A stretch of 64,000 nt of DNA. It comes from Macrostomum lignano (Eukaryota). The translations under genes were made by a program, and so were the position numbers. Positions within the stretch are counted from its first letter, which is position 1; the number at the start of each line of letters is the position of its first letter. The stretch spans positions 372,001 through 436,000 of the forward strand of contig NIVC01000352.1 of the NCBI GenBank assembly GCA_002269645.1. The letters are read 5' to 3'. The notes beneath the pieces are model-generated. The model made no database searches. It worked only from the letters and a program-made list of their open reading frames with translations, and was not told the DNA's origin. Below are positions 1-64,000 of the stretch, piece by piece.

Positions 1-240
1 TAATGCGCGGACGCATCTGAAGGCTGCGTACGGCTGTTCAGTCCAAGGACTGCGGGGTCGCCACACACACCCTCAATTACCCCATCTAATGCTGGCACCC
101 ATCTTATAGCTGGGTGAACTGAAGCAATGCAGAGTTAAGTGTATTGCTCAAGGGCACAAATTGTTCCAGTGAAATCGGGAATCGAACCACTGACCTTTCA
201 GTCGTGAATCCTATGCTCTAACCACTAGGTTACAACTCCC
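1..240 (-). mobile_element. tRNA-derived SINE, copy 1 (3' end runs off the window)
   Basis: Minus strand starts GGGAGTTGTAACCTAGTGGTTAGAGC (A-box-like), then GGTTCGATTCC (B-box), then a body (ccttgagcaa-acttaactc-gcattgcttcagttcacccagct-atgggtgccagcattag) shared with the copy near 53.5-53.8 kb. Confidence 0.85.
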
Positions 241-249
241 TACTAGTGT

Positions 250-1150
250 ATTAGGCCCTATAAAAATAACGATGGGTGTTCCGAAATCTAAGGGATTTTT
301 GCCATTGAATTCAGGTGCTTCGTGTCATTGCTTTGAAACTTTACACTTTATAAATTAACATACCATTGTGCTTCGTATTAAATTTCAACTAAATTGAAAC
401 ATTGATTGTCTAGCTAAGCTAAATTCCGTAAGCTACCTTTTCAGCCAAGATTCAAACTGTTAAAAATTCCTAACGAGCCACCATGTTCTTCCTCTAGAAT
501 GAAAGGATGAAGGCAGCTGAAATCACCCACCGCCTGCACCGCTGTCTTTGGTGATGATGCCAAATCACGAGCTACTGTTTACAGGTGGATGGATCGGTTT
601 AAGTCTGGCCAGGAGTCCTTGGAAGACGAGACAAAGTGTGGCAGACCACGCACCACGTCACTTTCCAAGGAAACAAAATCAGCTGGTAGCCGACATGGCA
701 ATGGAGGACATGCAATTTACTGTTCGCGAGACGAAATTGATTACTGTTGTGGCATCGGTGTAGCACGCGTTCAGGCGATTCTGCATGCCGAGTTGCAGTT
801 GAGCAAGCTGTCAGCCAAATTGATGGCTTGGCTGTTGCACATCCACCAGAAGCACGAGCAAGCTGACACGTGCAAACACCTGCTGACTCTGGCTGAGAAG
901 TATGACGAAGCATTCTCACTGTGGATTCTCACAGTGCATCGTCACTGTGGATGAGACCTGGCTCACATACTACAATCCGGAAACCAAGGGGCAGTCACGT
1001 GAGTGGCCCAGGCCAAAAGAAGGCCACTTTAATTAGCTTTGACTTCCTTGATTCAGGCTACAAAGTCAATGCTGCTTACTATGCTGACTTACTGAGTGGG
1101 CCACTTTGCCAAATTATTCAAAACAAATATAGAAACTTGTTAGGAAATTA
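250..1150 (+). pseudogene. Degenerate mariner-type transposase remnant
   Basis: ORF 589-954 has RFKSGQESLEDETKCGRPRTT (mariner HTH-linker). Another frame near 945-1005 reads TVDETWLTYYNPETKGQSREW (first catalytic Asp). Frameshifted; boundaries approximate. Confidence 0.8.
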
Positions 1151-1184
1151 AGTCTTTTTATCAGATGATATGCACAAAGGGCCT

Positions 1185-1517
1185 GTCAACTGAAGCTTAT
1201 AAAGTGGAGCCTGAGTAACCTATCTATACAAATAATATGTCATTCTGTTCACAATGATGCAAAGAAGCTGGGTTTGGCAAAAGTGACAAAAAATCGACTT
1301 TGGATAGATGAGAAAAAGCAAGGGGATGATTTTAGAGACTCTACTTTATGAGCTCAAGTTAATATATTAGTACCTAATACTCCCTTGCTTGTTCTCCCAA
1401 CTCTAATTTTTGTCACTTTTTTTGCCAATCCCTGCTTTCTGGTGTCACTGTAAGCAGAATGACATATCATTTGTGTATATAGGTTACTTGGGCTCCACTT
1501 TAAGAGCTTAAGTTGAC
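1185..1517. mobile_element. Palindromic MITE-like element with ~140-bp imperfect inverted arms
   Basis: Left arm gtcaactgaagcttataaagtggagcctgagtaacctat... is the reverse complement of right arm ...ataggttacttgggctccactttaagagcttaagttgac. Confidence 0.8.
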
Positions 1518-1959
1518 ATGCTTTTTTAATTTTACACTGTCACTGACCTTCAAAAGGTCATATGACCATATGTTTACATAAAACCTAGCCAACTTGGCTA
1601 TCTGACCAAGTGAAAAAGTAGACAAGGCAAACATTGCACAACTGATCAATAAATTATAAGTCTATAGAAACACTCAACCCTTGAGCAATATATATTTTTA
1701 ATTACTTGAACATTTTACTTACCTTTGTTTAAATATCTTAATTAGCTTCCTATATACTAAAATATAGTTATAATTATAGGCCATACTAGCAAGGATTTGC
1801 CATAAATTTTTTCAAAGTTGACAATCAATAAAAGTTAAAGAATCCCAAGAATCTCAAAAATTATAAAATCATTAATGTTTTAAATGGTTGACAATGGTTT
1901 TTTCCATGCTTAGGCAAACCTTGGGATTATTTGCAATACAAGCTGTTGAAACCCGCAGC

Positions 1960-2285
1960 TTCTCCTCTCTGCTTTCTTATCTCCTCTCTACTCTTTTATC
2001 TCATTGCTTTTCTGTCTCTCTCTTCTCATCTCTACTCTCTCCTCTTGCTTCTCTCACCCCTTGTTTTGTCCCTCCCTCCTTTCACCCCTTCTTCCATCAC
2101 CTTTCCTCTCACTTCTTTCTCCTCCCTTTTTTCCTTTTCTCTTCTTACCCCTTGTTTTGTCTCTTATCTTCTATCTTTTCTCTTATCCCTATCTCACCTC
2201 TCTTCTCTTCTAATAGTTTATTCTTTCTCCTTTCTACTTTCATCTGACCTACAACCATGAGCTGGATTCTTTGTCTGGCCTTAGG
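1960..2285 (-). mobile_element. Degraded relative of the hAT MITE at 43445-43847 (CT-rich core)
   Basis: CT-rich tract followed by tcatctg-ccatgagctggattctt-ggcctt, which matches the reverse complement of the 43445 MITE left end. Confidence 0.55.
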
Positions 2286-3788
2286 GGCGCCAACTTCTGC
2301 CTGATAGAACCGGATCTGTTTGCCAATTAGTCTCTGTCAGGACTGCCTGACTTTCATAGGTAAAAATCTGCCAATCCCTACTTCAAAAGCCAGTTTTTGG
2401 GATTTAACTCTCATGGTTGTTTCATTCCGTCTGCAGTTGGCTAACTGATTTGATCATGTCATCTTTTTGGCCAATTTGCAGCCCTGAAAGGAATTTGTGT
2501 ACCTCTAGATCTACCACAGTCTGTAGCAGTCTAACAACCAAGGAAATATACATTTTTAGGAGGCCATTTAAATTTTAACTTATTAAAGTACCTCTGAAGT
2601 GACACTTATTGTTAATTTTTTCATGGTGTAACTAATTTTGAAGGATTGTATTGTAATTGCTAAATTGGTTATTATTCATTAATTTTACAAACAAAACCAT
2701 GCCGCATTGCCTTGATTTTCCATCTACTTATTAAACTGCTGCAGACTTGACTATAATAGAAGACCATGGTTGAAATTGCTCACTAAACTGTCATGGCTAA
2801 ATGTAGCCTCTCCACGCATGGATAGCAGAGAAGGCTATAAAAATAAAGCTATTTCAAAACACTGTACATTTGCTATGTACATTGAGCCCTATTGCCTGAC
2901 CCTTGGTTTGGACTGGGGGCATTTGGGGGAATGAGTGAGTGAGTGGCACAAACAATAGAAAAAGTAGACAAACTTCACATGCTAACAGTTTCTGTTCTGA
3001 TAGAGTTACACAGTTGAGACTTTACATTTAGGCAAAGAATAAGTCAATGAAGAATTGTCAATTTTTAAGTCAAGCGCTTCATATGGAGCAAACTTATGGC
3101 AGCCAAAAGTTAGTCAATTTTTAAACTTCCTTCTATACATCTAGCTAGATAAAGGGGATTCAAGGGAAGGCGAAGGTTGGGGTGGCAGCCTTGCTATAAA
3201 AAGCAGCCTAACTTTTTTAAAGTGCACAGCACTATTCAGGATTAACTTTGAGACTCTAAATTTTACACAATTGTGTCAAAATAGTTAAAGATTGATTGTG
3301 CCAAATTGGAAGAGGATTGGTAGAAGTAGAGTGGCACTATGTAGGATTGAGTGAAAAAATCATGCATTTTGAGCAGTTTTTTTGCACTTTTAGATAGGAA
3401 GACTTGAGTCTAGGAAATTTTAAAGTAGCCTAAGACATTTTCCCTAGTTAGTTTAGGGTGGGTGCAAGATTTGGTGTGATTTGGTTGAGCAGTTTGGGAG
3501 TCCATAGCAAACAAAATTGTCAATAGATACATATAGAGTTTTGGTTTTTATAGGTAGAGATTAGTCATATTACTATTCTTAGCCAATATCAACTTACATG
3601 TATATATTGCCAATAGAAATGGCTATGTGATTCTCAAGGTTATGCATAATGCAATTTTGTCTATTAAATTTTATTTGGCATAACGTTCTGTTTAGGGGTT
3701 GGACAATATAAAACTTTCAAGATTTTAAGACCCAAGATCTATACTTTCAAGATAATCAAGATTCAATTGAGATTTGAGATTAGGCCTA

Positions 3789-5108
3789 CTGGGTGATTGG
3801 TAAAAATCTGGACATGGTTAGTTTTTGCCATAGACAAAATTTAACGAGGCAAATTTATTGAGCTGATGCTTTTGAGCAATACTGGGGGTCTTCCTCACAA
3901 CTTAAGTTGTTTTTTTCACTTGTTTGCCCCGTCACGTCTGAGATGCAGTCTCTAAATGAAGAGCAGCGGCGTAAACTGGTTGTACAATATAAAATTGAGC
4001 ACCCTGGGCTGAGCAACAATGCAATCGCAAAATATTTTGCTGAGCTTGGTGTCCCAAGATCAACCATTTATGGAATTCTGGATCGCTACTCAGCAACTGG
4101 AGAAGATTCTGTGCTACGGAAGGAGGGGTCAGGACGACCAGCTACCAAGGTCACTGCCACTTTGATGGAGAAGATGTCAAATGATGCCAGGACGGGTCTG
4201 TCCCAGCGCGAAATTGCACGCAAATATGACATCAGCCAGCCGTACGTTAACGAGATTCTCAAGAAGCAGGGACTAAGTGCATACAAGAAAGAAAAAGTGC
4301 CATTTGTGTCATTTGAGCAGAAAGAGCGCCAGCGTGTGAGGATTGACAGGCTCTACCATGCTGTGCTGGCAGATGACGGCGGACTGGACATTGTCATGGA
4401 CGATGAATCGTACTTCTCTCTGTCATCCAATGTCATCCCTGGTAACAGGTTCTATTATGCAACAGCTCGAGGTGATACACCTGATGAGGTTAGGTGTTCA
4501 CCCAGCAAGAAATTTGAGGCCAAAGTCTTGGTCTGGCTGGCCATCAGCAAGAAGGGCATGTCCAAGGTCTTCTGCCACGGCAGCTCAATGAACAAAGAGA
4601 TCTACATAAGAGAGTGCATTCACAAGCGTCTATTGCCATTTATTAAGGAACAGCATGCTGACGGCAACTACCTGTTCTGGCCTGACCTGGCGAGCTGTCA
4701 CTATGCTCGTGACGTCATTGACACATTTGAAGAGGAAGGTGTCAATTTTGTCAGCAAGGAGCTCAATCCTCCCAATGTACCACAGCTGCGACCAATTGAG
4801 AACTTCTGGGGGATGTTGAAGCAAAAGGTTTACTATCACAATTGGACAACGGACAGTCTGGAACAGCTGGAAAATCGCATTCGCTACTGCCTCCGCCAGG
4901 TGGATCTGCACTGTGTACAGGAGATGATGACCAATGTCAAGTCCGGGATTCGCCGAGCTCGGGCTAATGGTGTCGGAGCCGTTTGGCAATGAGCCAGACA
5001 ATCCCTTATATATTGAACTTAATCCAAGTTAAAAGACATGTGTTCAATTTGTTTATTGTTGTCTTGCTAAAACAAATAAAAATGTCCAGATTTTTACCAA
5101 TCACCCAG
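3789..5108 (+). mobile_element. Complete IS630-Tc1-mariner element, DD37E (ITmD37E-like), 1320 bp
   Basis: Perfect 27-bp TIRs (CTGGGTGATTGGTAAAAATCTGGACAT at 3789-3815; reverse complement at 5082-5108), TA on both sides, one intact transposase ORF. Confidence 0.95.
3943..4992 (+). CDS. DD37E transposase, 349 aa from the ATG at 3943
   Basis: HTH region, GSGRP linker, MDDESYF (D), WPDLASCH (D), NPPNVPQLRPIENFW (E). I count 37 residues between the second D and the E. Confidence 0.95.
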   Translation: MQSLNEEQRRKLVVQYKIEHPGLSNNAIAKYFAELGVPRSTIYGILDRYSATGEDSVLRKEGSGRPATKVTATLMEKMSNDARTGLSQREIARKYDISQPYVNEILKKQGLSAYKKEKVPFVSFEQKERQRVRIDRLYHAVLADDGGLDIVMDDESYFSLSSNVIPGNRFYYATARGDTPDEVRCSPSKKFEAKVLVWLAISKKGMSKVFCHGSSMNKEIYIRECIHKRLLPFIKEQHADGNYLFWPDLASCHYARDVIDTFEEEGVNFVSKELNPPNVPQLRPIENFWGMLKQKVYYHNWTTDSLEQLENRIRYCLRQVDLHCVQEMMTNVKSGIRRARANGVGAVWQ

Positions 5109-5188
5109 TAATTTGCATCTAGAAGGTGTATTTATTTATACTATTTTATCTTGTTTTTATAATATTGTTACTTATTTTTAGCTTCATA

Positions 5189-5356
5189 CATGCGCAACCT
5201 TGGGAATCACTTGGCCGTTTCTATTGGCAACATACACATATAAGTCACTATTGGCTAAGGGTAGTCATGTGACTACTATTCCATCTAATAGCAACTTATA
5301 TGTATGTGTTGCCAATAGAAATGGCCGGGTGAATCCCTAGATTGTGCCCAAGGATG
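5189..5356. mobile_element. ~165-bp hairpin MITE family, copy A (half copy at ~3570-3650)
   Basis: Arm gcgcaaccttgggaatcacttggccgtttctattggcaacatacac pairs with gtatgtgttgccaatagaaatggccgggtgaatccc. Confidence 0.8.
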
Positions 5357-6405
5357 TTTAGCTTGTTTCTAGTTTGCTTCACAGTTTTATTTTAAAGCTT
5401 AAATGGAGCAGTAGCTAGAGTTAATAAATAGAGCAATAGATAAAGTAGTAAAAGTAGCAATAGATAGAGCAATAGATAAAGCAGTAAAAAGAGCTAGAGG
5501 CTAGAATATTTTCTGATACCATTTCCTATCTCTTTTGGTCAGACATCATTTTCTATTATAGCACTATATTGTAATAACAATTTAAACTAAAAAATAATAT
5601 CAAGAAACAAAACTGGAAGATTGCTATAAAAATATAATATTAGTCACAAATAGTCAATTGCAAATCTTGACATTCTTTAAGATCTTGAAACCAAGATTAA
5701 GATTTTTAAGGAATTGGTACCTTAATGATTGAGATTGACATCTTGTTTAACCCTTATTTTTTGTCTATCATAATATAGGCTAGGCCTATCTACTAATTTT
5801 AATGGCACTTGTTATTTGTCTAGTTAAATTGATAATGCTAAAATATCTATTTCATAGAAACTACAAGGGTGAATATTCCTAGACTTCAAAGACTTCTTAC
5901 TCATATTTTGATTATTATGTTGTTATACTAGTATGTCTTATGTACCAAATTATGCTAAATTGGAAGGCTACACTACTTTGCTTACACTAGTATACAACAA
6001 AATATTAATCAGTATACAAGAAAAGGTCTTAAAAATCAGGTGATGGTCATTTTGTCAACTGGTGTTTTGTCTACTCAGTTGACAAAGTGACTAAAATTTT
6101 CATTATATGAATGATACACATATGTAGCTGATATAGCTGCATAATCTTCTATAGCTTACAATTATTGTTATATTGATGACTTGTTTTATAAATTGCCTTA
6201 TTTTTAAAACAAATAAATTTTGCAATTATTCAATACCAGACTGCATTTCCATTAGGTTAAATGTTTCAATGCAAATATTCTATGCAAATGCATCACCCAT
6301 ATGCACTCATACCCATGCATCTGGGCATTAATGAATCTTGAGTATTTGTGTGTTGTGACCATACATGCAACTATGTAACATGGGTATTTCTCCATTTCAC
6401 ATATA

Positions 6406-6573
6406 CATGCACAACTTTGGGATTCACCCAGCCGTTTCTATTGGCAACACACACATGTAAGTCGCTATTGGACAGAACAATAGTCACATGACTGCTCTCA
6501 GCCAATAGTGACTTACATGCGTGTGTTGCCAATAGAAATGGCCAGGTGAATCCCAAGGTTGCGCCCAAGCATG
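6406..6573. mobile_element. ~165-bp hairpin MITE family, copy B
   Basis: Same arms as 5189-5356 (gccgtttctattggcaacacacacatgtaagtc / gacttacatgcgtgtgttgccaatagaaatggcc). Confidence 0.8.
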
Positions 6574-8750
6574 ATTTCACACATTTCAAACATATGAGCA
6601 CATTATATTTTGTTAGTACATGTACAAGCATATAACAAGAGATGCATCTATCAAAAGCCAGCAGATGTTGCAGAAGGGTATGAATATTAATTAGCCTGTC
6701 AACTTAGTCATTTTTGGTTTAGTTTTACTATTTTGCAGCTGCGAGGGGGTAGTTTATTGGCAGTTGACAAAGTGGCCAATGTTGGGAAACTCCCTGTTAG
6801 CCATTTGACAAAGTGACCGAGGTTTGAGATTGTTTCATTGGCTAGTTGATGCAACGACCAGTGATAAAACCGAGTTGAAGAAATGGCTAGTTGATGAAAC
6901 GCCAGTTGATGAAATGATTAGGATCCTAAAAATCTAGAATATTTATCACGAAAGAAATAGATACTTGTGTTAGCAATTTAACTGGACAAATAACAAAAAG
7001 GCTTTTCATCTGGTCACCAGACAAATAACAACTGCCAATTTTAATAGCAAGTCAATTTGCCAAAAGTTGATTTATCAAAAGTAGGTTTTTTGCCAACAAA
7101 AAGTTGTTTTATTTGCTAAACATATAAACATAATTTATTCATCTTAATATATGTTTGTTTGTTTATTTAGCATAAAGTTTTAAATATTAAAATTAGTCAA
7201 AGACTTTGTTTATAAATAAATAAAGAAGGTAAAAAAGTAAAATATTAAATGTTAAAAAAAATTCAATTAATCCATAACTGATCTGTCCTATATAATATTA
7301 AAGTAGAGCTTAGCTCTAGGCATATAAGAGCTGCTAAAAAGTTTGATTTTAATACTCATGACTTAGCCTAATAGTAGAAAAAACTAGTGTCATAATGAAT
7401 CTATATTTACAATAGGCCTAATTAATCATTAGTTATAAAGGGGCAAAAAAGGGGATAGGTAAAGGTGGCTATTAGAACTAGGCCTATAAAATGAAAAAGT
7501 AGATGATTATCAAAATAACAACTAAAAAATTAAACTTAAGATCTTTAGCATGTTGCCTAACTATTTTATCATAGGCTAGGACCATTCTAATAGACACAAA
7601 CTACATTGAGTATCGTCTCCAAACTATCCTGAGAATTGTCTTTTATCTATAATGAGAATCATCTTTAAACTACCCTAAAAAGTAGGGCCTATCTCTAAAC
7701 AACCCCAAGATGGTGATTGATACTTGAGACTAGGGCCTATTGCATATATTGCAATTCCAATTGATAGATATCAGTTTAAGGAGTTTACCAATTAAGTTTA
7801 TGGCAAACAAATAGGTTTTTAGCTAATTGTCTGAGGCCTATTAGCATTAGGCCTAGGCTAATATTTTTAATTTGTAGTTATTTTATTTGACATGAAATTT
7901 TTGGCCTATAAATAAGCTATATATTAAATAAATAATCAGACAATCTATCAAATAAACACTTTGTTGAAAAATATATTATATTTAATTAAATAGAAAGACA
8001 ATTTATTGAATTTAGTATCTAGAATCTAGATGAACTGTTGTTAGGCTTTCGCCTATGCTGAAAAGACAATAAAAAATGTGACTAATAAATTGAAAAGTTG
8101 TTGAATGAATAGCAAAATGTCCCTCCCTCTTTGAAGAGGCAACAAAGAAAGGAGTTTTTAATAAACTAGATTTACATGTAGCTTTTTCAGTTTTGACCTT
8201 GTACAGTTGCTAAAAATATTCTAAGAAAAAAAATAAGCATTAGACTTAAAAGCCTTTTTGGGCCCCTTGGTACTCCTTACTCACTTAAAATATGTTTCTA
8301 GGCATAGAAAAGCATTTAAATTAGAAAAACCTTGTAGAACATAGAAAAGAACCTTCGCTGTGTAAATCGATAGCAAATTGGCGTCGTCAGTCTGTCTGTC
8401 AGCGTGAAGTCAGTTTAGCACGACGTTAGATTTAAATTTAGTTGGTTTTTAACAAAGAAAGCAAATATAAAGGTAAAGCGAGGCTTTAGTGATAAAGTCT
8501 ATAATAAATACGTAATTTTTTGTAAGCCTAAAAATTAAAAGTGGGCTTTAATGTATCAGGAAAGTTTGAGTTAGAGTCATTGAAAGTATTTAACCTTCGA
8601 GTAGAACATGGTTTTAAAAAGCGCTTAGACATACTGGTTATAATACACAATTCTAGTGGTAATTATTAAGTCCAATTCAGTGTAAAATTTCCTGTGTCAG
8701 GGATTCTTAGAACCATTTATATTTCGGAACAGTGAAATCGACGATAAAAA

Positions 8751-14845
<6,095 letters not shown>

Positions 14846-15485
14846 CTACAATAAAAAGAGGACAATTTTCTATGTTATATCTAGCTTGATAATGTATTTT
14901 TCGATACATATCGGCAGAGTTGTATTTCGTGTTTACAAGTATTAAAATCGATTATTAGTTTGTTTGAAGGTACTAGATGTTTTGCCAGGAATATAGGAAG
15001 GCATCGCGACATGTTAAGTACGAGCGTACGCTTAATATAGTGCATATAAAGGAAGACTTAAGAAATGGCCATAGCTACGAGTAAAAAGGTAGGATAGCGT
15101 CAGCAGCAAGTTTCGGAGAGAGAGCGCAGACGATCCAGTTGAACTGCCAAGCAAGTCAGACCAACTAGACGCCTGGGTCTCGCGGATCCAATCGGTAATC
15201 CAATTTGAGTCAGAGTTTGCGAAGTAGCCGCTTGACAATGCCTACCCACCATTATTGACGGTTAGAAACCGCTTTAAATATATTGACACAGCTGGCGCAA
15301 TAATTTTTTATCGAACACGCTAAAACACCTACTATTTTTCTTAATTTCTACTGAAATAAGTAGACGAAATAGGGTTTGGTTAATAAAAATAAAATCCATA
15401 CAACAAAAGTTTTGGAAAAAACAACACATTTATTTTTCTTAATCAAGTCACAATTTATCCAAGCCAATCACTATTCGCTAAAGAA

Positions 15486-15634
15486 AATGTCTCTACAGTC
15501 ACAGCTACAGACAATGTCGTCTCTACAGTCACAGCTACAAACAATGTCGTCTCTACAGTCACAGCTACAGACAATGTCGTCTCTACAGTCACAGCTACAG
15601 ACAATGTCATCTCTACAGTCACAGCTACAGCTAA
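15486..15634. repeat. 30-bp tandem repeat, ~5 units
   Basis: Unit aatgtcgtctctacagtcacagctacagac. Confidence 0.9.
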
Positions 15635-15726
15635 AGTAGTCGTTTTTCTTTTTTTCTTCATTTTTCTTCAACATAATTTATATTGGAGTTCGGAGTTCAG
15701 TCTAATAATTCCTGTTTCCACTACAG

Positions 15727-16094
15727 GCATCGAGCTAGCTTTCGACACGGCTGTCTCAGCTGGGCCGACCCCATGCAGACCGGCAGTTACCGACGCTGCC
15801 ACCCTCATCAAGGTATTCAACGTGTGCGACCAGTTCCCCAGCAGGGAGCAGGTTGAGCAGGCTATCACAGACTGGCGCCGAAGACGCCAGCCGCAGGCTG
15901 CTCAGCTGGACCGCCTGTCAGCTGTGGAGATTTTCTACAGTCTGCTGATGATGACACGACAGCTGTCACCTCGAGGTGGGGAATCGGCGACAGACAGTCG
16001 CGGAGAGCAACTCAACAAGCAGTTGGCTGGAGCTGGCCGCGGTCAGCAGGGGCTGCTCAGCGTGCGCGGACTGCAACCTGGTCGACACAATTGA
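15727..16094 (+). CDS. Probable terminal coding exon of an unassigned gene (weakly EF-hand-like helices)
   Basis: Acceptor ttcctgtttccactacag, open GC-rich frame IELAFDTAV...TLIKVFNVCDQFPSREQVEQAITDW... to a stop at 16094. I could not link upstream exons. Confidence 0.4.
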
Positions 16095-16146
16095 GGATCA
16101 CAATTTGCAATTTTTTAAATTATCCCGCTTGTGGGTTAGCAAAAAT

Positions 16147-16593
16147 CACAGATACTAGAATAAACTGGATGGGCCACTCAGCACATTTGCGTGCAAGCTA
16201 CTTTCAGTTCAGTAGCAAGTTAAACTGAAGCATTTTAATGTATTTTTAAAGCAAAGGCTCACTTATTGGCTCTTACCCCCAGCTTAAAACCTCCAACCGC
16301 GCCTTTTCACACTACCCCCCCGCCCCACCCCAATTTTTAATGCCTTCCTCGAACTCCAGTCTAAAGCTGCCATGTACATTTCAGTGGACTGGCTAATGTA
16401 CATTATTGCTGAACCAATTAGCAAGCTGTTTACGCCTGCAAGCTTGGGCTTCTAAACTTATCAAATTCGTTTCAGCTGGCTTTATTTTTTATGAAATAGC
16501 TTATGTATTCTTCTTTGCTACTGAACTGAAAGTAGAAAGCTGTTTTACTAAGTATATGCCTGAGTGGCCCATGTAGTTATTTTAGTACCTGTG
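16147..16593 (+). mobile_element. ~450-bp MITE family, copy 1 (TIR CAYAGATACTARAATAACTAGATGGGCCACTCAG)
   Basis: Near-identical body at 21071-21530 and inverted at 22266-22692. Flanks gcaaaaat/ccgaaaat may be a decayed 8-bp TSD. Confidence 0.85.
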
Positions 16594-16882
16594 CCGAAAA
16601 TTTATTTCGCGTTAATCATCTAAATAATCTATTACTTTTGATATTGTGCATGCATAGATGTGAGAATGCGGATAAATATTTATCATCGGATTATAAGAAA
16701 CAATAAAGTGCAGTGATAAATTGCTAATGGATTTATAATTGATGCCGACAAAAGGTGCCAAAGTGAGGCAAGGTCTTTGGCTACGTCATTTGGCTTGTCA
16801 ATTAATCAAGACCTCAATAATTAGTCGCCTATCTGCAATTTATTTCTGCGACTTAATAACGAAAACTCTACGAGTTCTTGGT

Positions 16883-16990
16883 TTTTGACTGCCACAATTT
16901 GATTGTCTGAGTTTTGACTGCCACAATTTGATTGTCTGACTTTTGACTGCCACAATTTGATTGTCTGACTTTTGACTGCCACAATTTGAC
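16883..16990. repeat. 29-bp tandem repeat, ~4 units
   Basis: Unit tttgactgccacaatttgattgtctgact. Confidence 0.9.
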
Positions 16991-17777
16991 ACGGTGACAA
17001 CATAGATTAGGATTCGGGTCGTCATTCTTAAGAGACGATGACGGTTACAAACTATACTCACACACAATTTACTTTGCAAGTATTTAGCAATCAACAGATC
17101 ATTGTAAATCATTGTATCATTGTAAAAAATAGAAAATGTAACGAAATTTTTCACTGCAAAATCGCAGCACAAAGCAATGATGTGCAGCTGAGAATGTCTA
17201 GTTATGCTGCCAATTATTATCTCTGCGCTGTGCTCAGAATGAGCTCTCTCCCGCATTCACTGCTCAACACTGCCGAACGAGCCTGACCCCAGTTCACAGA
17301 CAACAAACTCTACCGAGAAGACAGAATGTGACGCGAATTTGGGCAGGGCGGGAGAACTAAACAGCCCGATGGAGTGTAGGGCGAGTCTTTGAGTAGTTAT
17401 TGAGAAAACACACTGCATGCTCAGGTCAATCTCTCTGTGTCTGCCATTCGCTGCAGCCTCCACCCCGCACCGTGGAATGCAGAGGACAATTTTTATAATT
17501 TCCGAGGTTAGAGCGGAGCCGCAGCTTTGCCTTCAGTCACAAAAATGAATCGCTAAGAACTTCGGCTGTCTTTCTATCTCTTTCCACCCCCCACACCACA
17601 GTATACAACAGAACAAAAAGCCTTCCATTCCAAAACAGAATCGGCAGAACAAAAACGCAGGGCGCACCGCGACACGCCCAGTCCGAGACAGAGAGAAATC
17701 GAGCTTGGCAACATAATCTTCAACTCGCACCTGAGCGGCACAGAAGCAAGAAGCGCAGCAATCAGCAATCGGCAGGT

Positions 17778-19073
17778 ATGTCATCGGACGCGGACACGGC
17801 CACCTTGGCCCGGCAGTGGGTCGAGACTCACATAGCCCTGTTCGTGGTCATAGTGGTCTCCGCAGTGCTGCTAGTGGTCACAATCATTGCAGTGCTAGCG
17901 TACTGCTGCTGCTGTCGAAAGAAGCGTCGAGGAAGTTGGAGCGGCGGCGGCGGCGGCGTCAAGAGCAGCGGCGGCGACAGCAGCTACGCCCAGGGGGACA
18001 GCGTGGACGCATCCTCAGCCGTAACAGCCACGGCTCGCGGGCCAAACGTAGTGGAAATTAAAGTTGAGAATGAATACCACAACCAGCAGCAGCAGGGGCT
18101 CGACTATCAAGCAACAATTGGGTCGCCAGGAATTGAGCTTAGCCAAAAGGAGTCGGCCAGCGTAGAGGATGTCAGGCTCCAGCAGTCGTCGCAAGCGGAG
18201 CTGCGCGCCGAGTTTCCTAACCTGCCGCATCTGCCGAAGGGCGTCGAGGTGACCAAAGAAGCGGAGCTACGTCTGCACGACAAGCCGCTGCAGGAAGTGC
18301 AGGCCAATTTGACGGCCGCCGCGTACGCCTCGGCTGCCGCCTCCGCTTCCGGCTCGATTGGAGTCTCTGCCGACGTCGAACCCGCGAAGCTGGACGACAC
18401 GCTGCGACTGCCACGCACCGAGGTTGTGATGCAGTCCGAGATCGAGCCGCAGCGCCAGCAGCCGCTGCGCTCCTCGCCAAAGAAGGCCGCCGCCCCGGCG
18501 CCGTCTGTTGTCATCGTTCCGCCCAAGACTGAACCGCAGCGGCGTATCCACGACGACCGTCCGTCGCACGAGCATCGGCACGGCTCCAGCATCTACCAGA
18601 GCGATGACAATGAGATAACAATTGTGGACAGCGATTTCTCCGACTACGAGGACACCCCGGAGGACGAGTACAGAAAGCGGGAGAGGAAGATAAAGTCCCG
18701 AATCGGCGCCGCGTTGGACGCCAGCATCGACATCGACGCCGGCGGCGAGGCCGACTTCGGCTGGGAGACGCTGCCGAACCAGTCGGTGACGGTGGATGAG
18801 GCGCCGGTCGTCGCGGTGGACAGACAGGGCGTGGAGTACATCCCGGCGCCGTCGCCGTCGTTGGAGGAGCAGCAGATGCGGCGGGTGGACAACCTCGCGG
18901 AGCTGGACCGGACGCTGGAAGTGTTTCAAATCGAAGCCGACGCTGAAGCGGGCAGCAACGATGGCGTCGGCATCGGCGTCTCTGTCGGCGGACAGTTAGA
19001 ATTCGGCGCCGATGTTGAACTGGTTGACGAGGAGACGATCGAGCCGCTGGACCGCAGCCAGATGCCGCATTAA
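17778..19073 (+). CDS. Intronless single-pass membrane protein, 431 aa, with a long acidic disordered tail
   Basis: GC-rich ORF with one hydrophobic helix (IALFVVIVVSAVLLVVTIIAVLAY) followed by CCCCRKKRR (palmitoylation/stop-transfer pattern). No signal peptide. The ATG overlaps a CAG|GTATGT donor-like site, so the start is slightly uncertain. Confidence 0.8.
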   Translation: MSSDADTATLARQWVETHIALFVVIVVSAVLLVVTIIAVLAYCCCCRKKRRGSWSGGGGGVKSSGGDSSYAQGDSVDASSAVTATARGPNVVEIKVENEYHNQQQQGLDYQATIGSPGIELSQKESASVEDVRLQQSSQAELRAEFPNLPHLPKGVEVTKEAELRLHDKPLQEVQANLTAAAYASAAASASGSIGVSADVEPAKLDDTLRLPRTEVVMQSEIEPQRQQPLRSSPKKAAAPAPSVVIVPPKTEPQRRIHDDRPSHEHRHGSSIYQSDDNEITIVDSDFSDYEDTPEDEYRKRERKIKSRIGAALDASIDIDAGGEADFGWETLPNQSVTVDEAPVVAVDRQGVEYIPAPSPSLEEQQMRRVDNLAELDRTLEVFQIEADAEAGSNDGVGIGVSVGGQLEFGADVELVDEETIEPLDRSQMPH

Positions 19074-20682
19074 TCGCGAGGGCATGATTGAAAGGATATT
19101 AAATGGAAAATCAACGCAGCAGTCAAGGACCACTGTAGAATTAGTGGCAAGGATTGTTAAATTTCCTAAAATTTGTCACATTTCCGATTAACTACTGTAT
19201 ATGTAAGTTGGGCGAACAGTTTTAAAAAGATTAATAAAACATGTCGCAGCCACGTACAACTGAAGTAAAAGGATGCGGAACCTCAACTTTTTTAGAAATG
19301 AGCTGGAGGCCAAGGTAAAGAACGTATTTTTGCTGCATGGCTAGTGCAGAAGTATATGCTCTATAGAAATCGCATTTTTCTTGAACAAATTTGTCATGAC
19401 AAAACCCCATTCAGCGCTCATCAGCTCATTTCCAAGAAAATCGAGTTTAGCGTTCTTCTACTTCAGTTGCCCATAGTTAGTAGCGTCCTCGTACTACTTT
19501 TAGTAGGCTTTCATTTGATTGATTCCAGATCAAATACGTTATAACCTATCTCTTCGATCATAAATGCATCGCTACTCAGTGTTTGATGCAGTAAGTTTAG
19601 TTTGCCAGGCAAATTTACAATATCACCTGTTCTGCTTTTAGAACCTTGCTATAAAAGTGTGTATAAACTGCTACTAACAGCTTTGATTTAGCACTGGCCA
19701 CTGTATTACCTTGGATACCCAGAATGCTTTTACCCGTATAAGAATTGATTCAAGAATAACATATTCAATATTTAAAAAATCTAATTTTTCTGTGCAAATC
19801 GAAACTACTAATAGTAGTGAAGTTTTATATTGAAATTTTTTGCGTGCCCTAGTAATTAATTAATATTCAATTATCATGTACGTTTTTTATTCGTAAAGCC
19901 AAAACTTTTCTCTTACGACTTTTCACACTCCAGTTTCTTCTAAAAGCTGGAAAGTGTAACTATTAATTAATGAGAAATACATTGACACTCATATAACTAT
20001 GCATAACGGAAATAATATTAATCATTTTTAAACGCCTCATTTTATTTTCAATTCACTCAGACATGCCAGCACTCAATCTACGCAATCCCAGATGTCTCAG
20101 CATTTAATCTACATGTAGGTACCCCTACCCCAGGACATGCTCGCACTAAAAACTTCTGAAGGCGCAGTATTTCTTCCTCCACTCCGCCAGGTGGCTCCTG
20201 GATCTGCACTCCGCCAGGTGGCTCCTGGATCTGCACTCCGCGGGCCATAAAAGCAATGAAATCTTAATTCCACTAGTTAAGTTGGTATGCAAAGGTGCAA
20301 CACGATTAAAAGCAGCAAATTATGGGATGCAAATTGCATCTAATTGCCTATTTTATTTCACAAACCGAACTGGTAAACTGTTTAGTTGGTTACAACTCAA
20401 AAATTTGAGGTGATGATTTGTGTGAACTAATTAAAACTGCTAAGTGCCGGTTGGCATACAGACAATAAGCATGCACAGTCAATAAGTATTAAAATGTTGA
20501 ATTAAAAAAAGATAAACAATAAACTGCAAAAGCAAAGCACCTTGGATTTGGAAACACGCACGATTAGAAAACTATAGACAATTATTAATGAATACAAAAA
20601 TATGATTTACACAGCTAGGCTATGCATATATATAAAATATGTCCAATGCAATACCTGGATAGTGAGCTGATCGAAAACGCAT

Positions 20683-23600
20683 TCATTCATCAGACTGCTG
20701 GCTCCGCTGCCGGAGCCGCTTGCTCAGTGCAAAATCTGGCGACTTGGCCACAGTGAGCGGCTTCTCACTGCGGTGGATCCTCATTGGCTTGTAGTGTCTG
20801 ATTGGCTGCGCCTTGGGCACAGAGGCTGCTCGCAGCTGCTGGATCTGCTGCTGCTCTCGCCTGCACAGGCTGTCCTTGCGCTGCTGCCTGAGCTGTTCGT
20901 GATGCCGCTCTCGCTGGATGCGCAGAGTCTCCCATTTTGAGCGTTGCTGGCAGCGGCTCTCGGTTGCTAGGCGAGGCCCACCAGCAGCCGACTCGCTGTT
21001 TTCATAATCTACAGACAGGCAAATTGCACAGTTGGGTCTTTAAATATTCACTTTAATACACGGTACTGGCCACAGATACGAGAATAACCAGACGGGCCAC
21101 TCAGCACATTTGCGTGCAAGCTACGAGTACTTTCAGTTCAGTAGCAAGTTAAACAGAAGCATTTTAATGTAAGTTTAAAGCCAAGGCTCATTTATTGGCT
21201 CTTACCCTTAAACCCTCCAACTGCGCCTTTCCACACTACCCCCCCTCGCCCCGCCCCAATTTTTATTGCCTTTCTCGGAATTCCAGTCTAAAGCTGCCAT
21301 GTACATTTCAGTGGACTGGCTAATGTACATTATTGCTGAACCAATTAGCAAGCTGTTTACGCCTGCAAGCTTTGGGCTTTTAAACTTATCAAAGTCGTTT
21401 CAGCTGCCTTTATTTTTTATAAAATAGCTTATGTATTCTTATTTGCTACTGAACTGAAAGTAGAAAGCTGTTTTACTAAGCATTTGTGCCTGAGTGGCCC
21501 ATCTAGTCATTTTACGAGCTAGTATCTGTGACACTGCCAATTCCAACCAAGATGCCAAATTGGCAAACCAGTTTCTTGCAGAACCCAATGAAATTTAGTT
21601 AAGTTCTATAACTAATATTTTATAACTCAGCTTTTAAAATTATTAGTGTTAAAATGCTTAGATTGCAAGGTTATTAATATTTTATAGTTTGTAAAAGAGT
21701 TAATAGATAATCAGATATACTAAAAATCAAAACTAGATCTAGAAAAAGTTTTTATCTGCTTGCAGACTAACAAGCTGCAGACAAAATAATAACACATTAG
21801 AACTGCCATATAAATGAGCACTTAGGTGGAGTCATGAATAGCAATGGTTAAATTTGCATGGAAATGTCTAGTTATACTCAATGCTGGAAGCACATGGTAT
21901 TTAATATCTAGCTCTATTTCCTTTAACTGTGCTTAACCCAAAGCCATGCATTTTTTCTCTAATGAAATATGTCTAGACCAAATGCCAAACCATAGTCTTT
22001 CTTAAAGATGTGTCATGCATTGTCCTATCCTTAATTCCTTCCTTCATATATGAATCAAGCCTATAACCATTAATACTTCACTCTAAATGCAAACCATTTA
22101 GTCCTTAATTCCCTAATTCCTATTTAGCTCAAATTCCTTTCCTGAATTTATGAGCCACTTTAAAATTTTCAATTCCAATTTGAACCAAAATATTTGGTTG
22201 ATTGAATTTGATTCTAAATATTCCAAAAAAATGCCATATCTCTAATGTATACTAATAGTTAGACCCATAGATACTAAAATAACTAGATGGGCCACTTAGG
22301 CTTACTTCTACTTTCTGTTCAGTAGCAAAGAAGAATACATAAGCTATTTTATAAAAAAGCCAGCTGAAACGACCTTGATAAGTTTAGAAGCCCAAGTTTG
22401 CAGGCGTAAACAACTTGCTAATTGGTTCAGCAGTAATGTACATTAGCCAGTCCACTGAAATGTACATGGCAGCTTTAGGCTGGAATTCTAAGAAAGGCAA
22501 TAAAAATTGGGGTGGGGTAAGGGATAATTTGGAAAGGCACAGTTTGAGGGTTTAAGCTTAGGGGTAAGAGCTAATGAATAAGCCTTGGTTTTAAAAATAC
22601 ATTAAAATGCTTCTGTTTAACTTGCAACTAAACTGATTATAGTTTGTACACAAATGTGCTAAGTGACTAATCTAGTTATTCTAGAATCTATAATTTAACC
22701 ATATGCCTTATAGCTAGGTAAAGAACTTTTGCATTTAAAAACATGATAAAAATTGATAAAAGCCAAAAACATTAACTATTAACTAATGGTAATAGATATA
22801 TAGTCCTTTAATCTTCTTAAGACTAAAATGTGCCTTTGGCTTTGGCCTTGTGACTTGATAAATATTAAAACTTCTTCTATAAGGTAGCATGATTATTTCA
22901 CTTAGTATTCAAGTTGAATTCCTGCAAAAATGCTAACTTGTTTTAATGCTTAAATAAATATATTTATTTTTTGTTATAAATGTATATGAAAATTTGGCCA
23001 TCTTGAACTTTAGGTAAATAAAATACTACCAATTTTCCAATTTTCTGAAACTTTGCCAGAGTCTTAGAGGTTGTCCAAAATGATAATAAAGCAAAAAACT
23101 GCAAAACATTACCCTCAGAGGTAACAGGAGCTTGATTTGTTAATCTCCTATGTAACTAATGGTAATTTGATCCAAGCAGTTTAAGAGAATTATGTGTTGA
23201 AAATAGTGTCTATTATAATTTCTCTTCACTCAATTTGTTATGGTGCAGCAAGAGTGGAACATCAGTTTACTATTTTTAAAAAATGCTGACTAATGGTTTG
23301 CCACCCACCCCTTACCACCCGCTTTTTGATTCACTGTCATTCTCTTATTATTGATTACTACTAGCCATACATTCTTTTGTTTACCTATACTAATTTCTAC
23401 TAATCTGCATTGTCTCCATTTTGAAGGAAACTATAGCTGCTAATATCAATTGGTTTTGATAGGATTATAATTTTTTCTTTATGGTTGTGTTTTTGATAAC
23501 TTGTTGAATTTTTAATTTAAGCTTCATTTTGATTTCCCTCCTAGGACCCCCCTCAGTCTCCAAATTTATCTACCTAATCTTCAATAGACCTCCATGCCTC

Positions 23601-26248
23601 TATTGAAGTTTAGGTATATAAAATCAATCCCCATGAAGATTTCCCCACCCTAAAATCCCACATTCCCCATGCCCCAGTGGTTGATAGTTGTCAGCCCCCC
23701 TTCCCTCAGTCTCCAAATTTATCTACCTAATCTTCAATAGACCTCTATGCCTCTATTGAAGTTTGGTTACATAAAATCAATCCCCATGAAGATTTTTCCC
23801 ACCTTAAAATCCAACATTACCCATGCCCCAGTTGTTGATAGTTGTCAGCCCCCCCGAGACCCTCCTCTCAGTCTCCAAATTTATCTACCTAATCTTCAAT
23901 AGACTTCCATGCCTCTATTGGAGTTTAGGTACATAAAATAAATCCCTATGAAGATTCTCCCTGCCCTAATACCTCCCATTCCCCATGCCTCAGTTGTTGG
24001 TAGTTGTTAGCCTCCCCCCTCAGTCTCTGAATTTATCTACCTAATCTTCAATAGACCCCTATACCTCTACTGAAGTACATAAAATCAATCTCCATAAAGA
24101 ATCTCCCCACCCTAAACCCCCCAATTCCCCATATCCTGATGGTTGGCTTTAAGCTACAAAAAATGATGCTCAAATTTGAATTCAGCACCATCAAAAACCC
24201 CTATAAAGACAATATTATGATCCTATTGAAACTACAACTATTTTCTCTACCTAAAGTTCAAGAAGGCCGAAAATTTGCCTATAAAAGGAAGTGAGTTTTG
24301 CCTTGAAGTAAACAACTGTCTTGCACTCTTGCACAGTTTGACTACTTGAAACAATCAGTTTGATATTACAACTTAGACATTTAAAAGAGAATTGAGAACA
24401 ACTTTTTCATTTGGGGTTCTAAGAAAGGTTCAAAAGAGGTTGCAAAGGAGATACTTAGTGATCTACTATGCAAAGCAATACTTAAAAATAGCACCATGAC
24501 ACTTTGATCTCAGTAGGCCACTCAATTGGATATATATATATATATATATACTAGTACTAGACTGCTCTGGCCAAAGCACTACTATACATAGACACTACTA
24601 GAATTAGACATTAGATGCTACTAGAATTATACATAGAATGCTACCTAGAAATGTAGACCTATTAAATCAATCAATTCTAAAAAATAATTAGACACATTAA
24701 TAGGGGAACTAGTTACTTCAGTGATAGTCAGTTTGGTGACAGTCACTTTAGTGACAACCATTTTGGTGATAGGTTACTTCGGTGACAAACGTATGTATTG
24801 AGCCAATGCAAATGGTTCAATAGGACATTTTTTGTAAAAAAACCTTTTGGTCAATAATTTAAACTCGATTTTGAATTTAAGTTAATAGCTGTCTTAGAAA
24901 TGACTGTATTTCAATGTGCTGCTAAGTGAAGATACAAAATATATTTAAGGTAGGCCTACAATATAATTTTTTGTTTAAGCAAAGGGTTTCTAAGAAATAA
25001 ACATAAAAAATTGCTCTAAGAAATAAATCTAACTCTTAATTAATATATCTTATAATTTTACCTTTACATCTATGCTTTGCTGATGTGCATGGACAAAGTA
25101 TTTTATATATTTATTTTGTAAGCTTTTGACAAGTTACATTTTCAACTAAATAATATAGCATGTTTCTGCGAAGCTGCACTTTGCTTTGAAAAGAAATCTT
25201 AAAAATTATAATATACATTATTTTTCTTAGAAACATGAAACACCTCACTTTAAACAAGCAGTATACTTCTTTTTTAAAACTAACCTATTTAAGCAAGGCA
25301 TTAAATTACGAGTGACTATTGTAGAGTATTTTTTTTCAGTTTAGATGTGAAATTATGCACACATTATTTTGTCACCAAAGTAACCTGTCACCAAAATGGA
25401 TATCACCGAAGTGACTGTCACCGAACTGACTATCACTGAAGTAGGCCCTAACCGTAATTCATTAATAGTAGGACAACTTTGGTAGCATATCAGTAGGATT
25501 TAAAAAAAGGAGAGCCAAAAAGCCTAGTAGGCCTACAACTTGGTGCTAGCAGCCAAGATTTTAATAGAGAGAAATTAACCCCTAGTATATATATTATATT
25601 TTGATTTTTATGCATTATTACCTCTAAAGTCAGCCATACACTTTTAAAAAAATTAAACAACTTATTAATTAAAATTAAATAGTTTTTTAAAAATAAAATA
25701 AAATAAATCAATCAGTCTGTTTAAATATCAAGCAGCAGCTGCATCTTTATTTTGTTACAATTGATATATTTGGAAAATTTGCCAAAATGGCCTAATATTG
25801 TTGCTGAAGTGACTATTGCCAAAATGTCTTGTCACCAAAGTGTCCTTCACCAAATTGTCTTGTTGCTAAAGTAACTGGTAGCCTATGTGATGACCATAAT
25901 AAGCATAAATATAGGCAACATAGAATGGTCTAAGGGCAAGGCTATGTATTGAATGCTAAGCTCACCAGATTGAGAAACAGAAGCGGTTGTCTTAGCAGAA
26001 GTAACAGCTGTATCCTCTTCAATAACAGATAGTTTGTCAGTTAGAAAATCATTAGATGTACATGGCTCACTGCATGTTAGGCCTAAACTAATTTTACTAT
26101 CTGCTCCAGACTCAGACTGCTGTCGAAAGAACCATGAATCATCAACTTTAGCCTCCTCAATGCAATCAAGCTTTTGCGGACAGTCTATGCTATCAAACAT
26201 ATTGCTTTCAAACGAATTAGGTCTACACGTCCCTGGTTTAAAATCCAT
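20683..26248 (-). CDS. TPX2: TPX2-like protein, two exons (26248-25966 and 21008-20683), ~202 aa
   Basis: Exon 2 (absent from the ORF track) encodes a coiled coil then LRAASVPKAQPIRHYKPMRIHRSEKPLTVAKSPDF, matching the TPX2 C-terminal domain as I recall it (LVHKANPIRKY...SDQPLTVPVSPKF). Exon 1 has DCPQKLD...DDSWFF, resembling the Aurora-A-binding DAP...DSWF motif. The phase-1 donor TCTG|GTGAGC and phase-1 acceptor TGTAG|AT are compatible. Confidence 0.8.
21071..21530 (+). mobile_element. ~450-bp MITE family, copy 2 (TPX2 intron)
   Basis: Matches 16147-16593 along its length. Confidence 0.85.
22266..22692 (-). mobile_element. ~450-bp MITE family, copy 3, inverted (TPX2 intron)
   Basis: Reverse complement of copies 1 and 2, more diverged. 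Confidence 0.8.
23554..24145. repeat. ~153-162-bp tandem repeat, 4 units, each with an internal hairpin
   Basis: Units start at 23554, 23707, 23869 and 24021. Each contains cttcaataga...tcta(t/c)tgaag. Confidence 0.9.
24701..25450. mobile_element. Foldback-like non-autonomous element with ~85-bp modular TIRs
   Basis: Left tacttcagtgatagtcagtttggtgacagtcac...ggtgacaaa; right arm is its reverse complement. Arms are built of ~15-bp GGTGAC subunits. Confidence 0.75.
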
Positions 26249-27203
26249 CTGATAAATCTACTCACTAGGCCTAAATAAACTTAGCAAGAGGTCGTCACAA
26301 GTTTTATAATAGATGCCTATAGACTATAGTATAGGGCCGAGTGATGATTAGATCTAACAGAGTTCTTTATTTAGTTTCGATCTGACTCACTCACACTGGA
26401 TTCGATTTAACTAGTTAAGATTGGTAAGATCGTAGGCCTAAGATCAGTGTAACTCGATCCCCGCTGGGAAAAAGATCACAAGCATCCAGTTCATCCAACG
26501 TGAGCCGCGAATTTAAATTTGCTGAAAAGCGAGTTCCTAGAAAGCTCAGAGAATGCTATTCACGAGTAAAATAAACACATACGCTCATAGTCGGATCTAA
26601 ATGGTTGGAATTGTTTACCAAAAGAGTTTGATTCTCAGTAGAATTGTTTGCTCAAACCCAGCAATTATTTTAGCTTAAAACCTCATCATATGACACCCAG
26701 GCATCTCACCAAAGTCCCTTAGCAGTCTTATGCAACACAAAGTTGCTTCAGCTCTTTCATGTGGCAGTACAGAATATTAAGCTTTTCACGAATATTATTT
26801 CCAGAACCAGAATAATTCCGATTCCAGAACCAGAATCGGTAGGAAAATGAAAAGCTTCGAACTCATTTTATGTTTTTCAGTCTTTACAATGTACATGTAA
26901 TTTGTCTTTCCTTGACTTTGTTTACTCTTGGATATGGCAAAAAAACAGATTAATAATATAGCAATTGACGATTTCAAATATATTTTACTGTTAAAGCGTA
27001 AACATGACAATTCGGATCCAGAAATTTTCTCGATCCAAATTCCAGAACCAGAACACGGTTCTGGAACCAATTCTGAAAATGGAGCAGGTAATTATATGAA
27101 GCTCAAAAACCGATCGATTCTCTGATTCTGGAATTTGTAAAATGAACTCATTAGTTCAAAGATACCGCGCTACTTACTGTACGAAAAATTACGAAGGTGA
27201 GTG

Positions 27204-27256
27204 ACTTATCCCATGGACAACTAGAGTAGACTACTCTAGTTGTCCATGACTTATCC
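27204..27256. mobile_element. 37-bp palindromic transposon remnant with an 8-bp TSD
   Basis: acttatcc + CATGGACAACTAGAGTAG-A-CTACTCTAGTTGTCCATG + acttatcc; perfect 18-bp arms. Confidence 0.9.
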
Positions 27257-27989
27257 GTGCAGCAATGCCAGGTACGTGATTTTTGCCCGTATTTAGGACA
27301 CAATTTTTATGCAATGCTGATTTTGGGCGTCCAAAACTGATCAGCGTTCTATATTTCATATATTTGAAATAGAAATACAACAATATGAAAGTCAAGTTTT
27401 CATTATGGAACTATATAAAACACAGCAGAGTAACATATTTTGCATGCTAAATTAACGAAATGTTATAATCTTCTCATCCCCAGAGCTGATCAGATCAAAT
27501 GCGAATCATTGATTTCTTTATGAAAAAATGAATATTTATCGCCGCTGATATTTTTCAGGAAATTATAGCCTTAAAAAATTACAGGATCTATGAGTTTTAC
27601 GTTCTGTTATACTGGTCATTGGTGGAACCTCGAGGCATCTTTCGCGATCTGGTGCTCGACTGGTCCCCCCACCTTTGGAAATAAATCAATTTCTGGCGCA
27701 GATTCCTATACCCTATAAAAGCTCCCTCTCTCTAGGATCATAAGTTCACCTGGGGAGAAGTATAGTTCGGTCGATAGCGAGCGGTCCCCCTCCTGGTGTC
27801 GGGCCAGCCTAGTGGGTTCTTTAATTCGGCCAACTGCCCGGTCAGGTGGAGCGGCCGGGTGGGAATTAACCGCGCCCCTTCGAGGTTATAGCCCGGCCCC
27901 TAACCTTCGTCGGCAGATCCGACGAAGCTCTTAATGAGGCTCGGCTTGGGCGCAAACGCGCTACGAGGGTAAAACAAACGACAATACCT

Positions 27990-28750
27990 TTCGTGGTTTT
28001 TGTCCCTGCAAAGAGCATCACTGCCCAATGCTTGAAGATGCTTGAAGAAGAGCACCACTGCCAGATTGGAACCTACAATCATTCGATGGATGGAGCCACC
28101 CAATTGCAGCGGGAATTGTTACTGAGGATTTCATGCGACCGTGCGGTCAGAACTTTCAAGGCTTTCAAATCTCCTGGACCCGATGGTATTTACCCTGTTC
28201 TTCTTCGCGAAGCAGCTAAGACACCCACGTTCTTAAGACTTACCCGCAATCTCATGCGGTCCTCTATTCCTCTGTTCCCCAGCCCTTTCAACAGCTCCGG
28301 AGGTTCTTTTTGCGCCTCTCGCGAAAAGACATCCGGGCTGCCGTACCGGCTGCTTCTCCAGGCACCAGTACCTGCGGGACAATGCCACCAATGCCAACTG
28401 TAGTTTCTGCAACTCAGGTGACGAAACTGCTGAGCATTTTGTCAGCATCTGTCTCGCCTTCACGCGAGCCAGACTCACTTACCTCGGGTCATACCGGTAC
28501 ACATCAATTACTGAGGCGTGCAAACCCATAAATTTTAATCAGCTCATGCGCTACCTCCAGGCCACCCGCAAAGCTGAACTCTCCTTTTCAGAGAGCACCA
28601 TTGCTGCTGGCGACACTGGGGGACCTCCCTGGGCGGCGCCAACCCTTCGTCCATAGCGACGCGTCGGCCGTTCAGAGATTAGCGGAATAGGTATTCGCAC
28701 CTTCCCGCTGTGTCCCCTCCCAAACAGCCCAGCTCAAGTCAAGTCAAGTT
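27990..28750 (+). pseudogene. Internally deleted LOA/R1-type non-LTR retrotransposon fragment
   Basis: DRAVRTFKAFKSPGPDGIYPVLLREA (RT N-terminal region) is joined to LSRKDIRAAV and CSFCNSGDETAEHFVSICLAFTRARLTYLG (C-terminal CCHC finger). Ends in a short caagtcaagtcaagt tail. Confidence 0.75.
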
Positions 28751-29199
28751 CTTGTTTAAATCCCGAACTTCGGCAAAGCATTCTCGCCCCCGACAGCATC
28801 AGTTCGACTCCACCAGCAACTACAGCGACGCCAGTGTTTACGCCGCCTTGAACTGCCCGGACTGTCATCTAGTATGCATGCGTATATTCCCTCCCTTGCC
28901 AATAACATTTATTGACGTCGAGGCAGATGCGGCCAAATTACTCTTGAAAAATCATTAGACATTCAGTTAATCTGCATGTCTATAGTCATGTTGCGAGAGT
29001 ATTCGTACAGTGCTGTGCTGCGGATGTAGGAGAGAAGTTAAGGTTCAAATAATGTATAATTAGCTACATTTATAACAAATCTACAAGCCCTATAACTAAA
29101 TTACGAACAGCTCAGAGATAGCGTGCGTCACTGTGCGGCAGGTACATCGCCATGGATTTTTATACGGCGGGGGACAAAGCAAAGAATTTTACATGTACG

Positions 29200-30140
29200 G
29201 GCAGGCACTCATTTTGGCGCCGCAGGCACTCATTTTGGCGCCGCAGGCACTCATTTTTGCGCCACAGAAACTCATTTTGGCGCCGCAGGCACTCATTTTA
29301 GCGCCGCAGACACTCATTTTAGCGCCACAGGCACTCATTTTAGCGCCGCAGGCACTAATTTTAGCGCCGCAGGCACTCATTTTTGCGCCACAGAAACTCA
29401 TTTTAGAGCCGCAGGCACTCATTTTTGCGCCACAGAAACTCATTTTAGAGCCGCAGGCACTCATTTTGGCGCCGCAGGCACTCATTTTTGCGCCACAGAA
29501 ACTCATTTTGGCGCCGCAGGCACTCATTTTAGCGCCGCAGACACTCATTTTAGCGCCACAGGCACTCATTTTAGCGCCGCAGGCACTAATTTTAGCGCCG
29601 CAGGCACTCATTTTGGCGCCACAGAAACTCATTTTGGCGCCACAGAAACTCATTTTGGCGTCACAGAAACTCATTTTAGCGCCACAGGCACTCATTTTAG
29701 CGCCGCAGGCACTCATTTTAGCGCCGCAGACACTCATTTTAGCGCCGCAGACACTCATTTTAGCGCCACAGGCACTCATTTTAGCGCCGCAGGCACTCAT
29801 TTTAGTGCCGCAGACACTCATTTTAGCGCCGCAGAAACTCATTTTAGCGCCGCAGGCACTCATTTTGGCGCCGCAGGCACTCATTTTAGAGCCGCAGGCA
29901 CTCATTTTAGAGCCGCAGGCACTCATTTTAGCGCCGCAGGCACTCATTTTAGCGCCGCAGGCACTCATTTTAGCGCCGCAGGCACTCATTTTAGCGCCGC
30001 AGACACTCATTTTAGCGCCGCAGGCACTAATTTTAGCGCCGCAGGCACTCATTTTAGCACCGCAGGCACTCATTTTAGCGCCGCAGGCACTAATTTTAGC
30101 GCCGCAGGCACTCATTTTAAAGCCGCAGGCACTCATCTTG
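29200..30140. repeat. 21-bp minisatellite, ~45 units
   Basis: Unit gcaggcactcattttagcgcc. It is stop-free in several frames, which gives the spurious 315-399-aa ORFs. Confidence 0.97.
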
Positions 30141-31451
30141 GCGACTGCATGTACAGGCAGGAATTCACTTTGTTGCCGCAGGTGCTATATTTTGGCGCCC
30201 AGAAACAAAATTATTGATTTCCACAACGGGTTACAAGGTGGGGTGGGGCCGGACAAAGCATTGGCATGTCGAAAATTATTGCCCCAAATTATACATGTTG
30301 GGGTTACATTCTTTAATTTTAAATCTACATAAATAACCTATGTCAACCGAGGTAAATGTACATATTTACATGTACAGTTGCAAATGCTAAATAATCTATC
30401 GCAGATAAAGTCAAATTAGGCAACGTATTTAGTCATACCGGTATTGTACCATGTATAGTCTAGACGAAATTTATTTAAGCAATTTTTATTGAAAGTTACA
30501 CCGCTCAATTAAATTTTTCTTAGCTCGATAGCATATATAATCAATAAATTAGCAATTAGAATAGCAAAATAATGAAAGCAGGGGCAAAATCAAATTTGCG
30601 AAAATCAACAGAAGAAAAAGAAATTTTACTGACAATCCGAAAGCAACAAGTCAGTTTGCAATCCAATAGTCGATCTGTGTCTAATTAAAAATATGGTATT
30701 TGATAAATATATATTCCATTCCATGTAGTGATTTACCAACTAGGATAACAAAGAATAAAAGTCGTACGGCCAGACTGCGATGGGATGTAAATTGTGGCCA
30801 CAGAAAATCATTAAGACTAAAAGTACGAAGCACATTTTATGAAAGGTTTTTAACAAAGAACTGATCAATCACGGTCAGCAACCAGATCAGTCAGAATGAA
30901 TAACATAATTTATACCACCTTAATTAAAACTATAAAGATGCCATGCGGAAAGTTTTATAGCAAACAAGAATGGCAGAACGTATCGCCTTAAAACTACGCG
31001 TATATTGTAACAAATGATATATGCTCGTATTATTGATTGGCGAGAATGGCGCAAACTGCATTCTATATATATTTATGTTTGCGCATTGGATGCATATTCA
31101 GGGCGTTTGAGCTCTCAAAACTGCCGTTAGCGCGCGTGTGACCAGACACTGGCCGACGGGCCAACTAACAAATCATTGATGGTCACAATAATAATAATAG
31201 TAATAAAGATAGAAATAATAAAGAAATAAGAAAATAAAGATTGAACGCGCGATTACGGACCAATGGCCAGCCAAAATGAGCCAATGTCTAAGCTGTCCAG
31301 TGCTTGCAGGGCCGAGACTGAACAGCGCTGATCGGGTGGAATGGGCGATGCGAGAGCTGGGGCAAGCAAAAATAATTGTCATATCCTCAACTATCACAAT
31401 GAAACTCGGGAAAGGGGGTCTGGACGGCGGGCGGAGGCGGTTCAGCGCTTA

Positions 31452-34400
31452 TCAAAAGAACTTTGAATTGTCGAAGGCCTCATTGTCGATGCCGCCGCTG
31501 CGGCTGGAGCCTTGAACTGCTTCGACGATGCCACTGACTTCGCCGCCAGTGCTAGGCGATGGGCCTTCTATCGATTGCGAGTCGTCACCGTCAGGACCAG
31601 CCATGGGCAGCTCTAAAAACTCCCGCTCGGCAACGGGGATCTCAGACGGAGGGCTGTTCACTGTCACATCGTCGACTTTTGATGTCGGACGGGTCGACGA
31701 TTCAGCTTCGGCGTTGACCGGCGCTGACGCCACGGTGTTACTATCAATGTTGATATCCTCGACGTTGACAGACGGCTGGCCGAGGTACCTGCGAAGTGTC
31801 CCGTTTCACGTGCATTTTTAATAATAATGCTTGGCAAATGGCTGGCGAAGCATCGCTAAGCTGCTAATTTCTGAGTCAATGGGTGCGAGTTGAACAAGGT
31901 CTGTCGTGTGTTGTCAAGTGTGCTCTCCTAGTATAGAGAACGAATGGGGTTTTGCCATAGACAAATTAGGTGGAGAAAAAATCAAATTCCTCTAGAGAAT
32001 TACTAAACTCACTAGCGATGCGACAACTTTTTCGTTGCCCCAGCTCATTTCTAAGAAAATCGAATATACTGTCAGTTCCCATGAGGATATCCTGGATTTA
32101 TGGTAAAAATTCAACTTTCTATTTGTTGATTGCTCTAAGAAAAACATGTTAGACATGTTACACTACTTCATCTATGGGCTCTGCTTCTCCGCCAGTCATT
32201 TTTGTCTATGGTCAAAAGTCATTTCGGGACCAGTTAGAGCCATTTAAGTTTCATTTCATTGAAGTTCAGGCTATAGACATACCAATCCCCCACTTGCCTA
32301 GGGTGTGAGTCCATTGTGTCACACCTGCTGAATTTGGCCATGGACTACATGTTTGACTAGTCGTAGCAAATGATGGCGCTCGGTTGACGGGGAAATGACG
32401 GCCATAATAAAATCTTCACGCAGTCAAAATGCTTGTAATTTGTATCATGTTGATTTCTCATGGACTTTGCCCTTGAAAACAGTATTCGCTGCACTTGTCT
32501 CTCGCATATTATTAGAATAAATCAATATTCGCAAGAGGGCTGTGCGCAGCGTGACGCAACTCCTTAGGGGACATCGTCCCGCAGCCAGCATCTGCCCGTT
32601 CCGCTGACTCCTGAGCACATGCAAGCGCGCCAATACTGTACTCAGGCACGCACTCACACACCGCTCACACAGGGTGTACAGCAGCCCTGACTTTCTAGTC
32701 ATCAGGCATGTACACTCTCTGTGCCTTGGGGCTGGCCCTTGGGGCTGGCACGACAAAACCAAGGGTCATGGCGCGAGGCCAATATAACAGAACTTCACCT
32801 GTTCATGTCCAGATTGGCGAAGTCGGTCATGCAGGTCAGCACGTAGCTGGGGAAATTCTCCCCTGGCGGAGCTTCAACGCTGAACTCGTCCGGCCCGGTG
32901 GCCGTGTCGCCGTCGCGCACAGCGAAGGAGCCGGTGACGCGGACCTGCAGCAGGAAGCGGCGGGAGGACCGCTCCACGGGGAACTGGCACTCGCGGTTGC
33001 GCTTGATGGCAACGGCGTCCAGCTCGCACGGCACGTGCAGCCGACGGGCGCCGGCGGACGAGAGTGGCGCCATTTCAACGTCCGCGGCTCTGGAGGCGGC
33101 AATCGTTGCCGAGACCGAGCTGATGGCGGATGCGGTGGCGGCAGCTGGGACCATGATGGGGTGCCGGTAGCCGTACCGGCTGGGCCGGCATCTGCCAAGA
33201 GAGAGCGAGTGCAGCGAGTGTTCAGCGAGTTGCACTTTTTCACAAGCCGGTCTTTCTGTTGGCATTCTATGGAGTAGCTTGTTTTACCAGATGTTTGAAA
33301 TGTCTGCAACAATAACTACTTATCACCATGTCAGAAACATTAAAATCTAGGAAGCTTACAAACCTGAGAAAAATCAAACAAATTTAAAATCGAGACGAAA
33401 GTCTATCGAACCCGACCCGACACAAACCTAAAAAACCCAAAGACACAAACCTACAAAACCCAAAGACACAAACCTACAAAACCCAGACACAAACCTACAA
33501 AACCCGACAAGACACAAACCTACAAAACCCAGACACAAACCTACAGAACCCGACAAGACACAAACCTACAAAACCCAGACACAAACCTACAGAACCCGTG
33601 AAGAGACAAGACACAAAGACACAAACAAGCAGAAAATCAAAATAGACAAACATAAAGATACACGGACATGAACAGCTGCCGTTTACACATTAAGAATATT
33701 TCGCAGACGCACCTGCCAGTCGTTCTCGAGCGTTTCCGACGAATCCGTTTAACCTGCGACTTGCCGCTGGCCTCGTCCCGGTGCAAGTAGAGCAGCGCCG
33801 GGGCCCTGAACATCTCGCGCATGTCCCAGTCAACTGTGCGCCCGACAACCCGGGCTCGAACTTTGCGCCTGCAGGGGCAGCAGCTGAGCACTCCGGATCC
33901 GTGATAGTCTGGCGTGAACACCAGCGACTGCAGGTCCACCTCGGCGATGTCGCCTCGGCAGTGCAGGAATGCGTAAAGAAGCAGCCGGCAGATGTACCTG
34001 CGGGCGGAGTTCGACTCAATATATTGCGGTCTAAAAGACCTCTTGTTGGGTTTTGTAGGCTGTTTCCCATTTGAACTTTTAGATTTGTCTCTTTTTGGGT
34101 TTTGTAGGTTTGTGTCTTTTTGGGTTTTGTAGGTTTGTGTCTTTGGCTTTTGTAGGTTTGTGTCTTTTTGGGTTTTGTAGGTTTGTGTCTTTTTGGGTTT
34201 TGTAGGTTTGTGTCTTTTTGGGTTTTGTAGGTTTGTGTCTTTGGGTTTTGTAGGTTTGTCTCTTTGTGGGTTTTGTAGGTTTGTGTCTTTGGGTTTTGTA
34301 GGTTTGTCTCTTTGTGGGTTTTGTAGGTTTGTGTTTTTGGGTTTTGTAGGTTTGTGTCTTTTGGGTTTTGTAGGTTTGTGTCTTTGGCTTTTGTAGGTTT

Positions 34401-37117
34401 GTGTCTTTTTGGGTTTTGTAGGTTTGTGTCTTTTTGGGTTTTGTAGGTTTGTGTCTTTGGCTTTTGTAGGTTTGTCTTTGGCTTTTGTAGGTTTGTGTCT
34501 TTTTGGGTTTTGTAGGTTTGTGTCTTTATGGGTTTTGTAGGTTTGTGTCTTTTTGGGTTTTGTAGGTTTGTGTCTTTTTGGGTTTTGTAGGTTTGTGTCT
34601 TTGGCTTTTGTAGGTTTGTCTTTGGGTTTTGTAGGTTTGCGTTTTTGGGTTTTGTAGGTTTGTGTCTTTGGCTTTTGTAGGTTTGTGTTTTTGGGTTTTG
34701 TAGGTTTGTGTCTTTGGGTTTTGTAGGTTTGTGTCTTGTCGGGCTTGGAAGGTTTGTGTCTGTGGGTATTGTAAGTTTGTGTCTTCAGGTTTTGTCGTTT
34801 ATGTATTTTCGGTTTTGTAAGCTTCTATTTTCAAGTTTATCTTTTCAGCTTTTGTAGTCTCGTGTCTTGTCGGGTTTTGTAGGATGTGCTGTGTCAGCGA
34901 TTTCTGTAGGTTTGCGTCTTCTCGGGTTTTGTAGGTTTGTGCCTTTATCGGCGCGCTACTGCTGAGCAACTCTGGCAAACAAAGTCTTTACTCAAGTACT
35001 TCACTGTGTTTGCTATCCTTGGCTGAAGTTCATGGCGCTCAACTAAAAAACCTAGTCCACAGCACTTGAGGTAAATGTAGTGCATGCCCTTGTCCCTCAC
35101 CTAGCGACCCGCCTGACGTCCTCGGGCGCGCGCAGGGCGCCCAGCTGCCACTCGTAGACCAGGCAGAACTGTCGCAGCAGCCGCAGGGCGGTGCCCCGAG
35201 TCCGCTCGGCCGCTTCAGAGTCGACAAGAAGGCGGCCGATTCGCGAGTTCGGCCGGGCGCCCCGGCTGCGCCGCTTAGCCAAACTCGACCAGGCCTCCTC
35301 GCTGCTGCTCAGAAATTCGCGCAAGTTCTGATCATACCTGAGCAACTGGACGGGTTTGGCGCGGTGTAAGCCATTAGCCATGCATAAGCATATTTTTCTG
35401 CATGTGACAGTACATCTGGGCACATCGTTAGGAAATCGGCCTTCAAACTCTTCTTAAAATTGTGTTGCAAATTTTAGTTTAAATTGCAACTTTTACGAGT
35501 ATAAGCTCGTAAACATTTTACGACGCACTCGCCACTCACTTCCGGAAATTGCGTTTCTTGGTTTCGATTTGGATTTCAATCAAAACCATTAAAATGAGCT
35601 TAATGTACTGTTTCACTACAGAACCTGTTCAGCTATTCAGCAGCAACTGATTCATGGGCGCTGTGCAGAGTGAGGCACTGAGAGAGACTAAGTGAGGCAA
35701 TCGGAGAGTGACTGAGTGAGGCACTGAGAGAGACTAAGTGAGGCAATCGGAGAGTGACTGAGTGAGGCACTGAGAGAGACTAAGTGAGGCAATCGGAGAG
35801 TGACTGAGTGAGGCACCATGAGTGACTGAGGCAATGGGAGAGTGACTTGTGAGGCAATGGGAGAGTGACTTAGTGAGGCAATGGGAGAGTGACTGAGTGG
35901 GGCGCTGGGAGAGTGTCTGAGTGAGGCACTGATAGAGACTGAGGCACTGAGAGAGTTACTGAGTGAGGCACTGAGAGACTGTGAGGCACTGAGAGTGACT
36001 GAGTGAGGCACTGATAGACTGAGTGAGGCACTAAGAGAGTGACTGAGTGAGGCGCTGATAGACTGAGTGAGGCACTAAGAGAGTGACTGAGTGAGGCGCT
36101 GATAGACTGAGTGAGGCACTAAGAGAGTGACTGAGTGAGGCACTGAGAGACTGTGAGGCACTGATAGAGACTGTGAGGCACTGAGAGTTACTGCAGGTAG
36201 TAAATAAATTAGATGCGTAAGTAAGCCGACACAGCAAGATATGATAATGAAAATTTAGAAACAAACGATAACATATAAGAATATTGCACTCATAGGCGCG
36301 TATATTGAATTAACTTTAATTAGAGTGCCGTAGCGATTTTTAAAGCTGGATAAATAAGTGAAAAAGCAACAAAAACAGAAACACACACAAAAACGGCAAA
36401 AGTAGGTTAAACAGGTTTATGAACGACAAACTATTTATTACATAAGTAGATCGCGTAGCGTAATAATACATTAATCTATATAATTGTGAAGATCTGTTAA
36501 GCTAGATAGACAGCCACTTAGAATCAGAAAACTCACCTGATCCTGATCCGTCAGGTGTTGTACAATGTCGATGCCGCTAATATTATTAATGTAATTATAA
36601 TTATAATATTAATATTATTAGCTAGTAGAGCTGCGCAGCTGAGAATGCCTATTGACCAGCATCAGACAGATCTGATTGAATAATTTCCCAGCGCAAGAAT
36701 ACTAGAGAGGGAAGAGATAGAATTGCCTTGGGACGCAGAAACTTTATAGAACACAGTTCGGCCTATCGGACAGACCAGAAGAAGAGAAGTAAATTATAGA
36801 GAGAGAGGGAGAGACTGACTATTCTGCGGTGCGCACCGGTCTGAGGCTAAATAAAATAGGATCCCTCCTCCCTCCTACCCGGCGTTCGACGGCTTACTCC
36901 TGGCTTGTGGAGGCAAGAGAGGGGCAGGCAGGCAGGCAGGCGATAAGGTTGAGCTGAGCATTGGGCCTCAACACACAGCAGTGCAGGCACTGCAGCAGCC
37001 ACCCCAGTACGTGCATGGCCTATTGAATAGGCGGCGGCCAGGAGAGGGGGAGAGGGAGGGAGAGGGAGAGGGGGACGGCGGGGGGCGGGCCTGACACGGC
37101 CGCCGGCGTTGAAGCAT
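31452..37117 (-). CDS. Multi-exon protein of unknown function (~441-472 aa)
   Basis: Phase-consistent exons 36576-36537, 35345-35101, 33997-33713, 33191-32799, 31788-31452. The 5' end is either 37117-37098 plus a 6-nt microexon at 36903-36898, or one exon 37016-36898. No family recognised. Confidence 0.7.
33410..33630 (+). repeat. ~23-25-bp minisatellite (acacaaacctacaaaacccaaag)n
   Basis: Read directly; lies in the intron on one side of exon 33713-33997. Confidence 0.9.
34045..34945 (-). repeat. Same minisatellite in the opposite orientation, (ttttgggttttgtaggtttgtgtc)n
   Basis: Reverse complement of the 33410-33630 unit; lies in the intron on the other side of the same exon. Confidence 0.9.
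35660..36190. repeat. Compound GA-rich minisatellite (gagtgaggcactgagagagact-type units)
   Basis: Recurrent gtgaggca and gagtgact units. Confidence 0.9.
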
Positions 37118-37510
37118 TTTTGTTTCTAAAAATAGCAACTAAACTTGGCTTGAAGAAGAAAAACGTTCCCTTTTTGGGTTCGTTGCGAGTCTTTCTATTA
37201 AAGAAAACATTGTATTAACGAAATCCGTGGGCTAAGTGTTTGCAGAACAGGGCAACGCTCTGTCCATAACTATTAGGATTTATAAGCCTGAATAAACGAT
37301 AATGCATGCAGATAAGAAAATAATACAACAGATATTTTTTATTTGCAGCATTAATAAACTAAAAATTTGCCGAATGATGACGCAAACGAACGAATTTTAA
37401 TCGATTATTATTAGAATACACATGATTACAGCATAGTGTTTACTTTCAGTTATTATTAGTTAAAGCGACAACTTAAGAAAATAGTTTTCTCTTCTGTCTC
37501 AACAGACGAT

Positions 37511-49101
<11,591 letters not shown>

Positions 49102-50315
49102 TTTTGTGATAAAACCTGTTGCTGTAATTTTATGCAAAATAATATGTGTAGGCCTAGTCGTAGTCTAGTGAAAGACGATGTACTCTGTGAGTCTTCAGAA
49201 TTGAACATTAACTAGGCCTAATAATGCACTTTTTTAGAAACATTAAATTTTTTGAATTAGGCCGTACTTTAGAATGCTTAGAATTGTAAATTATATCAAA
49301 TGTTTTAATTAGATTACTTTTCGTAAACCAGGAAAAGTTACAATTAAAAGTTAAAACACTCATATTGTTCAAAAACTAGAATATTTTATGGATAATTTGT
49401 TATATTTAGTGTCTTCTTCTCGTTTTAATCCATCCAAACACACGCGTGAACTTCTTTAACAAGTCATAAAAAGGTAAAATTTTAAATGAATTTTATTCCC
49501 TCAGAATTTTTTCTCCATTTTCTTTGTGGTTTTCAGCGTCTGTTTATTTTAAACTGTATATGATACAGTTGGGCATCCATCTCGGGAGTCGGGACTCGGG
49601 ACACAGGTGGTAAAGGTATTTATTTGTACATGTATATGTAGCGCGCTCGGGTATATTCAACAGAAGTAAAAAATTCTCCATCCCAAGCGAGAGGGCCGTT
49701 GCACGACTTTGATTTATACATAATATCAAGGCTACTTAAAGTAGTGTTCCAAGACAGCTTTTAAATTAGGACGTTTGTGAATGCCATATTGCATAACTTG
49801 CACCATATGCAGACTGCAGTATACAATTTATGTGATATAGAATCAGCCAACATGCATGTACGTACGTCCATGTACGACAATAGCCATAGTCCCAGTGCAT
49901 GCAAGCCCAGGTAACCCCTGCCGTGGTCACTACTACAGTGTATAATCCTGCATGATTTTCTCTGCCATCTTAAAACTTTTCGTTAATGTTCTGTTTTTAG
50001 TAACAAATGTTAAAACATGTTACGTACGCGTAGCTCAGTACGTAGAATTACCAATAGAAAAACAGCTTTGCTCAAATGGAGATCGACTGTACACTAGCTT
50101 ATAATCTTCCCTCTCAAACATAAACAATTACAATCGTCCGATCATATGCGCGAAAAATGTTACAGCCTGTACTATAATGCACTGCAATACGCTCGTCAAT
50201 TATGACTGTTGGTTCACATTGCCGCGCTAGTACAGGTACAACTGTAGCTTCGTCAAAATTGCTCAAATCAGTGGTCTGTAGTAGCGGTGTTAAATAAATT
50301 AGGCGTCAAGCGGTG

Positions 50316-50990
50316 TGTGACGAATAAAGGCGGGAAGACGTACGGTTTGTGTAGCGGTTAAATTCGATCATCTAGAGCCAGCGGCCGACTTCCCTTAGCG
50401 TTATTTGCAGATTTGGTATGTTGAATTGAATGTTAGATTTGGATTGGTAGCTGCTTAATTTTAGTGCGACTAAAGCAATTGAATGCGACGGCTAAGGGGG
50501 CCGCGAGAAGCGGAGCGAAAACCCAGGAGTGAAGGGCGAGAGCGGCGGCTGACTGCAAGCGTATATTTAATTGGTAGGTAAACAGATAACAAACAACAAC
50601 ACCCCTAATCCAAAACCCAGACAAACCCCCCACGCGGCGCGCAATGTACATGTACAAATTAATCGATAAATTATATCGTGTAAGAATAACATACGCCAGT
50701 ACATGTACTACCCAAGGACGACTTAAGTCGTCCTTGGTACTACCATGTAGGTAGAACTACTTTACAAGAAATAATAACGATATGAATGAAATACAAATAA
50801 TAGAATAAATACATACGAGGCTACAAAAACAAAGCAATTAACTGTAACATTAGTGCAATAATAATGCGTATAGAATATTGTTAAAATTTTAAGAATTTAA
50901 GAATTCTTAAAATTTAAGAATACAAGTAGTACGGTATGCATGCGAGATAAGGAAATACGATCAGATGATTCTACGAATTACACTGTCACA
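50316..50990 (-). repeat. Gypsy LTR, ~675 bp
   Basis: Starts TGTGAC at 50990 right after the PPT and ends GTCACA at 50316 (6-bp terminal inverted repeat). No second LTR in the window to confirm it. Confidence 0.65.
50705..50744. mobile_element. 24-bp palindromic transposon remnant with an 8-bp TSD
   Basis: gtactacc + CAAGGACGACTT-AAGTCGTCCTTG + gtactacc. Confidence 0.9.
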
Positions 50991-53184
50991 CCCGCCCCTC
51001 CTCCGATAAGAGCCGGTGACAATAAGTAATATTAAACGAAACAAAATGATAATTGTTGGAGCACAAAAGAACCGAAAATAGACGAATGAACTTATAACGA
51101 TCGACGAGAACAAGCGAACAATCGAATAACAGATATTGCAACAGTGAATATTTGAATGAATTCGGGATTAAAAATCAATATCAAAAGTCAATATTTTAGA
51201 TATTTGTGGGAACTTCTGAACATACAGTATTACAGCAACAGCGGATACGGAAAAAACCAATACGAAATAGTTATGATGCAGAAAATATTTGCTGCTGAAT
51301 TACACGCATGATATAGACACAGTCTATAGACACAGTTCAATACATTGATTTCTAACTACATGTAATTTGCTAAACGGTAACTCGGCACAATAACCTAATA
51401 GTAGTGGCCTGTCTGCCAACACCACACAGAATGACAGGCACACACTAAGAGGACAGCAACACGAGATGAAAATGGTAGCCCCTAGTTACCTAAGAACCCC
51501 AAAACACACGCGAGAAGAGGAAACGGAAACGGAAAAAGAATTCGGGCAAGCCCGGAGGCGAGCCCAGGTTCACGCCGACGCGAACCCAGCCGAGGACCGG
51601 TCAATTCTGACCGCGAGGGCACGCCCACTGAGCGCCGGAACCGACCTCGGAACAACGAAACTAACGAGTGAACTTATATAACAGCTTATCGAACGGCATA
51701 TACCGCGCTAAAGACCTACAAGCGCTGCTTAACTCAGACGAAACGCGATTAAATGACGATGCAAATTAACTAAACTCTAGGACTGCGTTTATCCGAAACT
51801 ACATGTATGAATTCTGTACTTTGTTATCCTGGAACAACCCGGTTTATTTTATTTTTTGTGACAATTACATTAGTTTTTTATACATTTTTAAAAGAATATT
51901 TTTTGAATGTTAATTTTAACCGGTCAGAGCGAGTTGTGATCTGTTTTTATTTATTAAATAATTGTGCTAGAAAATTTCGAAAACGTGCCGTTTTGGTAAC
52001 AATCCTTCCGGATCTAGTCGTCTGTGTCGATTGAGGCAAGGAAATGGCGTCAATCTGTTCTTGTGGAGCGACAGCTTCCATCGTGGTCTCACTGTCAGGG
52101 TCCTCGATGGCTTCTACCGGCATACTGGCTTCCCCCCTAACGGGACTGCCTTCAGCCGGAGCTTGCACCTCGGTGACATCTTCTGCCGCCTCCTCTAACA
52201 GATCGCCATTTTCATCGAACACAGCTCTACCACTCTGCTCACCGTTCGAAACCTCGTGCAGGTCTCATCGATTACTCCCGCCTCTCCTTCCAAGGGCTCT
52301 ATCGGCGTTGGTGGCACTGCAACTGACAGGTCGGGAGCGGCAACTGTGGTAACCTGCTGGGACTCATCCACAAGCGCTAATGACGCACTTTCTGAGACCT
52401 GGAGCGGTTGAGTCGCAGCACTTTGATTGGAGCCGGTGATGGAGCGCGAAGACTCCCAGGTAGATTGATCGTCTCCTCGCAAGCCTACTCTTGACGACGG
52501 CATTCTGGCTGGCATGCGAGCCCCGTACCTGTCCACAACATCTTCATAAGTCTGTTTGCGCACACAGCGCTTCATCCGATCGACATTGTACACATTGTGA
52601 GACGGGTTGGGAATGCGCTCCAAAAAATTTATTCGAGCGAATTCTGGAATGAGTCTGTAACTCCTCTCCGAAATATTTTGCACCACCTTGTACGAAAGAA
52701 CTGATCCTTGATCCGATCTAGTGCGCCGGTTCGATCGAAATAAATACTCAGCAACAGCAGCAGCTATATATAACCTTATTGATCTATATCTCCTAACACG
52801 ACTAATATCCCTCCTAGATATGGACAGTTAAGTGCCTGTACGAGTATGTAACACGGTAAATGTACAAGTCATAGAAAACTCCAGCAGTACATACATGTAA
52901 ATACATGTACACTACAGCAATGCTCAAAAGGTATCAACCATAGAGCCTATATATATATATATATATAGAGCCAGAAAGATGACTCCTTTAACACTAAACC
53001 TTACTATAAAAGTGATGAAACTTTTATCTGCACAGCCACAGAGATGGGAGATGCGAATAAAACTGGGAGAGTATACGAGAGGATAAATCAAAGTCCCAAA
53101 TTCAATCCAAGTAGCTATAAACGTCGTTTAAAAGTTGGAATGGATCGGTAACTATAACTTTGCTTCCTGGGCGTCAATAACTGA

Positions 53185-55279
53185 TTAGCCAGTCGTGGCG
53201 TTGCCATTTGTAGCCCCAGCAGATGTTTGGTTGCAGCAGTTGCAATCTGGCGGCTTCATCTGCACAAGCAGGAAAAAATAGGTCAGAAATAGACCAGCAA
53301 GCTGAAATGAATGAGTCGGGAAAGAAGCAATTATTTGCATGGCAACTACCATAGTGCTCCACTCACCATTAGGATCAGCCATCATTTAATTAATTTGATT
53401 GCTTCTACCTATACATGTAGGTCTGCCAACTATAGATTGCTTGCTCAAACATGCGTTTCTTAAGCACACTGAGTGCAGTTAATATGGGACTGTCTGTTTG
53501 TTCATAAGGACGTTTTACACTCGCTGGAGTCTACGCTCGTGGACCATTTCGATTCTCGACCCACTCGGAACAATTTGTGTCCTTGAGCAAGGCACTTAAC
53601 TCAGCATTGCTTCAGTTCACCCAGCTGTAAAATGGGTGCCAGCATTAGCTGTAGGGTAATTGATGGTGTGTGTGGCGACCCCCCAGTCCTTGGATGGACT
53701 AAACAGCCGTAGCTGCGCGGCTGAGCTGTCGGCTGCACATCTGCCCTAGAGCAGCTATAAAAATCAATTATTAAATTATTAAATCACGAGATCAAAAGGC
53801 TACTCACTTCTAGAACCAAAGATTTCTTGATTACGAATAAGGAGAAGCAGGTCAGGCCATTGTCTTCCGAGGATAAAATGTTTACAAACTGGATGAGCTG
53901 CAAGATTGGAGTTTAGTAACACGGTAGAATTGCGGTATTTAAATGCTTCACATTAGGCACTGATAAAAAGATCGTACTTCTTGTGGCTCTTGCACAACCG
54001 TGAGCCTCTGGATATTTTGCTTCGGTCTCTGGGTCTGAAAATGGAGTTTTGGTTTGGTGGCTTTTAATAAATGCCCGAAATTCAACTTTGAGACCAAAAC
54101 AAAACAAAGAACAGAACAAAAAATAGCAAGCTTTGATTGCTGAGTTAGACTTGCCAGATCGCTGATGTACCCGGCCACTGCCACCGGAACGAACAGGAAC
54201 GCGAATCCCATGGCCACCCAGAACAGCATGATGAACAGGAACAGAGTCTCCTGTCGCGACTCAGGAAACTGGATTAGATAGTACAGCAGCAGGATCGGAC
54301 AGGTAAGGCCGAACATGAAGGTGGCAGACAGGTACTTGCTGACTAGACCGTCAGCAGCTTTCAGCAGGTCCAGTAGGTTTACAAAGTGTCGCCTGCAGAC
54401 TCGAACCTGCTTGCCAGAAACTTCGCCTACACCAGACGAGTCAGCCTGGGCGAGCTGCTTGTCCAGAACGATGTCAAAGGCGCTGAAGACGGAGGCGACG
54501 ATCGCCGCTATGATGAGGAAGATCAGCATTGAGTAGATCCACACACAGGTCTTCACTACCAGCAGCAGTAAGATGCCGACTCGCCAGAAAATGTAACGCC
54601 ACTCAATCTGGTAGACTGGCGCCAGGGCTTCCTCCGGCTCAAGCAAGCGCAGACTGTATTCGAACGGATTCCGGCGCGGCAGCAGCAGAATGAGCACGGC
54701 TGAGAACACAGAGTTCGCCAGCACGCCGGCGGTGCCACCCCAGAACAAGAGACGGTGCCGACGGCAGCTTTTCTCCCAGTGCTTGTCAACGCAGTTGCCG
54801 GGCGCGCCCCAGTCTCTGAGGCTTGTCAGCGCGTTGTCGACCAATTTAAAGAAATCGACAAAGCGACCAACGCAGCTTAAGTACACTAATACGGACTGCG
54901 AGAAGCTGCAGTAAAGATAAAAAGTGATCAGCGTTGTCGAGAGCATCGCCCTGGCGTCAAGTTCCCGCGACAGCCTTAGCTGCTGAATACTAATTGCGGC
55001 TGCCTCAACGAACGCCAACAAGCTTAAGACTGCGGCAACGGTGGTGACCAGGCGCCGCCGCCAGCCGGTCAGCAGGCCGGGCAGCAAGCCGATCCAGGAG
55101 AAAAAGGTAAAGTAGGGCCGGAGGAGGTTGCAAGCGCTGAGATCGGGGTCAGCGACGGCTTCGGTAGAGGAAGGTCGGTTTGCTGACTTGGGTTGGACTG
55201 AGTCGTCGTTAGTAGAATCAGCGGGATCAATGCAGATGCTTTTGATTTTACTGTCTCTCTCTAAATGAAGGCGAGACAT
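53185..55279 (-). CDS. Gustatory-receptor-like protein (7TM ion channel family), four exons, ~462 aa
   Basis: Exons 55279-54155, 54034-53978, 53897-53808, 53301-53185, with three phase-0 introns near the C-terminus. Six hydrophobic segments in exon 1, then FVNILSSEDNGLTCFSLFVIKKSLVLE and LAGLFLTYFFLLVQM (TYhhhhhQF-type signature). Confidence 0.85.
53525..53785 (+). mobile_element. tRNA-derived SINE, copy 2, in the last intron of the GRL gene
   Basis: Body matches the 1-240 copy; head degraded; ends in an aattatta-type tail. Confidence 0.8.
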
Positions 55280-56103
55280 TTCGTACCTGCTGCCGAGCTG
55301 TAATACTTCTCTGTCTGGGAAATTGGGGACTTTTTGTATTTTGATCTAATAATTAAAAAACAGCTTTGTCGGTCTTATATTCTCAGAGAGTGAATGCTCC
55401 TCATGGGTTCGCTAGTGGACACAGGATTCGGCCAATGGTGGTGGATTCGCTTTCTGATCGCCAACAAGGGGATAGAAGGCAGAGTAGCTGAGCTAAACTG
55501 AAACGTTCTGGAATGGCTTTTTGAGATACGCGTCCTTTGCGCCCCTCTGTTCTCCTTAATCCACTCTAATCTGCAGCTTTCCACCCTGCATGGAAACGGA
55601 AGGCCACTCCCGATGCCATTTGCAAAGTCTGAATCATTTCACCCCCTCTTACATCTGCTCTCCTCATCCTGCCAAAGATGCATGTCAATATCATCAGTTA
55701 CTGTAAGAGCTAAAGGCTCATCTCTTGTTTAGGCAAGTAGCATTGCACTGCAGAAATGAGATGCATTGATTTACTGAAAGGGCTGCTTGTCCCTGGTACA
55801 GAAAAGGACAGGACAGGAAACCCAATGAATATGTATGTGCTCTATTCATAGAGTTCTGCAGATAGCTGCTATCTACTGTATACTGTGTCTAAAACAGATT
55901 TAAACAAATTCAACCCCAAAACGATTCTGTGCATCCAGCTGTCTTAAGGAAGGTCGATTCGTCGTCATCTCCATAAAGTTGCGCCGAGTGATGCAGCAGC
56001 AAATCAACAAAAAAGTGATACATTTTCTGTTAAATATGTTTCCATTACTTTAGTCCCTGATTAATCGGTGGCTCTTCAGTCTTCTACGAGCGTAGGCTCT
56101 ATT

Positions 56104-56295
56104 CAGGGAATACTCAATGCCAGGGAACAGAAAACAACAGAATTTGGGGCCTACTTTTTGTGTATTCCCTTGAAGTGAGTTTTTTTCAGTCGTGAAACCT
56201 ACGAGTATCCAAGTAATGCTTCTCGAGGACTAAGTTTTTAATATATCAGTCTCCAACTTTGTCCTTCCCCGTCCCTAGAACTTGAATAGTCCCTG
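56104..56295. mobile_element. 192-bp MITE with CAGGGA ends and a perfect 8-bp TSD
   Basis: gctctatt on both sides (56096-56103 and 56296-56303). Ends CAGGGAATACTCAA vs (rc) CAGGGACTATTCAA, 12/14 match. Confidence 0.75.
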
Positions 56296-56699
56296 GCTCT
56301 ATTGCTACGGTGGTAAACTGCCGTCACGCGATTTATTGGACAAATCAAAGCGATGCTGAAATGCCTTTGAGTACCTTCCCATTGTCTATTGTTGTCAGAC
56401 TTAATTACATGCCCAGACCATTTTGTGAGAATCGTTTTATACAAAAATTGTAGATAAATGGTTTGCGGGGCAGACAGAGGCAGTGTAAGTCACGCAAATG
56501 CATTAAACTTGGAGTTGCGGCTTTGTTGTAGCGCGTGATGTATGTTTTGAGCATTGTAGAAATATAAAAATGCACCAACTTAGTTGATACTCAAGCTACA
56601 AGCTACGAAGCGACAACTTTGACAACGTTATTCATGCATACATGTACAAGACAGCAGCACAACAAGATGTTCTGTCAGTTCTTATAAAAAATAACATCA

Positions 56700-57175
56700 T
56701 AGGGCGCGTCTCTGGCCGGGGGCTTCGCAGTCGATGAAACGCTGATTGTTGCGTATGCCCCCCCCCCTCGGTAGGCCACTAAGACGTCTCTCCAGTTGGT
56801 GTTGACTCACGCGTCGCCGTAGCAGAAAGCCGTCGTCGTTTGGTAGAAGAGAAGTCAGGCAAGCTGCCCAGTGCTGACACAGCAGCTTTCATGCCGCCAT
56901 GATTGCGGGAGCCTGGCACGTTGTACCATTGGGAGCAAGAATACCACTGCTTTGAATGTATTCTTGAAATCTATGAAGACAACAGTCAGGATCGAATTGC
57001 GTATCCACACCTCCTCGATGACTCGGCGAAGATCCAGGATGCGGATCAAGAACGGGTTGCAACCGCGATGATAGTTTCCATTTGAAGAACATCATCGCGC
57101 AGTACAGGACTGAAGGCAGATGCCTCGGTGCTCTTCAAGCCTTGTCGTGCCCGGCTTTTTAGGAATGGGAATAAC
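56700..57175 (-). pseudogene. RTE-type LINE fragment, internally deleted
   Basis: IPIPKKPGTTRLEEHRGICLQSC, RLQPVLDP and ILDLRRVIEE...VFIDFKNTF are RT motifs in shifting frames. Confidence 0.65.
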
Positions 57176-58486
57176 AGAAAAATAGCCGAATTTTGTATAG
57201 TTTTCAATCAGTTACCGCGAGTTTTGAATATTTATAAGGAAAGTTGATGCTGTGCTTGTATCGTATCACTTTTTGCTAGCTAATGCATCAGTAAACGGTA
57301 TTTTTTGGCCTGCTTTTCTATGAATCACGTGATGTGCTAACTGGTTAACAAGAGTTTAGTTGCGAGCAAATCTAACAACTAACAATCTGTCGGTTTTTGG
57401 ATACCAAAAATGAGTTGATTATTGAGCTTTTCTACGGCTGAATACGGACGGACAAGTTGCGACATTTAAGCTGGACTTCGACAATGATGCTTAATCTCGA
57501 TGATGCCACCGTCGAAGGCACCACGAGAATCGAAAAATTACGACAAATACGGAAAAATCAGTTGATTTTAAAGTCGACTTTCTCATCCAGGATTGATAGT
57601 CGACTTCCAACTTGGTTGCCTCTCCTCCTTGAGAGAAAATGAAGACTTATAGGGCGCTGCGGCCTGTTCTCAATTCGGTGGGCTCCTCCAAGTACGTTAC
57701 TGCACGCTTCCCTCTCGTCTAGGCCTTTGCGTGGATCGTAAACAAAAGCAGACAGACTGGCTGATGCAGCATTGCAAACGCTATGATTCTGGTTAACCGC
57801 TTTAAAAATCAATCAGCTGGTCTCTAAAGCAAATTCATCGACGAGGTATTGACGCGCGATGCCTGTTGGCCTATCGAAATTTCAGGTAGGAGATATCCAG
57901 AAGACCATGCACTACGAGCGTACTCGTACATGATGTGAGAGCATTTATCGGCAATGTTCTTCCATTTGCTATCCATTCGAGTTACGCTCGAAGGAGTTAC
58001 AAAAATTTCCACATGTAGTAAAGCAACTGCAGTGCTAAATATAAACCCTTTCCATTTCCAATCAGCGGTTTCGCATCTCTATCGATCAATCACATGATTC
58101 GCTCCGCCCCGGCCAAGAAACTTGAGCCTTAAGTCTTGAGCCGTTTTCAGGCCAAAGAAACGAAATTAGAGGATAAAAATCTTATACTCCAGCAAGCTAT
58201 TGAACTGAGGCCAAAACAATTCGACTATACATAACATTTAGGCATCCAAAAAGGTTAGGAAACAGCTCTACTTCAAGTAGTCACCTCCATAAACTAAATG
58301 AATCTTATCGGCTAGAAATTTTATTTTAACCTTTATTGGATTAAAAGTACGATAGATCACAGTCAAAATTGCTTCTTTATGTGATAATTTGGCAGATTAA
58401 AGCAAGAGAATTTTCATTAAAGTTGAAAATCAAGCAGAAAATTTTAAATCTTAAATCCGAAATGTTGGATTTTTCTCGGCGCAAAA

Positions 58487-59893
58487 TCATTCGACCTTGG
58501 CCGACTTCTTCTTTGACATGCTCAACTGTTCCTTTTGCTGCTTCCGATCTCGGCTTCGCATGTAGAGCCAAAGACCGGAGGACAGCAGGTGCAGGCCCTG
58601 AGCAAGGCCAGTCAGCCAGCTTGGCGGCTGCCGGCTGTGCAGGGCGACGCACAGAGTAGTCACAACGATGCAGCGCATCAGCTCGATGGTGGCGGCCGAG
58701 CGGGGGAAGCCGTCAATCAGGCGGCCGATGGAGTACAGGGTGAGGAGGATCAGCGCACAGCTGACAGCCACGGCCGGCACAGACAGGCTCTGCCGGTTGC
58801 TAGCCAGGTAGATGTAGACAACGTGGATAGCGAAGAAGTGCAGGGTGGCGTAGGCAGTCACCCAGATGGGCACCTGGGGATTGTGATACTGCACCGGGTT
58901 TTCGATTTCCGGGAAATCGTCAGTGCCGAGCCGAGGCGTTCCTGGCTGCCAGCCGGGTCCGTAGAAGAAGGCGCGGAATCTGTCCGTCCAGTTGCTGTGC
59001 TGGCGCCACAGGCCGAGCACGTATTTCAGATGGAACAACTGCAGCTCTATGGGGTCGAAGGTGTTCACTGGATGGATGAGGCCGTACACAGGCGGCTCGT
59101 CGTCCTTCTCAGCCTGAAAAGTGCCAAAAATCCGGTCAAACAGAATGAAAGTGCCGCCATAGTTCTTGTCAATACAGTAGGCATTGCGTCCGTGGTGGAC
59201 TCGGTGATGCGACGGCGTGTTCATCACGTACTCGATGGGCGCAGGCAGCTTCTTGATCACTTCGGTATGGATCCAGAACTGGTACAGCAGGTTGAACTGG
59301 ATGTGTACGGCAAACAGAGATGGCGGCAGCACCAGAGCCAGTGGTAGGTAGATAAACCAGCTAAAGTAACGCTGTAGCACGGATTGGCGCAGCGCAGTGG
59401 TGAGGTTGTACCGCTCCGAGCTGTGATGCATCTGGTGGCCAGACCAGAACAAGTTCACCTCGTGCGCGGTTCTGTGCACCCAGTAGTAGCAGAAGTCCAC
59501 CCCGATCAGGGCGGCCAGCCAAGCCCAGGCCGAGTCCCAGGGTACGTCAGCAATGCGCCAGTGATCGTACACCCAGATGTAGCTGGACACCTCAATGCTG
59601 CGCGCCAACAGCAGTGGCAGCTGGGAGATCAAGCCGCCGCTGACTGAGCCAATGCTGTCGTTAAGAGGAATGGCCTTTCTGCGGCCCTTGCACACCAGGA
59701 TTATATATTCGATAAAGATGAGCAGCAGAAAGTACGGGATGGCTTCGTCAACAAATTTGGGTACTTTGTCCACCTCCGGAGCGCTGGACTCCCACGGCGT
59801 CACCAGGTAGAGCATTCTGCGTAGGCCAGTCAGCGGGTCCACCAGGTGCGGCCTCGTCACCTCCTCTGTGACGTTGCTCATGTTGCTAGCCAT
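58487..59893 (-). CDS. AGMO: Alkylglycerol monooxygenase (TMEM195), intronless, 468 aa
   Basis: Eight-His fatty-acid-hydroxylase motifs YYWVHRTAHE, WSGHQMHHSSE and NTPSHHRVHHGRN; also TTALRQS, IDKNYGG and FDRIFGTF; C-terminal TM helices. Confidence 0.95.
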   Translation of the reverse strand: MASNMSNVTEEVTRPHLVDPLTGLRRMLYLVTPWESSAPEVDKVPKFVDEAIPYFLLLIFIEYIILVCKGRRKAIPLNDSIGSVSGGLISQLPLLLARSIEVSSYIWVYDHWRIADVPWDSAWAWLAALIGVDFCYYWVHRTAHEVNLFWSGHQMHHSSERYNLTTALRQSVLQRYFSWFIYLPLALVLPPSLFAVHIQFNLLYQFWIHTEVIKKLPAPIEYVMNTPSHHRVHHGRNAYCIDKNYGGTFILFDRIFGTFQAEKDDEPPVYGLIHPVNTFDPIELQLFHLKYVLGLWRQHSNWTDRFRAFFYGPGWQPGTPRLGTDDFPEIENPVQYHNPQVPIWVTAYATLHFFAIHVVYIYLASNRQSLSVPAVAVSCALILLTLYSIGRLIDGFPRSAATIELMRCIVVTTLCVALHSRQPPSWLTGLAQGLHLLSSGLWLYMRSRDRKQQKEQLSMSKKKSAKVE

Positions 59894-60365
59894 GCTCAGC
59901 TAGTGGAGGAGTGACATTCAGCGATTCCGAGTAATACAGCAAAGAGATCTGCTTGAGCCTGAGGGCGAAGCAAAATATAGCCAGTCGGATCGCAGTCTGT
60001 GCGTACAATATGCCGCACACTCTGCCAGCGCTCAGTGACAGCTCATCACTAGGTGAATCTCTTAACTCTAATCTTGGGGCAACTTGGCATAGAGACGAGG
60101 CGTACAATGAGAAGGCCTGTACACTCGCCTGACCACACCTATATAATGAACTTTGGCTAGGCATGTGACCACTGACACTTGCAATGCCCTCCATTCGACC
60201 GCAAAGTACGTTTTGGCTTCTACGAGTATGTAACAGGCGGTGGCACGTCGAGCCACGGTTTAGCGATAACGGGTTCTTATTTGCCCTGTTTTTCTTTTAT
60301 ACATAAATCTCAGCAAAACTAAAGCAATACTTGCAGTTTTCCAGCATTCTTAGTTTAATGTTCTG

Positions 60366-62411
60366 CAAGGACTACTTAAACTAGGGATGGGAAACTGGCC
60401 AAATCATGCAGAAAATAGTTGGAGGCTGGTTTTTTCTAGCGCTCCCTAGAATTTTAGTGAACGTAGAAAGCTGGTTTTTCGCCATCCTGAACAGAATTTA
60501 TTCCTCTATAAGATGCACAACTTATTTTTTGTCGAGCTTCATTTTGAGAGTAGCAGTGAGCTTTTTTGTACGGTACTCCTTTTTTTCACAGTGTTTTTAT
60601 AGAGAATGCCTTATAAAAATCTGCAGTCAGACGGATTTTTGTCTATGGTATAAAACGCATCATCACTATACATGTAACACTTGTGTATCAATTGAGCATG
60701 CAACGAAGGCTTTGCTTTAGTCTGTCTGATGACTGATAGAGCCTGATACATGTATATGAATGAAGAGCTTAGCTAAAGTCGAAAAACTCTAGCAAGCCAA
60801 CTTTTTTCGAGCCAAGCTCACGAGGCCCCCGTCGGGTAGAAAATTAACACAGAGCTACCCGGATGTAGCGAGGCTGCGGTAGCTGCTAGAGCGCAATGAG
60901 AACTTGTTCGCCAAGCACGAGTTCGACCTGGGCACAACGGATCAGCTGCAGCACCAGGTACAACGGGAAAACGGGTACAACGGGAACGCGGCCGCACCGG
61001 CAAATCCAAGCAGCGCCGTCTGCCTCTGTCTGTGCGAGACCAGGTGGATAAAAAGATTTTACAGATGCTGGACAGCGGCATCATCGAGCCGTCGTCGTCG
61101 CCATGGGCGAACAACCTGCTGGTGGTCCGCAAGAACGGCAAAATGCACGGACGCTGAATGCCTGCACGGACGCGTACCCGCTGCCTCACATGCAGCAAGC
61201 ATGAATGCTCTGGTCGGGTGCTTCTGGTTCTCCACCATCGACTGTCGGCAGGGCTACCACCAGGTGGAGGTGGCGGAAGAGGACCGGTTTAAAACTGCTT
61301 TCTATTCGACCCGCGGCCTGACGCAGTTCCACAAGACGGGCTTTGGAATTTGCAATGCCCCAGCGACGTTCCAGCGGCTGATGGAACTGGTGATGTCCAG
61401 TCTGTCCAGGGACTCCGTGCTGACTTACATCGACGACATCATCGTCTTCAGCAGGACCTTTGACGAGCATCTGGTGAGACTTGAGCGCGTTTTTTAACGG
61501 CTGCGAGATGCGGGTCTCAAACTGCACAATGCGAAGAGCGTGTTCGGCCATCGCCGGGTGCTGTACCTGGGACATTTGATCAGCGAGCAGGGTATTGCAC
61601 CGGACCCCAGCAAGTTTGAGGTCATTCGCAGCATCCCTAGTCCAAAGTCGGTCGAAGAGGTGAACATTCTGACCATTGCCGAATACTTCTTTCCTGGTCA
61701 CGACTTTCCAGCACTTTCCAGTACGACTGTCGAATTGCTTTTTTGAAGACCTTGTCTAGCGCTACAAGACCAAAGACCAAAGTCGGCTGTCCACTGTTGA
61801 ATGTGCCATGAGTCGAGACTGACTGACACACGACACCATGTAGAGGTTTATAATACATATTTGTGAAATTTTGAGTGCTTATATGTCCACAAAATATATC
61901 TAGCAATACGTACGTACAGTCACCGACTGCGACTGTGTGAAAAAATCGTCTTCTGCTTTCCCTTTGCTCTTTTCCATTGCCCCCCCCTCCGAATTCACGT
62001 GGCTCGGTTTCAGAGTAATTGCAGAGCAATTCTTTTAGATTAATGACAAGGAAAATTATATTCTTTATTCAGTTAGTCAAGGCTAATTTTTAGATGACGC
62101 AGCAGAAGCGGCTACAAGCTTAACAGCGATGATGCTTGTGCAGAAACCCTAGACATTTCAATAAGGCGTTTGCTGTGTTAAATTCCCTAGAAAAAGGGGG
62201 TCCTGTACAAAAAAAGCTCACTGCTCCTCTCAAAATAAAGATCGACAAAAAATAAGTTGTGCATCTTGTAGAGGAATAAATTTTGTACAGGATGGCGAAA
62301 AACCAGCTTTCTACGTTCACTAAAATTCTAGGGAGCGCTAGAAAAAACCAGCCTCCAACTATTTTCTGCAAGATTTGGCCAGTTTCCCATCCCTAGTTAA
62401 AGTAGTCCCTG
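60366..62411. mobile_element. 2046-bp non-autonomous DNA transposon with ~206-bp TIRs and a perfect 8-bp TSD (P-like or hAT-like)
   Basis: atgttctg on both sides. Ends CAAGGACTACT / (rc) CAGGGACTACT. TIRs 60366-60571 and 62205-62411, which explains the near-identical ORFs at 60406(+) and 62120(-). Confidence 0.92.
60850..61665 (+). pseudogene. Ty3/Gypsy reverse-transcriptase fragment inside the TIR element
   Basis: FAKHEFDLGTT, IIEPSSSPWA, FSTIDCRQGYHQV, KTAF, FGICNAPATFQRLM, LTYIDDIIVFS, YLGHLIS. Frameshifts and an in-frame stop; no LTR, gag or integrase. Confidence 0.9.
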
Positions 62412-63644
62412 ATGTTCTGTTGATCTTATCGCTGACCTATTCTATTCTAAAACAAGGCTTGCTCAATGATGAAAGTAACATTTTGTGTGATGTTTTGGTT
62501 TTGGTTCTAAACTTCAAGAGCTCAAATGATAAAATCTAGATCTATCTAGATATTTTTTAAACTTGATAATCGAGAGTGCATCCCGTGCTTTACAAAAATG
62601 CGCGTAGTACAATGAAACTGCTCAGGAATAGACCAGATTTTGCAGCTCACTTGGCGACATCAAACGTTCTCAACTGCAGTTCTTGTCTATTGCGCCGCGG
62701 CCATCGCCCAGCAGGCCAGATGAAACGCTACTACTGTACAATCGACGCAGCCAATGACCAACTGGGTTTGGCACCAGGAAGACGCCAAAGAAGACCATGG
62801 AAAAGTACAGCCCGGGACAGATCTCGTACGAGCTCGTAGTGGCCCAGACCGAAGGCAATGTTCAGTAGACCGGCTATCAGAGCGTGCCGAACGCCCTGCA
62901 GTTGCGCTTGCTGTAAATGTCGAATGAGATGTATTGTAAACTGTCGAATATCTTGTTACTTGATTCTCCTGAATATGAAGCAGGTTGCAACAAGTGAGCC
63001 ATGCCATTAGCTGAGCTGCTGTAATTCACAAGTCCAGCAAGTCCGAACTTCCAGCTGACGCTGACGCCCAAACTAGCTCGTATTTTTTACTTTACTACGA
63101 GCGCGTATATTTGCTTTCGTTTTGTTTGCGCCGAGTAAACAGTTTGTAAAGTAAGCTCCCAGTACTACTAAGCACTAATGACGCTACTTAACGTCCATAT
63201 TCGCGAGAAAAGGAGTCATTTTGAATGCCAAATTCTCCAACTTCTAGTACCAAGTACTACGGTAAATAGCATGAGGATCGGAGGCATGTCAACCTACTCG
63301 TAGTTCTAGAATGGCTTAGTTTCTCTGTCAAACCCGACTATTGGATCGGCGATGAGAGTAGAATCTTGAAATAACAGAAGACCATACTGGAGACCCATCG
63401 AAGCTGGAGACCCATGGATCTCTAGACCTATCGAATAAAGTACGCTGTTCTGTTTCGAACTAAATTGACACCCCATTCTGATCTATTCTGGGTAAACTAA
63501 CGCGCAATCGACCTTTAAGGCCTCCAACGATTCCAGATCAATTCGAGCCCAAAATAAATAAACATCTACAATAAGCCACACATGTATAAATCACATCTGT
63601 CTCTAGCATCACAGGTTGAAATCAATCAATCAGCTTAAACTGAC

Positions 63645-63909
63645 AGAGGCGCCCATGCCGCAGTAAACGGCCAGGCCCAGCGCCTCGGAGACCCACACGC
63701 ACGCTGGCAGGACGCAAGTCAGAACGGTGGATCCAAGCAGACTGGCCGAGTCGACCAGGAACGGCTCCAGCCGGGTTCCCAGGTAGCCAAAGGCCAGGTT
63801 GCCGACGGTGAAGGCGGCACCGTAGCCGGCTGGGTACAGGGCGATGCGGGACTCCGGGACGGAGAGCTCGCTGGCCATCACGGGGACGAAGTTGATGGCC
63901 GTCACCATG
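63645..63909 (-). CDS. Internal exon of an MFS (monocarboxylate-transporter-like) gene; rest of the gene not resolved
   Basis: Acceptor TTCAG|C, GC-rich frame with hydrophobic helices (GYGAAFTVGNLAFGYLGTRL; LLGSTVLTCVLPAC), probable donor TCT|GTCAGT. Confidence 0.6.
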
Positions 63910-63912
63910 CTG

Positions 63913-63933
63913 AACCCTAACCCTAACCCTAAC
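63913..63933. repeat. Three telomere-type (TTAGGG/CCCTAA) units at a splice acceptor
   Basis: AACCCT x3 plus AAC, directly upstream of the MFS exon on the minus strand. Confidence 0.85.
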
Positions 63934-64000
63934 AGTTAAAAATCAATGCAGAATATCAAACCAGTGTGCTGTGTATCCGAGACTAGGCGCAACCTAGGCA

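What the first reader, a model, noticed from the sequence alone, without database searches (positions are those of the whole stretch)
27204..27256. 37-bp perfect palindrome with an 8-bp TSD: probable P-element-type excision footprint
Seen: 18-bp arm, 1 nt, 18-bp arm, between identical 8-mers (acttatcc). Established: P-element transposase cuts with a ~17-nt stagger, so donor-site repair keeps roughly 15-18 bp of each TIR plus both TSD copies. hAT excision hairpins the flanking host DNA instead and does not keep TIR ends. CATGG fits the P terminal consensus CANRG but not hAT YARNG. Inference: this is a cut-and-paste scar, not a tiny MITE, and it implies a P/THAP9-type transposase in this genome.
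Basis: partly seen in the sequence, partly recalled or inferred. Interest (0 to 1): 0.78.

Follow-up and report, generated by a model that had tools for sequence, protein, structure and literature searches.

The report
Transposon excision scar in a flatworm
The 37-bp palindrome is what remains of a cut-and-paste DNA transposon that inserted into one copy of this Macrostomum lignano locus and later left; such scars are a known kind of feature, here unusually well documented, and it does not yet show which transposase made it.

Summary
ACTTATCC, an 18-nt arm, A, an 18-nt arm and ACTTATCC sit at 27204-27256, far beyond chance.

The window is Macrostomum lignano, assembly Mlig_3_7, contig NIVC01000352.1. 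This redundant assembly of a hidden polyploid holds two more copies of the locus:
- **Copy C is empty.** It carries one ACTTATCC and no palindrome.
- **Sister copy B has the same 8-bp duplication and a 37-bp insert.** Its centre is T rather than A. The outer 8 nt of its right arm are replaced by a copy of nearby flank.

So this is a real insertion with an 8-bp target-site duplication (TSD), now reduced to its two ends.

The window also holds a 2,046-bp element with related ends (CAAGGACTACT), an 8-bp TSD and its own empty site in C. It holds a second TSD-flanked palindrome too, with 12-nt arms joined at TTAA.

The architecture matches published Drosophila P-element repair junctions. A long-stagger (P-type) cut followed by end joining is therefore the best explanation.

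P-superfamily membership is unproven:
- I found no parent element with these exact ends.
- I found no P or hAT transposase in about 225 kb.
- The CATGG argument is weak, because relatives end in CAAGG, CAGGG and CACGG.

Interrupted gap repair remains a live rival. Interest is modest.

The parts
27204..27211 (.). left copy of the 8-bp target-site duplication ACTTATCC
   Evidence: Copy C has a single ACTTATCC at the same place.
27212..27229 (+). left arm: the first 18 nt of the lost element's left end, CATGGACAACTAGAGTAG
   Evidence: Identical in copy B. It matches the end of the 2,046-bp element at 9 of 11 positions, anchored at the terminus, P about 1e-4.
27230..27230 (.). junction base: A here, T in copy B
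27231..27248 (-). right arm: the last 18 nt of the lost element, a perfect reverse complement of the left arm
   Evidence: In copy B only the inner 10 nt are present and the outer 8 nt read CCGTGCAG.
27249..27256 (.). right copy of the target-site duplication ACTTATCC
50705..50744 (.). second scar of the same kind: GTACTACC, CAAGGACGACTT, AAGTCGTCCTTG, GTACTACC (24-bp palindrome 50713-50736 between 8-bp direct repeats)
   Evidence: Its arm matches the left end of the 2,046-bp element at 11 of 12 positions, P about 2e-6. The junction lies on TTAA, which is present at positions 11-14 of that element's end.
60358..62419 (.). intact relative. The element spans 60366-62411 (2,046 bp). Its TIRs are about 220 bp (60366-60585 and 62191-62411, 93.7% identical). 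Its ends are CAAGGACTACTTAAACTAGGG and CAGGGACTACTTTAACTAGGG. Its 8-bp TSD ATGTTCTG lies at 60358-60365 and 62412-62419. The interior holds a gypsy-type reverse transcriptase fragment and no transposase.
   Evidence: Copy C has the empty site with a single ATGTTTTG. Copy B has the element with the same TSD and ends CACGG/CACGG.
9678..10007 (.). 330-bp MITE-like element with related ends, CAAGGATCACTGCAG and CAAGGACCACTGTAAG, and TIRs of about 70 bp. Its flanking 8-mers no longer match.
   Evidence: A truncated copy lies at L007 16848-16947.

Best explanation
A DNA transposon of a local family inserted at ACTTATCC and duplicated those 8 bp. The family's ends read CA-N-GGAC-N-ACT and it makes an 8-bp TSD. 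The insertion happened in the common ancestor of copies A (the window) and B, after that lineage split from copy C. The element was later cut out by a transposase that cleaves one strand well inside each end. Each donor flank was left with a 3' tail made of the element's own first 17-19 nt. This is the chemistry known for the P-element transposase. Host end joining then joined the two tails almost tip to tip. Because the two tails have the same sequence, the product is a palindrome between the two TSD copies.

Shown: the insertion, the TSD, the empty site, the family of related ends, and the identity of the architecture with sequenced P-element junctions. Inferred: the excision itself, the position of the cut, and the kind of transposase.
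For: Organism and copies. The window is M. lignano Mlig_3_7 contig NIVC01000352.1.

(1) Empty site. Copy C (NIVC01001232.1) reads ...GGTGAGTG ACTTATCC GTGCAT... with no insert.

(2) Tree. In 2,099 ungapped columns around the site there are 55 C-unique, 14 A-unique and 14 B-unique substitutions. A and B are therefore sisters (1.3% apart) and C is the outgroup (3.3%). The insert is in A and B only.

(3) Copy B (NIVC01001361.1) has the same TSD and the same 37-bp length. It reads CATGGACAACTAGAGTAG T CTACTCTAGT CCGTGCAG. The 8-nt patch is a copy of the flank 14 nt downstream. Patches of this kind, 5-8 nt long and templated by adjacent sequence, are described at Drosophila P-excision junctions (PMC2895639).

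(4) An intact relative sits in the window. It has an 8-bp TSD, ends matching at 9 of 11 positions, and its own empty site in C.

(5) A second scar at 50705-50744 has 12-nt arms that match that relative's end at 11 of 12 positions. Its junction lies on TTAA. That is the product expected if two identical 3' tails of at least 14 nt anneal at their only self-complementary tetranucleotide.

(6) Only these two TSD-flanked palindromes occur in 224 kb, against 0 in 30 shuffles. Both have arms of 19 nt or less.

(7) Published P{wa} junctions read TSD-CATGATGAAATAACATA-(0 to 3 nt)-TATGTTATTTCATCATG-TSD, which is the same layout. The 17-nt stagger is peculiar to P transposase (PMC7776569). hAT enzymes instead hairpin the flanking DNA (PMC3878927).

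(8) The third base of the family's ends takes all four letters, while bases 4-5 are always GG. This fits CANRG for every member and YARNG for only some. Both consensus rules are from my own knowledge of the Repbase classification.

(9) None of the three intact TSDs fits the hAT target NTNNNNAN (rule from PMC3878927).
Against: No longer element with the ends CATGGACAACTAGAGTAG was found. The nearest relative differs at 2 of the first 11 bases and diverges after base 13.

No P-type (THAP plus Tnp_P_element) or hAT transposase domain occurs in any ORF of at least 70 aa in the window. None occurs in the ORFs of at least 50-80 aa that I scanned in the non-window parts of the other loci. The only THAP protein seen (L008 8701-9522) has no transposase part.

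The arms are 18-19 nt, not 17 or fewer. This needs a longer stagger, a few nucleotides of repair synthesis, or a lucky G...C filler.

Copy B lacks the outermost 8 nt of the right end, which simple trimming of a 3' tail cannot produce. B is therefore either a complex templated junction from a separate excision or a later mutation. If B were ancestral, the perfect palindrome in A could be a secondary quasi-palindrome correction.

The sample is two scars. The cut position is inferred from products only.
Confidence: 0.58

Rival explanations
1. Interrupted gap repair. The element was excised by any cut-and-paste transposase, hAT included, with cuts at the element boundary. The gap was then repaired from the sister chromatid or homologue that still carried the element. 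Synthesis copied only about 12-19 nt inward from each end before the nascent strands were end-joined. The result is an extreme internal deletion rather than a true overhang scar.
For: The product would be identical: both TSDs, both ends, and a microhomology or 1-nt junction. [quoted passage not shown] Arms of 18-19 nt exceed the 17 nt of the Drosophila tail. The family includes non-autonomous, internally rearranged members. No P transposase was found.
Against: Repair synthesis tracts are usually tens to thousands of nt and differ on the two sides. Here both known scars have short arms (12 and 18-19 nt) that are symmetrical. No intermediate-length remnant was seen in 224 kb. The junction of the second scar uses the first self-complementary tetranucleotide available within a 17-nt tail.
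Confidence: 0.22
2. Centre-break deletion of a long-TIR copy. A family member with long inverted repeats (70-220 bp TIRs exist) extruded a hairpin or cruciform and was cut at the tip by host nucleases. It was then resected and rejoined between the two arms. No transposase was involved in the loss.
For: Family members with TIRs of 220 bp and about 70 bp are present. Joining two identical arms at a self-complementary microhomology gives a symmetrical palindrome whatever made the break.
Against: The known long-TIR members have spacers of 0.2-1.6 kb, which disfavours hairpin extrusion. Resection would have to stop within 19 nt of the outer ends in both independent cases without ever entering the TSD. 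No partly shortened long palindromes were seen.
Confidence: 0.07
3. The 37-bp palindrome is itself a tiny mobile unit (a micro-MITE) that inserted as such.
For: It has perfect terminal inverted repeats and an 8-bp TSD, and the site is empty in copy C.
Against: There is no second copy in the window at up to 3 mismatches. The only other copy in the M. lignano loci fetched from other contigs is the orthologous one in B. Four exact 18-mer hits in metagenomes lack the partner arm and are at chance level. The second scar has a different sequence and length. From established knowledge of P and hAT elements, transposases need subterminal binding sites that a 37-bp unit cannot hold.
Confidence: 0.03
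4. Not a two-ended remnant at origin. The original insert looked like copy B, that is one element end plus snap-back and flank-templated filler from error-prone end joining. The perfect palindrome in the window arose later by template switching within the hairpin (quasi-palindrome correction).
For: One inter-strand template switch would explain three things at once: the complemented centre base (T to A), the replacement of exactly 8 nt by the complement of the left arm's first 8 nt, and the unchanged length. A and B differ at 8 of 37 positions against 1.3% in the flanks, so one complex event is needed in some direction.
Against: It needs a complex primary junction and then a second rare event. 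The switch back to the original template has only 1 nt of homology. The second scar (50713-50736) is also a perfect two-ended palindrome and has no such history available. Even if true, the locus would still be a transposon excision scar, since the left end, the TSD and the empty site stand.
Confidence: 0.1

Closest known systems
End-joined P-element excision footprints in Drosophila melanogaster (P{wa} junctions; Chan, Yu and McVey 2010, PMC2895639)
   Same: The layout is the same: both 8-bp TSD copies, about 17 nt of each inverted-repeat end facing each other, and a junction that is blunt, has 1-3 nt of filler, or uses a 1-4 nt microhomology. Occasional 5-8 nt patches are templated by adjacent sequence. 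The window's scar is 18+1+18. The second scar is 12+12 with a TTAA microhomology. Copy B has an 8-nt flank-templated patch.
   Different: The organism is a flatworm. The end sequence is unrelated to CATGATGAAATAACATA beyond CATG. The arms are 18-19 nt rather than 17 or fewer. The transposase is unknown. The event is an old germline one seen as a difference between homeologous or haplotypic copies, not an experimental product.
P/THAP9 superfamily elements outside insects, for example zebrafish Pdre2 (PMC10983969)
   Same: 8-bp TSD, an end starting CAT, and internally deleted non-autonomous copies.
   Different: The Pdre2 TIR is CATACCTGTCAAC, 13 bp, with no similarity beyond CAT. The M. lignano family has members with TIRs of 70-220 bp. 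No THAP9-like transposase has been linked to it here.
hAT superfamily elements and their footprints
   Same: 8-bp TSD. Some family ends (CAAGG, CAGGG) fit the hAT terminal rule.
   Different: hAT excision hairpins the flanking DNA and leaves altered TSD junctions without element ends (PMC3878927). This scar keeps 18-19 nt of both ends. CATGG and CACGG ends break the hAT rule. None of 3 TSDs fits NTNNNNAN.
Internally deleted derivatives made by abortive gap repair or microhomology-mediated miniaturisation (for example MITE birth from a Tc1/mariner element in Aedes, PMC3814204)
   Same: Both ends and the TSD are kept, the interior is lost, and the junction shows microhomology.
   Different: Those products are usually tens to hundreds of bp per side and stay mobilisable. 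This one keeps only 18-19 nt per side.

Membership tests
Transposon excision footprint (general) | An orthologous or paralogous empty site with one copy of the duplicated target | tested here: met
   Copy C, NIVC01001232.1 (L002 1878-1885), has a single ACTTATCC and otherwise collinear flanks.
Transposon excision footprint (general) | Both TSD copies kept, with only terminal element sequence between them | tested here: met
   8+18+1+18+8.
Transposon excision footprint (general) | The retained sequence equals the ends of a longer element in the same genome | tested here: inconclusive
   Only relatives were found, matching at 9 of 11 and 13 of 18 positions. No element with the exact 18-mer ends occurs in about 225 kb. 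The whole genome could not be searched by DNA.
Transposon excision footprint (general) | A full-length (occupied) allele at the same site | tested here: not met
   The three copies in Mlig_3_7 are empty (C), a 37-bp palindrome (A) and a 37-bp variant (B).
P / THAP9 superfamily | TSD of 7-8 bp | tested here: met
   8 bp at three independent insertions.
P / THAP9 superfamily | Ends 5'-CANRG (rule from my own knowledge of the Repbase classification) | tested here: met
   CATGG, CAAGG, CAGGG and CACGG all fit.
P / THAP9 superfamily | An autonomous copy that encodes a THAP-domain, GTP-dependent RNase-H-fold transposase and has the same ends | tested here: inconclusive
   Pfam scans of 149 window ORFs and 87 ORFs from loci L001, L003 and L005 found no such domain. 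A THAP-only 273-aa gene in L008 has no family ends nearby. The sample is far too small to conclude absence.
P / THAP9 superfamily | A 17-nt staggered cut that leaves 17-nt 3' tails on the donor (PMC7776569) | tested here: inconclusive
   The scar arms of 12 and 18-19 nt are compatible with such a cut, but they are products, not cleavage sites.
P / THAP9 superfamily | Subterminal transposase-binding sites and internal inverted repeats | not testable with these tools
   The interior of the element is gone.
hAT superfamily | 8-bp TSD | tested here: met
hAT superfamily | Ends 5'-YARNG (rule from my own knowledge of the Repbase classification) | tested here: not met
   CATGG here and CACGG in copy B of the 2-kb element have a pyrimidine at position 3. 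CAAGG and CAGGG do fit.
hAT superfamily | Target preference NTNNNNAN (PMC3878927) | tested here: not met
   ACTTATCC, GTACTACC and ATGTTCTG: none has both T2 and A7 on either strand. With n = 3 this is weak.
hAT superfamily | Excision through hairpins on the flanking DNA, so footprints lack element ends | tested here: not met
   The scar keeps 18-19 nt of both ends. This could be reconciled with hAT only through interrupted gap repair.
MITE (mobile as a unit) | Many copies at unrelated sites with different TSDs | tested here: not met
   Only this locus and its ortholog in B carry the sequence in about 225 kb. Genome-wide this is untested.

The most novel reading that the evidence does not exclude
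The CA-N-GGAC-N-ACT family belongs neither to P nor to hAT. It would be an uncharacterised or poorly characterised 8-bp-TSD superfamily whose transposase also makes a very long (about 18-19 nt) staggered cut. Alternatively, it is a genuine P-type lineage that was active in Macrostomum after its genome duplication. Either way, the scars would be the first read-out of that chemistry in flatworms, and the three-allele series in a hidden polyploid would give a dated record of insertion and excision.
Probability: 0.15. Interest if true: 0.55.

Novelty: new member of a known kind. Interest (0 to 1): 0.33.

Why it matters
Long-tailed excision scars are so far a signature of P-element transposase, which is known mainly from insects, with THAP9 relatives in vertebrates. 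If this flatworm family makes them, scars alone could be used to infer cleavage chemistry for transposon families whose enzymes have never been studied. M. lignano is a regeneration and transgenesis model, and it would gain a candidate endogenous cut-and-paste system.

The locus also gives a clean natural series of alleles, which is useful for dating transposon activity relative to the genome duplication:
- empty;
- scar;
- scar with a templated patch.

In itself, a transposon footprint is an ordinary feature.

Tried and rejected
1. Chance or assembly artefact. Rejected on shuffles, the empty site, and presence in two independent contigs.
2. A structured RNA gene. Rfam gave no hit on the palindrome in 26200-28300 at E up to 1.
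3. Literature search for the 18-mer, its 12-mer core and six family ends. It returned only unrelated primers. Searches for M. lignano together with P or hAT found nothing on these families.
4. Metagenome scan for the 18-mer. It gave four hits, none with the partner arm, which is chance level.
5. Looking for a P or hAT transposase to use as a query from M. lignano itself. None occurs in the window ORFs or in the ORFs scanned from the extra loci. The 2-kb element's interior is a gypsy reverse transcriptase fragment.
6. The third protein search went to the intact Tc1-like transposase (3943-4989), in the hope of many genomic copies to sample. Only one M. lignano relative appeared. Exact look-ups of window proteins failed twice.
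7. The THAP gene in L008 and the neighbouring 582-aa ORF. There is no transposase domain and no PDB relative.
8. Looking for the source copy of the 3.4-kb A-specific segment that carries the second scar. No gene is called inside it, so nothing could be looked up.
9. The 255-bp difference at 27894-27912 is a deletion inside a LINE fragment, not an excision.
10. The 3.7-kb insert specific to C has no TIRs.
11. A search for CANRG and YARNG in the paper library found nothing relevant. Those two rules therefore rest on my own knowledge.

Full report
**The observation.** The window reads ACTTATCC (27204-27211), CATGGACAACTAGAGTAG (27212-27229), A (27230), CTACTCTAGTTGTCCATG (27231-27248), ACTTATCC (27249-27256). 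The arms are 100% complementary. The 18-mer has no other copy in the window even at 3 mismatches, with 0.02 expected. The 8-mer occurs only at these two places. In 20 block shuffles the longest perfect palindrome arm was 8-12 nt. No shuffle in 30 gave a perfect palindrome with arms of at least 8 nt flanked by an exact 8-bp direct repeat.

**Where the window comes from.** An intronless alkylglycerol monooxygenase gene (58487-59893, minus strand) is 99% identical to a Macrostomum lignano protein. A 431-aa ORF (17778-19073) is 100% identical to another. Locus L004 matches window 10683-30994 at 100%. The window is therefore NIVC01000352.1 positions 372001-436000 of assembly Mlig_3_7 (GCA_002269645.1). 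The literature describes this species as a hidden polyploid with a redundant assembly (PMC12801592). That redundancy turned out to be the key resource. The cluster look-up and five gene look-ups recovered two further copies of the locus. Copy B is NIVC01001361.1 and copy C is NIVC01001232.1.

**Three states of one site.**
- Copy C reads ...GAAGGTGAGTG ACTTATCC GTGCATCAATG.... It has one ACTTATCC and no insert, with collinear flanks on both sides.
- Copy A, the window, has 45 extra bases: the 37-bp palindrome plus the second ACTTATCC.
- Copy B has the same two ACTTATCC copies and also 37 bp between them. It reads CATGGACAACTAGAGTAG T CTACTCTAGT CCGTGCAG.

In 2,099 ungapped columns around the site there are 55 C-unique, 14 A-unique and 14 B-unique substitutions. 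A and B are therefore sisters, 1.3% apart, and C is the outgroup at 3.3%. The insertion arose on the branch leading to A and B. The alternative, that C lost it precisely, is less simple. This establishes a real insertion with an 8-bp target-site duplication and rules out chance.

**How A and B differ.** They differ at 8 of 37 positions against 1.3% in the flanks, so point mutation is not the cause. The centre base is complemented (A against T). The outer 8 nt of the right arm (TGTCCATG) are replaced in B by CCGTGCAG, an exact copy of the last 2 nt of the TSD plus 6 nt of right flank, which lies 14 nt downstream. I see three readings, and I cannot decide among them with three alleles:
- The common ancestor of A and B still carried the element, and it was excised twice. 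A is an almost tip-to-tip join. B is a join with snap-back and flank-templated filler. Filler of this kind, 5-8 nt long and copied from adjacent sequence, is typical of Drosophila alternative end joining (PMC2895639). The equal length would then be a coincidence.
- There was one excision, followed by a template-switch mutation in B.
- B is ancestral and A was made perfect by quasi-palindrome correction. This explains the centre flip, the 8-nt replacement and the unchanged length in one step, but it needs a complex primary junction.

All three readings leave the locus a transposon scar.

**A family with these ends exists in the window.**
- At 60366-62411 there is a 2,046-bp element with TIRs of about 220 bp (93.7% identical). 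Its ends are CAAGGACTACTTAAACTAGGG and CAGGGACTACTTTAACTAGGG, and its 8-bp TSD is ATGTTCTG.
- Copy C has the empty site for this element, with a single ATGTTTTG. Copy B has the element with the same TSD and ends CACGG/CACGG.
- Its end matches the palindrome arm at 9 of the first 11 positions, anchored at the terminus (P about 1e-4).
- Its interior is a gypsy-type reverse transcriptase fragment and holds no transposase.
- A 330-bp MITE-like element at 9678-10007 and further ends (19124; L007 16947) share CAAGGA(C/T)CACT.

At least two members of the family inserted within 35 kb on the same A/B branch.

**A second scar.** The only other TSD-flanked perfect palindrome in 224 kb of M. lignano sequence is at 50705-50744: GTACTACC, CAAGGACGACTT, AAGTCGTCCTTG, GTACTACC. 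Its arm matches the 2-kb element's left end at 11 of 12 positions (P about 2e-6). The junction lies on TTAA, which occupies positions 11-14 of that end. Two identical 3' tails of at least 14 nt that anneal at their self-complementary TTAA would give exactly this 24-bp product. This scar lies in a 3.4-kb segment (49472-52864) that is absent from both B and C, so I could not find an empty site for it.

**Mechanism.** P-element transposase is set apart from other cut-and-paste enzymes by a 17-nt staggered cut (PMC7776569). Each donor flank is left with a 17-nt 3' tail of element sequence, and the two tails are non-complementary (PMC2895639). Sequenced P{wa} junctions from that paper read acccagac-CATGATGAAATAACATA-(nothing, 1-3 nt, or a 1-4 nt microhomology)-TATGTTATTTCATCATG-acccagac. 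This is the same layout as both scars here. By contrast:
- hAT enzymes hairpin the flanking DNA and leave no element ends;
- Tc1/mariner enzymes leave 2-3 nt;
- piggyBac leaves nothing (PMC3878927).

A long-stagger cut followed by end joining is therefore the best-supported mechanism. I put it at about 0.58. The broader statement that this is a transposon remnant I put above 0.95.

**What is not shown.**
- I found no longer element with the exact ends.
- I found no P-type or hAT transposase domain in the window ORFs of at least 70 aa, nor in the ORFs scanned from the extra loci. The one THAP protein seen is not a transposase.
- The arms are 18-19 nt, one or two more than the Drosophila tail.
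Taken as a family, however, position 3 takes all four bases and positions 4-5 are always GG. That fits the P rule CANRG for every member and the hAT rule YARNG for only some. Both rules are from my own knowledge (one search found no source in the library).
- None of the three TSDs fits the hAT target NTNNNNAN, but three sites are few.

**Rivals.**
- Interrupted gap repair after excision by any enzyme gives the same product and is common in flies. It predicts a broad, asymmetric spread of arm lengths, and two short symmetrical scars speak only weakly against it (0.22).
- Centre-break deletion of a long-TIR copy is possible but needs resection to stop within 19 nt of the outer ends twice (0.07).
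- A 37-bp mobile unit is unlikely. There are no other copies, and the metagenome hits are at chance level (0.03).
- The quasi-palindrome-correction history is discussed above (0.10).

**Verdict.** The transposon-scar interpretation is supported by an empty site, a sister allele, a related intact element and a second scar. The P-type cut is the best mechanistic reading, but membership in the P superfamily and the presence of a P/THAP9 transposase in this genome are not demonstrated. This is a new example of a known kind of feature, of modest interest. The decisive tests are genome-wide searches that these tools could not run on a eukaryotic assembly.

Noticed in passing
window 50705-50744: A second 8-bp-TSD-flanked perfect palindrome: GTACTACC, CAAGGACGACTT, AAGTCGTCCTTG, GTACTACC. 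Its ends are related to the finding and its junction lies on TTAA.
   Followed up: yes
window 60358-62419: A 2,046-bp element with 220-bp TIRs, 8-bp TSD ATGTTCTG and ends CAAGG/CAGGG, carrying a gypsy-like reverse transcriptase fragment. It is absent from copy C (empty site) and present in copy B. In B both ends read CACGG, so both termini differ from A at position 3 although the copies are only a few percent apart. This is unexplained.
   Followed up: partly
window 49472-52864: A 3.4-kb AT-rich segment present only in copy A, flanked by the direct repeat ACAAGTCATA(A/G)AAA. It has no TIRs, no poly-A tail and no called gene. Its origin is unknown.
   Followed up: partly
window 9678-10007; also 19124 and L007 16848-16947: A 330-bp MITE-like element with TIRs of about 70 bp and ends CAAGGA(T/C)CACTG. 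A lone matching end lies just after the 431-aa gene and is conserved in all three copies. A truncated copy lies on another contig.
   Followed up: partly
L005 5716-6556 (reverse-complement positions 13757-14597); window 24540-24545: An 839-bp TA-flanked MITE with TIR CAGTGTTGGGCA (Tc1/mariner type) is present in copy B and absent from the window, where a (TA)n run sits.
   Followed up: no
window 3943-4992: An intact 349-aa Tc1-like transposase ORF (HTH plus DDE_3). Its closest database relatives, at 79-82% identity, are on short contigs of unknown source, and only one M. lignano relative (66% identity) was found.
   Followed up: partly
window 511-951 and 44000-44700: Fragments of mariner-type transposases (HTH_48 and Transposase_1 hits).
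   Followed up: no
window 27990-28650: The 3' part of a non-LTR retrotransposon ORF2 (a ...KSPGPDGI... motif and a C-terminal zinc knuckle). The window lacks about 255 bp that copies B and C have at 27894-27912.
   Followed up: partly
window 10870-12329, 29201-30143, 34080-34785, 37715-39430, 42063-42602: Large micro- and minisatellite arrays: (TGTC) about 365 copies, a 21-bp unit x45, a 25-bp unit x30, a 28-bp unit x62 and a 24-bp unit x23. They create long spurious ORFs in several frames.
   Followed up: no
L008 8701-9522 (contig NIVC01003819.1): A single-exon 273-aa gene with an N-terminal THAP domain and no transposase domain. A 582-aa ORF without any Pfam or PDB match lies 2.4 kb downstream on the same strand. 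It sits beside a paralogue of the alkylglycerol monooxygenase gene.
   Followed up: partly
window 27196-27203: The insertion site lies immediately after AAG|GTGAGTG, a good 5' splice-site match, but no gene is called there in any of the three copies.
   Followed up: no

What the first reader, a model, noticed from the sequence alone, without database searches (positions are those of the whole stretch)
60366..62411. One transposon clan seen at four size stages (2046, 192, 37 and 24 bp), each with a perfect 8-bp TSD
Seen: four insertions with related CA(A/T/G)GGA(C)NA(C/T)T ends at 27212, 50713, 56104 and 60366. The largest has ~206-bp TIRs with few mismatches and an intact TSD, so it is probably young. 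Inference: a recently mobile P-like system with long Galileo-like TIRs whose full-length members, MITEs and excision scars coexist in 64 kb. No autonomous partner is in this window, and hAT remains the alternative assignment.
Basis: partly seen in the sequence, partly recalled or inferred. Interest (0 to 1): 0.8.

Follow-up and report, generated by a model that had tools for sequence, protein, structure and literature searches.

The report
P-like transposon relics in a flatworm

Summary
The window is Macrostomum lignano contig NIVC01000352.1. Four elements (2046, 192, 37 and 24 bp) each sit between perfect 8-bp direct repeats and share CA-N-GGA termini. Shuffled sequence gives about 0.03 such structures per window.

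Paralogous copies of the region prove two of them are real insertions. The 2046-bp element and the 37-bp palindrome each have an empty site with a single target copy in one paralog and are present in another.

- The 2046-bp element is not full-length. It is a non-autonomous shell: 202-bp inverted repeats around a broken Ty3/Gypsy-type reverse-transcriptase fragment.
- It is not very young, because it predates the split of two paralogs that are 1-2 % apart.
- The 24- and 37-bp palindromes have the anatomy of experimentally sequenced Drosophila P-element excision junctions: target copy, 12-18 nt of each repeat joined at a palindromic microhomology or with one inserted base, target copy.
- hAT-type cleavage should leave no transposon sequence at the donor site.

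A P-like (THAP9-type) enzyme is therefore the best reading, but it is unproven. No transposase of P, hAT or Merlin type lies in about 150 kb of examined DNA, and the genome could not be searched. This is a new member of a known kind, of modest interest.

The parts
60358..60365 (.). left copy of the 8-bp target-site duplication ATGTTCTG of E2046
   Evidence: single copy (CAAAACAT on the other strand) at the empty paralogous site L003 9524-9531
60366..60567 (+). left terminal inverted repeat of E2046 (202 nt, extends with gaps to about 60585). It starts CAAGGACTACTTAAACTAGGGATGGG and contains two AGCTGGTTTTT-type subterminal direct repeats 45 bp apart (60418-60434, 60463-60479)
   Evidence: (I1, I2, D3)
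60586..62190 (+). interior of E2046: non-coding stretches around a captured, frameshifted fragment of a retrotransposon pol gene; no transposase
   Evidence: the same interior is in the paralogous copy L002 7435-9528, which keeps about 300 bp more of the RT
60883..61692 (+). reverse-transcriptase (RVT_1) fragment spread over several frames (motifs LDSGIIEPSSSPW, YIDDIIVFS), without protease, RNase H, integrase or LTRs
   Evidence: E 2.5e-16; E 1.8e-17
62210..62411 (-). right terminal inverted repeat of E2046, read CAGGGACTACTTTAACTAGGGATGGG from the end
62412..62419 (.). right copy of TSD ATGTTCTG of E2046
56104..56295 (.). E192, a 192-bp MITE of the same clan. Its ends are CAGGGAATACTCAATGCCAGGGAAC / CAGGGACTATTCAAGTTCTAGGGACGG; TSD GCTCTATT at 56096-56103 and 56296-56303
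   Evidence: present at the same site in L002 and L003, which are one haplotype here
27212..27248 (.). E37, a perfect palindrome CATGGACAACTAGAGTAG-A-CTACTCTAGTTGTCCATG between TSD copies ACTTATCC (27204-27211, 27249-27256); read as an excision scar
   Evidence: empty site in L005; variant of equal length in L007
50713..50736 (.). E24, a perfect palindrome CAAGGACGAC-TTAA-GTCGTCCTTG between TSD copies GTACTACC (50705-50712, 50737-50744). Read as an excision scar joined at the TTAA that occupies positions 11-14 of the E2046-type TIR
   Evidence: lies inside a 3.4-kb segment missing from the paralogs, so no paralog comparison is possible

Best explanation
The four features are relics of one clan of non-autonomous cut-and-paste (class II, TIR) transposons of Macrostomum lignano that duplicate 8 bp of target.

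- E2046 is an internally deleted shell. It keeps about 200-bp inverted ends with repeated subterminal motifs (probable transposase-binding sites). Its interior was replaced by filler DNA that includes a piece of a Ty3/Gypsy-type pol gene, most likely copied in during gap repair.
- E192 is a miniature derivative (MITE).
- E37 and E24 are not transposons. They are donor-site scars. An element inserted and made the 8-bp duplication. It was later cut out by a transposase that cleaves the 5' strand well inside the inverted repeat, so that 3' tails of at least 14 to 18-19 nt of the repeat stayed on both flanks. The two identical tails were then joined by end joining.
- In E24 the tails were joined at the palindromic TTAA at TIR positions 11-14. 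In E37 they were joined tip to tip with one extra base.

This long-staggered cleavage is the hallmark of P-element/THAP9-type transposases, so the mobilising enzyme is most likely of the P superfamily.

Shown: the structures, the clan relationship, the 8-bp duplications, the empty sites, and the absence of a transposase locally. Inferred: that the palindromes are excision products, the cleavage geometry, the superfamily, and capture of the RT fragment by repair.
For: - Anatomy and statistics.
- Empty sites with a single target copy in paralog NIVC01001232.1 for E2046 and E37. The same insertions are present in paralog NIVC01001361.1.
- P transposase cuts the 5' strand 17 nt inside the TIR (PMC7776569), leaving 17-nt non-complementary 3' tails on the donor ends (PMC2895639).
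- Sequenced P{wa} repair junctions have the form TSD + up to 17 nt of TIR + microhomology or insert + up to 17 nt of TIR + TSD. The commonest short-microhomology junction, CATGATGAAATAAC(AT)GTTATTTCATCATG, is a perfect palindrome joined at a palindromic microhomology, like E24's CAAGGACGAC(TTAA)GTCGTCCTTG. Junctions with a single inserted base resemble E37. Insertions templated from the flanks resemble the L007 variant.
- The ancestral E2046-type TIR has TTAA at positions 11-14. E24's arms match it at 13/14.
- hAT, Transib and MULE transposases form hairpins on the flanking DNA, so the whole transposon end leaves with the element (PMC5499845).
- Known P-superfamily elements also make 8-bp TSDs and start with CA: D. 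melanogaster P starts CATGATG and zebrafish Pdre2 starts CATACC.
- P-derived MITEs with unrelated central filler are known in Anopheles (PMC1562414).
Against: - No P-type (or any 8-bp-TSD type) transposase was found in the window or in about 85 kb of paralogous DNA. The genome itself could not be searched.
- E37 keeps 18-19 nt per side, more than the 17 nt of the Drosophila enzyme. A different stagger must be assumed.
- No paralog shows a full-length element at the E37 site. Both copies that carry it carry 37 bp. Excision is therefore inferred, not seen.
- Aborted repair synthesis after excision can in principle leave very short two-ended derivatives for any superfamily.
- There are only two scars and four target sites. 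The targets show no shared motif.
- The cleavage chemistry of several 8-bp-TSD superfamilies is unknown.
Confidence: 0.58

Rival explanations
1. The clan belongs to the hAT superfamily. The micro-palindromes are extreme internal-deletion derivatives made when repair synthesis from the sister chromatid aborted after a dozen or so nucleotides on both sides and the nascent ends were joined.
For: - 8-bp TSDs.
- CAG/CAA-type ends resemble hAT ends such as Mar's CAG(G/A)GGTAGGC.
- hAT (Buster) elements occur in planarians.
- Other 8-bp-TSD MITEs with CAGTG ends lie in the same M. lignano region.
- SDSA followed by end joining is a common outcome after excision.
Against: - hAT cleavage leaves no transposon sequence on the donor, so both scars would need synthesis tracts of only 12-18 nt on both sides, symmetric in both cases.
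- None of the four TSDs fits the Ac-type nTnnnnAn pattern (pattern from my own knowledge), and only one of four fits the Buster-type nnnTAnnn pattern.
- A 202-bp TIR is long for hAT (my own knowledge).
- T and C at terminal position 3 (E37, L002) do not fit the usual hAT end (from memory).
Confidence: 0.15
2. The clan belongs to another 8-bp-TSD superfamily whose cleavage chemistry is uncharacterised (Merlin, Zisupton, Novosib, a Mutator relative or an undescribed group). That enzyme also leaves long TIR tails at the donor site.
For: - Merlin has 8-9-bp TSDs and TIRs of 24-462 bp, and is present in Platyhelminthes.
- No transposase was seen, so nothing ties the clan to P directly.
- DNA transposons of M. 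lignano (3 % of the assembly) appear undescribed at superfamily level in the papers searched.
Against: - Merlin ends carry a conserved terminal 5'-GG. All eight ends here start CA.
- No DDE_Tnp_IS1595 or MULE domain was found in the window ORFs.
- P is the only characterised superfamily known to produce this scar anatomy.
Confidence: 0.15
3. The 24- and 37-bp palindromes were inserted as they are: minimal paired-end substrates ('nano-MITEs') integrated by the transposase, each making its own 8-bp TSD. They are not scars of a larger element.
For: - The E37 site is empty in one paralog and carries a 37-bp element in both others. No long element is seen there in any copy.
- Both palindromes are perfect and have intact TSDs.
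Against: - They lack all subterminal sequence. P-type and most other transposases need internal binding sites beyond the terminal repeat (figure legend in PMC7776569).
- A 24-bp duplex cannot bend to pair its own ends.
- No second copy of either palindrome occurs in roughly 150 kb of M. lignano DNA examined.
- Their form is exactly what end joining of excision tails produces.
Confidence: 0.05

Closest known systems
Drosophila melanogaster P element and its excision (donor-site repair) junctions
   Same: - 8-bp TSD.
- Ends start with CA (CATG in E37).
- Scars consist of both TSD copies enclosing 12-18 nt of each inverted repeat, joined at a palindromic microhomology or with 1 nt inserted. This is the form tabulated for P{wa} and explained by the 17-nt staggered cut.
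   Different: - The TIR is 202 bp here against 31 bp.
- One scar keeps 18-19 nt per side, more than 17.
- No THAP/GTP-binding transposase has been seen.
- The host is a flatworm.
- There is no similarity of TIR sequence beyond CA(T)G.
P-MITEs of Anopheles gambiae (AgaP-MITEs, Quesneville et al. 2006)
   Same: Non-autonomous derivatives with P-type ends, perfect 8-bp TSDs and a central part unrelated to the master element. The authors proposed that these arise by gap repair from an ectopic template. E2046 (with RT filler) and E192 fit that picture.
   Different: In Anopheles the masters are known and the TIRs are 27-31 bp. Here the master is unknown and the TIRs are much longer.
Galileo (long-TIR member of the P superfamily, Drosophila)
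   Same: Long, structurally dynamic TIRs that take up foreign TE fragments, and many non-autonomous two-TIR copies. One target here (GTACTACC) begins with Galileo's GTANTAC consensus.
   Different: - Galileo TSDs are typically 7 bp, rarely 8. All four here are 8 bp.
- Galileo TIRs reach about 1 kb (my own knowledge, not checked here).
- The other three targets do not fit its consensus.
- The resemblance is in TIR length only.
hAT MITEs (e.g. Mar/Buster, Drosophila willistoni)
   Same: 8-bp TSD, CAG-type ends, small non-coding derivatives.
   Different: - hAT TIRs are 11-12 bp in those MITEs.
- Target consensus nnnTAnnn or nTnnnnAn is not seen here.
- hAT excision proceeds through flank hairpins and should not leave TIR sequence.
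Merlin superfamily
   Same: 8-9-bp TSD, TIRs up to 462 bp, present in flatworms.
   Different: Merlin has a conserved terminal 5'-GG, against CA here. No IS1595-type DDE domain was found locally.

Membership tests
P superfamily (P / THAP9 / Galileo / 1360) | Autonomous members encode a transposase with an N-terminal THAP domain, an RNase H-like catalytic domain and a GTP-binding insertion | tested here: inconclusive
   None was found. Pfam was run on window ORFs of 80 aa or more, after dropping low-complexity ORFs and the AGMO-gene ORFs. tblastn with D. melanogaster P transposase (checked against PDB 6P5A) was run on the window plus four paralogous loci. The genome could not be searched, so absence locally says nothing about the clan's master.
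P superfamily (P / THAP9 / Galileo / 1360) | Target-site duplication of 8 bp (7 bp in Galileo/1360) | tested here: met
   Four of four perfect 8-bp TSDs. Two were verified against empty paralogous sites.
P superfamily (P / THAP9 / Galileo / 1360) | 5'-strand cleavage far inside the TIR (17 nt in D. melanogaster), so donor-site scars retain up to that many nt of each TIR between intact TSDs | tested here: met
   This is an anatomical match only, with no biochemistry. E24 is 10 + TTAA + 10 and E37 is 18 + 1 + 18, each between intact TSDs. They compare with the junction tables of PMC2895639 and the cleavage description in PMC7776569. E37 exceeds 17 nt by 1-2 nt.
P superfamily (P / THAP9 / Galileo / 1360) | Terminal inverted repeats starting 5'-CA | tested here: met
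   All eight ends start CA-N-GG. P starts CATGATG and Pdre2 starts CATACC. This is a weak criterion, shared with hAT.
hAT superfamily | 8-bp TSD with consensus nTnnnnAn (Ac group) or nnnTAnnn (Buster group) | tested here: not met
   The length is met. The TSDs ATGTTCTG, GCTCTATT, ACTTATCC and GTACTACC give 0/4 full matches to nTnnnnAn on either strand and 1/4 to nnnTAnnn. The Buster consensus is; the Ac consensus is from my own knowledge. With n = 4 the test is weak.
hAT superfamily | Excision through a hairpin on the flanking DNA, so scars carry altered flank bases and no transposon sequence | tested here: not met
   The two scars retain 12 and 18 nt of each TIR with unaltered TSDs. The mechanism is described in PMC5499845. 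This holds only if the palindromes are direct end-joining products.
hAT superfamily | Transposase with BED zinc finger and C-terminal hAT dimerisation domain | tested here: inconclusive
   No such domain was found in window ORFs. The genome was not searchable.
Merlin superfamily | 8-9-bp TSD and TIRs of 24-462 bp | tested here: met
   8-bp TSDs; E2046 TIR of 202 bp. Criteria are from PMC8101967.
Merlin superfamily | Conserved terminal 5'-GG | tested here: not met
   All ends start CA.
Galileo (genus-level family within P) | 7-bp TSD (consensus GTANTAC) with very long TIRs | tested here: not met
   All four TSDs are 8 bp. Only E24's begins with GTACTAC. The TIR is 202 bp.
MITE (structural class) | Short (under about 600 bp), non-coding, with TIRs and TSD, derived from a class II family | tested here: met
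   E192 is 192 bp, has no ORF, has imperfect TIRs of about 28 nt and a TSD. High copy number could not be tested: there is no second copy in about 150 kb.

The most novel reading that the evidence does not exclude
The 24- and 37-bp palindromes are themselves the transposed units. In this reading, a flatworm transposase can integrate a bare pair of 12-18-nt ends and duplicate 8 bp of target. They would be the smallest eukaryotic transposable units known.

The evidence does not exclude this. The E37 site is empty in one paralog and holds a 37-bp element in both others, and no long element is seen there.
Probability: 0.05. Interest if true: 0.8.

Novelty: new member of a known kind. Interest (0 to 1): 0.3.

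Why it matters
DNA transposons make up about 3 % of the M. lignano assembly. No superfamily-level description of them turned up in the papers searched.

This locus gives a clean, paralog-verified example of an 8-bp-TSD family. It also gives two naturally preserved donor-site scars.

If a genome-wide survey confirms the P-like reading, the arm lengths of such scars would report the cleavage stagger of a non-Drosophila P-type transposase directly from genome sequence. An intact master element would also be a candidate endogenous vector, or a source of instability, in a flatworm that is used for transgenesis.

The insertion 472 bp upstream of one of three alkylglycerol monooxygenase-like gene copies offers a natural test of a promoter-proximal insertion.

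Otherwise this is routine repeat annotation.

Tried and rejected
1. Autonomous partner in the window. Pfam on stop-to-stop ORFs of 80 aa or more (low-complexity and AGMO-gene ORFs dropped) gave only Tc1/mariner-type domains, TPX2 and the RT fragment. tblastn with a PDB-verified P transposase on the window plus four paralogous loci gave nothing.
2. Reaching other copies through the protein database with the ORF that runs through the TIR gave no hit.
3. Sampling more M. lignano DNA through a multi-copy Tc1-like transposase failed. Its relatives are mostly short metagenome or Logan contigs, and only one distant M. lignano protein appeared.
4. An exact scan of metagenome contigs for the conserved 27-nt TIR core gave no match.
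5. Further clan members.
   - CAAGGACCACTGTA at 10007(-) and 19124(+) share 16 nt including two bases outside the supposed end and face outward. I rejected them as termini.
   - CATGGACTAC at 32339 has no partner.
   - CAAGGACTACTAGGGAAT in L007 7615 lies inside another MITE and has no partner.
   - The CAGGGACTA motif ending at 56059 has no partner.
6. Other copies of E2046 or E192 sequence in about 150 kb: none besides the paralogous ones.
7. A shared target motif or palindromic target: only E24's site is palindromic.
8. Literature on M. lignano class II elements: nothing specific.
9. A paralog comparison for E24 is impossible, because E24 lies in a 3.4-kb segment absent from the other haplotype.
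Full report
**Source.** The single-exon ORF at 58487-59893(-) encodes a fatty-acid-hydroxylase / alkylglycerol-monooxygenase-type protein. Its exact product lies on NCBI contig NIVC01000352.1 of assembly GCA_002269645.1. That assembly is Macrostomum lignano Mlig_3_7. The window corresponds to about 372001-436000 of that contig.

The sequenced DV1 line carries extra large chromosomes, and the assembly holds 180 Mb of duplicated blocks at least 95 % identical. This gave me paralogous copies of the region to compare:
- NIVC01001361.1: loci L002 and L007.
- NIVC01001232.1: loci L003, L004 and L005.

**Observation.**
- E2046 (60366-62411) has 202-nt inverted repeats that are 96 % complementary, and the TSD ATGTTCTG.
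- E192 (56104-56295) has the TSD GCTCTATT.
- E37 (27212-27248) is a perfect 18+1+18 palindrome with the TSD ACTTATCC.
- E24 (50713-50736) is a perfect 12+12 palindrome with the TSD GTACTACC.

A blind scan for 8-bp direct repeats bracketing inverted termini recovers all four. Markov shuffles give 0.03-0.3 such structures per window, depending on stringency. CANGGACNAC occurs 9 times against 1.1 expected.

The ends are related beyond the first heptamer.
- E2046 and E192 share CA-R-GGA-C/A-TAYTYNA, a short spacer, then CYAGGGA.
- E24's arm, CAAGGACGACTTAA, matches the left E2046 TIR at 13 of 14 positions.
- E37's arm, CATGGACAAC-TAGAGTAG, looks like the same two blocks without the spacer. This is the weakest link.

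**Proof of insertion and relative age.**
- At the E2046 site, L003 has the uninterrupted sequence with one target copy (CAAAACAT).
- L002 has the same element at the same site with the same TSD. In L002 one TIR is reduced to 45 nt and about 300 bp more of the interior is kept.
- At the E37 site, L005 has one ACTTATCC and no palindrome. L007 has a 37-bp element between the same TSD copies.
- Three-way site patterns show that around both sites the window and the 1361 contig are sisters and the 1232 contig is the outgroup. Unique differences upstream of the AGMO-like gene are 12-16 for the sisters against 45-61 for the outgroup.

Both events therefore happened after the first split and before two copies diverged by about 1-2 %. 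The 4 % mismatch between the E2046 TIRs agrees with this. E192 is at the same site in all copies. However, L002 and L003 are identical over that stretch, so this amounts to two independent haplotypes. E24 lies inside a 3.4-kb segment (49473-52863) that the other haplotype lacks, bounded by a 10-bp direct repeat, so it has no comparison. In short, the elements are polymorphic among paralogs but not recent.

**What E2046 is.** Its interior (60586-62190) has no transposase. It holds an 810-bp stretch (60883-61692) homologous to retrotransposon reverse transcriptase. The stretch is broken across frames and lacks neighbouring pol domains and LTRs. M. lignano is rich in Ty3/Mdg4 elements. The same fragment is in the L002 copy, so it was there at or soon after insertion.

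This is the structure of a non-autonomous shell whose middle was replaced by ectopic filler, as proposed for Anopheles P-MITEs. Each TIR carries AGCTGGTTTTT-type repeats 45 bp apart. I take these as candidate transposase-binding sites (inference).

**What the micro-palindromes are.** Each consists of the two TSD copies enclosing only the outermost 12 or 18 nt of both inverted repeats, head to head. P transposase cuts the 3' end at the transposon boundary and the 5' strand 17 nt inside the repeat. Each donor end therefore keeps a 17-nt 3' tail of repeat sequence, and the two tails are identical rather than complementary.

The sequenced repair junctions of P{wa} have this exact form.
- The commonest short-microhomology junction, CATGATGAAATAAC(AT)GTTATTTCATCATG, is a perfect palindrome, because identical tails can only anneal at a self-complementary motif.
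- E24 is the same kind of product: CAAGGACGAC(TTAA)GTCGTCCTTG. TTAA sits at positions 11-14 of the ancestral E2046-type TIR.
- E37 (18 + A + 18) resembles the junctions with near-full tails and one inserted base.
- The L007 version of E37 has centre T instead of A. Its last 9 nt are replaced by TCCGTGCAG, a copy of the adjacent TSD end plus flank. This recalls the flank-templated insertions in the same tables. It is either an independent repair product of the same excised element or a secondary change; I cannot tell which.

By contrast, hAT, Transib and MULE transposases make hairpins on the flank, so the complete transposon end leaves the donor.

**Superfamily.** The scar anatomy, the 8-bp TSD and the CA-start ends point to a P/THAP9-type enzyme. 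I put this at a little under 0.6, for four reasons:
- No transposase was seen.
- E37 needs a stagger of 18-19 nt rather than 17.
- Aborted repair synthesis could in principle give short two-ended derivatives for any family.
- Several 8-bp-TSD superfamilies are biochemically uncharacterised.

hAT is disfavoured by the scars, by the TSD sequences (0/4 Ac-type, 1/4 Buster-type) and by TIR length. Merlin has 8-9-bp TSDs and TIRs up to 462 bp and is present in flatworms, but it fails on its conserved terminal GG. 'Galileo-like' is only a resemblance in TIR length, since Galileo usually duplicates 7 bp.

**Search for the master element.**
- Pfam on window ORFs of 80 aa or more (low-complexity and AGMO-gene ORFs dropped) found only Tc1/mariner-type domains, TPX2 and the RT fragment.
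- A P transposase sequence, checked residue by residue against PDB 6P5A, found nothing by tblastn in the window plus four loci.
- Attempts to reach other genomic copies through the protein index or metagenome contigs failed.
- No other copy of E2046 or E192 sequence lies in about 150 kb.

The tools hold no searchable copy of the M. lignano genome, so the decisive classification is left as a next step.

**Verdict.** This is a new member of a known kind. Interest is modest. Its most useful aspect is that naturally preserved scars could report the cleavage geometry of a non-Drosophila P-type transposase.

Noticed in passing
window 60368 and 62409; L002 7437 and 9526: Position 3 of the terminus (CA-N-GGAC) differs among the four ends of one orthologous insertion. 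It is A and G in the window and C and C in the paralog, while the next 40 nt are nearly identical. Across the clan it takes all four bases. This may be a hot spot or an unconstrained base. The sample is small (rough p of about 0.04).
   Followed up: partly
L007 2999-3051 (minus strand), paralog of window 27204-27256: The sister copy of E37 has the same length but centre T instead of A. Its last 9 nt are replaced by TCCGTGCAG, a copy of the end of the right TSD plus flank. It is either an independent repair outcome of the same excision or a secondary templated mutation.
   Followed up: partly
window about 57227-57371 (breakpoint); L002 and L003 12500-20100: The two paralogous contigs NIVC01001361.1 and NIVC01001232.1 are 2-3 % apart upstream of this point. 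Downstream they are identical at all 6169 aligned sites. They differ again at the E37 locus. This could be recombination or gene conversion between duplicated chromosomes, or an assembly mosaic.
   Followed up: partly
window 49473-52863: A 3.4-kb segment is absent from the other haplotype. It is bounded by the 10-bp direct repeat ACAAGTCATA and has no LTRs, TIRs or Pfam domains. It could be an insertion here or a microhomology deletion there. It contains E24.
   Followed up: partly
window 50693-50756: The target of E24 is an 18-bp near-palindrome (TACATG-TACTAC-CATGTA). Its TSD begins GTACTAC, matching Galileo's GTANTAC consensus. The other three targets show no symmetry.
   Followed up: yes
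window 3907-4992 (+): An uninterrupted 361-aa Tc1/IS630-like transposase ORF (HTH_23, DDE_3). Its closest relatives (up to 82 % identity) are on short Logan, ENA or JGI contigs rather than annotated M. lignano proteins.
   Followed up: partly
window 44231-44689 (-): Fragment of a mariner-type transposase (Pfam Transposase_1, with the motif HDNAPAH).
   Followed up: no
window 22996-24268; L004 15199-18907: A 1273-bp element with 8-bp TSD GAAAATTT, TIR GGCCATCTTGAACTTTAGGT and internal 162-bp tandem repeats. The paralog carries a further 3.7-kb non-coding insertion inside it.
   Followed up: partly
L004 4757-5287 (empty site at window about 12985); L007 7250-7779: Two MITEs of about 530 bp with CAGTG-type ends (CAGTGGTGTGATT, CAGTGCTGGGC) and perfect 8-bp TSDs (GCGACGGC, AACAAAAG). 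The first is absent from the window. This is a second, different 8-bp-TSD group in the same region, possibly hAT-like.
   Followed up: partly
window 21307-22459, related arm at 16380: A long foldback-like inverted repeat whose palindromic internal 8-mers mimic TSDs in automated scans.
   Followed up: no
window 10870-12329, 29201-30143, 34080-34785, 37715-39430, 42063-42602: Large micro- and minisatellite arrays: (TGTC)x365, 21 bp x45, 25 bp x30, 28 bp x62 and 24 bp x23. They create long spurious ORFs in several frames.
   Followed up: no
window 59893-60366: E2046 lies 472 bp upstream of the start codon of the AGMO-like gene copy. The paralog without the insertion (L003) offers a natural comparison for any effect on expression.
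   Followed up: no
window 9992-10007 and 19122-19137: A 16-nt motif, GTCAAGGACCACTGTA, is present once on each strand 9.1 kb apart, facing outward, and is conserved in the paralog. It resembles the clan terminus but extends 2 nt beyond it and has no TSD.
   Followed up: partly
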